Source of the DNA: an uncultured Acidobacteriota bacterium
GTDB taxonomy: Bacteria > Acidobacteriota > Thermoanaerobaculia > Gp7-AA8
Direction of reading: 5' to 3'
DNA length: 64,000 nt
NCBI GenBank assembly: GCA_963758195.1
Contig: CAVWUH010000002.1
Coordinates: 2,061,560 to 2,125,559 of the forward strand
Part shown: piece after piece, positions 1 through 64,000 of the stretch
How positions within the stretch are numbered: the first letter of the stretch is position 1
How the letters are laid out: each line of letters opens with the position of its first letter
The notes under the pieces: model-generated
What the model saw: only the letters and a program-made list of their open reading frames with translations
Databases searched by the model: none
Told to the model about the DNA's origin: nothing
Made by a program: the position numbers and the translations under genes

Positions 1-51
1 GATGGTCTTCGCTTTCGCGGGAGACTCGACGATGACGAGATTCTTTGCCAT
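1..51 (-). CDS. topA: DNA topoisomerase I, first 17 codons only (gene continues beyond the left edge)
   Basis: Reverse translation from the ATG at 51-49 gives MAKNLVIVESPAKAKTI, the conserved Toprim N-terminus of bacterial TopA. The fragment is too short for anything more. Confidence 0.5.
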   Translation of the reverse strand, partial: MAKNLVIVESPAKAKTI

Positions 52-187
52 AGCGGAACGCCCAAAGCGACTCGGGAAGGTCCGTTATTCCGCGACCCCG
101 CTCGCCTCCGGAGGAGGCAGGACGATATCAGAGGGTGGAAACGGGGGCAAAACGGCTACCGGGTGTGGAGTTCGCTTGCCTCGACTC

Positions 188-272
188 GGGTGACAGATGA
201 CGGTAGACGGGGCTCGTGAGCGACGCGGGCACGCGCTCGCTCACGAGCCCTGTCTACCGTATCCCGTCACCC
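188..272. repeat. Large imperfect palindrome (about 41-bp arms) between the response-regulator stop and the topA start
   Basis: GGGTGAC..ACGGTAGAC.GGGCTCGTGAGCGA pairs with TCGCTCACGAGCCC.GTCTACCGT..GTCACCC around a 4-nt centre. Confidence 0.7.
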
Positions 273-300
273 GCTCGGGCGGAACGGGGTAGGGCCGTGT

Positions 301-1682
<1,382 letters not shown>

Positions 1683-1686
<4 letters not shown>

Positions 1687-2351
1687 CGCGCTCCCAGAGG
1701 AAAGGACAACCGAACGGTCACGTTATCACGATCGCGATCCTCCGCGGCGTCGAGCTCCCCGCCATACGTTTCGGCGATGAGCCTCGCGGTGGCGAGGGAA
1801 AGATCGGGATTCCCATCGGGGTCCGTGTAATAGAACTTGAAGACTTTCGTGAGCTCGAGCTCGTCCGCGAGCGGGCGTCCGACGACCGTGAGGACGTAGT
1901 CGCTGCCGTCGATCGACGCTTGTGCGCTGCGCCCGGAATCGGGGAAGAGCTTGGCCGCACCCTCGAAGAACAGCCTGCAGCCTTGGCGGATTCTCGACTC
2001 ATGCGCCTGGAGGAGCGCCGGATCACCGGGCCCGAGCTCGAATCCGTGCGCGGCGGCTTCCTCCGCACAGATCGCGGCGATGTCGAGAGTGGTGGGCGGT
2101 TCGTCATTTCGCGGCGGGGTCGAGAGGAGGAAGAACGCGTCGAAGATGCGTCCCATGCGCCGCAGTTCCGTCTCGATGGCGTGCGCGTACTCCGACGACT
2201 TCTCGTCGTCTTCGCCCACGACTTTGCGCAGGCGCATGCGCAGCAGCTCCAGATTGAGCACCGCCACGTTGAGCGGTGTCTTCAGATCGTGTGCGGTGTC
2301 AGCGCTCCTCTGGAAGTTCGCGCGCGCGAAGTTCTCGAGCCAGGGTTCCAT
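1683..2351 (-). CDS. Soluble sensor histidine kinase (HisKA + HATPase_c)
   Basis: H-box AHDLKTPLN is followed by an ATPase-like C-terminal half. There are no TM helices. It overlaps the downstream response-regulator start by 4 nt. Confidence 0.75.
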
Positions 2352-2400
2352 GGGACCGACGAGCTTATTGCAAACCTGAGGCCGGTGCGGGAGTCGCAGA

Positions 2401-2487
2401 GCTTCTGTGTAGCGACGGCCGCCTCGGCCGTCGGGCTCTCGCGCAGAAACTGCCGACGGCCGAGGGCGGCCGTCGCTACACAGAAGC
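2401..2487. repeat. REP-type palindrome, CTGTGTAGCGACG family, full copy
   Basis: GCTTCTGTGTAGCGACGGCCGCCTCGGCCGTCGG, an 18-nt loop, then CCGACGGCCGAGGGCGGCCGTCGCTACACAGAAGC. It fills the gap between the atpC stop and the kinase start. Confidence 0.85.
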
Positions 2488-2489
2488 GA

Positions 2490-2907
2490 TTAATGCTCGC
2501 GATGGACGCTGATCAGCGCGATCGATTCTTCGAGCCGCGCTTCGACGATCGCGAATTCAGGATCATCCGACGAGAGATAGAGCAGTTCCTTCTCCGCGGC
2601 GATGCGCTCCTGTTCGGCCTGGGCGCGATCGACCTCGGCGGGCAGGATGCCGCGCTCGGCGAGGACGATGACGCGGTCCGGCAGCACTTCGGCGAAGCCC
2701 CACGAGATCACGAGACGCGTGACGGTATTGCCGGCGCGGTAGCGAAGCTGGCCGATGCGCAGCGACGCCAGGAGCGGCGTGTGGCCGGGCAGGACTCCAA
2801 TCTCGCCGTCCAGCGCGGGAAGAATGACTTCGTCGACCTCGAACGTCGACGATCTTTCGCTCGCGCGTCACGACGATGAGATTGATCTTCGTTGGGAGAT
2901 CGGCCAT
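2490..2907 (-). CDS. atpC: F1 ATP synthase epsilon subunit, frame broken
   Basis: The N-terminus MADLPTKINLIVVTRERKIVDV (ORF 2563-2907) and the C-terminal helical part AEVDRAQAEQERIAAEKELL (ORF 2490-2711) are in different frames. The gene lies directly downstream of atpD. Confidence 0.8.
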
Positions 2908-2917
2908 GTCGGTTTCC

Positions 2918-4471
<1,554 letters not shown>

Positions 4472-4478
4472 TCATTTG

Positions 4479-5339
4479 TCATCCCGCGGCCGCCGCGCCG
4501 CTCACGATCTCGATGATCTCCTTCGTGATTGCGGCCTGGCGAATGCGGTTATAGGTCAGGGTGAGGTGATCGATCATCTCGCTGGCATTCTTCGTCGCGG
4601 CTTCCATGGCCGTCATGCGCGCGCCTTGTTCGGCGGCGGCGGATTCGAGAAGCACGCGATAGAGCTGGAACTCGATGTGTTTCGGCAGAAGATCGCCGAG
4701 GATCTGCTCCGGGCCCGGCTCGTAGAGATACTCGATGGCCGGCTCCGGCGTGTCCGCCCAGGAACGGTCGAGCGGGAGAAGCCTCTCGAGCGTCACGCGC
4801 TGCGCGATGATCGATTTGAATTCGTTGTAGAGCACGTAGACCGCGTCGAATTCGCCGGAGATGAAATCGGCGCTCAACGCCTGCGCGATCTCACGCGCGG
4901 TCTCGAGCGAAAGCGCCTGATAGACGTGCGTCGCCTGGCGCTTGATCGGGAACGGACGGCGCTTGAAGAAGTCGAACGCTTTGCGGCCGATCGGCAGCAG
5001 ATGCACATCCTGCCAGCCTTTTTCGGCAATCGCGTTCTGCGCCGCGCGAAGGACGTTGGTGTTGAACGCGCCGCACAATCCGCGGTCGGCGGTGACGACG
5101 AGCAACAGAACTTTGTTCTCCTGCTCGCGCTCCTGCAGCAGCGGATGTTTGGAGATGTCGACGCGCGAGGCGACGGACGCGAGCACCTGCCGCAGCGCCG
5201 CCGCATACGGGCGCGCGGCCATCATCCGCTCCTGCGCGCGGCGTAGTTTCGCGGCGGCCACCATCTTCATGGCCTTGGTGATCTGCTGCGTGTTCTTGAC
5301 GCTGCGGATCCGGCGTCGGATATCGATCGTGCTTGGCAT
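4479..5339 (-). CDS. atpG: F1 ATP synthase gamma subunit (intact)
   Basis: From the ATG at 5339: [36 protein letters not shown]. The conserved C-terminus is [16 protein letters not shown]. Confidence 0.95.
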
Positions 5340-5343
5340 GGTT

Positions 5344-5417
5344 AGCTCGCAGCTCGCAGCTCGCAGCTCGCAGCGCAACCCAACTCCTGAGAGCTGAGAG
5401 CTGAGAGCTGAGAGCTC
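5344..5417. repeat. Tandem-heptamer hairpin B (AGCTCGC x4 / GAGAGCT x4), atpA-atpG intercistronic
   Basis: Four exact AGCTCGC units (5344-5371), a spacer AGCGCAACCCAACTCCT, then four exact GAGAGCT units (5389-5416). Six of 7 positions per unit are complementary. It fills the whole gap between the atpA stop (5418) and the atpG start (5339). Confidence 0.9.
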
Positions 5418-6961
<1,544 letters not shown>

Positions 6962-7028
6962 ATGTTCTCCGAAATAGGTCTCATCAATCGCTGCGTGAAA
7001 ATGTGTTACGTAAAATGCATCACGTCAA

Positions 7029-7558
7029 CGATTCTCTAAATTTGTTGATCTTGCCGGCGACCGAGGCGTCCCAGATCTCGCTTCCGATCTTCACGACGAA
7101 GCCGCCGAGAAGCTTCGGATCGGTGCGAATGTCGAGCTCCACCTTCTTGCCCACCCGCTTCGAAAGCGTGTCGGCGAGCTAGTCTGAATCTCGTTCGCGT
7201 CGAGCGCCTTCGCGCTGCGCACTTCGGCCACGGCGACGCCCAACGCCGCGTTGACGTAGGTCGCGAGCGGCCTCGAGGATCGCGTCGATGTCGTTGATGC
7301 GATGGTTGCGGACGAGGACCTCGAGCACCTTCGTTGCGAGCTCGCCGGCTTTCATCCGCCGCGCGATCTGTATCGGTGATCTTGAGCTTCGTCGCTTCGT
7401 CGATGGCCGGGTTGGCGTAGAGCTCGCGCAACTCGTTCGAGCCGCGAAGCGCCGCGGCGAAGCGACATCAGCTCGCCGCGCAATTCACTGGCCTTGGCCG
7501 GCGAGCCGGCTGCCTCGACGAAGGCGCGGGCGTATGGACGAGCAAAGCGACGGATCAT
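7029..7558 (-). CDS. atpH: F1 ATP synthase delta (OSCP) subunit, several frame breaks
   Basis: MIRRFARPYARAFVEAAG is in ORF 7352-7558 and ELYANPAIDEATKLKI in ORF 7036-7431. The tail VVKIGSEIWDASVAGKINKF is in another frame and ends at the TGA at 7031-7029. The gene sits between atpF and atpA. Confidence 0.7.
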
Positions 7559-8238
7559 GAGCGCACCTCGCCCACTTCGCGCAGGCTTTCCTGGAACAGA
7601 TTCTTCTGATCCTGATCGGTCATCTTCTCGCGCAGAATTTGCTCCGCGCGTTCCGCGGCCAGCTCGCCCGCGAATTCGGTCAGCTCGACACGGGCATGCT
7701 TGAGGCGGTTGTCGACTTCGTTCCGCGCGGCCTGGAGGATCTTCTGCGATTCGGCTTCGGCCGCGGCGATGAGCTCTTTCTTCTGGCGCTCGCCTTCGGC
7801 CTGCGCGCGCTCGTGAATCGCGCGGACTTCGACTTCGATTGCCGCGAGGCGAGCCTGGATCTGACCGGCCATCTGGTCGGACTTCTCGCGGCGCTCGCGC
7901 GCTTCATCCGCGGCGCGTCGAATGGCCGCGCTACGCTCGGCGAATGCGGTCTTCACCGGTCCGCCGACGAAGTAGACGAGGGCGCCGATGAACAGGATCA
8001 TGTTCGCCAGCTTGAGGATCCAGGCTGGGATTCCGAAGTACTTCTTCTCGGCGTGCTCTTCGCCATGCTCTTCGGCGGCAGCGTGCGCAGCCTCGCCGGC
8101 CTGTGCGTGCTCTTCCGCCGCCGCAGCATGCGTGGCGGTCGTTGCGGGATGTTCGGCCGCAGTCGTCTCCGTCGTTGCCGTCTGCGCGACGAGCGCGGGT
8201 GACGCGACGAGCAGAAGGATCAGAAGCAGCCGGCGCAT
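7555..8238 (-). CDS. atpF: F0 ATP synthase subunit b with an unusual signal-peptide-like, His/Glu/Ala-rich N-terminal extension
   Basis: TM helix ILKLANMILFIGALVYFV plus a long charged coiled coil. It is preceded by MRRLLLILLLVASPALVAQ and about 45 aa rich in EEH/AAH. ATGA overlap with atpH. Confidence 0.8.
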   Translation of the reverse strand: MRRLLLILLLVASPALVAQTATTETTAAEHPATTATHAAAAEEHAQAGEAAHAAAEEHGEEHAEKKYFGIPAWILKLANMILFIGALVYFVGGPVKTAFAERSAAIRRAADEARERREKSDQMAGQIQARLAAIEVEVRAIHERAQAEGERQKKELIAAAEAESQKILQAARNEVDNRLKHARVELTEFAGELAAERAEQILREKMTDQDQKNLFQESLREVGEVRS

Positions 8239-8672
8239 CAGACGGCCCTCCCGAGAATTCGCTCCGCGGCGAGACGTGCAAGCGCGTCCGACTCGGTCAC
8301 GATCTTCTCGCGTGCGACGGCGACGTCGCGTCCGAGTTTTTCGTCCGCCTCGCCGATGATCCCGCGAGCCTCTCCGTTCGTCCGCTCGACAACCTGCTGG
8401 CGATAGGTGCCAGCTTCGCCACGAAACCGATCGCGGAGCTGCGACGCTTCGCGTTTCGCAGCATGGAGCTGCGCCTCGGTCTGCGCGGTTGCTTCGTTGA
8501 AGCGCGCCAGAGCGTCCTCGTACAACTTCTCGGCCGTCCGAGTCTCTCCCTCACGCGCTTCCAGAAGCTGATTGACCGGCTTCAGGAAATACCGGCGCAC
8601 GACCAGGTAATTCAGGATGAAGATCACCATGATCGCGAGCAGAGAGAGATCGGGCGCTAGTTTGATTTGCAT
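8238..8672 (-). CDS. F0 ATP synthase subunit b' (second b-type subunit)
   Basis: Single N-terminal TM helix (LSLLAIMVIFILNYLVV) plus a coiled coil. It overlaps atpF by 1 nt. Confidence 0.75.
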   Translation of the reverse strand: MQIKLAPDLSLLAIMVIFILNYLVVRRYFLKPVNQLLEAREGETRTAEKLYEDALARFNEATAQTEAQLHAAKREASQLRDRFRGEAGTYRQQVVERTNGEARGIIGEADEKLGRDVAVAREKIVTESDALARLAAERILGRAV

Positions 8673-8803
8673 AGTTTTCAGTGGAAATCAGTGCACCGGG
8701 AACGCGTGGCAAGGAGGGCTCCAGGAGCGCACACGTAGCCCAAAGCCCGCGCTATATAGCATAAGGGAAAGAAGCTTGTCATCCCGTTCGTTGTGACCCG
8801 CCG

Positions 8804-9367
8804 GTGCCTGACGACAACTACCGCGACATCCTCGACCGCGCCGACGCGCATTTCGCTTCGGTCATGAAGACGCAGGGCCAGAATCTGCAGTGCGGAGCCG
8901 GCTGTTCACTCTGCTGCTACGGCCTGTTCGAGATCGGTTCGGGAGATGTCCCCGTGATCGCCGAGGGTCTCGAGTTGATGCCGGCGGCGCGAAGGAAGAA
9001 GGTCATCCGGCGCGCTCTCGAGATCGTCGAGTCGAGCGATCACCCGAATCTTCGCGAATGCTCGCCCGAGGAAAAGGAGGCGTTCTTCGATCGCACGCAG
9101 GCGACGGCCTGTCCCAATCTCGACGACGCCGGCCTCTGCATGATGTACGAGCACCGTCCGCTGGTCTGCCGCACGTTTGGCCTGCCGCTGCGCGAGGGTC
9201 GGAAGTACTCGGCGACGTCTGCGAGTTGAACTTCACCGAAGTCAACGGCGCCGGAGCGGATGCGCGCCGCCTGGGATCTCCGCTGGGAAGATATCCTCGG
9301 CGCCGAGGACGAGTTCACGATCCCAGAAGTGATCGTGATGGTCGCGAGAATGAGAAAGTGGATTTGA
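8804..9367 (+). CDS. YkgJ-family Cys-cluster (CxxCxxCC) protein, frame broken at least twice near its 3' end
   Basis: CGAGCSLCCYG and CPNLDDAGLCMMYEHRPLVCRTFG are present. The tail (YLGDVCELNFTEV, then FTIPEVIVMVARMRKWI) continues in the other two frames to the TGA at 9365-9367. Confidence 0.65.
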
Positions 9368-9373
9368 AGCAGC

Positions 9374-9450
9374 TGCTGGTTACTGGTTGCTAGTTTTCTG
9401 TGGTGCCTCGTCAAGTCGCAACACCACAGATAACGAGCAACCAGGAACAG
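9374..9450. repeat. Tandem-heptamer hairpin C (CTGGTTR type) between convergent gene ends
   Basis: CTGGTTA CTGGTTG CTAGTTT TCTGTGGTG, a 17-nt loop, then CACCACAGA TAACGAG CAACCAG GAACAG. The stem is about 29 bp. Confidence 0.85.
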
Positions 9451-9455
9451 CCTTA

Positions 9456-9827
9456 CTACGCTTTCTGCGCGATGTTCGTGACGTTGCCGCTCTTCCGGTC
9501 GCCCATCACGCAGTTGCCCTGAAACACCGCGCCCTCTTCGATGATGAGTGCAGGCGTGTCGATGTCACTGAAGACCTTGCCATTGCGGTGGATCTCGACG
9601 CGCTGGTCGGCGATGATCTTGCCGACGATCGTGCCGCTGATGGCGATGCGGCCGACGTGAACGTCGCCTTCGATGTGCGCGCTCTCGCCGACGATCAGTT
9701 CATTCTTCGAATGAATCTTTCCGTTGAACTTGCCGTCGATGCGCATCGTGTCTTCGAACTCGAGCTCCCCTTTGAACGAGGACCCGCGATCGAGAAAGCC
9801 GTTCAGTTCACCGCTTTTGGATTTCAT
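9456..9827 (-). CDS. Bactofilin (DUF583 polymer-forming cytoskeletal protein)
   Basis: Beta-helix repeats IDGKFNGKIHSKNELIVGESAHIEGDVHVGRIAISGTIVGKIIADQRVEI. The ORF is intact at 123 aa. Confidence 0.85.
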   Translation of the reverse strand: MKSKSGELNGFLDRGSSFKGELEFEDTMRIDGKFNGKIHSKNELIVGESAHIEGDVHVGRIAISGTIVGKIIADQRVEIHRNGKVFSDIDTPALIIEEGAVFQGNCVMGDRKSGNVTNIAQKA

Positions 9828-9847
9828 TGCTTGTTCTCCTGAGCCTT

Positions 9848-9914
9848 CGAGTCGTCCAGTCGCCGAGTCGCCGAGGAATCCTTGAAGACTCGTCGACTCG
9901 GAGACTCGACGACT
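9848..9914. repeat. Tandem-heptamer hairpin D (GAGTCGY type), parB-bactofilin intercistronic
   Basis: CGAGTCGT CCAGTCG CCGAGTCG CCGAG, loop GAATCCTTGAAG, then ACTCGTCG ACTCGGAG ACTCGACG ACT. It abuts the parB stop at 9913. Confidence 0.85.
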
Positions 9915-10796
9915 ATCTCCGTCGTCCCATGATCTCGTCGACGAGGCGGATCAATTCGTCTTCGCTGGCGAAGCGGACGTGAATCACGCCACCGCGGCGC
10001 TTGCGATCGATCTCGACTTTGCTACGCAAAGTTCTCGTTAGTTTGTCTTCCGCGTCCCGCGTGAAGATGTCTTTCTCTTTCTTCCGGAACCTCGGCCTTC
10101 GGCGAGCTCTCCGCGGCGAGCATTTCCGTCTGGCGGACATTCAGATTGCGCTTCACGACGCGCTCGGCGAGCTGCTCCTGCTTCTTCGTCGACTCGACGG
10201 CAAGGATCGCACGCGCGTGTCCCATCGAGAGCTGTCCCGCGGCGAGCAGTTTCTTCACGCCATCGGGCAGCCGGATCAGCCGCAGGAAGTTCGCGACCGT
10301 CGAGCGCTCTTTCCCCACGCGTTTCGAGATCTCTTCCTGCGTGAGACCGAACTCCTCGTGCAGCTGGTGGTAGGCGTAACGCCTCTTCGATCGGGTTCAG
10401 GTCCTCGCGCTGGATGTTCTCGATCAGCGCGACCTGGAGGACATCGCTGTCCGCCATCGTCTCTTTGATGACGACAGGGACGGTGTCGAGGCCCGCCTTC
10501 TGCGCGGCGCGGAAGCGGCGCTCGCCGGCGATGAGGCGATACTTATTGTCAGCAGTGCGCGTGACGACCAGCGGCTGGACGATCCCGTGCTCGCGGACGC
10601 TGCGCGCGAGCTCTTCGATCGACGCCTCGTTGAAGGTCTTGCGCGGCTGGTAAGGATTGGGCGAGATCTGCGCGATCGGGACGTGCGCAAGCCCGTCGCC
10701 GCGCGGCGCGGGTGGCGCTGGCGGCGCGGCTTCCTGCGGCCGCGACGGAATGAGAGCTCCGAGACCTCTGCCGAGCGCTTTCTTCTGCGTGCTCAT
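9913..10796 (-). CDS. parB: Chromosome partitioning protein ParB, at least 2 frame breaks
   Basis: MSTQKKALGRGLGALI, ParB box LIENIQREDLNPIEEA and HTH GKERSTVANFLRLIRLP are present. The C-terminus is RGGVIHVRFASEDELIRLVD. The pieces are spread over three frames. Confidence 0.9.
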
Positions 10797-11566
10797 GTCA
10801 GGACGTTCTCCGCGCGCTGAATGAACTCCTTGGCGAGATTGATGTACGCCTCGCTTCCGCGCGAGCGAATGTCGTAAAGGATAATCGGTTTGCCGAACGA
10901 AGGGGCTTCGCCGAGGCGGACATTGCGGGGAACGACGGTGTTGTAGACCTTCTCCCCGAAGTGACTCCGCACTTCCTCGGCGACTTGCCGCGCCAGGTTC
11001 ATCCGCTCGTCGTACATCGTCAGCGCGATTCCCTCGATCTCGAGCGACGGGTTGAGCAGGTCGCGGACGCGATCGATCGTGTTGACGAGCTGCGCCACGC
11101 CCTCGATCGCGAAGTACTCGCACTGCATGGGCACGAGCACCGAGTTCGCCGCGGTCAGGCCGTTGATCGTGAGCAAGCCCAGCGACGGAGGCGAATCGAT
11201 GAGGACGTAGTCGTATTCTGTGGCGATGTCCTGCAGCGCGCGGCGGAGGTGAAACTCGCGGCCGATGGCGTCGGAGAGCTCTAGTTCGGCGGCAACGAGA
11301 TCGACCGACGACGGCGCGATGTGAAAGTTCGGCAGCTCCGTCGGACGGATGACCTCGCGGATGTTCATCCCATCGGTGAGAACGGGATACATCGACTTCT
11401 CCTCGTGTTTCGGGAACCCGAGACCGGAGGTCGCGTTCGCCTGAGGGTCGAGGTCGATGAGAAGGACGTTCCGCTCGCAGGCCGCCAAAGAGGCGCCGAG
11501 ATTGATGGCGGTCGTCGTTTTACCGACGCCACCCTTCTGATTGGCGAGCGATACGATCTTACTCAT
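10793..11566 (-). CDS. parA: Chromosome partitioning ATPase ParA/Soj (intact)
   Basis: Deviant Walker A KGGVGKTTTAINL and DLDPQANATSGLG. ATGA overlap with parB. Confidence 0.95.
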   Translation of the reverse strand: MSKIVSLANQKGGVGKTTTAINLGASLAACERNVLLIDLDPQANATSGLGFPKHEEKSMYPVLTDGMNIREVIRPTELPNFHIAPSSVDLVAAELELSDAIGREFHLRRALQDIATEYDYVLIDSPPSLGLLTINGLTAANSVLVPMQCEYFAIEGVAQLVNTIDRVRDLLNPSLEIEGIALTMYDERMNLARQVAEEVRSHFGEKVYNTVVPRNVRLGEAPSFGKPIILYDIRSRGSEAYINLAKEFIQRAENVLT

Positions 11567-12150
11567 GTCGTGTGTTCCACGTGGAACGTCAATAGCGCGA
11601 GGTAGTTGGATTTGCCGCGCGGCAATGAAATCGGCTCTTCGCGCGTGAATCCTTCGAGCTCGGGAGTTTCGGGTGACCCCTGGAACAGCGCGATGCGCGC
11701 GCCGTCTTCAAGGTGTTCCTTCAGCGACGGCACCCACTCCTCGGGGTTCCCGACGGCGCGTGAAACGACGAGCGAGAAGCGGAGATCGGCGGGCAGCCGG
11801 GGCAGAAGGCGCGACAATCTATCACCGTAAACCTGCGAGTTCAATCCGCACTCCCGCACCGCATGCTTGAGAAATGCCCATTTCTTCTGGTCCGCCTCCA
11901 CCAGATGAAAGCGCGCACCCCACTGATTCGCGTCCGCTACGATCGCCATCGGAATCGCCGGGAGTCCACCGCCGGAGCCAAAGTCGAGCACTTCTCCCCT
12001 CGGTTTCAGGATCTCCGCCGCCACCACCGCTTCCGCGATGTGCTCGTCGAGATGCTCCCGCGCTTCCGGTCCGATCAGGTTGACCTTGGCGGTCCACTTC
12101 AGAAGCTCGCGCTTATAGAGATCGAGAGACTCAGACAAGCGCTCGCTCAT
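11563..12150 (-). CDS. rsmG: 16S rRNA (guanine527-N7)-methyltransferase RsmG/GidB
   Basis: SAM motif VLDFGSGGGLPAIPMAI. Conserved gene order mnmG-rsmG-parA-parB. The start is taken at the internal ATG (MSERLSESL). Confidence 0.85.
   Translation of the reverse strand: MSERLSESLDLYKRELLKWTAKVNLIGPEAREHLDEHIAEAVVAAEILKPRGEVLDFGSGGGLPAIPMAIVADANQWGARFHLVEADQKKWAFLKHAVRECGLNSQVYGDRLSRLLPRLPADLRFSLVVSRAVGNPEEWVPSLKEHLEDGARIALFQGSPETPELEGFTREEPISLPRGKSNYLALLTFHVEHTT
11573..11588. promoter_or_regulatory. parS centromere-like site
   Basis: TGTTCCACGTGGAACG matches 14 of 16 positions of the parS consensus TGTTNCACGTGAAACA. The inner 14 bp are a perfect palindrome. The site lies in the last codons of rsmG, 7 bp upstream of the parA start. 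Confidence 0.8.
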
Positions 12151-14047
12151 CGCGCTCCCCGCTGAAGCGACGAGTACCACGCCGAAGATGCATCCTCACG
12201 ATCGCCATCGCCGCGGGCGTGACGCCCGGAATCCGCGAAGCCTGTCCAAGGGACACCGGCTGCACGCGCGTCAGCTTCTCCACCATCTCGCGGGAAAGAC
12301 CGGGCAACGCGTACGACATCTCGCGCGGGATCCCGAGGTCTTCGTCCTCGTGCATCTTCGCCGCCTCGCGCTGCTGGCGCTCGATGTAGCCCGAGTAGCG
12401 CAACTGGCTGACAACCCCTTCCCGCTCCTCCTCGCCCAGCATGTGGAACGCTTCGCTGAGATCGGGATGCGGTCCTGCGGCGCCTTCAAGAAGTCGGTCG
12501 ATGTCAACGCTCGGCCGCTCGAGCAGCTTCGCGAACGTTGTCTGCGTCGTGAGCTCGACTCCGCACTCCCGCAGCCAATGAACCGTTTCCCTGTCAGGGC
12601 GCAGCTCGACTCGCGCAACGCCGGTCGCCCGATGCATCCGTGCGACGCGCGATTCGATGCGCCGCCGGCGTTCGTCGTCGAGGACGCCGAGGCGCTCGGC
12701 GATCGGAGAAAGCCGTTCGTAGACGGAATCGCATCCGAGGAGAAGACGATGTTCAGCGCGCGAGGTGAACATCCGATACGGTTCCTCGGTGCCGTGCGTA
12801 ACGAGATCGTCGATCATCACAGCGGTGTAGGCCTGATCGCGCGAGAGAATCAGCGGTTCGGCGTCGCGAACGAACTGCAGCGCGTTGATGCCGGCGAGGA
12901 GTCCCTGAGCAGCGGCTTCCTCGTAGCCCGACGTGCCGTTGATCTGACCCGCGAGATAGAGCCCGTCGACGCCACGCACTTTCAGCGTCGGTTCGAGTTG
13001 CTCCGGATTCACGAAGTCGTACTCGACGGCGTATCCGTAGCGCGCGATCTTCGCGTTCTCGAAACCAGCCAGAGAACGGACCACGCCGTCCTGGACGTCC
13101 GGCGGAAGGGACGTCGAAATGCCGTTCATGTACAGCCACGGATGCTTCAGCCCCTCGGGCTCGACGAAAACCTGGTGGCGTTCCTTCTCCGCGAAACGCA
13201 CCACCTTGTCTTCGATCGAAGGGCAATAGCGCGGACCGGCGGCGTGGATCTGACCCGAGTACATCGGCGCGCGATGGAGATTGGCGCGGATGAGATCGTG
13301 CGCGAAACCGCCCGTGTAGGTCAGCCAGCAAAGGATCTGCGGCTGCTCGATCCGATCGGTGAGGATTGAAAACGGACGCGGATGCTCGTCGCCCGGCGCA
13401 GGCTCGAGGCGGGAAAAGTCGACCGTGGTCTTGTCGATGCGCGGCGGCGTGCCGGTCTTGAGGCGTCCGAGCTGAAGCCCCGCAGCGCGGAGCGAGTCGG
13501 AGATCGTATCGGCCGAAGCTTCGCCGAAGCGGCCGCCGGCCGTCTTCACCTCACCGGAGTGCATGAGCGCGCGGAGAAACGTGCCGGTGGTCATGACCAC
13601 AGCGCGCGACTCGAGCCGCCGGCCGTCCTGCAGCACGACCCCGCGAATCGTCTGCCCTTCCTGAATCAGCGACGCAACCGAACCTTCGAGGATGGTGAGA
13701 TTGGGCTCCGCATCGAGGATCGATTGCACGGCGCTGGCGTAGAGATCGCGATCGCACTGCGCGCGAGGACCCTGAACCGCGGGACCTTTCGAGCGATTGA
13801 GGATCTTGAACTGGATCCCGGCGCGGTCCGTGGCCTCCCCCATCAAACCGGCGAGCGCGTCGATCTCTTTGACGAGGTTTCCTTTGGCCAGGCCGCCGAT
13901 CGCCGGGTTGCAGGACATCCGGCCGATCGCGGCGCGCTCCATCGTGACCATCGCCACGCGAACACCGCCGCGCGCGGCGACACGGGCCGCTTCAGCGCCG
14001 GCGTGGCCGCCGCCGATCACGATGATGTCGTAGTCGACCGTCTGCAT
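12131..14047 (-). CDS. mnmG: tRNA uridine 5-carboxymethylaminomethyl modification enzyme MnmG/GidA (intact)
   Basis: FAD motif DIIVIGGGHAGAEAA and GQINGTSGYEEAAAQGL. 638 aa with no breaks. Confidence 0.95.
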   Translation of the reverse strand: MQTVDYDIIVIGGGHAGAEAARVAARGGVRVAMVTMERAAIGRMSCNPAIGGLAKGNLVKEIDALAGLMGEATDRAGIQFKILNRSKGPAVQGPRAQCDRDLYASAVQSILDAEPNLTILEGSVASLIQEGQTIRGVVLQDGRRLESRAVVMTTGTFLRALMHSGEVKTAGGRFGEASADTISDSLRAAGLQLGRLKTGTPPRIDKTTVDFSRLEPAPGDEHPRPFSILTDRIEQPQILCWLTYTGGFAHDLIRANLHRAPMYSGQIHAAGPRYCPSIEDKVVRFAEKERHQVFVEPEGLKHPWLYMNGISTSLPPDVQDGVVRSLAGFENAKIARYGYAVEYDFVNPEQLEPTLKVRGVDGLYLAGQINGTSGYEEAAAQGLLAGINALQFVRDAEPLILSRDQAYTAVMIDDLVTHGTEEPYRMFTSRAEHRLLLGCDSVYERLSPIAERLGVLDDERRRRIESRVARMHRATGVARVELRPDRETVHWLRECGVELTTQTTFAKLLERPSVDIDRLLEGAAGPHPDLSEAFHMLGEEEREGVVSQLRYSGYIERQQREAAKMHEDEDLGIPREMSYALPGLSREMVEKLTRVQPVSLGQASRIPGVTPAAMAIVRMHLRRGTRRFSGERDERALV

Positions 14048-14062
14048 GTTCCACGTGGAACG
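14047..14062. promoter_or_regulatory. parS centromere-like site (second copy, identical 16-mer)
   Basis: TGTTCCACGTGGAACG fills the 15-bp gap between the mnmE stop (14063) and the mnmG start codon (14047), sharing the T of the ATG. Confidence 0.8.
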
Positions 14063-15466
14063 TCACTTGCCGATACAAAACTTTCCGAAGATCTGCGCGA
14101 AGACGTCATTGCGCGTGATCGCACCGGTCAGGACGCCGAGGGAGTTGGCGCCGCTGTAGAGGTCGACGAGCACGATCTGCTCGTCGAGTCCGCTTTCGAG
14201 GGAATGTCGAGCAGACTGGAGACTGGCGGCGCAGTCGGCCACCGCTTGCTGCTGTCGTTCATTCACGAGAGCGCCTTCCGGCGCGACGAATCGCTCGCGC
14301 ACGAGCTCGTCGAGTCGCGTCAGCAGCTCATCGATTCCTTGATCGGTCATGGCGCTGATGGCGAAGGCGCTATCCGGCGCGGAAGCAAGGTCCACCTTCG
14401 TATAGACCACGAGTGGATTCTCCAGACTCGATAGCTCACGCCGATCTTCGTCGCTCAGACCGTCGCTGGCGTCGATCAGGTAGAGAACGATCTCTGCTTC
14501 GCGCGCGGCCGCACGCGCGCGCGCGACGCCGATTCCTTCCACCACATCCTCGCTCTCCCGAAGTCCCGCTGTATCGGCGAGCGTCACCGGCAAGCCGCCG
14601 ATCTCGATCGTCTCCCGCACGATGTCGCGCGTCGTTCCCGGGATCGGCGTCACGATCGCTCGATCGCTTCCCACCAGCCGGTTGAGCAACGTCGACTTTC
14701 CGGCGTTCGGCCGGCCGAGGATTACCGCATTCAAACCGGTGGTCGTCGCGTGGCCGCGGCGATAGGTATCGGCCATCGCCTCTACGTCGCGAAGCGCTTT
14801 GTCGATTTGAGACGACGACTCCTTGCGCGTGATGAACTCGTAGCCCTCTTCTGAAAAGTCGAGTGCCGCTTCGAGACGCGAGATCACGTCGAGCAGCGTC
14901 GAACGGATCGCTGACGCCTTCCGGCTTAACGCACCCTCGAGATTCGAGAGCGACAGCTTCGCCTGCAACGCCGTTCGCGAATTGATCAGGTCAGCGATCG
15001 ACTCCGCCTGCACGAGATCGAGCTTCCCGTTCAGCACCGCCCGCTCCGTGAACTCTCCCGGCTCGGCCATCCGCGCTCCGAGCGCAACGCAGGCGGCGAT
15101 CACCCGCTCGACGATGAGTGGATTGCCATGCAGCGTCAGCTCGACGAGATCGTTCCCAGTGAACGAGTGCGGAGCTTCGTAGCGAACGACAACGCAATCG
15201 TCCAGGCGCTCCGCATTGGTTGTCGGTTGTCGGTTATCGGTTGTCTGCGCGTCTTCGCCTTGCGGCCCAGACAACTGACAACTGACAACTGACAACTGCG
15301 GCGCTACGAACAGCGGCACGTGTGTGGCCTTCCGGATCGCCGGAAGTCCCGATCGCAGGAGTGCCGCAAGAACGGCTCCGCTCGCCGGTCCATCGATGCG
15401 CACGATCGCGAGTGCGCTGCGACCCAAGGAGGTCGCAGGCGCGACGATCGTGTCGCCCGTGCTCAC
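14063..15466 (-). CDS. mnmE: tRNA modification GTPase MnmE/TrmE carrying an in-frame 27-codon hairpin-repeat insertion
   Basis: G-domain GRPNAGKSTLLN and DTAGLRE, C-terminal CIGK. The N-terminal domain motif YEAPHSFTGNDLVEL is preceded by the foreign stretch PQLSVVSCQLSGPQGEDAQTTDNRQPTTNAE. GTG start. Confidence 0.9.
   Translation of the reverse strand: MSTGDTIVAPATSLGRSALAIVRIDGPASGAVLAALLRSGLPAIRKATHVPLFVAPQLSVVSCQLSGPQGEDAQTTDNRQPTTNAERLDDCVVVRYEAPHSFTGNDLVELTLHGNPLIVERVIAACVALGARMAEPGEFTERAVLNGKLDLVQAESIADLINSRTALQAKLSLSNLEGALSRKASAIRSTLLDVISRLEAALDFSEEGYEFITRKESSSQIDKALRDVEAMADTYRRGHATTTGLNAVILGRPNAGKSTLLNRLVGSDRAIVTPIPGTTRDIVRETIEIGGLPVTLADTAGLRESEDVVEGIGVARARAAAREAEIVLYLIDASDGLSDEDRRELSSLENPLVVYTKVDLASAPDSAFAISAMTDQGIDELLTRLDELVRERFVAPEGALVNERQQQAVADCAASLQSARHSLESGLDEQIVLVDLYSGANSLGVLTGAITRNDVFAQIFGKFCIGK
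15218..15298. repeat. Tandem-heptamer hairpin E (GGTTGTC x4 / GACAACT x4) inside the mnmE coding sequence
   Basis: GGTTGTC GGTTGTC GGTTATC GGTTGTC (15218-15245), a 24-nt loop, then GACAACT x4 (15270-15297). 81 nt equals 27 codons, so the frame is preserved. Confidence 0.9.
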
Positions 15467-16407
15467 GACTCCGGCGCCGGCTGCGCCTCGGCAGCCGCGG
15501 GCTCCTGTCCCACCGGCCGAAGCACGATGGCGACTCGCTTGTAGAACCCTTCGCCGCGCGACTCTGTCGTCACTTCCGCATCCTCGCGAAGCGCCATGTG
15601 CACGATGCGACGCTCGATCGGGCTCATCGCCGGAAGCAACTCCTCGCGCCCGCCGCTACGAACCCGCTCCGCCACTTCCTGCGCGCGCTTCTGGAGATCG
15701 CTGGTGCGCCGTTCCTTGAACTCTTCGCAATCGAGCTCGATCTCTTTCTCGACCTTGCGTCCAACCAGCGCTTTGTTCGCCAGCACCTGGATCGCGTCGA
15801 GCAGCTCGCCGTGTCGATCCGTCAGGAGACCGCTGTCCACGCCGTAAAGGCGGATGAGGATCCGCTCGTCGTTCTCTTCGGTCCGCAGCACGAGGTCGAG
15901 CTTCGCCAGGACGATCGTGTCTTCGCACCATTCGCGTACGAGCTTCGCGCCTTCCGACTCCGGACCTTGCTCCGGGATGTCCCCGAGGAACGTCTCGAAG
16001 TCGCCGGTCCGCAGCTCGCGACCGCCACGTCCGCGGCCACCGCCTCTTCCCCCGCCACGTCCTTCGCGCGGCGCAGAACCGCCACCCGCGCCGCGACCGC
16101 GACCTCCGCGGCCGCCTCGCTCACGGCCCGGACCGCAATCGGCGCGTGGAGCGCGCGTCTCACGCGGCTCGCGCGGCGCTTCGATGCGATTGCCGTCTCG
16201 TTCGATCGGCGGCGGCGGCGCGACGACGGCCGGTGCCGGCGCCTCGCGATTCACGTCCGCCTCGATCACGATCCGCTTGACGCCCCCGAGGAAGCCGCGC
16301 TTCTCCAGGAGGACGTGATAGGTCAACTGCCACCGCTCGACGCCCAGCGTCTCCGACGCATGCGTCAGCGCATCTTCGAGATTCCGACCTTCGAAACGCT
16401 GGCTCAT
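15463..16407 (-). CDS. jag: Jag/KhpB RNA-binding protein (Jag_N, KH, R3H) with an RGG-rich linker
   Basis: MSQRFEGRNLEDALTHASETLGV at the N-terminus and the R3H region ERRIVHMALRED. The central linker is GRERGGRGGRGRGAGGG...GRGGGRGGGRGRGG. The gene lies between mnmE and yidC. Confidence 0.8.
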   Translation of the reverse strand: MSQRFEGRNLEDALTHASETLGVERWQLTYHVLLEKRGFLGGVKRIVIEADVNREAPAPAVVAPPPPIERDGNRIEAPREPRETRAPRADCGPGRERGGRGGRGRGAGGGSAPREGRGGGRGGGRGRGGRELRTGDFETFLGDIPEQGPESEGAKLVREWCEDTIVLAKLDLVLRTEENDERILIRLYGVDSGLLTDRHGELLDAIQVLANKALVGRKVEKEIELDCEEFKERRTSDLQKRAQEVAERVRSGGREELLPAMSPIERRIVHMALREDAEVTTESRGEGFYKRVAIVLRPVGQEPAAAEAQPAPES

Positions 16408-16419
16408 CACTCTCCGCCG

Positions 16420-18085
16420 TTATGCATTCTGTACGTCATCGGGGTGGGTTTTCCACCACTTATTCATGATCGTCTGCTGAATGATCGTCAAGACGTTCTG
16501 CACCAGCCAGTACAACACGAGACCGCTCGGGAAGTCTTTGAACATGAACCCGAACATCAGCGGCATGATCAGGAACATCTTCCGCTGCGTCGGATCGCCC
16601 GTCGAAGGCGTGATGTACGTCTGCAGGAACATCGTGATCGTCATCAGGATCGGCAGCACGTAGTACGGATCCTTCGTCCGACAGGTCGTGAATCCACAAC
16701 ATGAACGGCGCGCCGCGCAACTCGATCGCCCGCGACAGCAGGCCGTAAAAGCCCCAGAGAATCGGCAGCTGAATCACGAGAGGCAAACAGCCCGCCATCG
16801 GGTTGATGCCCTCTTTCTGATAGAGCTGCATCATCTCCACGTTCATCTTCTGGCGCTGCTCGGCGTCCGTCTTCGACTTCTTGTACTTCGCCTTGATGAC
16901 CTCCATCTTCGGCTGCACCTTCTGCATCTTCTTCATCGAGACGATGCTTTTGTGCTGCAGCGGATAGAGAACGATTTTGATGAGAATCGTCAGGACGATG
17001 ATGGCGAAGCCGTAGTTGTGCGTGTACTTGTTGATCCAGACCAGCGCCTCGAGAAAGAAGCGCGCGATCATGCCCAGCCAGCCGAACTGCAACGCACCCT
17101 CGAGGCCGTAGCGATCGAGAAGCTTCGTCTCCTTCGGACCGAAGAACGCCTGGCCTTCCACGACACCATTCACCGCGTTGACGCCGGCGTAGAGATCCGG
17201 GCGATTCTTCTTCGTCTTGGCGTCCTCGTAAAACACGACGCGCTGCAGGATCCCTTCGCCACCGCGCGTCGGGCGCAGCACGCTGAGGAAGTAGTTGTCC
17301 TCGAGGCCGACGTACTCGATGCCGGGGTGGAACTGCACCGAGTCCGCTTTCTCGCGAGAGATCACGCGGAACTTGCCCTCGCGCTGCACGACGCCGTTGC
17401 CGGTCATCACCACGCGCGAGTCCTGTTCCTCAGGCGCGAGCGTGCGCACGCCAGGCCCGATCTCGACGCGATACGGGACCGGCGGAGTGAGCGCGACCGC
17501 GAAGTCGAAGAGATACGGCTCGCTGCGGGAGAAGCGGAACGTCTTCGTCACGACGACGCGACCATCGGAGTAGCGATACTCGATGATGTGCTCTCCGCGG
17601 TCATCGCGTTCGGTGACCGCGTACAGCGCCTGGTTGATTCGCTCGTTCAGCGCGCGGTCCGTCGTGACGATGACGAACGGATAATCCCATCGGCCCGCTT
17701 CGCGCCTCTTCACCAGATCAACCGGTTCGTGACTCTGCTTCTGCTTGTACTTCTTCAACGTCAACGAAACGAGCTCCGCGCCGCGATTGGTGAAAACGGC
17801 GCGGTAATCGCCCGTATCGAAGACGCTGTTCTGCAGTCGCTGGCCGGCAACCGGAGCTACCGGTGCAGCCGCTGCGATCGACGCCGGAGCGGGCTGGCCC
17901 GCGGATGTTTGCGTGGCAGCCGCGGTCGTTGTGCCGGCAGTCGTGGTGGTGGTCGTCGTTTGCGCGGCCGTCTTCGGCGGCTGCGGTTTCTTGGCGAGCT
18001 CCGGGAAGAGCTTCGGTGCAATCGTCGCCCAGCCGAGGAGCACGCCGAGCGAGATCACGATCGCGAGAAAGATTCGTTTTTCCAT
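16420..18085 (-). CDS. yidC: Membrane protein insertase YidC, frame break near 16680
   Basis: N-terminal TM plus periplasmic domain, then [15 protein letters not shown], are in ORF 16460-18229. The C-terminal [20 protein letters not shown] is in ORF 16420-16659. Confidence 0.9.
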
Positions 18086-18086
18086 G

Positions 18087-18303
18087 TCAAGGGACGGGGT
18101 CCCAACCTCCAGGATTGAACGGGTGACAGCGCGCCAGACGGCGCATGCCGAGCCAGACGCCGCGCAGCGACGCCGTATTTCTCGACGGCGTGCATCGTAT
18201 ACACCGAGCACGTCGGCTCGAAGCGGCACATCGGCGGCAAGAGTGGGGAAATGAATCGCTTGTAGAAGCGAAGAAGGAGAAGCGCGAAACGACGGATGAT
18301 CAT
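18087..18303 (-). CDS. yidD: Membrane protein insertion efficiency factor YidD, frame broken
   Basis: [33 protein letters not shown] is present. The conserved tail [15 protein letters not shown] lies in another frame and ends at the TGA at 18089-18087. Confidence 0.8.
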
Positions 18304-18677
18304 GGCCGCCGCGCGTCGTTTACGACACGCTCCAGCACCCGCCTGAGGTCGCGGCTGAAATCCAGAAACGTCGTGTCGGCCGCATTCGGTTTGACATTGA
18401 CGACGATGTCGAGCGATCGGGCGTCGAGCCCAGTGGCTCGCGGTGACGCCGATAGGTCTCGCGCGTCCATCGCTTCAGACGATTGCGAACGTGAGCTTTC
18501 CCGAGCTTCTTCGTGGCGGTGATCCCGATGCGGGAGTAAGACAGTCCATTGCCGGCAACGAAGAGAACCGCAGTAGCGGGAAAACAGCTTCTGGCCCGTT
18601 TCATAGACATGGACGAACTCGCGACGTTTCGCTAGTCGTCTGTCTTTCGGCAAAGCCTCGGACCGAAGGCTTTCCAC
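18300..18677 (-). CDS. rnpA: Ribonuclease P protein component, 2 frame breaks
   Basis: RLAKRREFVHVYETG is in frame 1, IGITATKKLGKAHVRNRLKRWTRE in ORF 18320-18610, and LDIVVNVKP back in frame 1. The gene lies directly downstream of rpmH. Confidence 0.8.
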   Translation of the reverse strand: MESLRSEALPKDRRLAKRREFVHVYETGQKLFSRYCGSLRCRQWTVLLPHRDHRHEEARESSRSQSSEAMDARDLSASPRATGLDARSLDIVVNVKPNAADTTFLDFSRDLRRVLERVVNDARRP

Positions 18678-18692
18678 CGGTGATTTTGATGC

Positions 18693-18833
18693 TTAGACCG
18701 CGAGGCGCTTGCGGCCTTTGCGGCGCCGGCGCGAAAGGACGGCCTGTCCGTCCTTCGTCCGCATGCGGACGAGGAAACCGTGCGTGCGCTTACGCCGGCG
18801 ATTGTTCGGTTGAAAGGTACGTTTCGATCCCAT
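18693..18833 (-). CDS. rpmH: 50S ribosomal protein L34
   Basis: Hand translation gives [46 protein letters not shown] (46 aa). It is below the length cut-off of the ORF track. Confidence 0.95.
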
Positions 18834-18955
18834 TTGCCTAACCCTCTGAAAAGAAAGCGGTGAGTATAGTCGGCGCGGACAAGACGGTCAACGACCGTAC
18901 ACGGCGATCCGCGGGACGAGCGCGCAAACGGCGGAAGAAGAGACGGATATTCCAT

Positions 18956-19047
18956 CGGTTGGCAGTTGGTGGTTGGCGGTCGGCAGGAGCGAAGCCACCC
19001 GGAGGTCGCGTCGTTCCACCGCCAACTCCCAACCGCCAACCGCCACC
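18956..19047. repeat. Tandem-heptamer hairpin F (GGTTGGC type) in the rpmH-dnaA divergent region
   Basis: CGGTTGG CAGTTGG TGGTTGG CGGTCGG C, a 31-nt loop, then CCACCG CCAACTC CCAACCG CCAACCG CCACC. Confidence 0.85.
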
Positions 19048-19123
19048 AAAAAACCCGGCCTGTTTTCTCTTGCCTCGCGACGTCATCGCTATGCTAGACT
19101 CCGTCCCCCTATCCAGGACCAGA

Positions 19124-19154
19124 ATTTCCACAACTGTGGAAAAGCTGTGGATTC
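19124..19154. promoter_or_regulatory. Cluster of three DnaA-box-like 9-mers upstream of dnaA
   Basis: ATTTCCACA (19124), TGTGGAAAA (19135; its reverse complement TTTTCCACA fits TTWTNCACA) and TGTGGATTC (19146). The cluster is 27 bp upstream of the dnaA ATG. Confidence 0.6.
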
Positions 19155-19180
19155 TCAACAAGATAGCGGCGTCCTTCCCC

Positions 19181-20491
19181 ATGAGCACGTGGAGCCAAGT
19201 CCTCAATCGAATCGAGCAGGTCGTAGATCGCACGGAGTATGACACCTGGCTCGCTCCGACTCGATTTCTCGCGCAGAATGGCGACACTCTCGATGTCGCC
19301 GTCCCCTCTCAACGCTACGTCGATGAGATTCGGGAACGCTTCGGTGCGCGCATCCGCGGAGTGCTCAACGAGATCTCTCCCGAGCGCGTCCAGATTCAGT
19401 TCGTGATCGACCGCTCCGCGGCCACCACCGACGACCTCGGACCGACCACCGCGGCGATCAAGGATGACATCCCCAACGCGCCGTTCAATCCTCGCTATCG
19501 TTTCGAAAGCTTCGTCGTCGGCAACTCGAATCAGCTCGCGCTCGCGGCCTCGAAGTCCATCGCCGAAAACCCGAGCGGCTCGTTCAATCCTCTCTTCATC
19601 TATGGTGGAGCGGGCCTCGGCAAGACACATCTCATCCAGGCCATCGGCCAGCAGATGCGGGAGATGCGGCCCCAGGCGCGCGTTCTCTACATGTCGGCGG
19701 AGATCTTCGTCACGGAGCTGATCACGTCCATTCGTTACGACCGCATGGCGCCGTTTCGCGAGCGCTACCGCTCCCTCGACGCGCTGCTCCTCGACGACAT
19801 TCAGTTCATCGCCGGCAAGGAGCGCACGCAGGAAGAGTTCTTTCACACGTTCAACGCGCTCTACGAATCGCAGAAACAGATCGTCTTCACGTCCGATCGC
19901 CCGCCGAAAGAGATCCCGACTCTCGAAGAACGCCTCCGTTCACGCTTCGAGTGGGGACTGACCGCTGATATCCAGCCTCCCGATCTCGAGACGAAGGTCG
20001 CCATCCTTCGCAAGAAGGCCGAAGACAAAGGTCTGAACCTGCCACAGGAAGTGGCGATCTTCATCGCCGAGCGCGTGCGCTCGAACATCCGCGAGCTCGA
20101 AGGACATCTGAACAAGGTCGCCGCATTCGCGTCGATGATTGGCAAGCCGGTCACCATCGAGCTCGTGAAAGAGGCGCTCAAAGACATCCTCTCGAAAGAA
20201 GACAAACCGATCACGCCGACGGAAATCCTTCGCGTGGTCGCCGCGCACTACGGGCTCAAGACCTCCGATCTGAAGCAGAAGAGCAACGCCCAGACGATCG
20301 CCTTTCCGCGGCAGGTGGCGATGTTCCTCTGCAAGGATCTGACGGATCTTTCCTATCCGGAGATCGGAAAGCTTTTCGCCGACAAGCACCACTCCACCGT
20401 CATGTACTCGGTGCAGCAGATCAAGAAGAAGATGGACAACGATCAACAGTTCGCGCGCACGGTCGACTCACTGGCGAAACAGTTCCGATGA
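19181..20491 (+). CDS. dnaA: Chromosomal replication initiator DnaA (intact)
   Basis: MSTWSQVLNRIEQ, Walker A GGAGLGKTHL and domain IV IAFPRQVAMFLCKDLTDLSYPEIGKLFADKHHSTVMYS. Confidence 0.95.
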   Translation: MSTWSQVLNRIEQVVDRTEYDTWLAPTRFLAQNGDTLDVAVPSQRYVDEIRERFGARIRGVLNEISPERVQIQFVIDRSAATTDDLGPTTAAIKDDIPNAPFNPRYRFESFVVGNSNQLALAASKSIAENPSGSFNPLFIYGGAGLGKTHLIQAIGQQMREMRPQARVLYMSAEIFVTELITSIRYDRMAPFRERYRSLDALLLDDIQFIAGKERTQEEFFHTFNALYESQKQIVFTSDRPPKEIPTLEERLRSRFEWGLTADIQPPDLETKVAILRKKAEDKGLNLPQEVAIFIAERVRSNIRELEGHLNKVAAFASMIGKPVTIELVKEALKDILSKEDKPITPTEILRVVAAHYGLKTSDLKQKSNAQTIAFPRQVAMFLCKDLTDLSYPEIGKLFADKHHSTVMYSVQQIKKKMDNDQQFARTVDSLAKQFR

Positions 20492-20736
20492 ACGATCCGC
20501 AGGGCCTGCGGAAAGCACCTACGAAAACATGCGGACGAAATCGACCTCGAATCGGCAGAGCCTCGAAACTGCGGAAAACGGCCCGAATTTCCACGTTTTT
20601 TCATTCGCCGACTCACAGGACGCAAAGGCGAAGACTGCTATACTTTCGAAGAGTTTGCGTCAGTTCCCGGCGATATCCACACCCACTACTACTACCTCTA
20701 CAAGAAAAATAGACTTGGTTTGAAGGAAGAGACCAC
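20492..20736. other. Candidate oriC / DUE region (dnaA-dnaN intergenic)
   Basis: A 245-bp spacer that is visibly AT-richer than its surroundings. It has DnaA-box-like ATATCCACA (20673) and ATTTCCACG (20587) and an AT-rich run CTACAAGAAAAATAGAC. The hairpin CCGCAGG-G-CCTGCGG lies at 20497-20511 after the dnaA stop. Confidence 0.45.
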
Positions 20737-21871
20737 ATGGAGCTGACCGTCGGAAAAGCGGATCTTCAGAAAGAACTCCAGCTTTGCCAGGGAGTCGTCG
20801 AGAAGCGTTCCACGATTCCCATCCTTTCGAATGTTCTGCTGAAGGCATCCGACGGCCGCCTGCAGATCGCCGCCACCGATCTCGACGTCACGATCCTCAG
20901 TTCCTGCGCCGCGCGCGTCACGACGCCCGGGCGGCGTCACCATCGAAGCCAAGCGCCTCTTCGACGTCATTCGTTCGATGCCTGACGAAGACGTGCACAT
21001 GACGCTGCAGGAAAACAACTCGATGCTCATCGAGTCGGGAACGGCGAAGTTTCGCCTCCTCGGTCTTCCCGCTGAGGATTACCCGACGCTTCCGACCGTC
21101 AACGTTGCCGACGGCTACAGCATCCAGCTCGCCGAGCTGAAGACGATGGTCGGCAAAGTGAAGTTCGCGATCACGCACGAAGAGACGCGCTTCCAGCTCA
21201 ATGGCGCGCTCTTGAAAGTGCAGCCGAACAAACTGGAGATGGTCGCCACCGACGGTCATCGCATGGCCCTCATCAACTTTCCTTCCGGCATCACCGGCGC
21301 GAAAGGAAAGAAGGGCTCCGACCTTACGATCCTGATTCCGCGTAAAGCGCTCGACGAGATTCTTCGGCTCGAGTCCGGCGAAGACGGCGCGGTGCAATTC
21401 GGCGTCTCGGAGAATCAGCTCTTCTTCGAAGCCGGCGATCGGCGTCTCCTCGCGCGCATGATCGACGTGAACTTCCCGAACTACATGGAAGTCATTTCGC
21501 GCGACAACGATCGCCGCGTGATGGTCGATCGCGAGCGCTTGCTCTCGACGATCAAGCGCATCTCGCTCGTCGCCAACGAGCGGACGCGCGCCGTGCGTTT
21601 CGATTTCGCGCCGGGCAAGCTCACCGTTTCGTCGACGAACCCGGAGCTCGGCGATGCACGCGAAACGGTTCCCATCGACTACGCCGGTGCTCCGTTCTTC
21701 GTTGGCCTCAACGCGGCTTACGTGATGGACTTCCTCGCCGCGACGGACACTCCGAGCGTGTCGCTCGATCTCAAGGACGAGAACAGCCAGTGCATCGGCC
21801 GCCCCGCGACCGCCGCCGAGGATCTTCCGTACGACTACCTGTACGTCGTCATGCCCATGCGGCTGGCGTGA
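20737..21871 (+). CDS. dnaN: DNA polymerase III beta sliding clamp, frame break near 20925-20935
   Basis: MELTVGKADLQKELQLCQGVVEKRSTIPILSNVLL is in ORF 20737-20985. The third frame carries GAVTIEAKRLFDVIRSMPDE, and the rest is in ORF 20978-21871. RBS GAAGGAAG lies upstream. Confidence 0.9.
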
Positions 21872-21885
21872 CCGTCTTGATTCAC

Positions 21886-21978
21886 CCTGAGGAGCGTAGC
21901 GACGAAGGGTCAATGGAGCCGCCGCGAGAAACGGGCCACATGATGCGGCCGCTCCGCTGATCCTACGTTTCACTCAGG
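21886..21978. repeat. Nested imperfect palindrome in the dnaN-recF spacer
   Basis: The outer arms are CCTGAGGAGCGTAG and CTACGTTTCACTCAGG. The inner arms are GGAGCCGCCGC and GCGGCCGCTCC. It contains a GTAGCGACGAAG motif reminiscent of the CTGTGTAGCGACG family. Confidence 0.4.
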
Positions 21979-25560
<3,582 letters not shown>

Positions 25561-25600
25561 ACGACACGAAACGATTCACGAAAAGTACGACTCTTAAAGC

Positions 25601-28219
25601 ATGGCTGATACCGACTACACAAACCTGAACGAGCCTCGCGTCCCCGTCAACATCGAAGACGAGATGCGCACGTCGTATCTCGACTACGCGATGTCCGTCA
25701 TCATCGGACGCGCGCTTCCCGACGTCCGCGACGGTCTCAAGCCCGTGCATCGCCGCATCCTCTACGGCATGTACGAGCAGGGGAACACCGCCGGCAAGGC
25801 GTACAAGAAGTCGGCCCGCATCGTCGGCGACGTGATGGGTAAATACCATCCGCACGGCGACAGCGCGATCTACGACACAGCCGTGCGCATGGCCCAGGAC
25901 TTTTCGATGCGCTACCGGCTCGTCGACGGCCAGGGCAACTTCGGCTCGATCGACGGCGACAACCCGGCGGCCATGCGTTACACCGAGATCCGCCTCACGC
26001 GGCTCGCCGAAGAGCTGATGCGGGACGACATCGACAAGGAAACGATCGACTGGGTTCCGAACTACGACGGCTCGCTCTCCGAGCCTTCCGTGCTTCCCGC
26101 GAAGTATCCCAATCTGCTCGTGAATGGCTCGTCGGGCATCGCCGTCGGCATGGCCACGAACATCCCGCCGCACAACCTCGGCGAAGTGATCGACGCCTGC
26201 CTGATGCTCATCGACAACCCGGCAGTCGAAGTCAAAGACCTCATGACCGTCATGCCCGGCCCCGACTTTCCGACGGCCGGCTTCATTCACGGCCTCGAAG
26301 GAATTCGCCAGGCGTATCAGACCGGCCGCGGAATCATTCAGGTTCGCGCGCGAGCCATCGTCGAGACGCAGAAAAAGAGCGAGAAGCAGCAGATCGTCAT
26401 CACCGAGCTGCCGTACCAGACGAACAAGGCACGGCTCCAGGAAAAAATCGCGGAGCTCGTGCACGACAAGCGCATCGAAGGCATCTCCGATCTGCGCGAT
26501 GAGTCCGACCGCGAGGGCATCCGCGTCGTCATCGAGTTGAAGCGCGACGCGATTCCCGAGATCGTGCTGAACAACCTGTATCGCAACACGCAGATGCAGA
26601 CGACGTTCGGCATCATCTTCCTGGCCATCGTCAACAACAAGCCCGAGGTCATGGACCTCGCCACGATCCTGCGGCACTTCATCGAGCACCGCAAAGAGAT
26701 CGTCGTCCGCCGCACGCGCTTCGACCTGCGCAAAGCCGAGGAGCGCGCACACGTCCTCGAAGGCCTCGTCAAAGCGCTCGACATCCTCGACCAGATCATC
26801 ACGCACATCCGCGGCAGCCGCACGCCACAGGAAGCGAAAGACGGCCTGATCTCGAACTGGGAGTTCAGCGAGATTCAGGCGCAGGCCATTCTCGAAATGC
26901 GCCTGCAGCGCCTCACGGGACTCGAACGCGAGAAGCTCGTGCAGGAGTATCAGGAGATCCTGGCCGTCATCAAGCGTCTCCGCGAGATCCTGGCCTCGGA
27001 AGCGCTGGTCCTCGAGATCATCGCCACCGAGCTGCGCGAGATCAAAGAGCATTACGGCGATCCGCGCCGCACGGAGATCATCCCCGAGGAGAACGAGATC
27101 TCGATCGAAGACCTCGTCGCCGACGAGGACATGGTCATCACCGTCTCGCGCGGCGGCTACATCAAGCGCTCGCCGCTGTCGATGTACCGCGCGCAGCGCC
27201 GCGGCGGCAAAGGCCGCATCGGCATGCAGACGAAGGAAGAGGACATCGTCGAGCACCTCTTCGTCGCCTCGACGCACGCCTACGTCCTGGTCTTCACCGA
27301 TCGCGGGCGCATGTACTGGCTGAAAGTGCACGTGATCCCCGAGGTCGCCTCGAACGCGCGCGGCAAAGCGATCGTGAATCTGCTGCCGGTCGAACAGGGC
27401 GAGAACGTGCGCGCTCTGCTCACGACGCGCGACTTCAGCGAAGGCAAGTACGTCGTCATGGCCACGCGCGGCGGCAAGATCAAGAAGACCGAGCTCTCGG
27501 CGTTCTCGAACATCCGCGCGACGGGCATCATCGCCATCGACATCAACGAAGGCGACGATCTGCACAGCGTCGCGCTCTCCGACGGCAACTCCGACATCTT
27601 CGTCGGTACCGCCAATGGCCGCGCGATTCGTTTCAAGGAATCGGAAGTGCGTCCCATGGGCCGCGGCGCCGCCGGCGTACGCGCGATCTCGCTGCGCGAC
27701 GACGACCTCGTCGTGGAGATGGACGTACTGTCTCCGGGCGCGGAGATCGTTACCGGCGAAGCGGAAGAATCCGCCGAGGAAACGATCGAAGCCGCGGAGA
27801 TCGACACGGAAGCGGAAGCCGACGAGAACGTGGAGCTGGCCGGCGATCAGCGCGGATCCATCTTCACCGTGACCGAGAAGGGCTTCGGCAAACGCTCGCC
27901 GGTCTCCGCCTACCCCGTGAAGCATCGCGGCGGCTATGGCGTCATCGACATCAAGACCACGGAGCGCAACGGCAAAGTCGCCGGCATCGCACACGTGTCC
28001 GACGAGGATCAGGTGCTCCTGATCACCGAGCAGGGAATGATCATCCGCGTCCCCGTGACGACGATCCGTTCGATCGGCCGCAACACGCAGGGTGTACGCG
28101 TCATCAACATCGACGAAGGCGACACGGTCGTGGCGGCCGTGAAGCTGATCGAGAAAGAACAACCGGAGGAGAACGGTGGCGGCGACGAAACGCCTGACGA
28201 AGGCGAAGCAGTCCACTAA
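25601..28219 (+). CDS. gyrA: DNA gyrase subunit A (intact, 872 aa)
   Basis: [26 protein letters not shown], the active-site region AAMRYTE, and C-terminal beta-pinwheel repeats. Confidence 0.97.
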
Positions 28220-28319
28220 GACCGCGCGCACCGAGCGCGCCGATCGGGAACGCCCGCGCAGCACGGCCGGATGGCAATCCGCACTCTCTGTGGTGCCTGC
28301 CGCCGTACAATGCGGGGAT

Positions 28320-28604
28320 ATGGTCCGTCCCTCCCGGGACCGCCTGAATCAGCTTGGCAGGGATCTCGTCGACGCGCTCGCGCGGACGCGAGCCGTCGTG
28401 CTGCTCAAGGACCGCGATGCCGTGCAGCAGGCGGTGAGCCAGGCCCTCGCCGACGAGCTGCGTCGCGAGGAAGAGCGAGAGACCAGCGCCCGCAAGCGCA
28501 TCAACGCCCTGCAGCGCGCTCCGCGTCCCAACACGACCGAGTGGGAAGAGCTCTTCCGGAAGTTCGTCGAAGAAGAGTATCTCCGCGAAGGACTCGATTC
28601 GTAG
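28320..28604 (+). CDS. DUF507-like small protein
   Basis: From the ATG at 28320: MVRPSRDRLNQLGRDLVDALARTRAVVLLKD...EEYLREGLDS. The family assignment is from memory. Confidence 0.5.
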   Translation: MVRPSRDRLNQLGRDLVDALARTRAVVLLKDRDAVQQAVSQALADELRREEERETSARKRINALQRAPRPNTTEWEELFRKFVEEEYLREGLDS

Positions 28605-28633
28605 TTGTCGGTGGTCAGTTGTCGGTTGTCCGG
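28603..28633. repeat. Solo arm of a GGTTGTC-type tandem-heptamer element
   Basis: AGTTGTC GGTGGTC AGTTGTC GGTTGTC CGG starts in the TAG stop of the DUF507 gene. No complementary GACAAC arm follows. A CTGTGTAGCGACG-family palindrome follows instead. Confidence 0.7.
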
Positions 28634-28648
28634 GATTGTTCGACTTGC

Positions 28649-28787
28649 CGAAGCGAGCGCGGTTCTGTGTAGCGACGACCGCCCTCGGTCGTCGGTTCGT
28701 GCGCCAGACGTAGCATGAAGATCGAGCGTTCCTCGTTCTGCTTGCCGGCCGGGGCGGCCAGCACTACACAGAACCGCACTCGCTTCG
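28649..28787. repeat. REP-type palindrome, CTGTGTAGCGACG family, copy with a large loop
   Basis: CGAAGCGAGCGCGGTTCTGTGTAGCGACGACCGCCCTCGG pairs with CCGGGGCGGCCAGCACTACACAGAACCGCACTCGCTTCG. It lies between convergent gene ends. Confidence 0.8.
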
Positions 28788-28795
28788 CTCGTTTC

Positions 28796-29092
28796 TCAAA
28801 CGCTGCCGGCCGGGCCGGCCTCGCGCTGTTGCGCGGTGAGCGTGTCGTCCTCGTCGGCGATCATCTTGCGCAGGCGCTGCGCTTTGGTGCGCTCGAAGAT
28901 TCCGCCGGCGTGGCCCGCGGGAATCCAACTGTTCCCGGCACACTTCGGACAGCGCCCCCGGAAGGCGATGTTCTTCCCGCAATCCGGACAGATGATGACC
29001 AGCGAGTGGGAGAGCTCGAACTTCTGCTCCCCCTCGGCATCCAGACTGTTCAGGAAAGAGGCTAGGTTAGTGAAGGTCTCGTCCAGGGGCAT
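28796..29092 (-). CDS. Small zinc-ribbon protein
   Basis: From the ATG at 29092: MPLDETFTNLASFLN, with CPDCGKN...CPKCAGN (two CxxC pairs). It lies downstream of rng. Confidence 0.5.
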   Translation of the reverse strand: MPLDETFTNLASFLNSLDAEGEQKFELSHSLVIICPDCGKNIAFRGRCPKCAGNSWIPAGHAGGIFERTKAQRLRKMIADEDDTLTAQQREAGPAGSV

Positions 29093-29153
29093 TACGACTC
29101 CAACCACGGCTTTCCTGCACGCGACGTGCCCGTTGAGTTCGCGATCCGCGAAC

Positions 29154-30689
29154 TCAGATCCGCATGACGTCGAACTGCTCGTGATGCAGCGACTCGTCCG
29201 GTTTGAAGACGAGGTGAATTCCCATCGTGCGCTCGACTTCCTCGAAGATCGGGTCGCCGGTGTGCAGCGTGCTGTAGACGATCGGATTGACGCGCACGAT
29301 GACATCCTGACCTTCATGGATGTCGCGAAGCTTCATCAGCTCGCGCCAGATCTCGAGCGCGATCGTCGTATTCGACTTGATCCTGCCGCTGCCGCCGCAA
29401 TACGGGCAGGCCTGCGTCAGTGAGCGCTCGAGGCTTTGGCGCACGCGCTTGCGCGTCATCTCGATGAGACCGAACTCCGAGATCTGCAGGACCTTCGTCT
29501 TCGAGCGATCCTTGCGAATCTCCGTCTCCAACGCTTCGAAGAGCCGCTGGCGGTTTCCCGGCTCCTCCATGTCGATGAAGTCGAGCACGATGATGCCGCC
29601 GAGGTCGCGCAGGCGGATCTGGCGAACGATCTCCTTCGCCGCCTCGAGATTCGTGCGGAACACCGTCTCTTCGAGATTCTTCTTCCCGACGTATTTCCCC
29701 GTGTTCACGTCGATCGCGACGAGCGCTTCGGTCTGGTTGATCACGATGTAGCCGCCGGAGCTGAAGCCACACTTTCGACTTGAGCGCTTTCGCGATTTCC
29801 GGCTCGATCCCGAACTCATCGAAGATCGGCTTCGTCGCGGCGATAGAGACGCACGCGCGAGACGAGCTGCGGCTGAATCTGATCGAGGAACTCGACGATG
29901 CGCTGGTACTGCTCGATCGAATCGACCCACACGCTCTTGAACTCCGGCGGACAGCACGTCGCGGATCGTGCGCAGCACGAGATCGAGATCGTGATGAATC
30001 GCCGCCGGTGCCGACGACTTCTCCGCGCGGCGCTTGATCTGTTCCCACAAATCGGTGAGGTAGCGGAAGTCGGCGAGGAACTCCTCTTCGCCGCGCCCTT
30101 CGCCGGCTGTGCGGACGATGAAACCGCCGTGGTTCCCCGGACGGATCCGCTCCAGGATCTCCTTGAGGCGAAGGCGCTCGGCTTCGTCTTCGATGCGCCG
30201 CGACACGCCGATGTGATTCACCGTCGGCATGTAGACCAGGAAGCGTCCCGGCAACGTGACGTGGCTCGTGATGCGCGCGCCCTTGCCGGCGATCGTGTCT
30301 TTCGACACCTGCACCACGATCTCCTGTCCCTCGCGCAGCAGATCGGCGATCGACGCCTCGGAGCGATGCGACTGCATGTCGTCGACGCCTCGCTCCAGCC
30401 CGCGGTCGATTCCGCGATCCAGATTCAGATCGTCCGTCGTCTCGCTCTCGTACTCCTCGAGATCATCGATCACGTCCGAGACGTAAAGGAACGCATCGCG
30501 ATCGAGCCCGAGGTCGACAAAGGCCGACTGCATGCCGGGCAGCACCTTCGTCACGCGGCCCTTGTAGATGTTCCCGACGATCGTTCGATGACGAGTCCGC
30601 TCGACCCAGAGCTCGACGACCTGACCCTCGTCGAGCACGGCGATGCGCGACTCGTGTCGAGTCGCATTGATGACGATCTCCCGGGACAT
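29154..30689 (-). CDS. rng: Ribonuclease G/E family endoribonuclease, two compensating frame breaks (about 29940 and 29765)
   Basis: S1 domain GNIYKGRVTKVLPGMQSAFVDLG, plus ALVAIDVNTGKY and GGIIVLDFIDM. The central conserved part (PIFDEFGIEPEIAKALKSKVWL) is in ORF 29314-30048. Confidence 0.9.
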   Translation of the reverse strand: MSREIVINATRHESRIAVLDEGQVVELWVERTRHRTIVGNIYKGRVTKVLPGMQSAFVDLGLDRDAFLYVSDVIDDLEEYESETTDDLNLDRGIDRGLERGVDDMQSHRSEASIADLLREGQEIVVQVSKDTIAGKGARITSHVTLPGRFLVYMPTVNHIGVSRRIEDEAERLRLKEILERIRPGNHGGFIVRTAGEGRGEEEFLADFRYLTDLWEQIKRRAEKSSAPAAIHHDLDLVLRTIRDVLSAGVQERVGRFDRAVPAHRRVPRSDSAAARLARASLSPRRSRSSMSSGSSRKSRKRSSRKCGFSSGGYIVINQTEALVAIDVNTGKYVGKKNLEETVFRTNLEAAKEIVRQIRLRDLGGIIVLDFIDMEEPGNRQRLFEALETEIRKDRSKTKVLQISEFGLIEMTRKRVRQSLERSLTQACPYCGGSGRIKSNTTIALEIWRELMKLRDIHEGQDVIVRVNPIVYSTLHTGDPIFEEVERTMGIHLVFKPDESLHHEQFDVMRI

Positions 30690-30825
30690 GCGGCGCGAAT
30701 TGTAGACTGCGACGAGTGCCGGCGACGATCTACTTCGCCCGGTCGCAATTCCCCTTGCGATCGCGTGGTCGCGACCGTCCTCGGGAATCCGTCCGGCAGC
30801 CGCGGGGTTCTATCGCCCGCCTGCC

Positions 30826-30854
30826 TTGACCGGGGGTGAGGGCGGTGCTATTTT
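30826..30854 (+). promoter_or_regulatory. Putative sigma-70 promoter of tRNA-Asn
   Basis: TTGACC (30826-30831), a 17-nt spacer, then TATTTT (30849-30854). It is about 28 nt upstream of the tRNA 5' end. Confidence 0.35.
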
Positions 30855-30881
30855 CCGCCCCCTTCGGAGTTTGCAAAGTAC

Positions 30882-30957
30882 TCCGGCATAGCTCAGTTGG
30901 TAGAGCAGCGGACTGTTAATCCGCGGGTCGTAGGTTCGAGTCCTACTGCCGGAGCCA
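30882..30957 (+). tRNA. tRNA-Asn (anticodon GTT), CCA encoded
   Basis: Hand-folded cloverleaf. Acceptor stem TCCGGCA/TGCCGGA, D stem GCTC/GAGC, anticodon stem GCGGA/TCCGC with loop CTGTTAA, T arm GTAGG-TTCGAGT-CCTAC, discriminator G plus CCA. Confidence 0.92.
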
Positions 30958-31039
30958 GTTTCCTTCCTGTTGTTGCTGGGAGCCCGACGCGAGCCCAAAC
31001 GCCGCGCGCGACCCGCGTTGCCGCCGCCATCGCGGCTTC

Positions 31040-31840
31040 CTATCCGAAAATACTCCGAACCGACTCGCGAAACTGCTCCAGCGACGCGGCGAGTGTTTCG
31101 AGCGCCATCGTGAACGACTCCGCGAGCATGTTGCCGATCTGCGCGAAGGAGAACGTCTTCCCTTCGAATCCGCCGATGACGACCGCGGTGACGGGAAAGA
31201 TGATGATGCCGATCGGATACTTGAGGTCCTTGAATCCCGCGATCTTCGTGGCCCACCCCGAGGCGGAGAAGGCCGCGGCGAAGAGTTGTTCGTCAATGTC
31301 GCGGCCCATACCCGAGATGCCGGCGTACTCGGTGAACGAGAAGCCTGCCCTCTCCTCGAATTGCTTCTTGTTGATCACTCCGCGGTCGAGCAATCCCTTC
31401 AGCAGACTGCTCAGAAGTTCGAACGGGGAAAGGAAGTTCTTGAGATCGGTCGCCGAGGCCGTCAGTCCGTTCGCGGCGGCAAAGCGCGCGAGCGAGTCGT
31501 AGCTCGTGGCCGCGGAGAGGAACTTCCTCCGCAGGGTCAAATCGCCCTGCACGCGCTGGAGAAACGCCACGATCGCGCCGTTCGACGTGACCGGTGTCCG
31601 CAACGTGTCGACGTATTCTTTCAGCAGAGTTTCGTCGATCGAGACCTTCAGGAATTCGGGCGCTTTGAGGGCCACCGCGTGATAGATGCTGGTGTGATAC
31701 ATGAGAGCGTGAAGGGCGGTCTCGAGGACGAAGTTGTTGTGGGTGAGCTCGTCGGCGGTTTTGAAGGCGACCACGAAATCGAGAATGTTGGCTTGTTTGG
31801 CGTACAGACTCAGGGCCGCGGCGACATCGCTTTCTGGCAT
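31040..31840 (-). CDS. Hypothetical protein (266 aa)
   Basis: Long ORF with a sensible composition. The central segment SYDSLARFAAANGLTASATDLKNF is vaguely Nif11-like, and there is a C-terminal hydrophobic stretch IGIIIFPVTAVVIGGF. No confident family. Confidence 0.5.
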   Translation of the reverse strand: MPESDVAAALSLYAKQANILDFVVAFKTADELTHNNFVLETALHALMYHTSIYHAVALKAPEFLKVSIDETLLKEYVDTLRTPVTSNGAIVAFLQRVQGDLTLRRKFLSAATSYDSLARFAAANGLTASATDLKNFLSPFELLSSLLKGLLDRGVINKKQFEERAGFSFTEYAGISGMGRDIDEQLFAAAFSASGWATKIAGFKDLKYPIGIIIFPVTAVVIGGFEGKTFSFAQIGNMLAESFTMALETLAASLEQFRESVRSIFG

Positions 31841-31910
31841 TTTCGGAATCCTCTCGCGCTGAGCGTAGCACCCGCGCGTTGAATTCCGCCGATGACTTAG
31901 AATCCGCCCG

Positions 31911-33026
31911 ATGACATCGCGCTCGGCGGCTTTGCACGGCCACCACTTTCTCCTCGGCCTGCAACCTTCATCGACGCTGACCGATCACGACCGTCGCCTT
32001 CTCTCTGCGGTACGGCCGGCGGGGATCATTCTCTTCAAACCGAACTTCCGTGAAGGCGTGCCTTACGACGCGTGGCTCGAGCATTATGCCGCGCTGCTGC
32101 GCGAGGCTGGGCAGTGCATGGAGCGGGAGAAGTTTCTCGTCTGCATCGATCACGAGGGAGGAAGGGTCATTCGTCCGCCGCGGCCGGTGACGCCGTTCGG
32201 GTGGGCGTCGCAATGGACTGACCTTGCCGGTCCCGTCGGCGCGGCGATGGGAGTTGAGCTCGCGTCGCTCGGGGTCAACGTCAACTTCGCTCCCGTCGTC
32301 GACGTCGACACGAATGAATCGAATCCGGTGATCGCCGATCGCGCATTCAGTCCCGATCCCGACACCGTCGCGGACGCGGCGATCGCGTTCATCGACGCCA
32401 TGCAGGCGGAAGGCGTGCGCGCGTGTCCGAAACACTTCCCGGGACACGGAGACACGGACGCCGATTCGCACTTTGCGTTGCCGTTCGTCTCCGCTTCGAG
32501 GCACGTGCTCGCCCGCCGCGAGCTCGTGCCCTACCGAAAAATCATTGCCGATGTCGGTCTCATCATGTCGGCGCACATCGTGTTCTCCGAGATCGATCCG
32601 GACCGGCCTGCGACGGTCTCGCGGACGATCATGACCGACATTCTTCGCGGCGAGCTGGGATTCGCCGGCGCGGTGATCTCCGACGACATCGGGATGAAGG
32701 GCGCCGACCCGTTCTTCCATCAGCCCGACGGCGCGCTGCAGGCGATTCTTGCCGGCTGCGACATCGTGTCGATTTGCGCCGCATGGACCGACACGGTACG
32801 GCTCACGGAGATGGCGCGCAACGTGACGGAGCTCGCGAACACCGACGATGCGCAGTGGGCGCTCGAGACCTCGCGTCTGCGAATCGAGGCGGTGCTGCAA
32901 TCGGCGCCGGTGCCGCGCGTGCAACGGCTGCCGGACTCGGTGTTCGAAGCGCATCGCAACATCGCTCCGTTGTACGAGCCCGGCAGCGGTCGACGCAACT
33001 ACGAAGGCATCATCGCAAACGCCTGA
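31911..33026 (+). CDS. nagZ: Beta-N-acetylhexosaminidase (GH3, NagZ-like)
   Basis: GH3 motif KHFPGHGDTDADSH and the GVNVNFAPVVDV substrate-binding region. Confidence 0.85.
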   Translation: MTSRSAALHGHHFLLGLQPSSTLTDHDRRLLSAVRPAGIILFKPNFREGVPYDAWLEHYAALLREAGQCMEREKFLVCIDHEGGRVIRPPRPVTPFGWASQWTDLAGPVGAAMGVELASLGVNVNFAPVVDVDTNESNPVIADRAFSPDPDTVADAAIAFIDAMQAEGVRACPKHFPGHGDTDADSHFALPFVSASRHVLARRELVPYRKIIADVGLIMSAHIVFSEIDPDRPATVSRTIMTDILRGELGFAGAVISDDIGMKGADPFFHQPDGALQAILAGCDIVSICAAWTDTVRLTEMARNVTELANTDDAQWALETSRLRIEAVLQSAPVPRVQRLPDSVFEAHRNIAPLYEPGSGRRNYEGIIANA

Positions 33027-33059
33027 TCGAAGTTCGCGCTCTTCCCGGAGCGTCGCTCA

Positions 33060-33674
33060 CTATTGCTCCGGAAGCGGTGCCTGCTCCGGATCGGTCGGCG
33101 AGTTGGCGGGCTTTCCGTCGCGACGCAGACGAGGCTTGACCTTGCTCGAAAGCTCAAGGGCCAGCTTTTCCAGGTCCGGACGGGCGACCTTCGCCATGTC
33201 TCCGACTCCCGGCATCACGCACTTGCCGGAACGGCGCAGGCGAGTATTGAGGAAGCCGACGGTTCCGCCGTACGTGGTGTTCTCGACCCATTCGGTCCAC
33301 TGGCCCGCACCTTCGTGCGGATCGGGGTTGCCGGCGAACAGCTCGATCACCATGCCGTCATGGCCCATGTTGTTTCCCCACTCGCCGTGCATCAGCACGC
33401 GATCGCCTTCCTGATCGTAGCGGCCGCGCCAGTTCGGGTAGCTCGTCGAGTACCAGACGCCCTGGATCGACGTTCCGACCGCCGCGTAGGGCATGAAGCA
33501 GAGCGTCTGCGTGGCCCAGCGCGCATGAACGGTCGAGGTGTCGTCGTACGCGGTGATGAGCCACTGATTCCCGCCGTCGTACACGTTCGGCCGCGGCTGC
33601 GCAGACGCGCTGCCGGCAATGGCTGCAAGGGCGATGAGACCGAGGATGAGAATGCTGCGTTTCGAATTTCGCAT
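33060..33674 (-). CDS. Secreted Trp/His/Tyr-rich hypothetical protein
   Basis: Signal peptide MRNSKRSILILGLIALAAIAGSASA. The mature part is rich in W, H, Y and G. The start is 45 bp downstream of the peroxidase stop. Confidence 0.55.
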   Translation of the reverse strand: MRNSKRSILILGLIALAAIAGSASAQPRPNVYDGGNQWLITAYDDTSTVHARWATQTLCFMPYAAVGTSIQGVWYSTSYPNWRGRYDQEGDRVLMHGEWGNNMGHDGMVIELFAGNPDPHEGAGQWTEWVENTTYGGTVGFLNTRLRRSGKCVMPGVGDMAKVARPDLEKLALELSSKVKPRLRRDGKPANSPTDPEQAPLPEQ

Positions 33675-33719
33675 AGAGGAGTCTCCTTCCTCAGTAGTGA
33701 AGGAAACGCCGTCAGCGTT

Positions 33720-34880
33720 TCATCGCCCCGCGGAATCGGGGCGAGTCCAAGGATCCGAGAGACGCGCATCCACGAGCAACTCTTCATCGGTCAGCGCGCG
33801 AAGAAATGCGATGAGGTCCTGCTTTTCGTCAGCGGTGATCGTGAAGGGCTGCATCGCGCTGCTGCGCAGAGGATTGCGATCGCCGGCGCGTCCTCCCTTC
33901 GCGTAGTGATCGATGACTTCCGCGAGTGTGGCGATGCTGCCGTCGTGCATGTAGGGTGCGGTCACTGCGATGTTGCGCAGCGTCGGAACGCGGAAGCGGC
34001 CGACGTCGTTGCAGTCGTGCGTCGCGCGCGCGAGCCCCAGGTCGCGGTCGGGATACGCGCCGGCGCCGTCGAGGTTGTAGAGCGCGGTGTTCTCGAACGA
34101 GGGATCGGGGCGCGCCTTCTCCGCGTAGGCGCCGCCGCCCGCAAACGTGATTCCGCTGTGGCACGTTCCGCAACGTGCGCGATCGCCGAAGAAGATCCGC
34201 ATGCCGCGCTGTTCCGCGTCTGTCAGCGCGTGCGCGTCGCCGTCGAAGACGAAGCGGTCGTAGCGTGAGCGCCCCGAGAGGATCGATCGCTCGAACGAGG
34301 CGATTGCCTTGGCGATGTTTGCGAACGCGAATGCGTTCGGCTCGTGCGGAAACGCGGCAGCGAAGAGCGTTTTGTATTCGGGCACATCCGAGATCCGCGC
34401 GAGCACGATCGACTCGCGGTTCTTCACGCCCATCTCCACTGGCGTCTCGTTCATCAGCGGCACGAGTGCCTGTTGCTCGAGCGTCTGCATCGCGGGATTG
34501 CCCCACGTAAGCGCGACCACGTAGGCGCTGTTCGCGAGCGCCATCGAGCTGCGGAAGTGATCTTCGCCTGTCGAACCGATCGCGCGCGCGCGTCCGTCCG
34601 TGAACGCGCGCGCCTGTTGGTGGCAGTCGGCGCACGACTGCGTGCCGTTGCCCGAGAGACGCCGATCGTAGAAGAGGTAGCGGCCCAGCTCGACTTTCTC
34701 GCGAGTCGGAACGTTGGTCGCGGGAACGACCGGCAGCGGAAAGCCGCGAGGCACGCCGAGAATGCGGCGCAACTCGTTGGATGCGCGGAGGTCGTCTTTG
34801 CGTAGATCGTTCGCGAAGAGCGGCGCGACGATCGCAATCGCGAGCGTCACGCGTAGCGCGAACGAAGGCAACGGGTTCAC
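33720..34880 (-). CDS. Di-haem cytochrome c peroxidase (CCP/MauG family)
   Basis: Two haem motifs CADCH and CGTCH, plus PTLRNIAVTAPYMHDG. The start is set at GTG 34880 (VNPLPSFALRVTLAIAIV), because further upstream the ORF reads through hairpin H. Confidence 0.85.
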   Translation of the reverse strand: MNPLPSFALRVTLAIAIVAPLFANDLRKDDLRASNELRRILGVPRGFPLPVVPATNVPTREKVELGRYLFYDRRLSGNGTQSCADCHQQARAFTDGRARAIGSTGEDHFRSSMALANSAYVVALTWGNPAMQTLEQQALVPLMNETPVEMGVKNRESIVLARISDVPEYKTLFAAAFPHEPNAFAFANIAKAIASFERSILSGRSRYDRFVFDGDAHALTDAEQRGMRIFFGDRARCGTCHSGITFAGGGAYAEKARPDPSFENTALYNLDGAGAYPDRDLGLARATHDCNDVGRFRVPTLRNIAVTAPYMHDGSIATLAEVIDHYAKGGRAGDRNPLRSSAMQPFTITADEKQDLIAFLRALTDEELLVDARLSDPWTRPDSAGR

Positions 34881-34954
34881 GCGGAGACGCGGAGACACGG
34901 AGAGGAGGGCTGGCAGCAATCCTTTTTCTCCGCCCCTCCGCGTCTCCGCGTGAA
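34877..34954. repeat. Tandem-octamer hairpin H (CGCGGAGA type)
   Basis: TCA CGCGGAGA CGCGGAGA CACGGAGA GGAGGG, loop CTGGCAGCAATCC, then TTTTTCTCCGCCCCTCCGCGTCTCCGCGTGA. The outer 18 bp pair perfectly. Confidence 0.85.
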
Positions 34955-34969
34955 ATCCTGGACTGCTGC

Positions 34970-35620
34970 CTACCACGACTGTTTCGGCGTGACGAGATCG
35001 CTCGTCTGCGAGGCAACCTGACGCCGCGAGGAGAGCCACTTCTCGAACGCGTCGATCGTCTCCGCCGCGACTTCACCGGGCTGCGCACGCCGCTGCTCGA
35101 CCCAGCTCTTCATCGCCTCCGCCAGCTCGTCCGCACGTGGACGATCACCCGAGAACAGCAGCACGTACGTGTGCTTCGCCTCTTCGAGCCGATTCAAGCC
35201 GAGATAAGCCTCGGCGCGATACTCGAGCGCTGGACTCAGGTTGGGAAAGATCGCCAGTGCACGGTCGTACGACGCCAACGCCTCGGGATAGTTGCCGAGC
35301 TTGCGCAGCGCGAACCCGAGCTGCGTGTGCGCCTGGTACATCTGCGAATTCAGTTCCGTCGCTTTCGTGAAATCCTTCGACGCCTTCTCGAACTCGGCCA
35401 GCGCTTTCTTATGCAGCTTCTCCAGACGCTCTCCGGAAGCGGTCGCGGCTTCCTGCTGGATCTTCGCCGCGCGATCGAGATGATCGGAGCCGGAGTTGAA
35501 GCGCTCGATCGCCTTTTCCTCGGGCGTGAGCGGCTTGCCCGGCGCCATCTTCGGAATGCCGGATGCCAGGAGCGAGGTCGCGAACAGAAGGGACGTGAGT
35601 GTGCAGAGCAGTTTCTTCAT
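34970..35620 (-). CDS. Secreted TPR-repeat protein
   Basis: Signal peptide MKKLLCTLTSLLFATSLLA. TPR-like repeats (QLGFALRKLGNYPEALASYDRALAIFPN, ALEYRAEAYLGLNRLEEA). Confidence 0.65.
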   Translation of the reverse strand: MKKLLCTLTSLLFATSLLASGIPKMAPGKPLTPEEKAIERFNSGSDHLDRAAKIQQEAATASGERLEKLHKKALAEFEKASKDFTKATELNSQMYQAHTQLGFALRKLGNYPEALASYDRALAIFPNLSPALEYRAEAYLGLNRLEEAKHTYVLLFSGDRPRADELAEAMKSWVEQRRAQPGEVAAETIDAFEKWLSSRRQVASQTSDLVTPKQSW

Positions 35621-35741
35621 GAAGATCTCCTTTGAAATTCGTTCCTGCGAGCCGAGCATCCGCGTGCATCCGTCTTTGCGGAATGGCGAAGTGACGAGCG
35701 GATTGCAGCGAGGGACGAAGCGACAGACGAGGCGACGGCGA

Positions 35742-36485
35742 TCAGATGCCGCCGAGGAGGCGCTCGAGCGCGGAGCGATAGCGGCGGCTGAGGTGAAGTC
35801 GCGAGCCGTTGTGCATCAATACGAAGTGATCGCCACCGAATGTCGGCTGCAGCTCACGGATCCTGGCGACGTTCACGATCGTCGAGCGGTGGATGCGCAG
35901 AAAGCGCTCGGAGTCGAGCGAGTCCTCGAGATGCGTCATCGTGTCGCGGAGCAGATGGCTCTCCGCTCCGACATGCAGCCGTGCGTAGTTGCCGGCCGCT
36001 TCGATCCAGTCGACGTCGTCGATTGGAACGAAGTAGATCCGCTCCGGCAGCCGGATGACGAAGCGCTTGAGACGCTTGCGGGCGTCATCCAACATCGCTT
36101 CCAGCGCGCGCGTCGCTTCGGGCTTCGCGCGATCGCGGCGCACGCGCTCGACCGCCGCGCGAAAGCGCTCGCGATCGAAGGGCTTCAGAAGGTAATCGAG
36201 CGCATGGACCTCGAACGCTTTCAACGCGTAGTTGTCGTAGGCGGTCACGAAGACGACCGCGGGAAGATGCGGACGATCGCGCACTGCTTCGAGCACGCCG
36301 AAGCCGTCGATCTGCGGCATCTGCACGTCGAGGAAGATAAGATCGGGGTCGTGCTGCTCGATCGCGCGAATCGCTTCGAAGCCGTTGCTGCACTCGCCCA
36401 CGATGTCGACGTCGCGTTCCAGCTCGAGGAGCGCGCGCACGCGCTCGCGCGCCAGATCTTCGTCGTCGATGATCAGGACGCGCAT
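35742..36485 (-). CDS. LytR/AlgR-family response regulator (REC + LytTR)
   Basis: MRVLIIDDEDLARE with DLIFLDVQMP (REC domain). C-terminal LytTR domain (IYFVPIDDVDWIEAAGNYARLHV). Confidence 0.85.
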   Translation of the reverse strand: MRVLIIDDEDLARERVRALLELERDVDIVGECSNGFEAIRAIEQHDPDLIFLDVQMPQIDGFGVLEAVRDRPHLPAVVFVTAYDNYALKAFEVHALDYLLKPFDRERFRAAVERVRRDRAKPEATRALEAMLDDARKRLKRFVIRLPERIYFVPIDDVDWIEAAGNYARLHVGAESHLLRDTMTHLEDSLDSERFLRIHRSTIVNVARIRELQPTFGGDHFVLMHNGSRLHLSRRYRSALERLLGGI

Positions 36486-37576
36486 GCGGCTTCTTTCGGC
36501 GGGATGACGAACGGAATCGTCATGCGAACGACGAGCCCGCCGCCCGGCGCGCCTTCGAGGAGAAAGCGGTGCGAGTTTCCGAACAACTGCGTGAGACGCG
36601 CGCGCGTGTTGCCGAGGCCGATGCCTTCGCGGTCGGTGAACGAAGCGAGGCCGGGGCCGTCATCTTCGACGGAGAGCAGGAGGCCGCTCTTTTCGCGGTG
36701 CGCCGCGATCCGAATCGTGCCCGGTTCGACGCGTTGCGCGAGTCCGTGGCGAATCGCGTTCTCGACGAGCGGCTGCAGAATCAGATTCGGAACGAGCGCG
36801 TCGAGCACTTCGCCTTTCGCATCGATGTCGATCGTCAGGCGATCGCGGAAGCGGATCTTCTCGATCTCCAGGTAGCTCTGCAGAAACGCCAGCTCCTCTT
36901 TCAACGGGACTTCCTGCGCGCCCGAGCTCGTGAGCGCGAGCCGCAGAAGATCGCCGAGGCGGGCCAGCATCCGTTCCGCGGCATCGATGTCTTTGGTCAT
37001 CAACGCGGCGATCGTGTTCAGCGCGTTGAACAGAAAGTGCGGATGCAGCTGCATGCGCAGCACATGTAATTGTGCCTCGGCGAGCCGCGCTTCGAGCTGC
37101 GTCGTTCGCATTTCCCGCTCGTGGTATTTCTCGAAGTAGCGGACGCCGTGCGCGACCGCGGCGATGATCCAGCAAGTGATGAGCGCGGTATAGAGGCGAG
37201 CGATCGTGAGCCGCCGCAGCAGCGAGTAGCCGCGCTCCGGCACCCACGACGCGAGAATCGGCGTGATCGCCAAGTCGATCAGGATCTTCGCCACGCAGAT
37301 CGCCAGCGTCGCCGAGAGCGCGATCACGATGCCCCGCGGCCGCGAGAGCTTCTCCAGCGGAAGACGAACGACGAGAAGAAGAATCAGCGGCGTCAGCAAC
37401 GCCCACGTCAACGCCTGCGAGAGCGGAAACGCGATGGCGTCGAAGAACGTCATCGATTCCTTCAAAATCAGCGTCGCCTGCAGAAATCGCTGCAATGAGT
37501 TGAGCAGTCCGTACAGAAGCCAGAACGACAGGATCGCCCTGGCAATCCACCACCGCGACCGCTCGCTCGTGATCAT
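36473..37576 (-). CDS. LytS/YehU-type sensor histidine kinase
   Basis: Multi-TM N-terminus, His_kinase motif LHPHFLFNALNTI, and HATPase_c (VEDDGPGL, GIGLGNTRARL). It overlaps the response-regulator gene by 13 nt. Confidence 0.85.
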   Translation of the reverse strand: MITSERSRWWIARAILSFWLLYGLLNSLQRFLQATLILKESMTFFDAIAFPLSQALTWALLTPLILLLVVRLPLEKLSRPRGIVIALSATLAICVAKILIDLAITPILASWVPERGYSLLRRLTIARLYTALITCWIIAAVAHGVRYFEKYHEREMRTTQLEARLAEAQLHVLRMQLHPHFLFNALNTIAALMTKDIDAAERMLARLGDLLRLALTSSGAQEVPLKEELAFLQSYLEIEKIRFRDRLTIDIDAKGEVLDALVPNLILQPLVENAIRHGLAQRVEPGTIRIAAHREKSGLLLSVEDDGPGLASFTDREGIGLGNTRARLTQLFGNSHRFLLEGAPGGGLVVRMTIPFVIPPKEAACAS

Positions 37577-37694
37577 CGAGCCTTCGATGATAGCGGGGCG
37601 GAGCGGCAGGTGGAGGCGGAAGGGATGAGCGGCAGGCCTGGCCGGACGAGCGGACGCCTTCGCGTGACGGACGAATCGCGGTGCTACTCTTGGC

Positions 37695-38402
37695 GTGGTC
37701 CCCATGAACGTCGCACCTTTTCCAACGACGCGACGCAGTGTCGTGCTTGCGCTCTCCGGCGAAGATGCGGCCGAGCGCACGCGCGCGTTCGACACGCTCG
37801 TCGCCTGCTACTGGAAGCCGCTCTACAAATACACGCGCGTCTCGTGGCACCGCTCGCGTGAAGATGGCGAAGACCTGACGCAGAGTTTCTTCGCGCGGGC
37901 ATTCGAAAAGGAATCGCTCGCTGCATACGATCCGGCGAAGGCGAGCTTTCGCACGTTCCTGCGGCTGCTGTTCGATCGTCATCTCGCGAACGAGTGGAAG
38001 GCAGGACAGCGAATGAAGCGCGGCGGCGCCGAAGTGCATCTCGATTTCGAATCCGCCGAGGCGGAGATCGGCCGCGAGGAAACGCGCAATGCGACTCCTG
38101 AGGAGTACTTCCAGACCGAATGGGTGCGCAGCGTCTTCGCGCTGGCGGTGGAACGGCTTCGCACGACGTCCGACGCCACGCGGTTCGCGATCTTCGAGTT
38201 GTATGACCTCGAGGAGGATCGCGACGTTTCCTATCGCGAGCTCGCGGTGCGCTTCGGCATCGCCGAGACGCAGGTGACCAACCATCTCGCCGCGATGCGG
38301 CGGCGCTTTCGCGAGATCGTGCTCGACGCGCTACGCGAGGTGACGGCGACGGAGGAAGAGTTTCGCGCGGAAGCGCGTGCTCTGCTCGGCGTGCAACTGT
38401 GA
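37695..38402 (+). CDS. ECF-type sigma-70 family sigma factor
   Basis: Region 2 (DGEDLTQSFFARAF) and region 4 HTH (SYRELAVRFGIAETQVTNHL). An alternative ATG start is at 37704. Confidence 0.75.
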   Translation: MVPMNVAPFPTTRRSVVLALSGEDAAERTRAFDTLVACYWKPLYKYTRVSWHRSREDGEDLTQSFFARAFEKESLAAYDPAKASFRTFLRLLFDRHLANEWKAGQRMKRGGAEVHLDFESAEAEIGREETRNATPEEYFQTEWVRSVFALAVERLRTTSDATRFAIFELYDLEEDRDVSYRELAVRFGIAETQVTNHLAAMRRRFREIVLDALREVTATEEEFRAEARALLGVQL

Positions 38403-39256
38403 CCTGGCTTTCGAATGACGCCGTCGCGCGCCTGCGCGAGATCACGGAGTCGCCCGATCTCAGTGGCACGCGCTACCGTCTCGTGCGCGAGCTCGGACGC
38501 GGCGGGATGGGAGTCGTCTACGAAGTCGAGGACGTCGAGCTCGATCGCCACGTCGCCTTGAAGGTGACCAACGTCGTTCTCCGCGAGCCGGACGCTCTTC
38601 GCGTCGAGGCTCGAACGATCGCCCGGCTCGAACATCCCGGCATCGTTCCGGTGCATGACGCCGGCGCGCTCGCGGACGGACGCGTGTACTACGCGATGAA
38701 GCTCGTGCGCGGCACGCGCCTCGACGAATGGTCGCGCGATTCGCACACACGCACGGAGCGTTTGCGGCTGTTCTCGCGCATCTGCGAGCCGGTGGCGTTC
38801 GCGCATCTGAACGGAGTCGTGCATCGCGATCTGAAGCCGGAGAACGTGATGGTCGGCGAGCTCGGCGCGGTGCTGGTGATGGACTGGGGCGTCGCCGGCG
38901 TCGGAACGCCCGGCTACATGGCGCCGGAGCAGCGGTGCGGTGAAGCGACGGCTGCCTCGGATGTGTATGCGCTGGGACGCTTGCTCGCGTTTCTTCTTCA
39001 AGAAGACGCACGGCCGCGCAGGTTGATCGCGATTCTCGATCGCGCAACCGCCGACGATCCTGATGCGCGCTATCGCGACGCGCGCGAGCTGGCGGTCGAC
39101 GTGCTGAACTTCCTCGACGGCGAGCCGGTGAGCGCGTACCGCGAGGGCTTCCTCGGCCGCGCCGAACGGTTTGTCTCGCGCAACCGCGTCGTGCTGACGC
39201 TCATCGCCGCGTACATCGTCATGCGCGTGATCGTCTTTTTCTGGATGCGCCTTTAA
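38399..39256 (+). CDS. Membrane-anchored Ser/Thr protein kinase
   Basis: LGRGGMGVVY, VALK, HRDLKPEN, DWG and GTPGYMAPE are present, with a C-terminal TM helix VVLTLIAAYIVMRVIVFFW. It overlaps the sigma-factor stop by 4 nt. Confidence 0.9.
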   Translation: MTWLSNDAVARLREITESPDLSGTRYRLVRELGRGGMGVVYEVEDVELDRHVALKVTNVVLREPDALRVEARTIARLEHPGIVPVHDAGALADGRVYYAMKLVRGTRLDEWSRDSHTRTERLRLFSRICEPVAFAHLNGVVHRDLKPENVMVGELGAVLVMDWGVAGVGTPGYMAPEQRCGEATAASDVYALGRLLAFLLQEDARPRRLIAILDRATADDPDARYRDARELAVDVLNFLDGEPVSAYREGFLGRAERFVSRNRVVLTLIAAYIVMRVIVFFWMRL

Positions 39257-39302
39257 AGGATTTGTCTGCGACGTTGAATCCATTCAACGGAGGAACGAAG
39301 CA

Positions 39303-39665
39303 ATGAACAAGATTCTCGTGGGACTCATCGCCGGCGCCGTTCTCGGCGCGATCGACGGCGCCACGGCCTGGTTTACGCCGCAGGTCCGCGACCAGATGCT
39401 CGGCATCATCATCGGCTCGACGGTCAAAGGCATCATCGCCGGCGTTGTCGCGGGCTGGTACGCGCGGCGCGTGCACTCGGTGCCGAAAGGAATCACCCTC
39501 GGCTTCATCGTCGGACTCGTTCTGGCCTTTGCCGTCGCGGCGATTCCGCAACCCGACGGTTCGCACTTCTGGTGGCAGATCATCGTTCCCGGAGCGATTC
39601 TCGGCGGCGTGATCGGCTGGGCGACGCAAACCTACGGCCGCTCGGCGCTCGCCGCGGCAAACTAA
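39303..39665 (+). CDS. Small Gly-rich integral membrane protein (4 predicted TM helices)
   Basis: MNKILVGLIAGAVLGAIDG, IIIGSTVKGIIAGVVAG, LGFIVGLVLAFAVAA and IIVPGAILGGVIGWA. Confidence 0.55.
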   Translation: MNKILVGLIAGAVLGAIDGATAWFTPQVRDQMLGIIIGSTVKGIIAGVVAGWYARRVHSVPKGITLGFIVGLVLAFAVAAIPQPDGSHFWWQIIVPGAILGGVIGWATQTYGRSALAAAN

Positions 39666-39720
39666 TCCACGTCACCCTGGCCGGCACATGGGAGCGCGCA
39701 CGCCATGACTGGATACGACG

Positions 39721-39815
39721 GGAGGGCGGGGCTTATAGCCCGCCGATTATGGGTGGGGGGCGACGTTTTTGCCCTCCCGTCCAGAAAAAAACGGCGGGCT
39801 ATAAGCCCGCCCTCC
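39721..39815. mobile_element. MITE/REP-like nested-hairpin element, copy 1
   Basis: The termini GGAGGGCGGGGCTTATAGCCCGCCG and CGGCGGGCTATAAGCCCGCCCTCC are inverted repeats, and each is itself a hairpin. There is an A7 run before the right terminus. It lies between convergent gene ends. Confidence 0.75.
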
Positions 39816-39822
39816 AGGGAGA

Positions 39823-41200
39823 TTACGCCACCCAGACCGTCTTGATGTTCACGAACTCGCGGATGCCGTAGACGCCGAGCTCGCGGCCGAAGCCGGAGTG
39901 CTTGACGCCGCCGAAGGGCATGCGCGGATCGGACGCCACCATCGCGTTGACGAAGACCTGGCCTGATTCGATTCCGACGATGAACCGTTCCGCTTCGGCG
40001 CGATCGCGTGTCCAGACGCTGGCGCCGAGGCCGAAGGTCGTGGCGTTCGCGAGGCGGATGGCCTCGTCGACGTCGCGGACGCGGAAGAGCGACGCGACGG
40101 GACCGAACGTTTCCTCGGCGTAAGCCGGCGCGGCGAACGGCACATCCGCGAGCACCGTCGGCGCGTAGAAGTTGCCGTGCCCCGCAAATGGACCGGTGAG
40201 TCGTTTGCCGCCGGTGAGCAATCGCGCGCCGGCGGCGACGCTGGCATTCACCTGCTGTCTCGAGGTCGTCGACGATCTGCGGCGTGGCCAGAGGTCCGAC
40301 TTCCACCGATTCGTCCAGCGGATCGCCGACCTTCAGTGCTTCCATGGCCGCGACGAAACGCGATTCGAATTCCGCGGCGATGCTTTCGTGCACGATGAAG
40401 CGCTTGGCGGCGATGCACGACTGCCCGTTGTTGACGATGCGCGCTTTCACGCCGATCTTCACCGCTTCGGCCAGATCCGCCGAGGGCATGACGATGAACG
40501 GATCGCTGCCGCCGAGCTCGAGCACGCTCTTCTTGATCCGCTTCGCCGCGGTCGAGGCGACGTTCGCGCCGGCGGGCTCGCTGCCGGTCAGCGTCGCCGC
40601 CTTCACGCGCTCGTCCTCGAGAATCGCCGATACCTGATCGGCGCCGATGAGCAGCGTCTGAAACTCTCCGTGATCGAAACCGGCTTCGCGCAGGATGTCC
40701 TCGATCGCCAGCGCCGACTGCGGCACGTTCGACGCGTGCTTGAGCAGTCCGGCGTTGCCGGCCATCAGCGCCGGCGCGGCGAAACGGAACACCTGCCAGA
40801 ACGGGAAGTTCCAGGGCATGACCGCGAGGATCGGTCCGAGTGGATCGAAACGGACGTAGCTCTCCTTCGCGTCCGTGGCAATCGATTCAGGCGCGAGATA
40901 CTCGGCGGCTTTCTGCGCGTAGTGGCGGCAGACCGTCGCGCACTTGCGCACCTCGGCGACGGCGGCAACGATCGGCTTTCCCATCTCCAGCGTGATCGTG
41001 CGTGCGGTCTCCGGCGCGCGCGCCTCGAGGATCTCGCCCGCGCGATGCATCCGTTTGGCGCGCTCTTCAAACGATCGCCCGCGGTTGACGACAAAGCCTT
41101 CGAAGGATCTTTGCAGCTTCTGTTCGATGTCGGCATGGCTCAGACGCTCAAACGTCGCTATCGTCTCGCCGCTGGCCGGATTCACGCTGGCAATGGTCAT
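39823..41200 (-). CDS. NAD(P)-dependent aldehyde (succinate-semialdehyde-like) dehydrogenase, frame break near 40255
   Basis: FPFWQVFRFAAPALMAGN, ELGGSDP and catalytic Cys NNGQSCIAAKR are in ORF 39662-41200. The C-terminal third (EETFGPV, PFGGVKHSGFGRE) is in ORF 39823-40251. Confidence 0.9.
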
Positions 41201-41265
41201 AGGTGCGTCATAATATCCACACGCTGTAATCGTTCAATCCATCAACCAACGTGAAGGGGTGCCAC

Positions 41266-44262
41266 ATGAGCGTTCGCCGAACTCTCGTCCTGCTATTCGT
41301 CTGTCTATTGTCCACTTCGGCGCTGTTTGCGCAGAGCAGCTCCGGCTCGATCACCGGACGCGTGAGCGACGACTCCGGCGGCGCGCTGCCGGGCGTCACC
41401 GTCACCGCCACCGACCCGTCCACCGGGCGCGCGCGATCCGCGGTGTCGGGCGTGGACGGCCTCTACCAGATCCTCCTGCTGCTTCCGGCGAAGTACAGCG
41501 TCGAAGCGCAGCTCGAAGGATTCCAGACCGTGCGCCAGAACGTCACGGTCAACATCGGAACCGACGTTTCGCTGAACTTCACCATGAAGGTCGGCGTCGC
41601 CGAGACCATGACCGTCACAGCGTCCGCGCCGCTCATCGAGACCGAGCGCACGCAGGTCAGCTCGGTCGTCAATGAAACGTCGATCCAGAACCTGCCGGTC
41701 AACGGCCGCAACTTCATCGACTTTGTTCTGACGACTCCCGGCGTCGTCAAGGACGTCCGCCTCGGCGACATCAGCTTCGCCGGCCAGCGCGGCACATTGA
41801 ACTCGCTCGTCGTCGACGGCGCGAACAACGACAACACGTTCTTCGGCCAGGCTCTCGGACGCACCGGATCGGGCCGCGCTCCGTATCAGTTCTCGCAGGA
41901 CGCGGTGAAAGAGTTCCAGGTGAACTCGAACGCCTACACCGCGGAGTACGGTCGCGCCGGGGGCGCGGTCATCAACGTCGTGACGAAGTCGGGCACGAAC
42001 GAACTGAACGGCACGCTCTTCTACTTCCTTCGCGACAAGGACTACAACGCCAACGACTACATCAACGAGATCAACCATCGCGCGAAGAGCCCGTACCACT
42101 TCGACCAGTACGGCGCGAGCGTCGGCGGTCCGATCGTTCGCGACAAGCATTTCTTCTTCTTCAACTACGACGCGCAGCGCAACTCCATCCCCAATCTCGT
42201 CGTGCTCGGCGTGCCGACGCAGGGCTTCCCGACCGACGCCGCGACGGTGGCCGGTCTCGCGAAGCTGAACGCACTCGCCGAAAGCTACAGCCGCAATCAG
42301 GATCAGGACGTCTACCTGCTCAAGACCGATCACGAGCTCGGCGGACGCAATCACCTCTCGCTGCGCTACAACCGTCAGGAGTTCACGGGCGTGAACTTCG
42401 AGAGCGGCGGCATCACCAACGCCAGCGAGCACACCGGTGACTCGCTCGTGAACACGGACACGCTGTCGGCCGTGTTCTCGACGACGATCAGCGGATCGCT
42501 CTTCAACGAAGCGCGTCTCCAGTACGCGAAGGATCAGGAGCCGGGCAAGGCGAACAGCGCGATGCCGGAAGCAACGATCCGCCAGAACGGCGTCACGGTT
42601 CTGGTCATCGGCCGCAACTTCTTCAGCCCGCGCGAGACCACGATCAAGCGCTGGCAGCTCGCCGACACCGGCACGTATGTCTGGTCGAGCCACACGATGA
42701 AAGCCGGCTTCGATTACAGCAAGGACGACATCCTCAACTTCTTCCCCGGCAACTTCAACGGCTCGTACACGTTCAACAGCATCGCCGATTACCAGAACGG
42801 CAAGGCCGCCAGTTACCTGCAGGCGTTCGCCGGTGCGGGCACGAGCGGACCGACGACGAATCCCGACATCGATGAGATCGGGCTCTTCGCGCAGGACGAA
42901 TGGCACGCCACCCCAACGCTCACGCTGAACTTCGGTCTGCGCTACGACAAGCAGGGCATTGCGCAGCCGGAAGTGAAGAACCCCGACGCGCAGTTGCTCG
43001 CGGCGGGAATCGACACGAGCGTTGTCCCCGAGGACTCGAACAACATCGGTCCGCGCCTCGGCTTCGCCTGGACGCCGAACCTGTCGCGTCCGACCGTCAT
43101 TCGCGGCGGCTACGGAGTGTTCTACGGCCGCACGCCGGCGATCATGATCGGTACCGCGCATTCGAACAACGGCATCAACGTGCAGACGCTGACGTTCAGC
43201 GGAACCGCGGTGCCGGCTTATCCAACGATCCTGACGGCGCCGCCAACCGGCGCGGCCGCGCAGAAGCCGACGATCCTCGTGTTCGACAAGGACTTCGAGA
43301 ATCCGAAAGTCCAGCAGGCCTCCCTCGGCATCGAGCACGCGCTGACCAGCGACTTCTCGATCGGCTTCACCTATCAGCACGTTCGCGGTGAAGACCTTCC
43401 GCGCTCCATCGACGTCAACGTCGGCCAGCCCGGCACGGCCACGTCGATCATCTGCACGCCGAGCGTCGCCAACAAGAACTGCACGGACCCGACAATCACG
43501 TACCCGACCGTCACGTATCGCCGCTACGACAACAACCGCCCGTTCGCGAACTTCGCGCGCGTCATCGAGTTCCAGAGCAGCTCCAGCTCGCGCTACAACG
43601 GCTACACGATCGACCTGAATCGCCGCATGACTTCGAACTGGCAGGCGCGTCTGGCCTACACGTACTCGAAGGTCGAAGACGATCGTCCGGATGCGACGGC
43701 CGTCGTTCCCGGCGGCTCCGACGACGCGAAGAACGCGCAGGATCCGTTCGATCTTCACGGCGATTGGGCGCCGGGCGACAACGATGTGCGCCATCGCGTC
43801 GTGCTGAGCGGCGTGTGGGACCTCGACACGTACGCGAAGAATTTCACCGGCTTCTCCAAGCACTTCCTCGGCGGCTGGGCGCTGAGCGGCATCATCAGCT
43901 ACCAGACCGGCCAGCCGTATTCGGCCGTCATCGCCCGCGACCTGAATAACGACGGCAACGCGCGCAGCGATCGCGCGCCGGGAACCGCGCGTAATGCCTA
44001 TCGCCTTCCGAGTCAGTTCAGCGTCGACCCGCGCCTGACGAAGACGATCGGCCTCTTCAACGGCGTCAACGTCCAGCTCATCGCCGAGGCCTTCAACGCG
44101 CTCAATCGCAGCAACGTCAGCGGCGTGCGCACCACGTTCTACGGCTTCGACGCCGCCAGCGGCGCCCTCGTCCCGCAGACCGGCGGCGCCACCGCCTTCG
44201 GCTCGCCGACCGTGTCAGCCGGCCCGCGCATCCTTCAATTCGCGGCGAAGATTTCTTTCTAG
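41266..44262 (+). CDS. TonB-dependent outer-membrane receptor with an N-terminal CarboxypepD_reg-like domain (intact)
   Basis: Signal peptide, SITGRVSDDSGGALPGVTVTA, a plug region and a long beta-barrel that ends AAKISF. Confidence 0.85.
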   Translation: MSVRRTLVLLFVCLLSTSALFAQSSSGSITGRVSDDSGGALPGVTVTATDPSTGRARSAVSGVDGLYQILLLLPAKYSVEAQLEGFQTVRQNVTVNIGTDVSLNFTMKVGVAETMTVTASAPLIETERTQVSSVVNETSIQNLPVNGRNFIDFVLTTPGVVKDVRLGDISFAGQRGTLNSLVVDGANNDNTFFGQALGRTGSGRAPYQFSQDAVKEFQVNSNAYTAEYGRAGGAVINVVTKSGTNELNGTLFYFLRDKDYNANDYINEINHRAKSPYHFDQYGASVGGPIVRDKHFFFFNYDAQRNSIPNLVVLGVPTQGFPTDAATVAGLAKLNALAESYSRNQDQDVYLLKTDHELGGRNHLSLRYNRQEFTGVNFESGGITNASEHTGDSLVNTDTLSAVFSTTISGSLFNEARLQYAKDQEPGKANSAMPEATIRQNGVTVLVIGRNFFSPRETTIKRWQLADTGTYVWSSHTMKAGFDYSKDDILNFFPGNFNGSYTFNSIADYQNGKAASYLQAFAGAGTSGPTTNPDIDEIGLFAQDEWHATPTLTLNFGLRYDKQGIAQPEVKNPDAQLLAAGIDTSVVPEDSNNIGPRLGFAWTPNLSRPTVIRGGYGVFYGRTPAIMIGTAHSNNGINVQTLTFSGTAVPAYPTILTAPPTGAAAQKPTILVFDKDFENPKVQQASLGIEHALTSDFSIGFTYQHVRGEDLPRSIDVNVGQPGTATSIICTPSVANKNCTDPTITYPTVTYRRYDNNRPFANFARVIEFQSSSSSRYNGYTIDLNRRMTSNWQARLAYTYSKVEDDRPDATAVVPGGSDDAKNAQDPFDLHGDWAPGDNDVRHRVVLSGVWDLDTYAKNFTGFSKHFLGGWALSGIISYQTGQPYSAVIARDLNNDGNARSDRAPGTARNAYRLPSQFSVDPRLTKTIGLFNGVNVQLIAEAFNALNRSNVSGVRTTFYGFDAASGALVPQTGGATAFGSPTVSAGPRILQFAAKISF

Positions 44263-44285
44263 TTTCCCAACTCCGTTTTCGTACC

Positions 44286-44314
44286 AAGGCCGGCCGAAAG
44301 GCCGGCCTTTTTTA
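44286..44314 (+). terminator. Rho-independent terminator after the TonB-dependent receptor gene
   Basis: AAGGCCGGCC-GAAA-GGCCGGCCTT followed by TTTT. Confidence 0.85.
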
Positions 44315-44364
44315 GGAGTGCTTCCGTCGCTGATGGCATTTCACACGCAAGCAAGTCGATCCGC

Positions 44365-44592
44365 ATGACACCGTACGCGAACCTGAGTGGCGACTCCGGC
44401 GTCATCGAGTACGAACTGGGCGAGAACTGCATTCGAGTGCGGTTCGTCAACGACAGCAAGATCTACGTTTACAACGACAGTAAGCCCGGTCGCGTTCACG
44501 TCGAGCAAATGACGCGACTCGCTATCGCAGGCAAGGGCCTCGCGACGTACATCAGCCGAAACATCAAGGCAAATTACTCCCACACGGAATGA
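44365..44592 (+). CDS. KTSC-domain small protein
   Basis: 75 aa: SGVIEYELGENCIRVRFVNDSKIYVYN...GKGLATYISRNIK, the pattern of KTSC domains. The family assignment is from memory. Confidence 0.5.
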   Translation: MTPYANLSGDSGVIEYELGENCIRVRFVNDSKIYVYNDSKPGRVHVEQMTRLAIAGKGLATYISRNIKANYSHTE

Positions 44593-44606
44593 GCGAAGCA
44601 CGCGAA

Positions 44607-44641
44607 CCGGCAGGCCGAGGGCGGCCGCCGCTACACAGCGG
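44607..44641. repeat. Half copy of the CTGTGTAGCGACG-family palindrome
   Basis: CCGGCAGGCCGAGGGCGGCCGCCGCTACACAGCGG matches the right arm of the element at 2453-2487. No left arm is present. Confidence 0.65.
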
Positions 44642-44673
44642 CACCGAATCCTGCGGCTTCTGCGTGCGCGAGC

Positions 44674-45523
44674 TCACACGATCGCTTTCGCGATGCGACC
44701 TGCTTCGCCCACGCGGAGTTGGTCGGCACGTCCAGCGAAATACAGCACGTTGAGATCGGCAGGGCCAAGATCCTGGATCGAACGGAAGCCGAGCGTGAGC
44801 AACAGATCGCGGAGATCGGTCGGCGTGAAGAACGTTTTCCACGGTTCACCGACCGCCGCTACGCGATCGGACATGCGGTCGAACGCCAGGCGCGCGATCA
44901 GTCCCAACGATTGTCGTGGGATTCCGTAGTCGAAGACGATGGCCGTGCCTTCTGGGAATGCTGCGACGCAGCGGAGGGTGAGCTCGATGGCCGATCGTTC
45001 GAGATAGGGAACCACGCCGAGCCACGCAAAAAGCGCGGGGCTCGTCGCATCAAAGGCGCTGTCTGCGAGCGCGTGGTCCAAGCTTCGGACGGAGAGGTCC
45101 GCGGCGATGAAGTCGAGGTTGGGGGGAATCGTGATCCCGGCCGCGGCGAGCCGCTGGCGCTTGGCCTCCTGCGTCGACGGATGATCGACTTCGAAGACGC
45201 GAAGCGCGGGATAGGGATTGCGATACGCGAAGGTGTCGTAGCCGGCGCCGACGATCACGTACTGCGTGATTCCTCGAGCGCACCGCGGCCCCGAGCTCGT
45301 CTTCGGCGAACCGGCTTCGCACGGCCAGAAACGCGCGGAGATAACGCGACAGCGGCGAGCGCTCGTACTCGGACGGGTTGTTGCGGATGCGTGCCGCGAG
45401 CTCCGGTGGCAGAACCGAAAACGCGAGAGGATCGGAAAACACGGGAGGCATGTCGAGCAACTGATGCGCGGCGCGGCGCGCCGCAACTCGCTCCGCGGTG
45501 CGGCTGGGCTGATCGGACTGCAT
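44674..45523 (-). CDS. SAM-dependent O-methyltransferase (Ppm1/ML2640-like), frame break near 45270
   Basis: The N-terminus MQSDQPSRTAERVAARRAAH is in ORF 45050-45601. GITQYVIVGAGYDTFAYR and VFEVDHP are in ORF 44674-45486. Confidence 0.7.
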
Positions 45524-45570
45524 TTTGATTCGGAATTGTAGAGCCGCGTCGACGAACCGCGATCGCGAGC

Positions 45571-46440
45571 TCAGAGCGGAACGTTGCCACGAACAGCCCA
45601 CGCTCGCGCGGTCAAAGAGAGCGAGTGGTCGACGTCGTGCGGCAGACGCTCGCGCAAACGTTCGCGCAATCGCTCCCGATCGGCATCGTTCAGCGAAGCC
45701 ACATACGCCGGCGCCGGGCCGGCTCCGCCGAGAAAGCTTTGCCAGTACTCGTCGAAACTCGCGAACGGCGTTGGGATCTCGATCGCTGTCACCTCGACAC
45801 CAGTCACTCCGCTTTCGTCAAAGAGCGTCTCGAGCGCCTCGGCGTGACACAAGGGGAATCGATAGCCTTCGTCGAGCGCTTCCGCCGATCGATCGAGCGC
45901 CGTCGCCGCATCCCAGAAGTACCGCATGAGCTGCATGCCCTTCGCGTAATCCCAGACGTACGCGGCGATCTGCCCACCGGGCGCCGCGACTCTCTGCATC
46001 TCCACGAGCGCACTCGCGGAGTCCGGAACGAAATTCAACGCGAGTCCGGACACCACGACATCGACCGCGTCATCCGGAAGCGGAATCGCATTCGCGGTTC
46101 CTTCGAGGAGCACGACCTCGTGCGGCAGCGCATTCCGCGCCGTCTCGAGAAAATCACGCGATGGCTCGACCCCGGTGAGCGCCGCGGGCGCACAGCCATC
46201 GAGAATCGCCGCGCAGAGCGCTCCGGTTCCGCATCCGACGTCCAGCCAGCGTCGTTTCGGAGGAACGCCGAGCCACGCAAGGAAGAGCGGCGCGACACGG
46301 CGGCTCCATCGGCCCACGTATCGTTCGTAGCTGTCGCCGCGTTTCCACGAATCGGAGATTCCGCTGGTCGTCACGAGTGATCGCCAATTATGCAAGCTCT
46401 CAGTTGTCAATGATGGAGCGACGCGATATATCGCGCTCAT
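45571..46440 (-). CDS. Class I SAM-dependent methyltransferase
   Basis: Motif I LDVGCGTGA and motif post-I/II VVVSGLALNFV. The start is taken at the internal ATG (MSAIYRV). Confidence 0.7.
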   Translation of the reverse strand: MSAIYRVAPSLTTESLHNWRSLVTTSGISDSWKRGDSYERYVGRWSRRVAPLFLAWLGVPPKRRWLDVGCGTGALCAAILDGCAPAALTGVEPSRDFLETARNALPHEVVLLEGTANAIPLPDDAVDVVVSGLALNFVPDSASALVEMQRVAAPGGQIAAYVWDYAKGMQLMRYFWDAATALDRSAEALDEGYRFPLCHAEALETLFDESGVTGVEVTAIEIPTPFASFDEYWQSFLGGAGPAPAYVASLNDADRERLRERLRERLPHDVDHSLSLTARAWAVRGNVPL

Positions 46441-46579
46441 GAACGCTCGAGAGGTTCTGCGCCGCGCGGCACGGACTCTCGCTGCCGCCGCGCGGCTTTG
46501 CGCGCGTGAGCCGCGCTTGCTGCTGATGAGCGTGCGCACGCATTCTAGTGGAGGGGATTTCGCTGAATTGGACCCGCGT

Positions 46580-47101
46580 CTACGACTTGCCCCATCCGGG
46601 CAGAGCCGCCGCCTGCCGAATCCACTTCACCATCTGCGCCTCATCGAGATCATCTTTGTGGACGTCGATCCAGCGCGCCTCCTTGGCCTTGCCTCCCGAC
46701 GGCGCGGGTCGCAGCGATGTGCCTTGGAAGAAGGTCACCTTGAGGAAGTTCGTGAAGGCATGGAAGCTCACGAACCAGCCCTGGCCCTCGATGCCATAGA
46801 AGGGCGAGTTCCATTTCACCGCCTTGCGCAAGCCAGGGACGGTGCGCGTGATGATCGCGTCGAGTCGGCGTCCGACGTCGCCCTTCCAGCCCGGTAGCGC
46901 GGCGAGGTAGTCCTGCACGGGCGCGTCGCCATCGGCCTTCGCGATCTGAGGATTTCCGCCCGAGAGAAGCACCGGCTTCGCGGCCCGCGCGGGAGACTTG
47001 CTCTTGGTTGCCGTGGATCGCCGGCTTTTGCCTGCCGCTGCCTTGCTTGCGCGTTTAGTAGCCATTGCTCTCTCCGTCTGTTCGTCGCTGACACGTGCCA
47101 T
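46580..47101 (-). CDS. DUF1801 (YdhG-like) protein with a Lys/Ala/Ser-rich N-terminal tail
   Basis: VKWNSPFYGIEGQGWFVSFHAFTNFLKVTFFQGTSL. The N-terminal tail is KRASKAAAGKSRRSTATKSKSPARAAKP. Confidence 0.55.
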   Translation of the reverse strand: MARVSDEQTERAMATKRASKAAAGKSRRSTATKSKSPARAAKPVLLSGGNPQIAKADGDAPVQDYLAALPGWKGDVGRRLDAIITRTVPGLRKAVKWNSPFYGIEGQGWFVSFHAFTNFLKVTFFQGTSLRPAPSGGKAKEARWIDVHKDDLDEAQMVKWIRQAAALPGWGKS

Positions 47102-47140
47102 TACGCCGGCAATGGCACTCCATGTTCGTCCGAAAGACGA

Positions 47141-47701
47141 TCAACGCCGCACCTCGTAACGAAGGTCGACCACACCGTTCTTATAGCCCTTGAGCTCCAT
47201 GAGATGAAGGGCGATGTCTCTGTCGAGCTTCTCGAAGAATCGAATCCCGTCGCCAATCAGGACCGGCAAGATCGAATAACGAACTTCGTCGGCAAGGCCA
47301 AGACGAAGGCATTCCGCGGAGACCATCCCACCTCCGACGAACCAGATGTTGCGGAACGCCGGCCGCAGGCGTTCATTCACGAACCGCGCGAGATCGCCCT
47401 CGTGAAACTCGACGGTATCGCGGGTCCTCGGCAGTTTGCGGCTCGTGAGGACGAACGTCGGTTTGTCGCCATAGGACCAACCAAGCCCCTGCGCTTCAAA
47501 GCGAAGCGCGGTCTCGTAGGTTCGCGATCCCATGACATAGCAGTCGATCGTCGCGAGGAAGGCCTCGATGAATCCGGGATCCATGCTCTCGCCGCCTGCG
47601 AATTCGTCCGAGGTCTCGAGCCAGTCGACGCGCCCATCCTTGCGTGCGATGAAGCCGTCCAGGCTCGCGGCCATGTGAATCGTTACGTGAGAATCGCTCA
47701 T
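47141..47701 (-). CDS. Dihydrofolate-reductase-like (RibD C-terminal domain) protein
   Basis: VTIHMAASLDGFIARKDGRVDWL and NIWFVGGGMVSAECLRLGLADE. Confidence 0.7.
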   Translation of the reverse strand: MSDSHVTIHMAASLDGFIARKDGRVDWLETSDEFAGGESMDPGFIEAFLATIDCYVMGSRTYETALRFEAQGLGWSYGDKPTFVLTSRKLPRTRDTVEFHEGDLARFVNERLRPAFRNIWFVGGGMVSAECLRLGLADEVRYSILPVLIGDGIRFFEKLDRDIALHLMELKGYKNGVVDLRYEVRR

Positions 47702-47749
47702 CGTCAGCGATTCTGATCGATCTCTTTCTTTTCGCAACCCCGCATCGCG

Positions 47750-48901
47750 TCAATGGCGCGCGGATCGTCTTCGTGGAGGCCGGGACGGCGCCATTCGATA
47801 AACAGCTCCGGCATGATCGACCAGATACAGTTCGCCTGAATCGTCTTCTCCGAACGAGACGATTTGCTTCCCTGTATCTTGCGTTTCGATTGCTGCCCAT
47901 GAACCGTCGGGACGCTGGATCGCGCTCCACAGCTTTCCAGAGCACCAATCGCCGTAGAAGTACACACCCGTCCATTGAGGCCAGAGATTGCCCCGATAGC
48001 GATATCCGCCCGTGACGGAGCAACCGGAGATGTGTGAGTACTCCAGCGCAGGCAAGACGTAGCCGTTGGTCGAACAGATCGATCCGGGTGGAAAGCAATG
48101 ATCACCCTCGAGCACGGGCCAGCCGAAATTCGCATGCTTCGCTTCAGCAAGCGTCAGTACGTTGATCTCCTCCCAGGAATCCTGGCCAACATCCGCCAGG
48201 TACAACGCACCGGTGCTCCGGTCGAAGCTGTATCGCCACGGATTGCGCAGCCCGAACGACCAGATTTCTTCCCGTGCGCCGGCCACGCCGGCGAAGGGAT
48301 TGTCCGGCGGAATTGCGTAACCTGTAGAGCGACTGACGTCGATGCGCAAGAGCTTGCCGAGGACGTGTGTGAGCTCTTGGGCGCGATGGGTGACCGTGAC
48401 GAACGCACCGCCATCGCCGATCGAAACATAGAGCATCCCGTCCGGCCCGAACTGGAGCGTTCCTCCGTGGTGGTTGGGAACGTTGTCGGCCGGCTGATCC
48501 GCCACCAGCAAAATCTCCAGGCTGCTGAACTCAGCAACCTGCCGCTGCGGCGCCAGCACCCGCGCCAACACCGTGTCCCCATTCAGATCGACATACAGAA
48601 CGTAAAGCCGCCCATTGGAAACGAAGTGTGGATCGAAGGCGACACTGAGCAGCCCACCATTGAAGCAGCATCCGACGATCGGCGAGAGATCGAGAAACGT
48701 CGTCGGCGCAACGCCCGCCTGCTGGAACCGAAGTATGGTGCCGGGCAGTTGCGCGACGAAGAACGTCGAGCTGCCGTCATGCGCCGTAACGACCTGAACC
48801 GGCTGGTCGAGTCCAGTAGCGATCGGCTCCAATACGACTGCACCTCTCGCGGGAATCACTACGAAAAGGATCAGCAGAATGACGGAGGCAAGCCGGGACA
48901 T
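47750..48901 (-). CDS. PQQ-dependent soluble sugar (glucose/sorbosone) dehydrogenase, secreted
   Basis: Signal peptide, then NHHGGTLQFGPDGMLYVSIGDGG and FGLRNPWRYSFD beta-propeller motifs. Confidence 0.8.
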   Translation of the reverse strand: MSRLASVILLILFVVIPARGAVVLEPIATGLDQPVQVVTAHDGSSTFFVAQLPGTILRFQQAGVAPTTFLDLSPIVGCCFNGGLLSVAFDPHFVSNGRLYVLYVDLNGDTVLARVLAPQRQVAEFSSLEILLVADQPADNVPNHHGGTLQFGPDGMLYVSIGDGGAFVTVTHRAQELTHVLGKLLRIDVSRSTGYAIPPDNPFAGVAGAREEIWSFGLRNPWRYSFDRSTGALYLADVGQDSWEEINVLTLAEAKHANFGWPVLEGDHCFPPGSICSTNGYVLPALEYSHISGCSVTGGYRYRGNLWPQWTGVYFYGDWCSGKLWSAIQRPDGSWAAIETQDTGKQIVSFGEDDSGELYLVDHAGAVYRMAPSRPPRRRSARH

Positions 48902-49027
48902 GAACGTAGTACGGCGCGTCGCTCGCCTGCGTCCACGACGACGACAACGGCTATTTTGTGGACAAATCGAGGGCCAGCAGAATCTTCCTGGTCATACGCA
49001 CGACGATGAGGATCACGGCGCAACACG

Positions 49028-49594
49028 ATGCTACGATTGAAGGTCTCAATGGCACGCGCAACTCCCGTCAGGAAGGCAGCGGGCAAATCGGCTGAGAAAC
49101 CAGACGCCAAGCCTGTCGCCAATGCGAAGTCGAAGGCACGCACGCCCAGTAAGCGCAGGGGCGTGCAAGTCCTGACCACACTGCCGGTCGCCATGACTGG
49201 CAGGGCAAGTCCCGCGAAGGCCAAGGACGGGGACGAGCCGGTTTTTGCTTATATCCGCAGCCTGCCGCAGCCGCAACGCGGCATCGCCGAACGCGTCGAT
49301 GCTCTGGCGGCCAAAACGCTGCCGGCCTTGCAGCGCTCCGTGAAGTGGGGCATGGCCTGGTATGGCGTCGGCGACGGCTGGTGCTTCTCGTGCGGCGGCT
49401 TCGCCGGCCACGTCAAACTCACGTTCGGACGCGGCACCTCACTCGAGCCCGTGCCACCGATTACACCGATTGGGATGGGCAAGGACTCGCGGGGCGTGGA
49501 CCTCGAATCGTTGGACGACCTCAACGAACGCCAGATCGCGTCGTGGATGAAACAGGCCACGGCCATACCTGGCTTCGGTGGGAAGAAGCGATAA
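49028..49594 (+). CDS. DUF1801 (YdhG-like) paralogue with a Lys-rich N-terminal tail
   Basis: VKWGMAWYGVGDGWCFSCGGFAGHVKLTFGRGTSL parallels the protein encoded at 46580-47101. Confidence 0.55.
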   Translation: MLRLKVSMARATPVRKAAGKSAEKPDAKPVANAKSKARTPSKRRGVQVLTTLPVAMTGRASPAKAKDGDEPVFAYIRSLPQPQRGIAERVDALAAKTLPALQRSVKWGMAWYGVGDGWCFSCGGFAGHVKLTFGRGTSLEPVPPITPIGMGKDSRGVDLESLDDLNERQIASWMKQATAIPGFGGKKR

Positions 49595-49737
49595 GCGCGG
49601 CAAAGGTCGGTAAGGTCAGGTCGCGCAGCGCAAAAGTCGTCGCGCTATACAGGCCAGCGAAGTCGCCGCACCCTGGAGATACGAGCAGAAATCACAAGGC
49701 CAGCGGTAGTTCGCGCAGCTGAACCTGGGGCGCCGTG

Positions 49738-50559
49738 TCAGCCCGCGTCGCCACGCGCCCGCGAGTGTTCTCTTGCGCTTGACCTTCGAGCGGACAGCAG
49801 CACCGCGACTGCCAGAGAGACGTTGATGACAGCAGCAGACGCCAATACCGCGCTTGACTGCCCTACGGTGATGCCCCCTCTGAACTGCGGCATGAAGGTG
49901 GTCATGCCGGTGTGACGGAGACCAAGAACCTCCTGGGCGACGTTCATTCCGACGTGAAAGGCCAGAACGAGTGGAACGCTCTGCCAGCGCACAAACAGCG
50001 CCGCGTAGATGAGCGCCGAGGTCAATACTCCGGCGAGAGCGTTCGGCCACGGAACCCCGGCCTGGATGTGTAAGACAGTGAAAAGAAGCGAGGTTGAGAC
50101 GATGGCAATGAGCGTTCCGTAAGATCGCCTGAGAAGAAGAAACAGGTAGCTCCGATAGACCAACTCCTCGGCAAGATTGTTAAAGACGACGAAGGTGAAT
50201 GATCCCGCCGCTGCCGACGCGTGGAAAGACGGCGCGACTTGCCAGGACACGGGTAGGAACCAACGCATGGCAATGATCCACGCGCCGACCGTGATCGCTC
50301 CAGCAATGAAAGCAATCGTCGCTTGACGGAGCCGCAGAACGGGCCTGTCGAATCCGACCTCCGCGAGCGATCTCCCCTCGGCCTCAAGAAAACGCCAGTT
50401 GATGAGGAGCGCGGCGAGTGCAAGAACAATGGCTGGGACGGCGGCGCTGAATGGACCGATCTTCCCGCTCAGAACATTGAGAAGAAAGAGGTACCCAACC
50501 ACTGCAATCGCCGCAAGGACGAGAAAGAAGAACGCTAAAAGTAGCGGACTGCGACGCAC
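49738..50559 (-). CDS. CPBP-family (CAAX) intramembrane metalloprotease
   Basis: Multi-TM protein with motifs AEELVYRSYLF and FTVLHI. Confidence 0.75.
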   Translation of the reverse strand: MRRSPLLLAFFFLVLAAIAVVGYLFLLNVLSGKIGPFSAAVPAIVLALAALLINWRFLEAEGRSLAEVGFDRPVLRLRQATIAFIAGAITVGAWIIAMRWFLPVSWQVAPSFHASAAAGSFTFVVFNNLAEELVYRSYLFLLLRRSYGTLIAIVSTSLLFTVLHIQAGVPWPNALAGVLTSALIYAALFVRWQSVPLVLAFHVGMNVAQEVLGLRHTGMTTFMPQFRGGITVGQSSAVLASAAVINVSLAVAVLLSARRSSAREHSRARGDAG

Positions 50560-50655
50560 TCGACCGAGCGTACCAGAACGGTTCCGGAGGTTGATTACGA
50601 GGGAACTGCGCAGCGGCCCTTGAAATTGTGGCCATCACGACACCTCCCTCTGTGC

Positions 50656-51813
50656 TTACTCGATCCGAAATTCCTGCTTGATGTCGTAGCTCTCGCCCGT
50701 CGCGGACTCGTCGATCAGAACCGTGAGCGTGTACCGGCCGGCGGCGAGTGTGGAAAACGGGAGCGGGCCTCGCAGGATGTAGCACCCGGGTCGTGAGGCC
50801 ATCCGCACCGGCTTCAGTTCCTTCTCCCGTGTCACTCGGTCCGTCGAAGTTCCGTCCAGCGGACCAGCGATGAGCACCTGGAACGTCAGCGCAGGAACTT
50901 CCGGCTTGGATGCGCAAAACTGAACCGTCCAGGTGGCGTCGTCACGGTTTTTGAAAACAGTATCGGAATGGGCTGCTGCGAACGGATCCGTTGCAGATCG
51001 TGCATCGATCGATCCGCTTCGGAGCAGGGTCAGATGCGATAACGGCGGCGCGCCGCTGCCGGCAACCGCAGGCTCGTCGATCTCGGCCGCCGCCGGTGTC
51101 TTCTCGGTTGCCTCGGGAGCCGCAGGGATCGCGGAGGGGGTGCCCGGTGGCTGTGTCTTGGGCGTTGGCGTGACGGGATCCACTCCACCCGTCAGCGCCC
51201 ATGCCGGAACCTCGGTGAGATCGGCACTGGCGATCGCTTTTCGAATGGCCACGGAATTGGCGCGTCCGAAGTCGGTGCGCCCTGGGTCACGCTGATGTCT
51301 GTCTGTCGACGGATCCTCGACGAAGACCACCTCGACTCGCGACATGTCGAACTTCTGCGCGTCTGCGCGCTCCCAGACCCAGATGTCGCGCGCGCCCTTC
51401 GCAGTGTCTGCGACGCCCATCTGGTCGTTGGTCTGACCGGCGATCCTGGTGGCGGCACCCAGTACGATGTAGACGCGGCCGCGGTCTGTCAACGCTCCCC
51501 GCTTGTTTTTTTCGATGAATGTCTTGTCCGCGTAGGCCACCCGTGCGTTGAACTCGTCCTTGAACTCGTTGACCGGTGTGCCGGGCGACGGGTCGCGGCG
51601 AGCCCAGAAGAGGTCGATGAAATGATTGGCCTCCTCGTCGGTCTTCACCTTGCGCCAGGCGCGCTGCTCATCCGAAGTCATGATCCACTGCGCCGGCCCC
51701 TTGCCCCACTCCTCGAGTTTCGGCGAGAGCGCTGCGAATGCTGAAGAGGCGATGACGCAAAGCAGGGTGAGACCGATGAATGCCTTCAAACTCTGTCCTG
51801 GTGCGCTGACCAT
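50656..51813 (-). CDS. GWxTD-domain protein, secreted
   Basis: Signal peptide. FIDLFWARRDP and RGALTDRGRVYIVLG are the GWxTD-domain signature, with A in place of W. Confidence 0.7.
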   Translation of the reverse strand: MVSAPGQSLKAFIGLTLLCVIASSAFAALSPKLEEWGKGPAQWIMTSDEQRAWRKVKTDEEANHFIDLFWARRDPSPGTPVNEFKDEFNARVAYADKTFIEKNKRGALTDRGRVYIVLGAATRIAGQTNDQMGVADTAKGARDIWVWERADAQKFDMSRVEVVFVEDPSTDRHQRDPGRTDFGRANSVAIRKAIASADLTEVPAWALTGGVDPVTPTPKTQPPGTPSAIPAAPEATEKTPAAAEIDEPAVAGSGAPPLSHLTLLRSGSIDARSATDPFAAAHSDTVFKNRDDATWTVQFCASKPEVPALTFQVLIAGPLDGTSTDRVTREKELKPVRMASRPGCYILRGPLPFSTLAAGRYTLTVLIDESATGESYDIKQEFRIE

Positions 51814-51830
51814 GATGGATCTCCGTTCGC

Positions 51831-51863
51831 GGATGACGAAGTCGGCTCCGGCGCCGAATCAGC
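51831..51863 (-). repeat. attC remnant (ORF-proximal arm only) marking the distal end of the array
   Basis: GGATGACGAAGTCGGCTCCGGCGCCGAATCAGC closely matches the right arm of the attC at 55352-55447 (GGGAAGTCGGCTCCAGCGCCGAGTTGGAC). No left arm is present, and it abuts the GWxTD gene start. Confidence 0.6.
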
Positions 51864-52335
51864 TGCGGCCCCGTTTGAAAGGTACGTTGTGTTCTCGAAG
51901 TGTCGCGGATGCAAGTTCGACCAGGTGATCGTGCTTGAACTGGTACCAGGCCTCGGTTCGACCGACCGATTCGAGAACGGCGCGAAACGCGCGGAAAGCG
52001 CCTCGCCCCCGAATGGCATTCTGGAGATTTGACGAGAGTGGCTCTCGCTGCTGGTCTGCGAATGCCTCCATGAAGGTCCACTCGTGAATCTCAAATTTGT
52101 CGGGCATGGCGATCCACTTACCGTCTCGTTCGGCGATTTCGCGAAGTTTCGCGACGTCTTCGGGTGACCATTCCCACTCGAAGCCATCTGTCTCGTCGCC
52201 CTCCTCGATCACCCCCATGTCGGAATTCAGCACGGTGAGGAACTCGCCTGTCTCACGGCTGACGTATACACGCGCTTCTTCCGGTAAGCAGTCAAGTTCC
52301 TCGGCAAGAGCGTCGATCGGAACCGGTAAGGTCAT
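51859..52335 (-). CDS. UPF0158-family protein (last cassette)
   Basis: YVSRETGEFLTV, WIAMPDKFEIHEWTFMEAF and NAIRGRGAFRAFRAVLE...WYQF fit the UPF0158 pattern. The family assignment is from memory. Confidence 0.6.
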   Translation of the reverse strand: MTLPVPIDALAEELDCLPEEARVYVSRETGEFLTVLNSDMGVIEEGDETDGFEWEWSPEDVAKLREIAERDGKWIAMPDKFEIHEWTFMEAFADQQREPLSSNLQNAIRGRGAFRAFRAVLESVGRTEAWYQFKHDHLVELASATLREHNVPFKRGRS

Positions 52336-52345
52336 GGCGACAAGC

Positions 52346-52444
52346 GGCTAACGTCTCCAGCTGACCGGCTTCGGCCCACGCGGAGAACGTGAAAGTAAGC
52401 GTATCAGACGGCGGGCCGAAGTCCGGTCCAACGTTGAGTTAGGT
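52346..52444 (-). repeat. Integron attC site
   Basis: GGCTAAC...GACCGGCTTCGGCCC // GGGCCGAAG-T-CCGGTC...GTTAGGT. The GTTAGGT core is duplicated at 52449-52455. Confidence 0.8.
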
Positions 52445-52496
52445 AGGAGTTAGGTGGCCTGTGTGCCAGCGCCGAGAACTTCGGCCGGCGGAGATG

Positions 52497-53008
52497 CTAT
52501 TGGATGGGCAAGCCAGGCTGAAAGACGTTCTCGAAGTTCTGCTGCGCCGGTTCCAACAACTCGCTTTGGAATTGCGATCCACTCCCATCCGGGCGGATAA
52601 GCAGGAAGAACTCAGCATTCTCTGTTGCACGCGTGAAGTCACACCACGGGAATCGTGCGTCGACGTGGTTGCACCATGTGCGCGCCCTAGTGTCGTCGAG
52701 TTCAATAAAGTGTGTCTCGAGTGAGTGCTTGTCCGCGGCCCGAAGCCTTGCCACTCGTGCTTTCGCGTGCGCCTGAGATCCGAATATAAACGCGACGATC
52801 GCTCCGGCGGCAATCACTGTCGTGACGGCAGCGGTAGTGGCGCCAGCACATAGGCAGCAATCACAACGGCGAAGCAGACGCCGAACGAGATGACGCCGCC
52901 ACGATCTGGCGGAAGACTCTCTCTGATGAGTGCCTGACAGCCTTTGAAGGACTCCCCAGGAAGGGGGCGAATCTCGAATCGCACGAAACTTGACAATGTG
53001 ATAGCCAC
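52497..53008 (-). CDS. Cassette ORF, membrane-anchored hypothetical, 1 frame break near 52830-52870
   Basis: The N-terminal part with its TM helix (VISFGVCFAVVIAAYVLAPL) is in ORF 52814-53008. The continuation (VTTVIAAGAIVAFIFGSQAHAKARV...NVFQPGLPIQ) is in ORF 52497-53147. Confidence 0.5.
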
Positions 53009-53038
53009 CCAACGTCGGGTGCAGCGGCCTAGTTGGGC
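53007..53038 (-). repeat. Truncated attC (core plus one arm)
   Basis: ACCCAAC-GTCGGGTGCAGCGGCCTA-GTTGGGC resembles the right arm of the attC at 53570-53671 fused directly to a left core. Confidence 0.5.
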
Positions 53039-53067
53039 CGCCGTTTCTAGCGCGTTCCAAGGGAGCG

Positions 53068-53550
53068 CTACTTTCTGCGAGGCGGAACTTGAATGATGAG
53101 CGTCCGTTCGTGATTACGCCCGGAAGTTGAGAAATCCGATGCGGCAACTACTTTGAACTCGACAGGCGCCAGCCCTCGGCCGTGCTCCAGGCGCGCGTAG
53201 AACCCGGCAGGAGCACCACCGTGCATGAACCATTCGCTCGGAATGTCCCCGACTCGAAACCCAGCGCGGTCGAAGGCCCCGCGTGGTTCGATATTCGTCA
53301 CTCCAAAGAACCTAATGTCTCGACCATCGTAGTTGCCGGTCTTCACCATTCCCGTGCTGAAACCGAGGTCACTTTGCAGATCAGGCGCGGCAAACCGAAG
53401 CCAGTACCATTCGTCAATCGCGCGATCGTAGACACTGAAGGCGAGCAAGAAGAGCAGGAGTATCAGCGTGCCGCCGACATACACCAACCTGCGAATGTGC
53501 GCGGTGAAGGAAGTCCCGAGAACGTCCATCTTCGCATCTACCTTCGTCAT
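53068..53550 (-). CDS. Cassette ORF, membrane-anchored hypothetical (possible PDZ-like domain)
   Basis: N-terminal TM helix LVYVGGTLILLLFLLAFSV. The segment GVTNIEPRGAFDRAGFRVGDI is PDZ-like. Confidence 0.55.
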   Translation of the reverse strand: MTKVDAKMDVLGTSFTAHIRRLVYVGGTLILLLFLLAFSVYDRAIDEWYWLRFAAPDLQSDLGFSTGMVKTGNYDGRDIRFFGVTNIEPRGAFDRAGFRVGDIPSEWFMHGGAPAGFYARLEHGRGLAPVEFKVVAASDFSTSGRNHERTLIIQVPPRRK

Positions 53551-53569
53551 TTCGCGTAACCCCCGGTCG

Positions 53570-53671
53570 GCCTAACGGCCTGCCGCTTAGCCGCAGTAAC
53601 CGCACGCGAAAGAGTACCAAGCAACGACACTCGCGGTGCGGTTGACGTCGGCTGCAGCGGCCGAGTTAGGC
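53570..53671 (-). repeat. Integron attC site
   Basis: GCCTAAC...GTTAGGC. The TAA stop of the upstream cassette ORF (53666-53668) lies inside the core. Confidence 0.8.
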
Positions 53672-54151
53672 GTCTGCCCCCGATGACCACCAGTCGATGA
53701 CCGATTCTGGCGAAACACCGTTGGCAATCAAAGCTGAATTGATTTGTCGTCCCTGCGCCTCTGGAAACTCGCTGCCCAAATAGACGCCTCCGAAGGCCTC
53801 TCGAAATCTGGCATTCGAGGAGATCTCGTCTAGCACGCGGTCAAGAAATTCGACACCGCGATACCACATGAATGTCTCAAGACATCCGGCGCCGATCATT
53901 CCCAGATCAAGCTCGTGGCACCGCGCGATCGATGCGCGCAGAATCTGCCAGCAGGCACCTGGATCAGTCTGGATAAGGTCATCGACCTCTTCGCACGCGT
54001 CGCCGTGAGGATTCTCAACTGAGCGTCTCTTCATTTCCTCGAGCATCACCTGGGCTTCTTCGCGTGTGCTCGGTAATAGACCAGATGGGCGAATGTGCTC
54101 AAGATATCCGAGGTATCCGCTGACAATTTTCTCTTGCTCATCGCGTGTCAT
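53666..54151 (-). CDS. Cassette ORF, hypothetical (161 aa)
   Basis: Clean ORF bounded by attC sites. No recognisable family. Confidence 0.6.
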   Translation of the reverse strand: MTRDEQEKIVSGYLGYLEHIRPSGLLPSTREEAQVMLEEMKRRSVENPHGDACEEVDDLIQTDPGACWQILRASIARCHELDLGMIGAGCLETFMWYRGVEFLDRVLDEISSNARFREAFGGVYLGSEFPEAQGRQINSALIANGVSPESVIDWWSSGADA

Positions 54152-55301
54152 TCGGACGCCTAAACGTCCCCAGCTGAGCCGCTTCGGGCCACGCCATGAA
54201 CGTTGTAAGTAAGCGTATCAGACGCTGGGCCGAAGTCGGCTCCAGCGTCGAGTTGGGCATCGAGTGTGTGATGCCGACGTTGATGCGGGAGGGTATCCTG
54301 AACCGATGGCGCTTAAGGCTGCTGCTGGAGAGGACTTCGAATCGAAGACGCTTCGCGAGCGATTCGCCGTTCACGCAAGTGATGATGTGCTGATCCTGCG
54401 TGCCGAACCGCTGTAAGCTGTCCAGGAACTTTTCTACAGCTTTGTTAAATGCCTCCGGGTTCTCGCGCGCCGAGCCGTGACCGGCTCCCGGGATGCTCAC
54501 TCGGGGGGCGTTCGGGAGCAGCCGCGCGAGCTCGCCGTTCACGAATTTGTGTAGGGGGATCGTGTTCTCGCCGCTGACAATTAGAACCGGCATGCGCAGC
54601 CGCCGGACCTTACTTTTAGGCACGTTCGGAAACGGGTCCCTCGATAAGGTAGCCGCCTTGAAAAAGCGAGAGTTCTGCATCGCCAAGGCACGGCCCTCAG
54701 GTGGTAGACGGTCGAACCTGCCCAACCCGCCGAATCCGTCCACCAGAATCCTCATCGCGCGCTGGTCATCTCCCGTCTTGAACGCTGCCGCGGCGGGTTT
54801 CCAGATGGAGGCCATAAACTCCTGATAAAGAACTCTGCCTTTCGCGTCATCCTTTGCCCAGCGGTGTACGGGCGGCTCAGCCAACACCAGGCTGCGGACC
54901 ATCTCGGGGTGTTGGATGGCCAGCACCAGCGCCGCCGACGCTCCGGCGGAGGAGCCCACGAGGTGTACGCGCCCGAGGTCGAGGTGGCGGATAAAAGCAG
55001 CGAGGTCGTCGGCGTCCGAATAAGCTGAACGGTAGCTATCGGTCAGTGGGTTTTGATTCGGGTAGTTGTAGCGGCGGCTGTAAGAGATAACCCGGTAGCG
55101 CCGGGAGAACGCCTCGGTCTGCGCACCCCACGAGCGATAATCCCCCTGTCCACCGTGCAGCAGAATGAGCGGCTCGCCTCGGCCCCGTTCGACGTAATGA
55201 AGCTCGACGCCGTTAACCCGAACTCTCACCAAGCCGTCGCTCTGGCCAGCGGCCGGTCGGCAAAGCATCATCACCAGGAAGAAGAACGTAAGTCTAGCCA
55301 T
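54138..55301 (-). CDS. Cassette ORF: secreted alpha/beta hydrolase; the annotated 3' end reads through the attC
   Basis: Signal peptide, oxyanion-region LLHGGQGD and nucleophile elbow VGSSAGA. The hydrolase fold ends near AVEKFLDSL (about 54400). The remaining 95 or so codons run through the attC without a stop. Confidence 0.7.
   Translation of the reverse strand: MARLTFFFLVMMLCRPAAGQSDGLVRVRVNGVELHYVERGRGEPLILLHGGQGDYRSWGAQTEAFSRRYRVISYSRRYNYPNQNPLTDSYRSAYSDADDLAAFIRHLDLGRVHLVGSSAGASAALVLAIQHPEMVRSLVLAEPPVHRWAKDDAKGRVLYQEFMASIWKPAAAAFKTGDDQRAMRILVDGFGGLGRFDRLPPEGRALAMQNSRFFKAATLSRDPFPNVPKSKVRRLRMPVLIVSGENTIPLHKFVNGELARLLPNAPRVSIPGAGHGSARENPEAFNKAVEKFLDSLQRFGTQDQHIITCVNGESLAKRLRFEVLSSSSLKRHRFRIPSRINVGITHSMPNSTLEPTSAQRLIRLLTTFMAWPEAAQLGTFRRPNDTR
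54158..54258 (-). repeat. Integron attC site (conserved subfamily)
   Basis: GCCTAAAC...AGCTGAGCCGCTTCGGGCC...GTAAGCGTATCAGACGCTGGGCCGAAG-T-CGGCTCCAGCG...GTTGGGC. Confidence 0.8.
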
Positions 55302-55351
55302 CCGCGTCGTCGCCTCTTATCAGCCAAACCTACAGGCCTTCGATTCAGCGA

Positions 55352-55447
55352 GCCTAACATCCCCAGCTGAGCCGCTTCGGCCCACGCGAGACATGTGCAA
55401 GTAAGCGTATCAGACGCTGGGAAGTCGGCTCCAGCGCCGAGTTGGAC
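55352..55447 (-). repeat. Integron attC site (conserved subfamily, 3-nt deletion in one arm)
   Basis: GCCTAAC...AGCTGAGCCGCTTCGGCCC...GTAAGCGTATCAGACGCTGGGAAGTCGGCTCCAGCG...GTTGGAC. Confidence 0.8.
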
Positions 55448-55578
55448 GGCGGTTCGCGCGACGCTACGCGGACTCTCTCTGCTCGCGGCCTGCCCTTGAC
55501 GGCAACGGCAAAGCCCAAAAGCACGAAGGCGCAAACTCGATCCGCATTACTGCGGTTAGCTGCCAAGTCCTCTCACTC

Positions 55579-55908
55579 TCATTGGAGATATCGACGCCAA
55601 AAACTCCAGAACCCAAATGGGTTTCCCTTGAATCGTCGCGCCCACGCAGACCGTTCTTCTTCGGGAAGGATTTCGTTGGCAACGTATCCGAAAACGAAAT
55701 AAAAGGGGACGAGCATGCCAGCGTACAGAATGAACACGCCGAATCCGATTGTCCACAGCCATTTCGGTGCAGATGGCCACAACCACATCGCCACCATGCC
55801 GACGATGAACGCGATCGGAAACAGAGCACACGTGAGAGCCCCGAGGCCAAGTAACTTCCGCTCAACCTGCGTGAGATCCGTTCGCCGCACAGTGTCTTCG
55901 TCGTCCAA
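55579..55908 (-). CDS. Cassette ORF, small 3-TM membrane protein
   Basis: LGLGALTCALFPIAFIVGMVAMWLW, WLWTIGFGVFILYAGMLVPFYFVFGYV. The start codon (TTG or GTG) is uncertain and lies in or near the attC core. Confidence 0.55.
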   Translation of the reverse strand: MDDEDTVRRTDLTQVERKLLGLGALTCALFPIAFIVGMVAMWLWPSAPKWLWTIGFGVFILYAGMLVPFYFVFGYVANEILPEEERSAWARRFKGNPFGFWSFWRRYLQ

Positions 55909-56021
55909 CGTCCTCCGGTTCAGCGGCGCGGTGCCACACTAGTGTGAGCGGCAGGACCAGAGCAGGTTACTCTGAACATGGCAGCGAACGGCACCGCGTC
56001 CGCTGCAACCGCGAGTTAGGT
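55903..56021 (-). repeat. Integron attC site (119 bp variant)
   Basis: GTCCAAC...CCGGTTCAGCGGCGCGGTGCC // GGCACCGCG-T-CCGCTGCAACCG...GTTAGGT. The TAA stop of ORF 56016-56435 lies in the core. Confidence 0.8.
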
Positions 56022-56435
56022 GCCGCGCTTGGAGCCGAAGGCATCCCAGTACGCCGTGGCGGTTACATCGATTTCTTCAACCGAGGTCGGCGTCCCATCT
56101 GCCCTAGCGACGCGAAGTCCCCCGTACTGAATGTCAAACTGACCGTTTGAGCAGATGACGCGCACACCGGTCGAGATGCTCGTCGCTGAAAGGATCTCTG
56201 GCTTGAGCTCGGCGAGGACGTTCACGTCGGTGGTGCGTCGATCGTCATTCCAGTTCAGGTACTCGAACTTTTCGCTGCTCACGAGCGTCAGATCGATCGC
56301 ATCGCAGGGAGGGTTCATGATCTGAGTGAGGTAGCCGATCTCAACGCGCAAGGTCAGATCGCCCGGAACGACGCCTCGGACACTTGCAATCCCACCATCG
56401 TGCAGGAGATTCCAGATCTCTTCCGGGTTATCCAT
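56016..56435 (-). CDS. Cassette ORF, hypothetical (139 aa)
   Basis: Clean ORF from an ATG 10 nt below the attC at 56445-56543 to a stop inside the next attC core. No recognisable family. Confidence 0.6.
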   Translation of the reverse strand: MDNPEEIWNLLHDGGIASVRGVVPGDLTLRVEIGYLTQIMNPPCDAIDLTLVSSEKFEYLNWNDDRRTTDVNVLAELKPEILSATSISTGVRVICSNGQFDIQYGGLRVARADGTPTSVEEIDVTATAYWDAFGSKRGT

Positions 56436-56444
56436 GGCTCAGGC

Positions 56445-56543
56445 GGTTAACGTTTCAAGCTGAGCCGCTTCGGCCCACGCGAGGAACGTGAAGGTGAGCG
56501 TATCAGACGCTGGGCCGAATTCGGCTCCAGCGAAAAGTTAGGT
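56445..56543 (-). repeat. Integron attC site (conserved subfamily)
   Basis: GGTTAAC...AGCTGAGCCGCTTCGGCCC...GTGAGCGTATCAGACGCTGGGCCGAAT-T-CGGCTCCAGCG...GTTAGGT. Confidence 0.8.
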
Positions 56544-56604
56544 GCCGTTCGCCCCGTGGTTCGGTCCGGAGTTCAACATGCGTTCGATTTCATCGTCGCC
56601 GTTC

Positions 56605-56928
56605 TCAACGCGTTTGCGGGCGCTTGAGAAACCGCAACAGCAGCGAACGTGAACAACAGCAGAACGTGGCGATGCTCACGAAATACAACGCTACTGATGC
56701 GGCTGGCGCGTAGTAGAGCCAAGCCTCCGGAGTCATGATCGCTCCGACGATCCTGTCACGGGTGTCTTTCGCGACCCCAGCGGCCGAGAGGAAGAACGCG
56801 ATCCACCCCGTGCCGAAATACACGAAAACTCCATACGCGACGAACCCTACGCCGGCAGCTACCACCGTGCCGATGCCGAGCCACGCCACGACAGCGAATG
56901 AGGCGCGTTTGTTGAAGGTTCGCAGCAC
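56605..56928 (-). CDS. Cassette ORF, small multi-TM membrane protein
   Basis: FAVVAWLGIGTVVAAGVGFVAYGVFVYFGTGWIAFFLSAAGV and YYAPAASVALYFVSIATFCCC. Confidence 0.55.
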   Translation of the reverse strand: MLRTFNKRASFAVVAWLGIGTVVAAGVGFVAYGVFVYFGTGWIAFFLSAAGVAKDTRDRIVGAIMTPEAWLYYAPAASVALYFVSIATFCCCSRSLLLRFLKRPQTR

Positions 56929-56968
56929 GTTCCCGATCTCAGCCCGTCGTTCCGCACATGATTCAGGT

Positions 56969-57067
56969 ACCTAACGGTCCGCGGTTCACCGGCTTCGGCC
57001 CACGCGGAACGTGTGCAAGTAGTCTAGCAGCGAGCGGGTCGAAGTCCGGTGCAACCGCTAGTTCGGC
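56969..57067 (-). repeat. Integron attC site
   Basis: ACCTAAC...CGCGGTTCACCGGCTTCGGCCC // GGGTCGAAG-T-CCGGTGCAACCGCTA-GTTCGGC. The TAG stop of ORF 57058-57534 abuts the core. Confidence 0.8.
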
Positions 57068-57534
57068 GGCGTGAGGACTACTCGCACACTCTGCGGGAGG
57101 TCGTTCCACTCAAGCACCCTGCATTCGCAATACTGATTCTGCAGGTCGACAAGGGCCTCCGAGGGGACGCCTGAAACTGGGATGGGATCGCCAGTAGCTT
57201 TGGCGCGAATGACACGGCCCGACACCGGCCACACAACAACCTCGACGAGCCGGCCGGGAAACAGGCCTTCAGTCGTCGCGTTTAGGAAGTGCCAAGAGTC
57301 GATCGAGACGTACTCGGAATCATCCGTCTCAATGAACCACGCGTTCGGGCAGCACGGCGGACCGCTGCAGGTGATTTGGCTCCACACGCGGCGAACTGAA
57401 AAGGACATCGTTACAACGGTGCCGGTTCTCGCCTCGGCGCGGGCGTTTCTCCGCGCACGTAGCTGGAGCAACGACAGATCGCGATACTTCTCTGCGAGTT
57501 CCTCGGCCGTCGCTGCTCGTTCAGTGTGTGTCAT
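57058..57534 (-). CDS. Cassette ORF B of a two-gene cassette, Cys-rich hypothetical (158 aa)
   Basis: Overlaps ORF 57521-57784 by 14 nt, with no attC between them. No recognisable family. Confidence 0.6.
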   Translation of the reverse strand: MTHTERAATAEELAEKYRDLSLLQLRARRNARAEARTGTVVTMSFSVRRVWSQITCSGPPCCPNAWFIETDDSEYVSIDSWHFLNATTEGLFPGRLVEVVVWPVSGRVIRAKATGDPIPVSGVPSEALVDLQNQYCECRVLEWNDLPQSVRVVLTPPN

Positions 57535-57784
57535 TCAGCCGCCGAACGTTCCAAAGAATCCGGCGACCCGCAGCCACGGCGGCGACAGATACCGACAGGC
57601 TCACAATCGAGATGACCGCAAGGAGCTGTCTCGAAATAGCAGGTTCGAAGCGCACGCCCTCGCAGCCTCGACTCGTCCACCTGCCGCCAGCGTCCAAGCA
57701 TCTGTCTTCCTGCCAGAAACGAACCTGCGGGATCGCGAGTGCGACAGCGAACACGACGACGAGGGTGATGATTCGGACTCTCAT
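57521..57784 (-). CDS. Cassette ORF A of a two-gene cassette, 2-TM small membrane protein (87 aa)
   Basis: TM helices IITLVVVFAVALAI and LLAVISIVSLSVSVAAVAA. The ATG is 7 nt below the attC core at 57791. Confidence 0.55.
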   Translation of the reverse strand: MRVRIITLVVVFAVALAIPQVRFWQEDRCLDAGGRWTSRGCEGVRFEPAISRQLLAVISIVSLSVSVAAVAAGRRILWNVRRLNDTH

Positions 57785-57790
57785 TCAGCC

Positions 57791-57891
57791 GTCCAACGGC
57801 CTGCGGTTCAGCGGCTTCGTGCCGCGCGCAAACCGTGAAACCGAGAGTAGCAGACGGCGGCACGAAGTCCGCTGCAACCGCTCAGTTAGAC
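57791..57891 (-). repeat. Integron attC site
   Basis: GTCCAAC...CTGCGGTTCAGCGGCTTCGTGCCGC // GCGGCACGAAG-T-CCGCTGCAACCGCTCA-GTTAGAC. Confidence 0.8.
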
Positions 57892-58034
57892 GGCGACGGG
57901 ATACCCGATCTCTTCGAGATCTCTTCTCAACATGTGAACCTGGCGAAGGCGATACCCCGCGCTGCACCCCGGGAGGGGTTAGACGTCCGAGTGAGTGTGC
58001 TGCCCCAGCAAGACCGGGCGACTACCCACGGTCT

Positions 58035-58259
58035 CTATGAGGTGACCCTCTCCCATGAGTCGCGGATTGTCTGGAGATCCTTGGCGGATGATATGTAGAA
58101 CTCGATGTGGCCGCACGAGGTGCAAGCGTATCTGTCCGGAGCGCTGGTCGCACCAAAAATCAGGCTTGGTTTCAGTGTGATCTTCTCGCTCTGCAGGGGG
58201 TGCCCGGCCTGACGATAGACATTGGTGCTATTGCAGCGGGAACATGTGCCGTTCCTCAT
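58035..58259 (-). CDS. Cassette ORF, zinc-ribbon protein (74 aa)
   Basis: MRNGTCSRCNSTNVY...YACTSCGHIEFY has two CxxC pairs. It resembles Zn-ribbon nucleic-acid-binding (DUF2082-like) proteins. The family assignment is from memory. Confidence 0.6.
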   Translation of the reverse strand: MRNGTCSRCNSTNVYRQAGHPLQSEKITLKPSLIFGATSAPDRYACTSCGHIEFYISSAKDLQTIRDSWERVTS

Positions 58260-58301
58260 GTGGCCTCCTTGATGTAGACGTGTTGAACGTGACGGGTCGC
58301 C

Positions 58302-58400
58302 GCCTAAGGTCCTACGCTTCAGCCGCGTAGCCCGCACGCGAGATCGTAGCACCACGATGAAAAAGCAGCGGGCTACGTCGGCTGCAAGCGTGAGTTAGGT
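58302..58400 (-). repeat. Integron attC site
   Basis: GCCTAAG...CTACGCTTCAGCCGCGTAGCCCGC // GCGGGCTACG-T-CGGCTGCAAGCGTGA-GTTAGGT. Confidence 0.8.
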
Positions 58401-58435
58401 GGCGGCCAGCAGGACGGCGAAGTCTCTTGCACACT

Positions 58436-58792
58436 CTACTTAATGCGGTGGTAGCGAAAGGTATCGCCGCTCTCCTCAACGACAACAAGCACATCGGCGC
58501 CTAGAGTGAACGTGTCCACGCACGCGCACTTCTTGCCATCCAAGAAGAGGCGGTTGCCCTCAACGCGGTACGTTCCGCGATCACTACCCCAGAGGAGAAA
58601 GCTTCGAAAGCGCAGAACGAACGTCCCGTCGGCGTTAAGAGTGAGTTTAGTGATGCTCGGTCCAATTTGACTCATCTGACTGCCAGTCGTCCACCGGCCG
58701 ACGATTGGCGACGTGGCCTGCGAAGGAGGCGGCGTGATAGACGAGCAGGCCGTCAAGAGAATCAGGAAGCCGACCGTCAGAGTCATTCGCAT
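58436..58792 (-). CDS. Cassette ORF, lipoprotein (118 aa)
   Basis: MRMTLTVGFLILLTAC contains a lipobox LTAC. The mature part looks like a small beta-barrel or lipocalin-like domain. Confidence 0.65.
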   Translation of the reverse strand: MRMTLTVGFLILLTACSSITPPPSQATSPIVGRWTTGSQMSQIGPSITKLTLNADGTFVLRFRSFLLWGSDRGTYRVEGNRLFLDGKKCACVDTFTLGADVLVVVEESGDTFRYHRIK

Positions 58793-58798
58793 CTCGCC

Positions 58799-58836
58799 AC
58801 CTAACGGGCTACGTCGGCTGCACGCGTGGGTTGGAC
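58799..58836 (-). repeat. Truncated attC (core plus one arm)
   Basis: ACCTAAC-GGGCTACGTCGGCTGCACGCGTGG-GTTGGAC equals the right arm of the attC at 58302-58400 joined directly to a left core. Confidence 0.55.
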
Positions 58837-59660
58837 GGCGCCGCGGCCCAGGACAGGAACAAAGGGCGATGAATCTCAAGGATTGGGAGATCGGCCAAGT
58901 CATCGAGAAATCCTGCGGACCTAAGGGCAGCACGGGACTCATCTTCGTGCTTTACCGTGTCGAGCCACCAAGCGTGGTAAACGAGCAGGACCACCTCGTC
59001 GATGGAGAGGTGTGCCCGAAGTAGACGCCGGTAGTTCTCGCGGTCAGATCCGGATGCAGATTCAACAAACGACACAAGAAAGAGAGCGTTGCCGTTCAAT
59101 GGAGTCGTAAATTCTTTCCACGATTTGTGGAAATCATCGTAACCATCGGTCAACGCCTCTATGAGATCATACGGTCTGTCGCCTTGCGCCTCCCACTGGT
59201 GAGCGGTGTCGTCCGCATTCCTGACACCTGAGACGAGATATGACGCAATCTTCTGCAGTGCGCTTCGACCATAGAGGTCGTGAGAAGCGGGAGTTACGTT
59301 TCGATTGAAGAATTGAATGTCGGTCTGACGAACCTGGATTCCATCGATTATTCGCACCCGCAAGTCCAATAGTGTGAAAAACGTTCGTTCAAAGTTCTGA
59401 CGTCGTAACTCTTCCGAGTTCGCTCGAATCTCGACCTCCTGCCGGTCAAGTTGCTCGCGCTGCGCCAGGTATGCCACGTACACGAACAGGACACCTGACG
59501 CTGTCCACAGCGGTCCGGCGGTGCCGGCGACGAATGTCGCAAATTCAACAAGGTGTGAAGCGCCAAACTGAAACGTCGCCCAGGGCGACGCGGCACCGCC
59601 AGCGACAGCGAGAGTGCCCGCTGCAGCCGAGATGATCTGCTGCTTCGTCTTGTGACGCAT
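58809..59660 (-). CDS. Cassette ORF, putative abortive-infection (putAbiC-like) membrane protein
   Basis: Two N-terminal TM helices, then YLAQREQLDRQEVEIRANSEELRRQNFERTFFTLLDLRVRII, the pattern I associate with Pfam putAbiC. This is from memory and has not been searched. The ATG is at 59660. Confidence 0.6.
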   Translation of the reverse strand: MRHKTKQQIISAAAGTLAVAGGAASPWATFQFGASHLVEFATFVAGTAGPLWTASGVLFVYVAYLAQREQLDRQEVEIRANSEELRRQNFERTFFTLLDLRVRIIDGIQVRQTDIQFFNRNVTPASHDLYGRSALQKIASYLVSGVRNADDTAHQWEAQGDRPYDLIEALTDGYDDFHKSWKEFTTPLNGNALFLVSFVESASGSDRENYRRLLRAHLSIDEVVLLVYHAWWLDTVKHEDESRAALRSAGFLDDLADLPILEIHRPLFLSWAAAPSNPRVQPT

Positions 59661-59696
59661 TGAATGCTTCGTGCGATGGCTACTCGATGTAGCGAG

Positions 59697-59790
59697 GTCC
59701 AACGGTCGCCGTTCAGTCGCGGCAGCCGCTTACAAAAGAGTAGCATTTACGACGACCGCGAGGCGGGTGCCGGTAACGGCCGAGTTCTAC
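59697..59790 (-). repeat. Integron attC site (divergent, weaker pairing)
   Basis: GTCCAAC...CGGTCGCCGTTCAG...CCGGTAACGGCCGA-GTTCTAC. Confidence 0.55.
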
Positions 59791-60004
59791 GGCTAGTTCG
59801 AAATCAACCAATCTTTTGCTCCACGTCGTCAACGATTCGGAGAACGAAAGCACGCAATTGGTCGGCCGCGATCGTCGCCTGCCACGTGACTGTACCGAAC
59901 TCCGTATATTGGACACGCGTAACTCTGAACTTGCCGCTCAAGCGCCGCAAGTTTTGAATGAAACGCTTGTTTACGCCCGTTCATCGAAGAGCGTCTTTCC
60001 GTCG

Positions 60005-60104
60005 CCCTAACGTCTCTAGCTAAGCCGCTTCGGCCCACGCGAAGAACGTGAAGGTAAGCGTATCAGACCCTGGGCCGAAGTCGGCTTCAGCGGCCAAGCT
60101 AGGC
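60005..60104 (-). repeat. Integron attC site (conserved subfamily), first in the array
   Basis: CCCTAAC...AGCTAAGCCGCTTCGGCCC...GTAAGCGTATCAGACCCTGGGCCGAAG-T-CGGCTTCAGCG...GCTAGGC. Confidence 0.8.
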
Positions 60105-60123
60105 GCAGCCGCAGGCGATCCGG

Positions 60124-60483
60124 TCAGGCATCTACCCATGCTTCAAACCGAGACATCCAACCCTCGAACTCTTGTTCGGCGGTAGCTTGGACCTGAGCCT
60201 TGGCGGCCTCGAAATCTCCCATCCAGAGATTCTGCTGCTGAACCGTGTGGACAAGAAAGATCTCGGCGGCGCGGACAATTTTCCGAATGAGCGCCGGTTT
60301 CGCGAACACGTCGTCGGAAAGCGGTGAGCCACCGGCTCGATACATGCGTCGAGCGCGGTCCAAAAGAATTTCCACATCGCATCGCTCGAGAACACCGGGC
60401 GCATCGGCTTCCAGACGATTGCAGAACTCGTCAAGAACTTGAGTCTGCATTTCTCGGTACGCGCGGGGTGAGATCAGGTCCAT
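60124..60483 (-). CDS. First cassette ORF, hypothetical (119 aa)
   Basis: Clean ORF about 100 bp downstream of the intI remnant. No recognisable family. Confidence 0.6.
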   Translation of the reverse strand: MDLISPRAYREMQTQVLDEFCNRLEADAPGVLERCDVEILLDRARRMYRAGGSPLSDDVFAKPALIRKIVRAAEIFLVHTVQQQNLWMGDFEAAKAQVQATAEQEFEGWMSRFEAWVDA

Positions 60484-60585
60484 CGGTTCATACTATTCGA
60501 TGGCCGAACGCAGTGGCAGACCATGGGGACGCCGAGATCTGGCGCCTGGGCGATAGGCTGTGTGTGGCCAGGTGCAAAACATCCT

Positions 60586-61059
60586 TCATCGCCGGTCCCC
60601 TGTTATGAGCGTGTCCATGGGACTACGAACGCCGCGGCTGCCGGTCTGTTGCAGGACGTGCGTATAGATCATGGTCGTCTTGACGTCGGCGTGGCCGAGG
60701 AGCTCCTGGATTGTGCGGATGTCGTAGCCGTCTTCCAGGAGGTGCGTGGCGAAGGAGTGACGCAAGGTGTGGCAGCCGGCATTTTTCTCGATGCGCGCGG
60801 CTTGGACGGCAGCCTTTGCCGCCCGTTGTACTGCAGATTCCTCGAGGTGATGTCTTCGCTGGACTCCGCTCCGCGGGTCGATGGAAGTTCGGGTGGCGGG
60901 AAAGACGTACTGTCACGCGATTTCGCGTCCGGCGCCTGGATATTTGCGTGCGAGCGCGTCGCAGGGCCAGACGTCGCCGACACGGTGAGCGACGTCCCGT
61001 TTGTGCTCGGTCGCCGAAACCTCTTGAAGCTAAGGCAACGTGTCGAAGCCGTGCGACGT
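60586..61059 (-). pseudogene. intI: Integron integrase remnant (C-terminal ~155 codons, two in-frame stops)
   Basis: Hand translation gives ...[148 protein letters not shown]. It contains the IntI-specific ALARKYP..W.WQYVFP...DPRSG..RRHH insertion and the catalytic HxLRH...Y box. The stops are TGA at 60915-60913 (replacing Trp) and TAG at 61032-61030. No N-terminal half is present in any frame. Confidence 0.85.
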
Positions 61060-61079
61060 TGACACGCTATCGGTTAACG

Positions 61080-61544
61080 TCACGATCGGCTTCCTGCAGC
61101 GTTCCAACGGACGACAAATTCAGAAGGCTGAGGCTCTCCAAGTTGCGGTCGCACAACGCGTCGTGCCGTCGGCTGCATCAGTGCGACCTTGAACCCATCG
61201 GCACGTTGTTCAATGACCTTTACGGTTGGCGTGCGGCCGGGTGTCGGCTCAATTCGCAACATCAGATGCGGTGGTCTTGCGAATGGAGTTTCGTAAAAGA
61301 TTTCGCGCGCATCCTCAGCGGCGTATAGGGGAAAGAAGATAACTCCTTCCGTCCGCGTGGGAACGTTATCGCTGGAAATAGGCGGTTGCGCGATGGCTGC
61401 TCCATGCTCTATGGACACGCGCCGCCGGCGGCGTCTTCGGACGGAGTTGGCAATTCCTGAGGTGACCAGTGTGAGGATGGAAACACCAATGCCGGAGAAG
61501 ATCCACGAACCATTTGCTCGCAGCCAGTCAAGCAACGACGCCAT
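61080..61544 (-). CDS. Membrane-anchored hypothetical protein (possible H-type-lectin-like domain)
   Basis: N-terminal TM helix WIFSGIGVSILTLVTSGI plus an R6 run. GVIFFPLY...FARPPHLMLRIE...VKVIEQRADGFKVAL is reminiscent of H_lectin domains, but the match is weak. Confidence 0.5.
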   Translation of the reverse strand: MASLLDWLRANGSWIFSGIGVSILTLVTSGIANSVRRRRRRRVSIEHGAAIAQPPISSDNVPTRTEGVIFFPLYAAEDAREIFYETPFARPPHLMLRIEPTPGRTPTVKVIEQRADGFKVALMQPTARRVVRPQLGEPQPSEFVVRWNAAGSRS

Positions 61545-61577
61545 GATTACTCGCGAGTCTATAACGAATAAATTGGG

Positions 61578-62570
61578 CTACTTCGCCGCTCGTTCTTCAA
61601 TCACACGCGCCAAATGAAACCGCAACGGCTCCAATAGCGTGTAATGCGACGTAATGCGGCTCTGTCGTTCGTTCTCATCGCGGAAGAGATCGCGCATCGT
61701 CGTCGCGCGCTCGTCGTACCAGGTTTTGGAGACTTCACCGCGGGCTCGCTTTTCGTCGAGGACGAGCATGATGTGGTTGCGGTCGATGATCTCGGGGTGG
61801 TGGTTGACGCCGAGGAAACGGGGCATGGTGCCGGCGGGGTCGCGGGCGAGCTCGATCATGGTGAGGGCGGTGCTTCCCTCGGCTTCGAAGGCGATGGGCT
61901 GGCTCTTGCCGGGTTGGTCGAGGATGAGGTCGAAGAGGCGGTTGTCGATGACGCGGAAGTGCTGGTGGTCGGGGAGCTCGCGGGCGAATTGCGAGAACCA
62001 GGGATGCTGCATGGCTTCGCGGGAGAGGCGGTTGGTGGGCATGCCGCTGCTCTTCTCTTCGCGAAGCTCGACGTGGGCGACGCCGCTCCATCGGCAGACG
62101 AGGCCGAAGGAGTGGCAGATGGCGAGCATGGCCGCGCTGGGATGGGCGAGGATGTCGTCGAAGAGATGGAAGAGCGGCGCTTCCCACTCGGTGGTCTCGT
62201 CGACGCCCTGACTCCATTCGTGCTTGCCGTCGTTGAGGCGCGGGTCGAGATGACCGGGACCGCCGGTGCCGAGGTAGAGCTGGAAGCGGCCGTTCGGCGA
62301 CTCGGGGATGGCGTTGCGGCGGCGGACGTCGTAGGAGAGCACGCGCACGCGCGCGTCGATGGCATCGAGCTCGTCGCGGAGGGATTCCGCTCCCTCCTGC
62401 ACGGCATGCACGAGCGAGTCATGCCCGACGTTGGGCCAGAAGTGATTCATGTCCAGCAGCGCGACGTCGATGCAGTCGGTGCGCGGCGGCGGTACGGAGT
62501 CCTCGACGCGGAGGAACTCGAAGACTTCGGTTTGAGTAGCGTTCATGAAGGTTCTGTTTGCGAGTGGCAA
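61578..62570 (-). CDS. Class I glutamine-amidotransferase-like protein
   Basis: Nucleophile elbow LAICHSFG and the His region FLGVNHHPE. The start may be the internal ATG (MNATQTEV) at 62546. Confidence 0.7.
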   Translation of the reverse strand: MPLANRTFMNATQTEVFEFLRVEDSVPPPRTDCIDVALLDMNHFWPNVGHDSLVHAVQEGAESLRDELDAIDARVRVLSYDVRRRNAIPESPNGRFQLYLGTGGPGHLDPRLNDGKHEWSQGVDETTEWEAPLFHLFDDILAHPSAAMLAICHSFGLVCRWSGVAHVELREEKSSGMPTNRLSREAMQHPWFSQFARELPDHQHFRVIDNRLFDLILDQPGKSQPIAFEAEGSTALTMIELARDPAGTMPRFLGVNHHPEIIDRNHIMLVLDEKRARGEVSKTWYDERATTMRDLFRDENERQSRITSHYTLLEPLRFHLARVIEERAAK

Positions 62571-62573
62571 GAG

Positions 62574-63703
62574 CTACACCACTCCGTACTCCGTCTCGGC
62601 GACGATCTCGTCGACGACATCCTTGAGATCGTTCCGCCGCGCGTAGGCGGCGAGCTGGCGATCGGCCCCGGTGCCGCGGCGCATGATCTCACGCGCGTAA
62701 TAGACCTCTTTGCGCGAGCCGAGCTCGTCGACGACGTCGTCCACGAAACTCGAGAAGCTCGTCGAGCAATTCTCCGAAGGGAACTTCCTCGCGGCGGCCG
62801 AAGTCGATGAGCTTGCCGCCGATGCCGAAGCGCGCCGCGCGCGATTTGTTCTCGTTGAGGAGCGCGCGGCGATAGAGGCGCCAGCCCATGTTCTGTTTGT
62901 AGATGCGATAGAGCTTGACGGTGATCGCCTGGAAGAGCGCGGCGAAGCAGATGGTCTCGTCGATGCGCATCGGCACGTCGCAGATGCGGTACTCGAGCGT
63001 GGGGAAGAAGGGATGCGGACGCACGTCCCACCAGATCTTCTTGGGGTTGTCGATGCAATGCGTGCGGACGAGCGTGTCGACGTATTCGTCGTAGTCGCGC
63101 GAGGGTGTTGAAATGATCGGGGATGCCGGTGCGCGGGAAGCGCTCGAATACTTTCGCGCGATAGCTCTTCCAGCCGGTGTTCTGTCCGCACCAGAAGGGC
63201 GAGTTCACGGAGAGGGCGAAGATGTGCGGCAGGAAGTAGCGCACGGCGTTCATGATTTCGATCCGAACGTGTCGGGGTCTTCGACGGCGACGTGGACGTG
63301 CAGTCCGAAGATCAGGTTGGCGCGCGCGAGCATCTGCAGCTCGTACACGATCTGGTCGTAGCGTTCGTTGGACGTAATGGGCACTTGCGCCCAGTGCGAG
63401 ATCGGATGCGTGCCGGCGGCGGCGATGCGCAGTCCGTTCTCGCGCGTCAGACGTGATGATCTCGCGCCGCAGTCTGGTGATCTCACGCCGCGCCTCGGCG
63501 ATGTTCTGGCAGATGGGCGTGCCGACTTCGATCACGGGATCGTGCATTTCCCGTTTGATCTCGTCCTTCAGCCGCTTCTCTCCCTCGGTGAACATCTCCT
63601 GGATGTGCGACTTGAGCAGGCGCGTCTCCGGGTCGACGACCTGGAACTCCTCTTCGATGCCGAGCGTGAAAGATGGAACAGGCATGGGGGAAGGATATGC
63701 CAT
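62574..63703 (-). CDS. Carboxylate-amine ligase (glutamate-cysteine ligase family 2, YbdK-like), at least 4 frame breaks
   Basis: FTLGIEEEFQVVD, FGLHVHVAV, LSVNSPFW, TLEYRICDVP and a C-terminal EIVAETEYGVV are distributed over all three reverse frames (ORFs 62543-63703, 63250-63486, 62689-63024, 62574-63191). Confidence 0.8.
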
Positions 63704-63814
63704 CGGAGGGCGGGCTTATAGCCCGCCGATTCTTTGGGCGGGTGGGGACGAGCCATGGACACGCCCTTCGACACCCCCCACCCAAAAAAAGCGGCGGGCT
63801 ATAAGCCCGCCCTC
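63704..63814. mobile_element. MITE/REP-like nested-hairpin element, copy 2
   Basis: The termini are GGAGGGCGGGCTTATAGCCCGCCG and GCGGCGGGCTATAAGCCCGCCCTCC. There is an internal GGGTGGGG/CCCCCCACCC pairing and an A7 run. It starts immediately upstream of the ATG at 63703. Confidence 0.75.
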
Positions 63815-63849
63815 CAGGGGAGCATTCGGGGAGCGTCGCGAGGTGAGAA

Positions 63850-64000
63850 TCAGATCGGCTTCGTGACGTCTTTCTTCACGTCCATGACGGTGGGCCAGTT
63901 GCCGGTGAGCTCGAACTTCTTCTCGCCTTTGACGATCTCGATGAGGACTTCGGCCATGTTGGTGACCATCCACTCGAAGTTCTCTTCGCCGACGGATTTG
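63850..64000 (-). CDS. 3' end of an unidentified gene entering from the right edge
   Basis: Reverse translation gives ...KSVGEENFEWMVTNMAEVLIEIVKGEKKFELTGNWPTVMDVKKDVTKPI and then a stop (TGA at 63852-63850). The composition is protein-like but no family is recognised. Confidence 0.3.
   Translation of the reverse strand, partial: KSVGEENFEWMVTNMAEVLIEIVKGEKKFELTGNWPTVMDVKKDVTKPI

Follow-up and report, generated by a model that had tools for sequence, protein, structure and literature searches.

An in-frame copy of a lineage-wide tandem-heptamer hairpin repeat within the MnmE N-terminal domain of a Thermoanaerobaculia bacterium

What maintains a hairpin of tandem heptamers inside the coding sequence of a conserved housekeeping enzyme, the peptide it encodes or the pairing of its arms? 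The excess of heptamer repeats in bacterial genomes has long been noted, and its cause is still disputed, with polymerase slippage, regulatory binding sites, and mobile elements as the contenders. The mnmE gene in the 64,000-nt stretch analyzed here (the window) provides a natural experiment on this question, because peptide and base pairing can be read separately in one sequence.

The gene (14063..15466, minus strand) encodes 467 amino acids with the Pfam domains TrmE_N, MMR_HSR1, and MnmE_helical, and carries a heptamer-armed hairpin in frame at 15218-15298 (81 nt, 27 codons). On the mnmE strand, the 5′ arm (15270..15298, minus strand) is (AGTTGTC)x4, equivalent to (GACAACT)x4 on the plus strand, and encodes QLSVVSCQLS; the 24-nt loop (15246..15269, minus strand) encodes roughly GPQGEDA; and the 3′ arm (15218..15245, minus strand) consists of the units GACAACC, GATAACC, GACAACC, and GACAACC and encodes QTTDNRQPTT. 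Read on the plus strand, 15218-15245 is GGTTGTC, GGTTGTC, GGTTATC, GGTTGTC. The element is thus a pair of heptamer arrays, convergent on opposite strands and 24 nt apart, which TRF reported as GACAACT x4.1 (100% matches) and GGTTGTC x4.0. The anatomy given by the first-pass annotation (arms of four heptamers, a 24-nt loop, 81 nt in all) matches the sequence exactly. Folding of the plus strand gave −55.7 kcal/mol (z = −8.2 versus shuffled sequence) and of the minus strand, the mnmE sense strand, −50.8 kcal/mol (z = −7.3). An Rfam 15 search of window positions 1-40000 at the gathering score returned a tRNA at 30882-30954 as its sole match and none at the mnmE element. There, scans of both strands detected no intrinsic terminator (GC-rich stem plus T-run) and a promoter scan gave no prediction; G-tracts of at least three, the basis of G-quadruplex potential, are absent from the unit GGTTGTC, which has GG at most.

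The mnmE reading frame is intact across the insert, with MnmE domains on both sides. Predicted strands 48-53 and 87-96 of TrmE_N bracket the insert (residues ~54-86), which agrees with the earlier claim that it lies in frame in the N-terminal domain, immediately ahead of the YEAPHSFTG motif. Solved MnmE structures have ~5 residues at the place of residues 50-83 here, and none contains the insert. Structure modeling, which had been proposed as a check for a surface loop, gave a low-confidence coil between two strands (AlphaFold2, pLDDT ~43 for residues 61-80), suggesting a disordered surface loop at the turn of a β-hairpin in the N-terminal domain. The preserved frame had also been contrasted with many broken genes in the window. 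This contrast is weak, as the breaks inspected (yidC near 16670 and atpA) look like single-base indels and are probably assembly errors. The neighboring jag gene (15463..16410, minus strand; Jag_N, KH, and R3H domains) overlaps the mnmE start by 4 nt; therefore, the jag-mnmE operon junction has no intergenic spacer.

The element is not the singular oddity it was first taken for, since five sibling hairpins and one half-element lie in the same window, all of them intergenic. A hairpin of the GTTGTC/GACAAC family (4393..4471) occupies the whole atpG-atpD spacer between stop codon and ribosome-binding site, and another, (AGCTCGC)x4 facing (CTGAGAG)x4 with one mismatch per unit (5344..5416), fills the atpA-atpG spacer. 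Two are built of 8-nt units: CGAGTCGC/GACTCGAC (9848..9914), between parB and a bactofilin gene, and ACGCGGAG/TCTCCGCG (34879..34951), in a cytochrome c peroxidase 5′ leader, adjoining the GTG start. The fifth (CGGTTGG/ACCGCCA, 18956..19045) lies ~135 nt upstream of the dnaA start, and the half-element, a single GTTGTC-type array (28603..28630), begins where a DUF507 gene ends, at its stop codon. Those at 4393, 5344, and 34879 stand immediately upstream of start codons. Tandem-armed hairpins appeared in none of 100 dinucleotide shuffles of the window, compared with five observed.

Hairpins of this class have arms of ~28 nt, each of about four tandem 7- or 8-nt units, and loops of 3-50 nt. A first census found 23 in 376 kb of Thermoanaerobaculia loci (~1 per 16 kb) and 9 in 940 kb from other phyla; in a second census (34 hairpins in 574 kb), everything outside mnmE was intergenic or a false positive. 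Some run exactly from a stop codon to a ribosome-binding site or start codon. The arms are polar: in 81 of 100 hairpins, as in the mnmE element, the G-rich arm is the 5′ one, and the same holds for 49 of the 61 unit families with a G/C bias (64 families in total). The GTTGTC/GACAAC family, whose unit in rotation is CAACTGA, recurs between atpG and atpD, downstream of the DUF507 gene, and in numerous contigs from soil metagenomes; among the first 80 of 120 listed metagenome loci with (GACAACN)x3, none is in mnmE and many adjoin stop or start codons. The mnmE element is therefore one member of an abundant, lineage-wide hairpin class whose other copies are intergenic, and in the DNA examined only mnmE holds in-frame copies. 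Several candidate intragenic copies were rejected: that in gyrB of L012 reflects a chance 6-nt periodicity of conserved coding sequence, those of L014, L017, and window position 34879 lie just upstream of the true start codons, and that of L009 falls in a spurious ORF. An HMMER search with the 32-amino acid insert yielded one match, by chance, to a PKD-repeat protein, and a 45-amino acid synthetic peptide query yielded no scoring matches; both are uninformative on other in-frame copies.

We also compared 120 MnmE orthologues, 45 of which carry an insert at the same β-hairpin turn. It is absent from distant and many close MnmEs, and its spread shows that it is not confined to this genome. It is missing from approximately 60% of close orthologues, and one sister may have it where another does not. 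A neighbor-joining tree, which does not rigorously separate gain from loss, places insert-bearing MnmEs among insert-free sisters. Some orthologues (P0114, P0071, P0063, and P0086) retain deletion footprints or a single-arm remnant, a doubled copy occurs, and insert loops are unrelated between orthologues. The conserved, non-repetitive loop of equal length that would have refuted the first-pass annotation does not appear: the orthologues have either a repetitive hairpin or no loop. Judged from this distribution, the mnmE hairpin is old and common to a large Thermoanaerobaculia subclade, with apparently many secondary losses. Its maintenance is not universal, because in the closest relative (L084) it has decayed, whereas the arms in the window were called perfectly homogeneous. 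In L208, the same mnmE codon is the site of another hairpin, GC-rich in sequence, and in L002 a GAGGGCA/CCGCCCT hairpin contains the mnmE start codon. In all, mnmE shows three independent hairpin events versus none in ~20 equally sampled neighboring genes.

The orthologous inserts allowed pairing and peptide to be followed apart. The same reading frame accommodates five compensated unit pairs (GTTGTC/GACAAC, GGTGTC/GACACC, GGCGTC/GACGCC, GGCGTT/AACGCC, and GGCTTC/GAAGCC). In an alignment of 11 related sequences registered by hand, 81% of cells are paired, compared with 27-42% when partners are slid, and both sides have changed in 12 of 21 pairs. The covariation score was 0.395 versus at most 0.122 in slid controls, and 0 of 500 shuffles reached 0.395; parallel unit changes within one array are not independent of each other. 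In these sequences, compensatory evolution is seen to preserve arm pairing. The peptide tracks the DNA unit, from SVVGSQLS through PGVGYQVSG to PGFGLRASG. That pairing is kept while the peptide follows the DNA changes therefore places selection or drive on the nucleic acid and not on the peptide.

The two strands differ in stability. The unit spacers form A·C mismatches on the mnmE sense strand and G·U pairs on the opposite strand, as the first-pass annotation stated, and these sense-strand mismatches recur in six of seven in-frame copies. The sense fold that it expected to be weaker is so here, and the same holds for six of seven in-frame orthologous copies. Intergenic copies have no sense/antisense bias (15 versus 14), which gives no support for selection on an mRNA fold; RNA-level selection on the sense transcripts of these copies was rejected on this ground. 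Stop codons offer another constraint. Repeats of GACAACT contain TGA in all three frames, and no frame is open on the element's plus strand. The sense 3′ arm uses GACAACC, and replacing C by T in the unit 2 spacer would create an in-frame TGA, so that this arm cannot be homogenized to GACAACT. As a full account of the A·C mismatches, stop-codon avoidance was rejected, because only spacer 2 gives an in-frame TGA and L086 has C·A mismatches without any stop constraint. It explains them only in part.

The explanation that we favor, with moderate confidence, is that the mnmE element is an in-frame copy of the lineage-wide hairpin repeats, kept at the nucleic acid level in a loop that MnmE tolerates. 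An ancestor of a large Thermoanaerobaculia subclade would have acquired the hairpin in the β-hairpin turn of MnmE, where it would be translated as a disordered surface loop without harm to the protein. Arm units would then change in concert with complementarity retained, unit number would shift in place by slippage, and the element would often be deleted or halved. Coding would add a constraint, barring the sense 3′ arm from GACAACT and keeping the sense mRNA fold weaker. Pairing may be upheld by templated correction within the hairpin together with slippage; selection might additionally favor a stem-loop at the overlapping jag-mnmE junction, which offers no intergenic space for one.

Could the element instead be purely selfish or neutral DNA, a functionless palindrome grown by ~7-nt polymerase slippage on both arms, with complementarity supplied by quasi-palindrome template switching? 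The mnmE copy would then be unable to leave, since any imprecise deletion would disrupt the gene. Evidence from the atp junctions bears on this in both directions. At atpA-atpG, L084 has symmetric 1+1 units where the window has 4+4, between identical flanks, and direct heptamer tandems occupy the same junctions in L208 and L082, as growth by slippage would produce. The frequent loss and decay and the unbiased folds of intergenic copies also fit, and slippage is the cause to which the bacterial heptamer-repeat excess has been ascribed (cited in PMC4692102 and PMC4679880). Against it, the arms of the atpG-atpD hairpin, of which L018 carries an orthologue, agree at 50/54 positions (93%) between genomes that match at 52% of 4-fold sites, far above neutral-site conservation, and the same variant units recur at corresponding positions. 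This difference and the strong G-rich polarity of the 5′ arms are beyond what neutral templated correction can account for by itself; the exact span of hairpins from stop codon to ribosome-binding site or start and the recurrence of hairpin events in mnmE likewise argue against neutrality. We regard this account as a real, if doubtful, possibility.

A miniature element of the MITE or REP kind, mobilized by a transposase in trans, could have entered mnmE, possibly repeatedly, at a preferred target. Some genomes do carry the same unit at several loci (three in L009, whose copies share flanks and have similar loops; two each in L004, L083, and L084; three in the window), the same order of variant units turns up in mnmE and intergenic copies, and the hairpin of L208 sits at the same codon with a different sequence. 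Comparison of filled with empty junctions, however, revealed neither the target-site duplication expected of MITEs nor conserved termini. Loops are unrelated between copies, unit number varies in place, and the positional and reading-frame homology of the mnmE variants favors evolution in place. Transposition thus seems to us improbable.

We consider it similarly unlikely that the hairpins are made or used by a dedicated, polar process, with the mnmE copy as a functional intragenic punctuation mark. A candidate protein might read the heptamer arrays as “operon punctuation” between a stop codon and the next start; alternatively, 3′-end-directed synthesis might lay down G/T-rich units on both sides of a lesion. 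The mnmE copy might then determine how much MnmE/MnmG is made relative to the rpmH-rnpA-yidC-jag genes upstream, at a junction that lacks intergenic space because the genes overlap. If true, such a process would cover arm conservation, G-rich 5′ polarity, recurrence in mnmE, and sense weakening only in translated copies.

A protein-level adaptation, in which the insert serves MnmE as a functional additional loop and the DNA repeat structure is incidental, is very unlikely. In its favor, the insert has endured over deep divergence, and the motif QTTDNRQPTT recurs in many orthologues. This motif, however, is simply the three-frame translation of (GACAACC)n, and Table 3 of PMC4679880 also lists translations of these heptamer arrays. 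A change of unit alters the peptide non-conservatively while pairing is preserved, AlphaFold2 offers only a coil of low confidence, and the insert is missing from more than half of the close orthologues, with sisters differing. An assembly or sequencing artifact, such as a fold-back chimera at the hairpin, has next to no likelihood despite the apparent single-base frameshifts in yidC and atpA that mark the window assembly as imperfect, as many independently made assemblies (NCBI, ENA, JGI, and Logan; MAG and metagenome) carry the same in-frame hairpin at this codon. The mnmE hairpin is real, and its sibling class is of an already known general kind.

In the mnmE copy, it is the pairing that persists. 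The class provides several handles for experiments, namely arm-specific markers, 1+1 versus 4+4 alleles, the G-rich 5′ polarity, and the asymmetry restricted to translated copies. For annotators, low-complexity loops such as QTTDNRQPTT/SVVGSQLS can be translated repeat DNA and not evolved protein features.

Among known systems, the cyanobacterial STRR units CCCCAGT, TTGGTCA, and CAACAGT are neither rotations nor complements of GTTGTCA, and identity with them was rejected. REP/BIME and REPIN elements share with the present class that they are short intergenic palindromes, often between an operon stop and the next start, abundant, and lineage-specific; they differ in having a fixed family sequence, a partner RAYT transposase, and no tandem-unit arms (PMC3116915), which the hairpins here possess. 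Rickettsia palindromic elements are in-frame selfish DNA in families of 100-150 bp found in many genes (reviewed in PMC10969869). As here, an in-frame palindromic repeat is translated and long kept at a site that the protein tolerates, whereas our elements are 70-90 nt with tandem heptamer arms, are in frame only in mnmE in the DNA examined, and belong to Thermoanaerobaculia; the architecture differs, and a sequence relationship is not expected.

Closer in build are the GGGAATC pairs of Xanthomonas, convergent heptamer arrays with a possible stem-loop, present at 70-75 per genome, intergenic, and variable in length between related species while the repeat type is preserved (Rehm et al. 2015, PMC4692102). 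Both systems have two short convergent heptamer arrays with the G-rich array 5′ on each strand. In Xanthomonas, one genome-wide unit has G-quadruplex potential, whereas here the units are many and most lack G-runs; neither an in-frame copy in a conserved gene nor arm covariation is described there (PMC4692102).

The TAACTGA/CAACTGA direct heptamer repeats of Beggiatoaceae, Cyanobacteria, and Bacteroidetes (MacGregor 2015, PMC4679880) occur as arrays of 2-6 copies, mostly intergenic and next to start codons. Their forward arrays close all three frames with stops, and a minority are reverse-oriented and translated within ORFs at tolerant positions; only one inverted pair is found among 170 sets (PMC4679880). 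The known arrays are direct, whereas here facing arrays form a hairpin of ~28 bp, the unit differs from locus to locus, the host is an acidobacteriote, and the mnmE copy lies inside a conserved housekeeping-enzyme domain with compensatory evolution. Nevertheless, the unit is also 7 nt long, GACAACT in rotation is CAACTGA, one base from TAACTGA, and forward (GACAACT)n likewise stops in all three frames. Table 3 of PMC4679880 gives the MnmE-insert translations QLTTDN- and SVVSCQL, and although the mnmE copy itself is intragenic, its siblings at 4393, 5344, and 34879 lie just upstream of starts, as the arrays do there.

The element within mnmE spans 81 nt (15218-15298) and consists of a 5' array of four GGTTGTC units, the third being GGTTATC, a 24-nt loop, and a 3' array of four GACAACT units, exactly as the first-pass annotation had described; the hairpin is real. 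Its proposed location inside the MnmE ORF (14063-15466, minus strand) agreed with the Pfam domains (TrmE_N at residues 6-148, with MnmE_helical and MMR_HSR1) and with the structure alignment, in which solved MnmE structures match query residues 5-49 and 84-467, and residues 50-83 stand opposite only ~5 residues of the Thermotoga protein. AlphaFold2 rendered residues ~54-86 as coil (pLDDT ~43) between strands 48-53 and 87-96. Compared with shuffled sequence, the element folded far more stably on both the plus strand (-55.7 kcal/mol, z = -8.2) and the minus strand (-50.8 kcal/mol, z = -7.3). Tests for membership among MITEs, terminators, and Rfam families were all negative.

Using Tandem Repeats Finder, we detected further inverted pairs of 7- or 8-nt arrays in the window: between atpG and atpD (4393-4471; GTTGTC type, period 7), between atpA and atpG (5344-5416; AGCTCGC/CTGAGAG, period 7), between parB and a bactofilin gene (9848-9914; CGAGTCGC/GACTCGAC, period 8), ~135 nt upstream of dnaA (18956-19045; CGGTTGG/ACCGCCA, period 7), and directly before the GTG start codon of a cytochrome c peroxidase gene, within its 5' leader (34879-34951; ACGCGGAG/TCTCCGCG, period 8). 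A half-element of the GTTGTC type (28603-28630, period 7) lies at the stop codon of a DUF507 gene. Arms measure ~28 nt regardless of the unit, and Pfam scans placed all siblings in the window outside coding sequence. The same script that recovered five tandem-armed hairpins from the real sequence found none in 100 dinucleotide shuffles. MnmE homologues place the source of the window in Thermoanaerobaculia (Acidobacteriota). This group contained 23 such hairpins in 376 kb (22 loci), compared with nine in 940 kb of other phyla (58 loci), three of them on one Sumerlaeia contig; an enlarged set of loci yielded 34 in 574 kb. Once inspected, each hairpin outside mnmE was either intergenic or a false positive.

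The hairpin at 18956-19045 occupies a presumed origin-proximal intergenic region, where a simple motif search did not find rpmH, and its unit recurs in comparison locus L083, both in a single in-frame mnmE array and in an atpF-atpH hairpin. On the sense strand, the peroxidase hairpin has a GGAG-rich 5' arm and a CCUCC-like 3' arm ending at the GTG, after which the signal peptide MNPLPSFALRVTLAIAIVAPLFA is encoded; this hairpin could sequester the start region. Elsewhere in the window, yidC shifts frame at GAAGGATCC (~16660-16700), and atpA (5418-6961) falls into two ORFs, 6326-6961 and 5418-6329, plus a short stretch in a third frame. Both breaks look like single-base indels and are probably assembly errors rather than pseudogenes.

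The insert in mnmE is old. At exactly the same turn, 45 of 120 MnmE orthologues carry at least 8 extra residues, the others having a 7-13-residue connection, and insert-bearing and insert-free proteins are intermixed on a tree computed with the insert masked. Several of the short forms resemble the footprint of a deletion or the remnant of a single arm: LLSV-AHEV in P0114, HEP-AAG-TAPLLDD in P0071, the 5' arm only in P0063, and the 3' arm only in P0086. The orthologue P0056 (locus L085, mnmE at 2553-4100) contains two complete GTTGTC hairpins in tandem, adding 79 residues, a duplication of the entire element; AGCCGAAGGTGC follows each of the two. The G domain has a second, minor loop prone to insertion after window residue ~362-367 (six of the 120 orthologues), with 37 extra residues in P0105 and 16 in P0070; in the protein alignment, short inserts there in P0039 (NRQLVAANRQ) and P0065 (…GRPTTP) resemble heptamer translations.

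Eleven DNA copies of mnmE share the same hairpin in a constant reading frame, with differing units. The 5' and 3' units are GTTGTC and GACAAC in the window, L021, L023, and L085; GGTGTC and GACACC in L081; GGCGTC and GACGCC in L082; GGCGTT and AACGCC in L086 and L210; and GGCTTC and GAAGCC in L209. Each step combines a substitution on one arm with the complementary change on the other, repeated over the units. In a register-aligned covariation test with three units per arm, 81% of cells were paired, compared with 27-42% when partners were slid, and both sides had changed in 12 of 21 pairs. The covariation score was 0.395 (at most 0.122 in slid controls; reached by 0 of 500 shuffles), for an alignment whose register was set by hand, whose sequences are related, and in which units within one array change non-independently. 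The insert peptide tracks the DNA unit, from SVVGSQLS...QTTDNRQPTT through PGVGYQVSG...QIPDTRHPT to PGFGLRASG...PTPDARRP. These comparisons suggest that the insert is maintained as nucleic acid; a peptide that follows its DNA and is modeled as low-pLDDT coil argues against a protein-level role.

In mnmE, L018 matches the window at 52% of 4-fold degenerate sites, whereas the arms of the atpG-atpD hairpin are identical at 50 of 54 positions (93%), with variant units matching by position and loops that cannot be aligned. Arm identity above that of 4-fold sites is evidence for constraint beyond neutral drift. The arms are also polar. Across 2.26 Mb (the window plus L001-L210), which held 100 hairpins in 64 unit families, with three ties left out at each level, G exceeded C in the 5' arm of 81 hairpins and the reverse held in 16 (97 with G/C bias, p = 1e-11); for unit families the split was 49 to 12 (61 with bias, p = 2e-6). 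Whichever strand is read, G or GT predominates in the 5' arm and C or AC in the 3' arm. Of the 120 metagenome loci listed for (GACAACN)x3, the first 80 included 13 with a GTTGTC partner upstream and 1 with a partner downstream. Arrays in Xanthomonas have been reported in the same convergent G-rich arrangement (PMC4692102).

The first-pass annotation had also claimed that the spacers pair as A·C on the sense strand and G·U on the antisense strand, weakening the sense hairpin. This pairing was observed, and the weakening generalizes: the sense fold is weaker in six of seven in-frame mnmE copies, by 4-16 kcal/mol, and the mismatched positions vary with lineage. Among intergenic hairpins of known transcription direction, folding energy favored neither the sense nor the antisense strand (15 versus 14). 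A (GACAACT)n array carries TGA in all three frames, a property that TAACTGA arrays share according to MacGregor (PMC4679880). In the window element, T would create an in-frame stop at spacer 2 alone, so stop avoidance bars an all-T array but does not force four Cs. The weaker sense fold may ease translation or evade double-strand RNases, or it may reflect a structure on the antisense strand or at the DNA level.

In L084, the closest relative (85% amino acid identity), the mnmE hairpin has decayed. The window arms are perfectly homogeneous and the 5' arm is longer than those of relatives, which implies that one unit was recently reamplified. Between atpA and atpG, L084 reads TAAG-AGGTCTC-AG-caagcc-GCGAGCT-AACCATG, each arm being a single unit; the window has the same flanks with four units in each arm. 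No target-site duplication is visible. In other genomes this junction is empty or occupied by plain direct tandems of a heptamer. In L208 (TAAGACC x3) and L082 (TAAGAGC TAAGAAC), these tandems include the stop codon and lack an inverted counterpart. Slippage of heptamers at stop codons seems common in the lineage. The orthologous hairpin of L003 (19829-19902) uses the same two unit variants as the window (a, AGCTCTC; b, GCGAGCT) in the order rc(b)x3 [a loop b] rc(a)x3 instead of a x4 loop b x4, as if its inner part had been inverted through recombination between the arms. The atpG-atpD slot holds different unit families by lineage: GTTGTC in the window and L018, GAACGAT in L004 and L083, AGCAAC in L084, and no hairpin unit in L081, L082, or L208. 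Units are frequently reused across loci of a genome (three times in L009, twice each in L004, L083, and L084). Dispersal and in-place change therefore both occur. In L009, far longer 8-nt arrays (6213-6390, 9886-9974, 19475-19601; up to 10 units of GGTTGCWR) are nested within outer GGTCTCGCGG/CCGCGAGACC repeats, with flanks and loop motifs common to the copies, and constitute a composite dispersed element.

Since jag overlaps the start of mnmE by 4 nt, the junction has no space between the genes, and independent hairpin or array events cluster there. In L208, within an otherwise insert-free clade, the same mnmE codon bears a hairpin of different, GC-rich sequence; L083 has one (CCGCCAA)x4 array at this place, built from the unit of its atpF-atpH hairpin; and in L002 a hairpin of GAGGGCA/CCGCCCT units lies between the stop codon of jag and the MnmE core, with the only in-frame ATG in its 5' arm. 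No in-frame hairpins were found in ~20 equally sampled neighboring genes. The clustering fits an unusually permissive MnmE protein, and it fits selection favoring a stem-loop at this point in the operon. Within jag itself, an 18-nt tandem repeat (16017-16058) encodes the Arg/Gly-rich linker GRGGRGGGRGRGG and, unlike the heptamer arrays, is codon-compatible.

Most likely, the mnmE element belongs to a class of heptamer-armed hairpin repeats, is tolerated in frame, and is maintained at the nucleic acid level. In the literature accessible to us, which was limited, we came across neither hairpins of this kind in Acidobacteriota nor tandem units undergoing concerted compensatory change within a conserved gene. 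The nearest known system by sequence is the TAACTGA/CAACTGA heptamer arrays, whose published table includes the same peptides as the MnmE insert (PMC4679880); by architecture, it is the convergent GGGAATC pairs of Xanthomonas (PMC4692102), and by behavior, the Rickettsia palindromic elements.

Follow-up and report, generated by a model that had tools for sequence, protein, structure and literature searches.

Chromosomal integrons of Xanthomonas occupy a fixed position, adjoining ilvD. Chromosomal integrons have already been described for Acidobacteria, likewise a taxon-specific attC class (PMC8352920), and inverted IntIs are a recognized sub-clade (PMC8352920, PMC3575428, PMC9668308). Sedentary chromosomal integrons are recognized by their presence in 100% of a species’ genomes or by more than 19 attC sites, and Cury et al. 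counted 15 CALINs with an intI pseudogene among 279 (PMC4889954). Here we analyzed a stretch of 64 kb (hereafter, the window) carrying a locus that is, with high confidence, a chromosomal “inverted integrase” integron whose own integrase has been lost. It is an ordinary integron, a gene-capture array of a kind common in soil Acidobacteriota. The earlier note had read it as a chromosomal integron; the attC sites, the cassettes and the IntI remnant bear this out, but not as a complete integron, since the integrase gene is dead. In strict terms, this makes the locus a CALIN (two or more attC sites, with no functional intI nearby) with an adjacent intI pseudogene. Its 11-14 sites fall short of the size associated with sedentary integrons (>19 attC; PMC4889954). 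A search for conspecific genomes or close relatives yielded none beyond L001, L032 and L033 (run ERR11596053), which are the sole other occurrences of the locus and are 99.8-100% identical to it.

The attC family spans 51837-60104 and comprises ten sites (96-119 bp), one degraded copy and three remnants (Table 1). The eleven palindromes of 94-119 nt and the three half-copies listed in the earlier note were all recovered, a10 only as a degraded copy. RYYYAAC and GTTRRRY cores, as had been claimed, are present in all ten sites, and the core consensus over 143 family members is RYCYAAC/GTTRGRC. Folding of the + strand, the check that had been proposed, gave, under DNA parameters, long imperfect hairpins of -17 to -35 kcal/mol for the ten sites, complete with boxes and extrahelical bases; each has the L box stem, unpaired central spacer and variable loop that characterize attC. 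The ten sites share 27 base pairs, of which 13 show compensatory changes within the window and 25 across the 143 family sites. Paired cells amounted to 89.5%, against 21-46% with the partners slid, and covariation as high as observed arose in none of 500 shuffles.

Table 1. Coordinates of the features from the array head to the distal end
Feature	Position	Strand	Remarks
intI pseudogene	60586..61041	-	IntI C-terminal part, with two stop codons
In-frame TGA in intI	60913..60915	-	Replaces conserved Trp of “...EWAWQYVFPA” (compared with relatives P0152-P0156)
Second intI stop codon	61030-61032	-	
Candidate attI/first-cassette junction GTTCGGC	60503..60509	-	Read from sequence
Cassette 1 ORF, 119 aa	60124..60483	-	No function assigned
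attC a11, intact	60005..60104	+	96.4 bits on +, 15.2 on -; bulges C17/T24
Cassette 2, very short	59791..60004	-	Sole ORF doubtful, 48 aa (59804-59950); may be ORF-less
attC a10, degraded	59697..59790	+	GTCCAAC/GTTCTAC; ~6-nt deletion in 3′ arm; 12.5 bits, E 0.3
Cassette 3 ORF, 283 aa	58809..59660	-	Putative putAbiC family (PF16872); membrane-anchored helical
attC remnant h3	58799..58836	+	R′ core ACCTAAC fused to L″-R″ arm; 5′ arm and loop deleted
Cassette 4 ORF, 118 aa	58436..58792	-	Predicted lipoprotein; weak match to TIGR03066 paralogous family
attC a9, intact	58302..58400	+	77.2 bits, fold
Cassette 5 ORF, 74 aa	58035..58259	-	Zinc-ribbon protein; PF09855 E 2e-4
attC a8, intact	57791..57891	+	96.9 bits
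Cassette 6, two overlapping ORFs	57058..57784	-	57521-57784 (87 aa) and 57058-57534 (158 aa)
attC a7, intact	56969..57067	+	91.8 bits; ORF stop abuts R″
Cassette 7 ORF, 107 aa	56605..56928	-	Three hydrophobic helices
attC a6, intact	56445..56543	+	92.7 bits
Cassette 8 ORF, 139 aa	56016..56435	-	No function assigned
attC a5, intact, longest loop	55903..56021	+	75.9 bits; ORF stop within R″
Cassette 9 ORF, 109 aa	55579..55908	-	Membrane protein
attC a4, 3-nt deletion in 3′ arm	55352..55447	+	85.9 bits; poor self-fold, -17 kcal/mol
Cassette 10 ORF	54138..55301	-	Alpha/beta hydrolase; PF00561 E 5.8e-22; reads through attC a3
attC a3, intact	54158..54258	+	87.1 bits
Cassette 11 ORF, 161 aa	53666..54151	-	DUF6869; PF21746 E 9e-8
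attC a2, intact	53570..53671	+	77.1 bits; ORF stop within R″
Cassette 12 ORF, 160 aa	53068..53550	-	One TM helix
attC remnant h2	53007..53038	+	R′ core ACCCAAC fused to L″-R″ arm; 9.5 bits
Cassette 13, no clean ORF	52445..53006	-	Two frames: 52814-53008 and 52497-~52810
attC a1, intact	52346..52444	+	96.9 bits
Cassette 14 ORF, 158 aa	51859..52335	-	Weak UPF0158 match
Terminal attC remnant h1	51837..51865	+	L″-R″ (3′) arm only

In all ten sites, the arm opposite AAC carries an unpaired C at position 16/17 and an unpaired T at 23/24, the two flanking a stem of 6 bp. By the published rule, an extrahelical base (EHB) occupies position 16, a conserved T occupies 23/24, and a 6-bp stem is required (PMC5027507). 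The bulge geometry is thus the canonical attC bottom-strand geometry, with C as the first EHB where G is usual. The unpaired T on the ORF-proximal arm, reported in the earlier note, proved real and invariant and fixes the cassette orientation as minus; a second invariant unpaired base, a C lying 7 nt outward of the bulged T, had gone unmentioned. Among the 143 family members, 134 have the bulged T and 120 the bulged C. The ORF stops said to touch the cores were also found, those at 53666 and 56016 inside the R″ core and that at 57058 abutting it. The description of five copies as nearly identical was overstated: a1, a3, a4, a6 and a11 share 76-84% identity. Of the 14 sites, five show damage: a4 and a10 have deletions, and h1-h3 are stumps; h2 and h3 are internal deletions, and the array ends distally at h1, which is separated by 24 nt from the start of a core gene encoding a GWxTD domain (50656-51813).

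A covariance model built from the ten window sites, with a10 left out, scored these at 76-97 bits on the + strand and 8-21 bits on the - strand; as the model was trained on the same sites, these scores are circular, and independent support comes from other loci and from covariation. Scanning of the 64 kb with this model detected no further copies outside 51.8-60.1 kb, the sole outside match (2401-2487) being unrelated, a perfect palindrome with scores on both strands. An Rfam search of the window matched only a tRNA.

The attC sites alternate with 14 small, co-oriented cassette units of 0.3-1.3 kb, mostly single-ORF. As previously described, the cassette ORFs lie without exception on the minus strand, the + strand being the attC bottom strand, and are unrelated to one another (best E between any two 0.001, over 38 aa). 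Most products lack family matches, in line with the earlier observation that hardly any could be assigned a function; exceptions include an alpha/beta hydrolase and a putative putAbiC-family protein. The latter, the product of cassette 3, scores 20.3 bits against PF16872 (“putative phage abortive infection protein”), for which the cutoff is 22. Of its 49 aligned relatives, 47 match PF16872 (best E 3e-27), and the protein itself matches phrog_8999 (E 8e-13). Its AF2 model has a pLDDT of 95, and the predicted fold matched nothing in PDB or BFVD. In cassette 10, the PF00561 domain covers residues 44-277 of 387 and is followed by no stop; the tail matches translated attC sites from other loci. The 87-aa ORF of cassette 6 encodes two hydrophobic helices, and no function was assigned to its 158-aa ORF. 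Because the coding signal of cassette 13 is divided between two frames, this gene is probably disrupted.

The cassettes look foreign in GC content, low GC3, mutual unrelatedness and the general lack of family matches. The earlier note had judged the array by eye to be less GC-rich than its surroundings, and computation agrees: 58.9% GC against 62.8% in the rest of the window, with every 8.3-kb window outside the array above the array value (minimum 60.4%). GC3 is 0.58-0.73 in the cassettes and 0.75-0.88 in the flanking genes. Homologs of two cassettes in other loci count for cassette mobility within the family: that of cassette 12 in the L014 array is 35% identical and flanked by two attC sites, and that of cassette 3 in L034 is 62% identical and likewise followed by an attC-like hairpin.

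At the array head, the earlier note had placed an IntI-type recombinase remnant. This identification is unmistakable, to which we add that the gene runs in the direction of the cassettes, 3′ end toward the array, and is a pseudogene. The remnant amounts to 45% of an integron integrase, from the C-terminal side (TIGR02249, profile positions 180-315 of 315, E 3.3e-58; PF00589, E 2.8e-22). It aligns with VchIntIA (2a3v, E 3.9e-41), including the IntI-specific additional domain, and its score is 197 bits with the integron-integrase model, versus 82-88 bits with the XerC, XerD and XerA models. It corresponds to residues ~176-323 of a 328-aa relative, with 64% identity to residues 184-323 of the L022 IntI. 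The IntI-specific extra domain, the HxxR, the H and the catalytic Y are kept; the N-terminal ~175-183 aa are missing, and with them the core-binding domain and the first catalytic Arg, and a search for this half in every frame of the 64-kb window found none. The loss of these residues, together with two stop codons, renders the gene dead. In addition, Thr replaces the internal Met of “TMLP”, and eight codons are deleted relative to the closest relatives. Between the intI stop and the candidate attI junction, GTTCGGC, are 82 nt, and a further 20 nt separate the junction from the ATG of cassette 1; in relatives, GTTAGAC or GTTAGCC stands right before the first cassette ORF. Alignment with relatives gave no conserved attI consensus, and no sigma-70-like or Pc-like promoter was found near the array head.

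When 185,579 species genomes were scanned for the attC family pattern, 30 loci were returned, mostly in MAGs of Acidobacteriota/Thermoanaerobaculia, with a few arrays in MAGs labeled Burkholderiales, Chiayiivirga, Gemmatimonadetes and Actinomycetota. These loci contain 143 sites in same-strand arrays, reaching 14 within 8 kb. In all eight relatives compared (L002, L003, L014, L016, L020, L022, L045 and L046), cassettes and intI share one strand, the 3′ end of intI pointing toward the array. Full-length intI genes encode 321 aa in L014 and ~328 aa in L022. Decay of intI is common among the closest relatives, the best 120 matches all being shorter than 260 aa, also where contigs measure 11-247 kb; the L042 gene has an internal deletion and frameshifts, and those of L044 and L045 are 5′-truncated.

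Since intI is destroyed, the array is probably frozen and immobile today. A second, intact intI elsewhere in the 5-Mb genome could still reshuffle the cassettes in trans, making the array a working reservoir. A fully canonical structure persists in nine or ten attC sites, and about half of CALINs are in replicons that encode IntI and may be mobilized in trans (Cury et al., PMC4889954). We nevertheless consider this unlikely: the damage to five of the 14 sites and the fusion of adjacent cassettes by stumps suggest that selection on recombination has relaxed, the 64-kb window of the ~5.08-Mb contig contains no second intI, and the gene is mostly broken in the closest relatives too. Far less probable is that the intI lesions are assembly or sequencing errors in a complete, active integron. 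The neighboring GCS2 gene (62543-63703) is spread over more than one frame, which could indicate assembly indels. However, ~180 N-terminal codons are gone from all frames rather than merely frameshifted, the stop codons are substitutions, and there is the eight-codon deletion seen in comparison with the closest relatives; an independent assembly (run ERR11596053) agrees at 99.94-100% over 54377-60565, the lesions lying beyond that span. The idea that the palindromes are generic REP/BIME-like elements or terminators beside the unrelated remnant of an Xer or phage integrase can be dismissed: the hairpins are indeed GC-rich, intergenic and 3′ of ORFs, but dispersed copies, which the earlier note had named as refuting its reading, are absent from the 64 kb, the family occurs in other genomes solely as same-strand arrays adjoining intI, AAC/GTT cores and a one-sided bulge pair at canonical attC positions are conserved, and the remnant carries the IntI-specific insertion and scores best as an integron integrase.

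The array lies 31-41 kb from the presumed oriC, close to the 30-40 kb given earlier, as judged from dnaA (18860-20491) and the gene order, yidC/mnmE/mnmG preceding it on the other strand with divergence at 18.2-18.9 kb. GC skew across the window marks no origin at 18.5 kb, so that replication direction is taken from gene order alone. Because the array is to the right of dnaA/oriC, the attC bottom strands would be on the lagging-strand template, an excision-prone arrangement seen in small, eroded Xanthomonas integrons (PMC5371416).

For the frozen integron favored here, the following history may be proposed. In working relatives, intI, attI and cassettes follow one another on one strand throughout, and IntI binds each attC through its folded bottom strand, stockpiling promoterless genes. 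At this locus, the + strand is the bottom strand, with the 14 cassettes read on the - strand. With the N-terminal half lost and two stops acquired, no recombination can be catalyzed from the locus itself. Erosion since then, in an order of events that we infer, would have included deletions of 3 nt in one attC and 6 nt in another, the cutting of three attC to stumps with fusion of the neighboring cassettes, the disruption of at least one cassette gene and the absence of a stop codon from one. Folding and excision of attC are favored on the template of the lagging strand, and a small array with a dead integrase fits the Xanthomonas pattern in that orientation (PMC5371416).

Comparison with known systems places the locus as follows. 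The Xanthomonas integrons (PMC5371416) have the classical divergent intI layout, in contrast to the co-oriented gene here, and the likeness in replication orientation is drawn on our side solely from the position of dnaA. The Vibrio cholerae superintegron (VCR) shares fairly homogeneous attC sites, short promoterless cassettes mostly of no known function and the same EHB geometry, apart from the first base noted above; no TA cassette was recognized among the products here. The locus is of the same kind as CALINs with an intI pseudogene (PMC4889954), having two or more attC sites as well as, within 10 kb, a pseudogene with the IntI-specific C-terminal region and PF00589. With inverted-integrase integrons, such as those of Treponema denticola and non-proteobacterial soil and freshwater lineages (PMC3607928, PMC9668308, PMC8352920), it shares the common direction of intI and cassettes, the 3′ end by the array, a chromosomal location and cassettes mostly of no assigned function; it differs in its Acidobacteriota-like host and truncated pseudogene, and the likeness is one of gene layout, not phylogeny. 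The attC family is presumably the Acidobacteria class of Ghaly et al. 2021 (PMC8352920), which is likewise taxon-specific and conserved in sequence and structure across the phylum.

Ten long imperfect hairpins, numbered a1-a9 and a11 along the plus strand, lie in the array together with one degraded copy (a10) and three attC stumps (h1-h3). Every full site opens with an RYYYAAC-like heptamer and closes with a GTTRRRY-like heptamer, and the sites interleave with mutually unrelated ORFs of 48-387 codons that are on the minus strand throughout. The earlier note had described this alternation, with three stop codons in or against the ORF-proximal core, and had read it as a chromosomal integron cassette array with a remnant of the integrase IntI in an Acidobacteriota-like genome. 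Both the pattern and the stop codons were confirmed, and the reading is borne out by the attC geometry and by a TIGR-type integrase match.

Features of the integron locus and its surroundings (window positions)
Feature	Position	Strand	Remark
Perfect palindrome	2401-2487		rejected as attC
Likely oriC	18230-18859		between yidC (-) and dnaA (+)
dnaA	18860-20491	+	
Ten hairpins, 96-119 nt	within 51837-60104	+	full attC sites
h1	51837-51865	+	stump
a1	start 52346	+	
h2	53007-53038	+	stump
a2	start 53570	+	
a3	start 54158	+	
ORF-attC gap	54259-54420		apparently non-coding
a4	start 55352	+	
ORF-attC gap	55448-55578		apparently non-coding
a5	start 55903	+	
a6	start 56445	+	
a7	start 56969	+	
a8	start 57791	+	
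ORF-attC gap	57892-58034		apparently non-coding
a9	start 58302	+	
h3	58799-58836	+	stump
a10	59697-59790	+	degraded copy
a11	start 60005	+	
GTTCGGC	60503-60509		likely attI junction
intI remnant	61029-60607	-	
TGA in intI remnant	60913-60915	-	replaces conserved Trp
Second stop	61030-61032	-	
ORF, 154 codons	61080-61544	-	candidate gene only
GCS2-like gene	62543-63703	-	split between frames
Inverted repeat	63705-63815		just upstream of GCS2-like gene

Alignment of the ten full sites supports 27 base pairs, 13 of which change on both sides yet stay paired. Paired cells make up 89.5% of this alignment, versus 21-46% after a shift of the 3' partners by 1-3 columns, and none of 500 shuffles reached the observed covariation. 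On the 3' arm two single bases are never paired: with numbering inward from the outer edge of the GTT core, these are C16 (C17 in three sites) and T23 (T24), and exactly six pairs separate them. Published attC bottom strands have an extrahelical base at 16 and a conserved T at 23 or 24, and require a 6-bp stem (PMC5027507); the window sites match this geometry, the sole departure being that the first bulged base is a C where it is usually a G. The plus strand is therefore the recombinogenic bottom strand. Cassettes are read on the minus strand, as had been proposed from the unpaired T on the ORF-proximal arm, and downstream of each ORF comes the R''-L'' arm of the attC that belongs to it. To our knowledge, every described cassette has this order.

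A covariance model (R1) gave the ten sites from which it was built 76-97 bits on the plus strand and 8-21 bits on the minus strand, and an unfiltered run over all 64 kb found no further attC copy. The lone R1 match outside the array (26 bits on plus, 19 on minus) is a perfect palindrome with 33-bp arms (CTTCTGTGTAGCGACGGCCGCCTCGGCCGTCGG, an 18-nt loop and the reverse complement); it was ruled out as an attC because it has neither AAC/GTT cores nor bulges and scores on both strands. An Rfam scan of the window returned tRNA-Asn only, so no curated family exists there for these sites.

A pattern taken from the conserved stem was scanned against one genome per species (185,579 species) and returned 30 loci, mostly in Acidobacteriota and Thermoanaerobaculia MAGs. 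R1 finds 143 sites in these loci, on a single strand within any locus and at a spacing of 0.4-1.2 kb, the densest array having 14 sites in 8 kb. Compensatory change was seen in 25 of 27 pairs, in an alignment of the 143 sites that was fitted to R1 and leans towards structure; the family cores are RYCYAAC and GTTRGRC, and the bulged T and bulged C are present in 134 and 120 sites, respectively. Such same-strand arrays and covariation across other genomes, together with the lack of an extra copy in the window, reject the reading of the hairpins as REPs or dispersed repeats, against which the earlier note had asked for a check. The family is taxon-wide and of a kind already described for Acidobacteria (PMC8352920). 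It was also observed in bins of other phyla, whose contigs carry as many as 14 sites in 8 kb: L015, L018, L027 (JBKJPI01, Burkholderiales MAG), L008 (Chiayiivirga), L009 (Gemmatimonadetes) and L012 (Actinomycetota). No intI was seen in the stretches of these loci, and their arrays could reflect either transfer of whole arrays across phyla or mis-binning.

The translated intI remnant shares 64% identity with the 328-aa IntI of L022, a locus fetched from another genome, over residues 184-323 of that protein. The NCBIfam integron-integrase model, 315 positions long, matches it from position 180 to 315 with E 3e-58, at 197 bits versus 82-88 bits for the best Xer models. PF00589 also matches, and the alignment with the VchIntIA structure 2a3v (E 4e-41) includes the IntI-specific insertion 'ALxRKYPxA...WQ..FP....DPRSG..RRHH'. 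The N-terminal ~175-183 residues, that is, the core-binding domain and the first catalytic arginine, are absent in every frame of the window. What is left carries a TGA in place of a conserved Trp and a second stop, and lacks eight codons relative to its closest relatives. Judged by these lesions, the window's intI gene is dead.

The remnant lies on the cassette strand with its 3' end towards the array, a layout shared by all eight fetched loci that have both intI and attC (L002, L003, L014, L016, L020, L022, L045 and L046), including L014 (321 aa) and L022 with full-length intI. This is the 'inverted integrase' or 'reverse integron' arrangement, which is known from Treponema and other lineages and belongs to a recognised IntI sub-clade (PMC3575428, PMC8352920, PMC9668308, PMC3607928). 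A GTTCGGC heptamer lies 82 nt past the intI stop and 20 nt ahead of the first cassette ATG; it is likely the attI junction, because the corresponding position in relatives is occupied by GTTAGAC or GTTAGCC. When the spacers between intI and the first cassette were aligned for six loci, nothing past the GTT core was conserved; in the array, predicted promoters and terminators were no more numerous than in shuffled sequence and none was a Pc candidate, so that attI and Pc are both inferred. Where the 5' half of intI would be expected there is a candidate ORF with a TM helix, an Arg7 run and a low GC3 (0.56); it matches no family, and none of the fetched loci has a homolog. An attC stump suspected upstream of the remnant at 61072-61107 ('GGTTAAC...TCGGCTTC...') would, if real, have implied cassette insertion into intI; the idea was dropped since the covariance model has no hit at that place.

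Of the attC sites, nine are intact. Site a4 lacks 3 nt in the 3' arm, and a10 has lost ~6 nt, the bulged T among them. In h2 and h3 exactly the 5' arm and the loop are missing, and the R' core abuts the L''-R'' arm; this looks like hairpin-mediated replication slippage that fused neighbouring cassettes. The distal end of the array is formed by h1, a bare 3' arm; a GWxTD-domain gene starts 24 nt away. Cassette 13 (cassettes are counted from the intI-remnant end) is without a clean ORF, and the hydrolase ORF of cassette 10 has no stop after its domain, running on for ~90 codons (54138-54420, minus strand) through a 150-nt spacer and the whole of a3. Damage of this kind to attC sites and cassette genes would be expected if selection had relaxed once the integrase was lost. 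In IntegronFinder terms, the element is a CALIN, an attC array lacking a functional intI nearby, with a neighbouring intI pseudogene, a combination that Cury et al. reported for 15 of 279 CALINs (PMC4889954). A second integrase elsewhere in the genome, of which 64 kb are in view, may act on the array in trans.

Truncation is also frequent among relatives of the remnant. None of its 120 best database matches (P0152-P0271; 63-88% identity) reaches 260 aa, even where the contig measures 11-247 kb, and many have a length of 150-160 aa and start at the Met of 'TMLP', some of them on contigs of 11-49 kb. The fetched loci L042 and L043 have an internal deletion plus frameshifts, L044 and L045 have 5' truncations, and L046 has one frameshift. 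From these sequences, integrase decay seems common in the lineage, and the short relatives would represent either widespread decay in the sub-clade or retention of a C-terminal half-protein. A version of the latter, which we consider very improbable, is that the C-terminal ~158-160 residues have been kept as an independent, selected ORF, a domesticated half-integrase of which the window copy would be a later, dead derivative. Such an ORF may run from the 'TMLP' Met and contain the IntI-specific attC-binding insertion and the HxxR/H/Y residues; destruction of the N-terminal half in different ways in different lineages would speak for domestication over simple decay. If true, the half-integrase could serve, for example, as an attC-binding regulator or stabiliser of fossil arrays.

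The array is less GC-rich than its surroundings, as had been suspected: 58.9% versus 62.8% in the rest of the window, and below any equal-sized stretch outside it. GC3 is 0.58-0.73 in cassettes versus 0.75-0.88 in flanking genes. Three cassettes have apparently non-coding gaps of 130-160 nt between ORF stop and attC, longer than where the stop touches the R'' core. Family searches assigned an alpha/beta hydrolase to cassette 10, DUF6869 to cassette 11 and a zinc ribbon to cassette 5, and several other cassettes encode small membrane proteins. For ten cassette proteins, PADLOC found nothing, and NCBIfam and PHROGs gave a weak TIGR03066 match for the predicted lipoprotein of cassette 4, phrog_8999 of unknown function (cassette 3) and nothing else useful. 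The 283-aa product of cassette 3 falls just below the Pfam cutoff for PF16872 (putAbiC), a cutoff passed by 47 of its 49 homologs from an exhaustive HMMER search. Its AlphaFold model, of high confidence (pLDDT 95), combines a helical hairpin at the N terminus with a very long helix, a beta-hairpin and a bundle of helices, and a fold search of PDB and BFVD returned no match with E <0.01. It is probably a divergent putAbiC-family membrane protein with a putative anti-phage role. A 62% identical homolog from another sample has an attC-like hairpin after its gene, and a 35% identical homolog of cassette 12 lies within the L014 array; both fit cassette mobility within the family. Integron arrays are currently viewed as stores of defence and niche genes, and the 14 cassettes, with their uncharacterised small proteins including the putAbiC-family one, fit this view.

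No close relative sharing the flanks turned up: exact-protein look-ups returned only same-population contigs of run ERR11596053 (99.8-100% identical), and the flanking GWxTD protein, when used to scan metagenomes, matched only 33-49% homologs that had neither attC nor intI close by. On the other side of the array, a glutamate-cysteine ligase family 2 (GCS2/YbdK-like) gene is split, with profile positions 73-134 (at 63253-63486) off-frame relative to both positions 140-206 and the N-terminal part; either a pseudogene or indel errors of the assembly would account for this. The adjacent inverted repeat has 42-nt arms (86% complementary) and a 27-nt spacer.

In the window, yidC, mnmE and mnmG, all on the minus strand, precede the plus-strand dnaA, and the genes on either side of 18.2-18.9 kb run divergently. 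This gene order is the usual neighbourhood of oriC and places the array 31-41 kb to the right of the presumed origin, in agreement with the ~30-40 kb estimated earlier; the 5.08-Mb host contig fits a chromosome. The GC skew of the 64-kb window shows no sign change at the likely oriC and is uninformative for the origin at this scale. If replication starts at the dnaA region, the plus strand at the array is the lagging-strand template, which would give the attC bottom strands the orientation that promotes folding and excision. Of the 30 sedentary chromosomal integrons examined by Loot et al., 25 had the reverse orientation; the other five all belonged to Xanthomonas, carried <=22 cassettes, were eroded and often had an inactivated integrase, a loss of function that in the authors' proposal was selected to freeze excision (PMC5371416). 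The window locus, in an unrelated phylum, shows the same combination of orientation, small array, eroded attC sites and dead integrase, a parallel that hinges on the origin assignment. A second case as phylogenetically remote as this would lend support to the hypothesis that orientation relative to replication limits how large an integron grows and promotes loss of its integrase. Only this parallel and the many truncated relative integrases go, slightly, beyond routine annotation, and neither the orientation parallel nor the cassette content would surprise a specialist. The locus belongs to a known class, the chromosomal integrons of soil Acidobacteriota with inverted layout, to which it adds one well-resolved, partly eroded example.

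Follow-up and report, generated by a model that had tools for sequence, protein, structure and literature searches.

The window analysed here is a stretch of 64,000 nucleotides from an uncultured Acidobacteriota bacterium (GenBank assembly GCA_963758195.1, contig CAVWUH010000002.1, positions 2,061,560 to 2,125,559 of the forward strand; the contig is called C2 below). Reading along the minus strand, two core genes are followed by an open reading frame (ORF), the remnant of an integron integrase gene (intI) and an array of gene cassettes with their attC sites (Table 1). The labels 'YbdK-like' and 'amidotransferase-like' for the core genes, at 62543-63703 and 61578-62570, are guesses. The ORF at 61080-61544, which abuts the truncated end of the remnant, has no counterpart at this locus in any of ten relatives.

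Table 1. Features of the integron locus, in coordinates of the window.
Feature	Position	Strand	Basis or remark
Conserved core gene, 330 aa	61578..62570	-	Single copy in all 35 genus genomes; no Pfam match
ORF abutting the truncation point, 154 aa	61080..61544	-	No Pfam match
Palindromic GGTTAAC	61072..61078		Minus reading GTTAACC equals the R' core of attC 56443-56547
intI pseudogene, whole	60586..61053	-	Matches to TIGR02249, same-genus IntI and VchIntIA
Short 5' piece, HGFDTLP*LQEVSAT	61009..61053	-	Corresponds to HVLDDPLPWLDEIVRAT of relatives, about residues 105-120
TAG for the Trp of LPWL	61030..61032	-	TGG in relatives
Junction of in-frame internal deletion, ~90 codons	61006..61011	-	Five intact IntI aligned; DNA compared with L013 and L009
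C-terminal part	60586..61008	-	IntI-specific segment and LLGH...IYTHV; HxxR/His/Tyr kept
TGA for the Trp of A-W-Q-Y (VchIntIA W219)	60913..60915	-	TGG in relatives
Single surviving copy of motif CAGCCTATCG	60551..60560	-	26 nt after the intI stop
GTTCGGC, possible degenerate attI crossover core	60503..60509	-	Position and resemblance (relatives GTTAGGC/GTTAGCC)
First ORF after intI, first cassette, 119 aa	60124..60483	-	No Pfam match
First attC	59994..60107	-	nhmmer E=6.9e-31; hairpin with bulged base in 5' arm
Cassette array, at least 7 strong attC plus weaker or partial ones	52334..60107	-	ORFs on the minus strand

The minus-strand translation from 61077 to 60586 reads LTDSVSTSHGFDTLP*LQEVSATEHKRDVAHRVGDVWPCDALARKYPGAGREIA*QYVFP...TTMIYTHV...GDRR*, where the last asterisk is the native stop codon of intI (60588-60586). 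Among the NCBIfam models, TIGR02249 gave the best match (E=2.6e-58, 197.8 bits, profile positions 181-315 of 315) and covered the IntI-only segment ALARKYPGAGREIA.QYVFP..., with the XerA, XerD and XerC models far behind at 83-88 bits (E of 1e-24 or weaker). The score lies below the TIGR02249 cut-off of 265 bits for the sole reason that 180 of the 315 profile positions are missing. The best solved structure for the remnant is VchIntIA (PDB 2A3V), matched over residues 188-319 with E=2.9e-41, followed by XerA and XerD at about 1e-12. This alignment spans the IntI-specific extra segment, in which a 36-residue stretch of the remnant corresponds to VchIntIA residues 205-240; the segment also aligns with all intact relatives compared. 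Pfam reports the generic Phage_integrase domain alone, as might be expected if the gene had been a XerC/D-type or phage-type tyrosine recombinase and no IntI. Such an origin is virtually excluded by the distance between 197.8 bits and the 88 bits or less of the Xer models across a match that includes the IntI-only segment, by the corresponding gap between VchIntIA and the two Xer structures, and by the attC array that adjoins the remnant. The first-pass annotation had read this stretch as a decayed integron integrase that keeps the IntI-specific extra segment and the catalytic C-terminus, and the profile and structure alignments bear it out in both respects; at the level of sequence, the identity of 60586-61053 as the remnant of an intI gene is confirmed. 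It is a pseudogene of the IntI family and no functional member of it.

The nearest proteins are intact IntI of the same genus, from genomes G012 (locus L013, 82% amino acid identity) and G002 (L009, 81%), and all other IntI are at most 70% identical to the remnant. In a tree built from the C-terminal columns, the remnant is the sister of the G012 protein, with an end branch of 0.17 versus 0.06 for its sister, i.e., about three times as long. The named neighbours of this IntI belong to Thermoanaerobaculia, Holophagales and other Acidobacteriota metagenome-assembled genomes.

Homology to intI starts at the CAC codon 61053-61051, encoding the His of the YRHVL motif. The approximately 105 codons before it are absent, and no intI homology above that of shuffled controls was found upstream of 61054. 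The 5' truncation reported in the first-pass annotation is therefore real, whereas the limit proposed there, about the LP*LQE position, has to be moved, since homology starts seven codons further up. The short piece that contains LP*LQE is rare enough in its sequence to be taken as real homology and not as a chance resemblance: across the 12.7 million codon positions that a six-frame reading of the genome yields, LP[W*]L[DQEGN][DEGN] has 7 matches, and the longer D.LP[W*]L.E[IVL] has just one, in the remnant itself.

A second deletion is internal and in frame. LQEVSAT ends at 61009 and EHKRDV starts at 61008, so that the EHKRDVAHRVGDVW following the short 5' piece corresponds to LHDRDLARGFGDVW of relatives, about 90 residues further on. 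The missing codons, about 270 nt, are present in all five intact IntI that were aligned, and with them the gene has lost box I, which holds the first catalytic Arg, and the GKGxKDR hairpin, which holds the Lys. The C-terminal part downstream aligns with L009 without gaps over 414 nt, at 77% nucleotide identity. Both nonsense codons that had been pointed out earlier are present, and the TAG, like the TGA, stands at a conserved Trp. The complete R-K-H-R-H/W-Y catalytic set is thus not found in one frame, which holds two in-frame stops and lacks the N-terminal domain. With the Arg, the Lys and the N-terminal domain missing, read-through of the stops would not yield an active enzyme.

The genome assembly consists of 4 contigs with a total of 6.35 Mb and an estimated completeness of 86%, and it contains errors. 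The rpoC gene (C2 1,316,869-1,320,936) is spread over three reading frames by frameshifts only, rpoB is open over 1454 codons, and several genes of the window are frameshifted, e.g., the core gene at 62543-63703. Indel errors probably account for both the completeness score and the frameshifted window genes. With assembly errors so evident in rpoC and in the window, the lesions of intI might be an artefact of assembly or base calling, and the gene intact in the organism; we consider this very unlikely. The known errors are indels, rpoB is open, and no genuine in-frame nonsense codon in conserved context was found in about 10,000 core-gene codons aligned with relatives, where all five '*' characters are at alignment edges or in out-of-frame stretches. 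Moreover, neither a clean in-frame loss of about 270 nt nor the absence of the first 105 or so codons is a base-calling error, and degradation extends to the attI-like region and the first attC (see below). Since this assembly errs by indels rather than by nonsense substitutions, both stops look real, and we regard the TAG and the TGA as probably genuine lesions. The first-pass annotation had taken the same view of these substitutions, and the pattern of errors in core genes lends it support.

Relative to the consensus of G012 and G002, the remnant has changed at 9 first, 6 second and 30 third codon positions, with 18 GC-to-AT transitions versus 6 in the opposite direction. Since the changes are mostly at third positions, purifying selection acted on the gene for most of its divergence, and its death was comparatively recent.

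The attC sites were detected by nhmmer with a profile built from the genome's own attC sites, which works for close relatives only. Seven strong attC were found within 8 kb, between 52340 and 60107, and a repeat search added weaker and partial ones. In the minus-strand reading, each site consists of RYYYAAC, a stem-loop and GTTRRRY, and its 5' arm contains two extra bases located 7 nt apart, GCT[G]GAGCCG[A]CTTCGG, which appear as a constant bulge in DNA folds. Extrahelical bases are reportedly located in the R''-L'' arm of attC. The cassette ORFs are likewise on the minus strand, with an attC just after each stop codon. Given the extra bases in the 5' arm and the direction of the cassette ORFs, the attC top strand is the minus strand, a call based on bulge asymmetry and ORF direction and not on the IntegronFinder model. 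Judged by these two signs, intI and the cassettes are co-oriented and the array is at the 3' end of intI, as the first-pass annotation had proposed. A home-made attC hairpin detector (RYYYAAC...GTTRRRY plus folding) was abandoned as insensitive and unspecific, since it returned 1 and later 5 matches in the array versus 9 in the control.

The first attC, nearest to intI, has the R'' core CCTAGC, whereas all others have CYTAAC or CCCAAC; this single-base change should disable the site. The attC sites adjoin intI, as in an integron, and with at least two attC, no functional intI within 4 kb and a pseudogene within 10 kb, the array is classified as a CALIN with a neighbouring intI pseudogene. Further clusters or single copies of the same attC family that have no integrase nearby (CALINs) were found on C2 at 3.279-3.284, 4.730-4.733, 2.861-2.865, 4.065 and 0.946 Mb, on contig C1 at 1.1997-1.2003 and 0.793 Mb, and on the 6.4-kb contig C3 at 3889-3994. 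The latter contig may be an unplaced piece of an array.

Co-orientation is no peculiarity of the wrecked gene: intact intI in this genus, and in other Acidobacteriota, natively have the same layout. Detectable attC are located on the same strand as the intact intI in G012, G002, G027 (two copies) and G025, and in G012, G027 and G025 they are beyond its 3' end. In most of the remaining genus genomes, intI points with its 3' end to a contig end, as would be expected if a repeat array came next. For named loci, short direct repeats were roughly counted in both flanks of intI, a measure that is informative only at high counts. The Acidobacteriota loci have 0 repeats on the 5' side versus 16 on the 3' side (L030), 2 versus 15 (L098) and 0 versus 4 (L036), and a Rhodocyclaceae and a Chloroflexia locus have their arrays on the 5' side. 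It should be noted that in G002 (L023, G002:C17) two further attC were found 5' of intI, at 11679-11784 and 13392-13490, so that this intact gene is flanked by attC at either end, every one of them on the gene's strand, as though it lay inside an array.

An intI on the attC top strand with the array at its 3' end is the arrangement known as inverted integrase, and it is seen both at the remnant and in the intact relatives. The first-pass annotation had described co-orientation as known only from the inverted group, e.g., Treponema denticola. The inverted layout is indeed found here, but a single Treponema-like clade does not follow from it: the arrangement is known and paraphyletic (Cury et al. 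2016, PMC4889954), and layout therefore does not equal clade membership.

In G012 and G002, the intI stop is directly followed on its 3' side by a shared region of about 150-200 nt in which CAGCCTATCG/CGATAGGCTG motifs recur. The region terminates with AGTTAGCC or AGTTAGGC and has its core, GTTAGCC or GTTAGGC, some 150-170 nt past the stop (L022 of G012, 11390-11560; L023 of G002, 9550-9390, minus strand). The first cassette ORF of G002 starts 9 nt past this region, which by its position is a putative attI. The 10-mer CAGCCTATCG is confined, among 141 loci, to the window, G002 with three copies, G012 with one, and a single stray match. The remnant's own 3' flank keeps a single copy, and the GTTCGGC further downstream may be what is left of the attI core. 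With the attI-like region reduced to one motif and the core of the first attC mutated, the whole platform, and not intI alone, seems to have decayed.

Immediately past the 330-aa core gene, synteny with relatives breaks off. In three of these (G023, G049 and G048), this gene is followed by a block of about 100 kb and then by TetR-HlyD-ABC genes. The block (C2 2,008,2xx to 2,105,818, the latter being window position 44,259) is inverted in the studied genome. Relative to the three genomes, the inversion measures about 115 kb, from C2 ~2,008,240 to 2,123,100, and window positions 1-61,577 form its right part. A non-syntenic island of 17.3 kb (window 44.3-61.6 kb), composed of a few genes, the array, the intI remnant and ORF 61080-61544, is located at one inversion junction, and a small gene pair, presumably DUF4160/DUF2442-like, at the other. 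The inverted block lies within a flat region around the minimum of the cumulative GC skew. No inverted repeats were found between the two junctions, and flank synteny revealed no insertion site shared with the closest intI-bearing relatives. A dispersed REP/MITE-like repeat of 40-95 nt is present at C2 2,007,623-2,007,700; over 100 copies of it are distributed on C1 and C2, frequently paired in inverted orientation at a distance of about 110 nt.

A second intI fragment, encoding residues 1-107, was found on contig C1 at 790328-790582 of the plus strand (L002 1483-1737, L021 10328-10582). It has a TGA at the conserved Trp of AYV.WIRR (AYVM*IRRY) and immediately follows rex, at a place that varies among five relatives, with a co-oriented attC 2 kb later. 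This fragment ends in CGT CAC GTC CT and the window fragment begins with CAC GGC TTC, i.e., both break at the same codon with an overlap of 8-9 nt. We lean towards the reading that the fragments derive from two different intI copies, with the C1 copy either older or of a different lineage; genomes commonly have more than one intI (Nemergut 2008, PMC2426708).

Alternatively, the two fragments could be the halves of one intI that was split by a reciprocal rearrangement at the His-Val-Leu codons, a less probable scenario that nevertheless deserves weight. A shared break codon with 8-9 nt of overlap is what an exchange across a short shared core would leave, the island of the window is located at a junction of the ~115-kb inversion, and an AU test over 85 columns does not reject the grouping of the C1 fragment with G012 and G002 (p=0.255). 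The two halves differ, however. G012 and G002 share 94% identity over the part covered by the N-terminal fragment, which matches them at 73-74% and lacks their shared derived residues, whereas the C-terminal fragment is 82% identical to the same two proteins, which are there 86% identical to each other. Changes in the N-terminal fragment are evenly distributed over the codon positions (16, 12, 16), in contrast to those in the C-terminal one (9, 6, 30), and similar decay would be expected of halves that died at the same time. A single exchange also fails to account for the flanks, since on C1 the core synteny resumes 9 kb downstream, whereas the array of the window is followed by a different core block.

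The GGTTAAC that the first-pass annotation had compared to a core site is present, and with a minus reading that exactly matches the R' core of an attC in the array, it may be such a site. The truncation could then have been made by IntI itself, acting at a secondary site in its own gene and leaving GTTAACC (61078-61072) as the crossover scar. This core is 19 nt from the start of homology, a GTTGAGC (GTTRRRY) is found 26 nt past the break of the C1 fragment, and in one relative the break codons read CAC GTT CTG, fitting GWTMW, the secondary-site consensus for IntI. We nevertheless consider self-cutting improbable. By our estimate, such a 7-mer would occur in a stretch of this kind by chance with a probability of about 0.1-0.2, the core is outside the homology boundary and not at it, and ORF 61080-61544 has no attC.

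The nonsense codons of the two fragments follow a pattern as well. Three of the four Trp codons kept in them, the third at about C1:790418-790420, are now stops, and no other codon is. The probability that all three stops fall at Trp is 0.002-0.02 for transition/transversion weights of 1-4 and, by estimate, roughly 0.06 if GC-to-AT transitions alone count; no consistent sequence context was observed around the three codons. Together with the coincident codon of two apparently independent remnants and the position of one of them at a junction of the presumably origin-spanning inversion, this pattern could suggest that the His-Val-Leu of YRHVL is a recurrent breakpoint of intI, and that the genes were killed in a self-inflicted or targeted way, e.g., through a secondary site of IntI, and not by random decay. 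We regard this idea as improbable as well, and treat the coincident breakpoints and the Trp-to-stop pattern as small curiosities. A candidate 5'-truncated intI from G020, considered as a further case of such a hot spot, proved to be a frameshifted, near-complete gene and offers no support.

A search of the 4 contigs for an intact intI that could act in trans yielded no match over the TIGR02249 cut-off, and the remaining recombinase matches of the genome are of Xer or phage type. An intact copy could still be located in unassembled DNA, the assembly being 86% complete, but as the contigs number only 4 and frameshifts are many, errors are the likelier cause of the low score. Taken together, the locus is very probably the fossil platform of a sedentary chromosomal integron in the inverted layout, with an integrase dead from multiple lesions and a frozen array.

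We infer both the order of the lesions and the immobility of the array, which may be pictured as follows. The ancestral platform would have worked as in the intact relatives, where intI reads toward the putative attI and cassettes are presumably inserted at the GTTAGGC just downstream. The integrase would then have been killed by independent lesions, namely the loss of about 105 codons, the internal deletion of about 90 codons and the two Trp-to-stop transitions, while the attI-like region was reduced to one motif and the first attC core was mutated. With no enzyme of its own, the putative attI mostly gone and no other IntI in the assembly, the cassettes would be fixed in place. Site-specific recombination would no longer add, remove or reorder cassettes in the array of about 8 kb, which would change only by mutation, deletion or homologous recombination between attC sites, behaving as a frozen CALIN with a neighbouring intI pseudogene.

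This is an ordinary case of a well-documented kind of decay, and inverted integrons are also well documented. Roughly one in three intI genes in genomes is a pseudogene (Nemergut 2008, PMC2426708), 15 of 279 CALINs were found to have an intI pseudogene beside them (Cury et al. 2016, PMC4889954), and integrons have already been recorded in Acidobacteriota (PMC8618304). Within the genus, intact and broken intI are both frequent. The latter include a gene whose N and C parts are on opposite strands, 3 kb apart (G012:C123, L143), one with an internal deletion (approximately profile positions 147-205) and frameshifts (G002:C54, L144), and one with frameshifts only (G020:C113, L142). The remnant leaves the knowledge of integrons unchanged. 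What it provides is a documented integron death in Acidobacteriota, in which intI, the putative attI and the first attC decayed together and the array was left, in a co-oriented layout that is native to the whole genus; for annotation purposes, the array is to be treated as a CALIN with an intI pseudogene and not as an active integron.

Several known systems can be compared with this locus. With VchIntIA (IntI4 of Vibrio cholerae, 2A3V), the C-terminal 132 residues of the remnant align end to end, and the HxxR, His and Tyr residues and the IntI-specific segment are present in both, but the remnant lacks the N-terminal domain, the first Arg and the Lys, and has a stop in place of W219. The intI2 gene of class 2 integrons is likewise an integron integrase silenced by a nonsense codon, an internal stop (as cited in Nemergut 2008, PMC2426708), but its single stop is suppressible, whereas the remnant also has two large deletions. 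The inverted integrons (Cury et al. 2016) share an intI that reads toward the array, and an array and attI-like region at the 3' end of intI; the present case differs in its Acidobacteriota-type host and in that its nearest IntI are from the same genus, in a compared set without Treponema IntI. The closest counterparts are the 'pseudo-integrons' (Nemergut 2008, PMC2426708) and the CALINs with an intI pseudogene (Cury et al. 2016, PMC4889954), in which an intI killed by stops and deletions is located beside an attC array, and from which the locus described here differs in nothing of substance.
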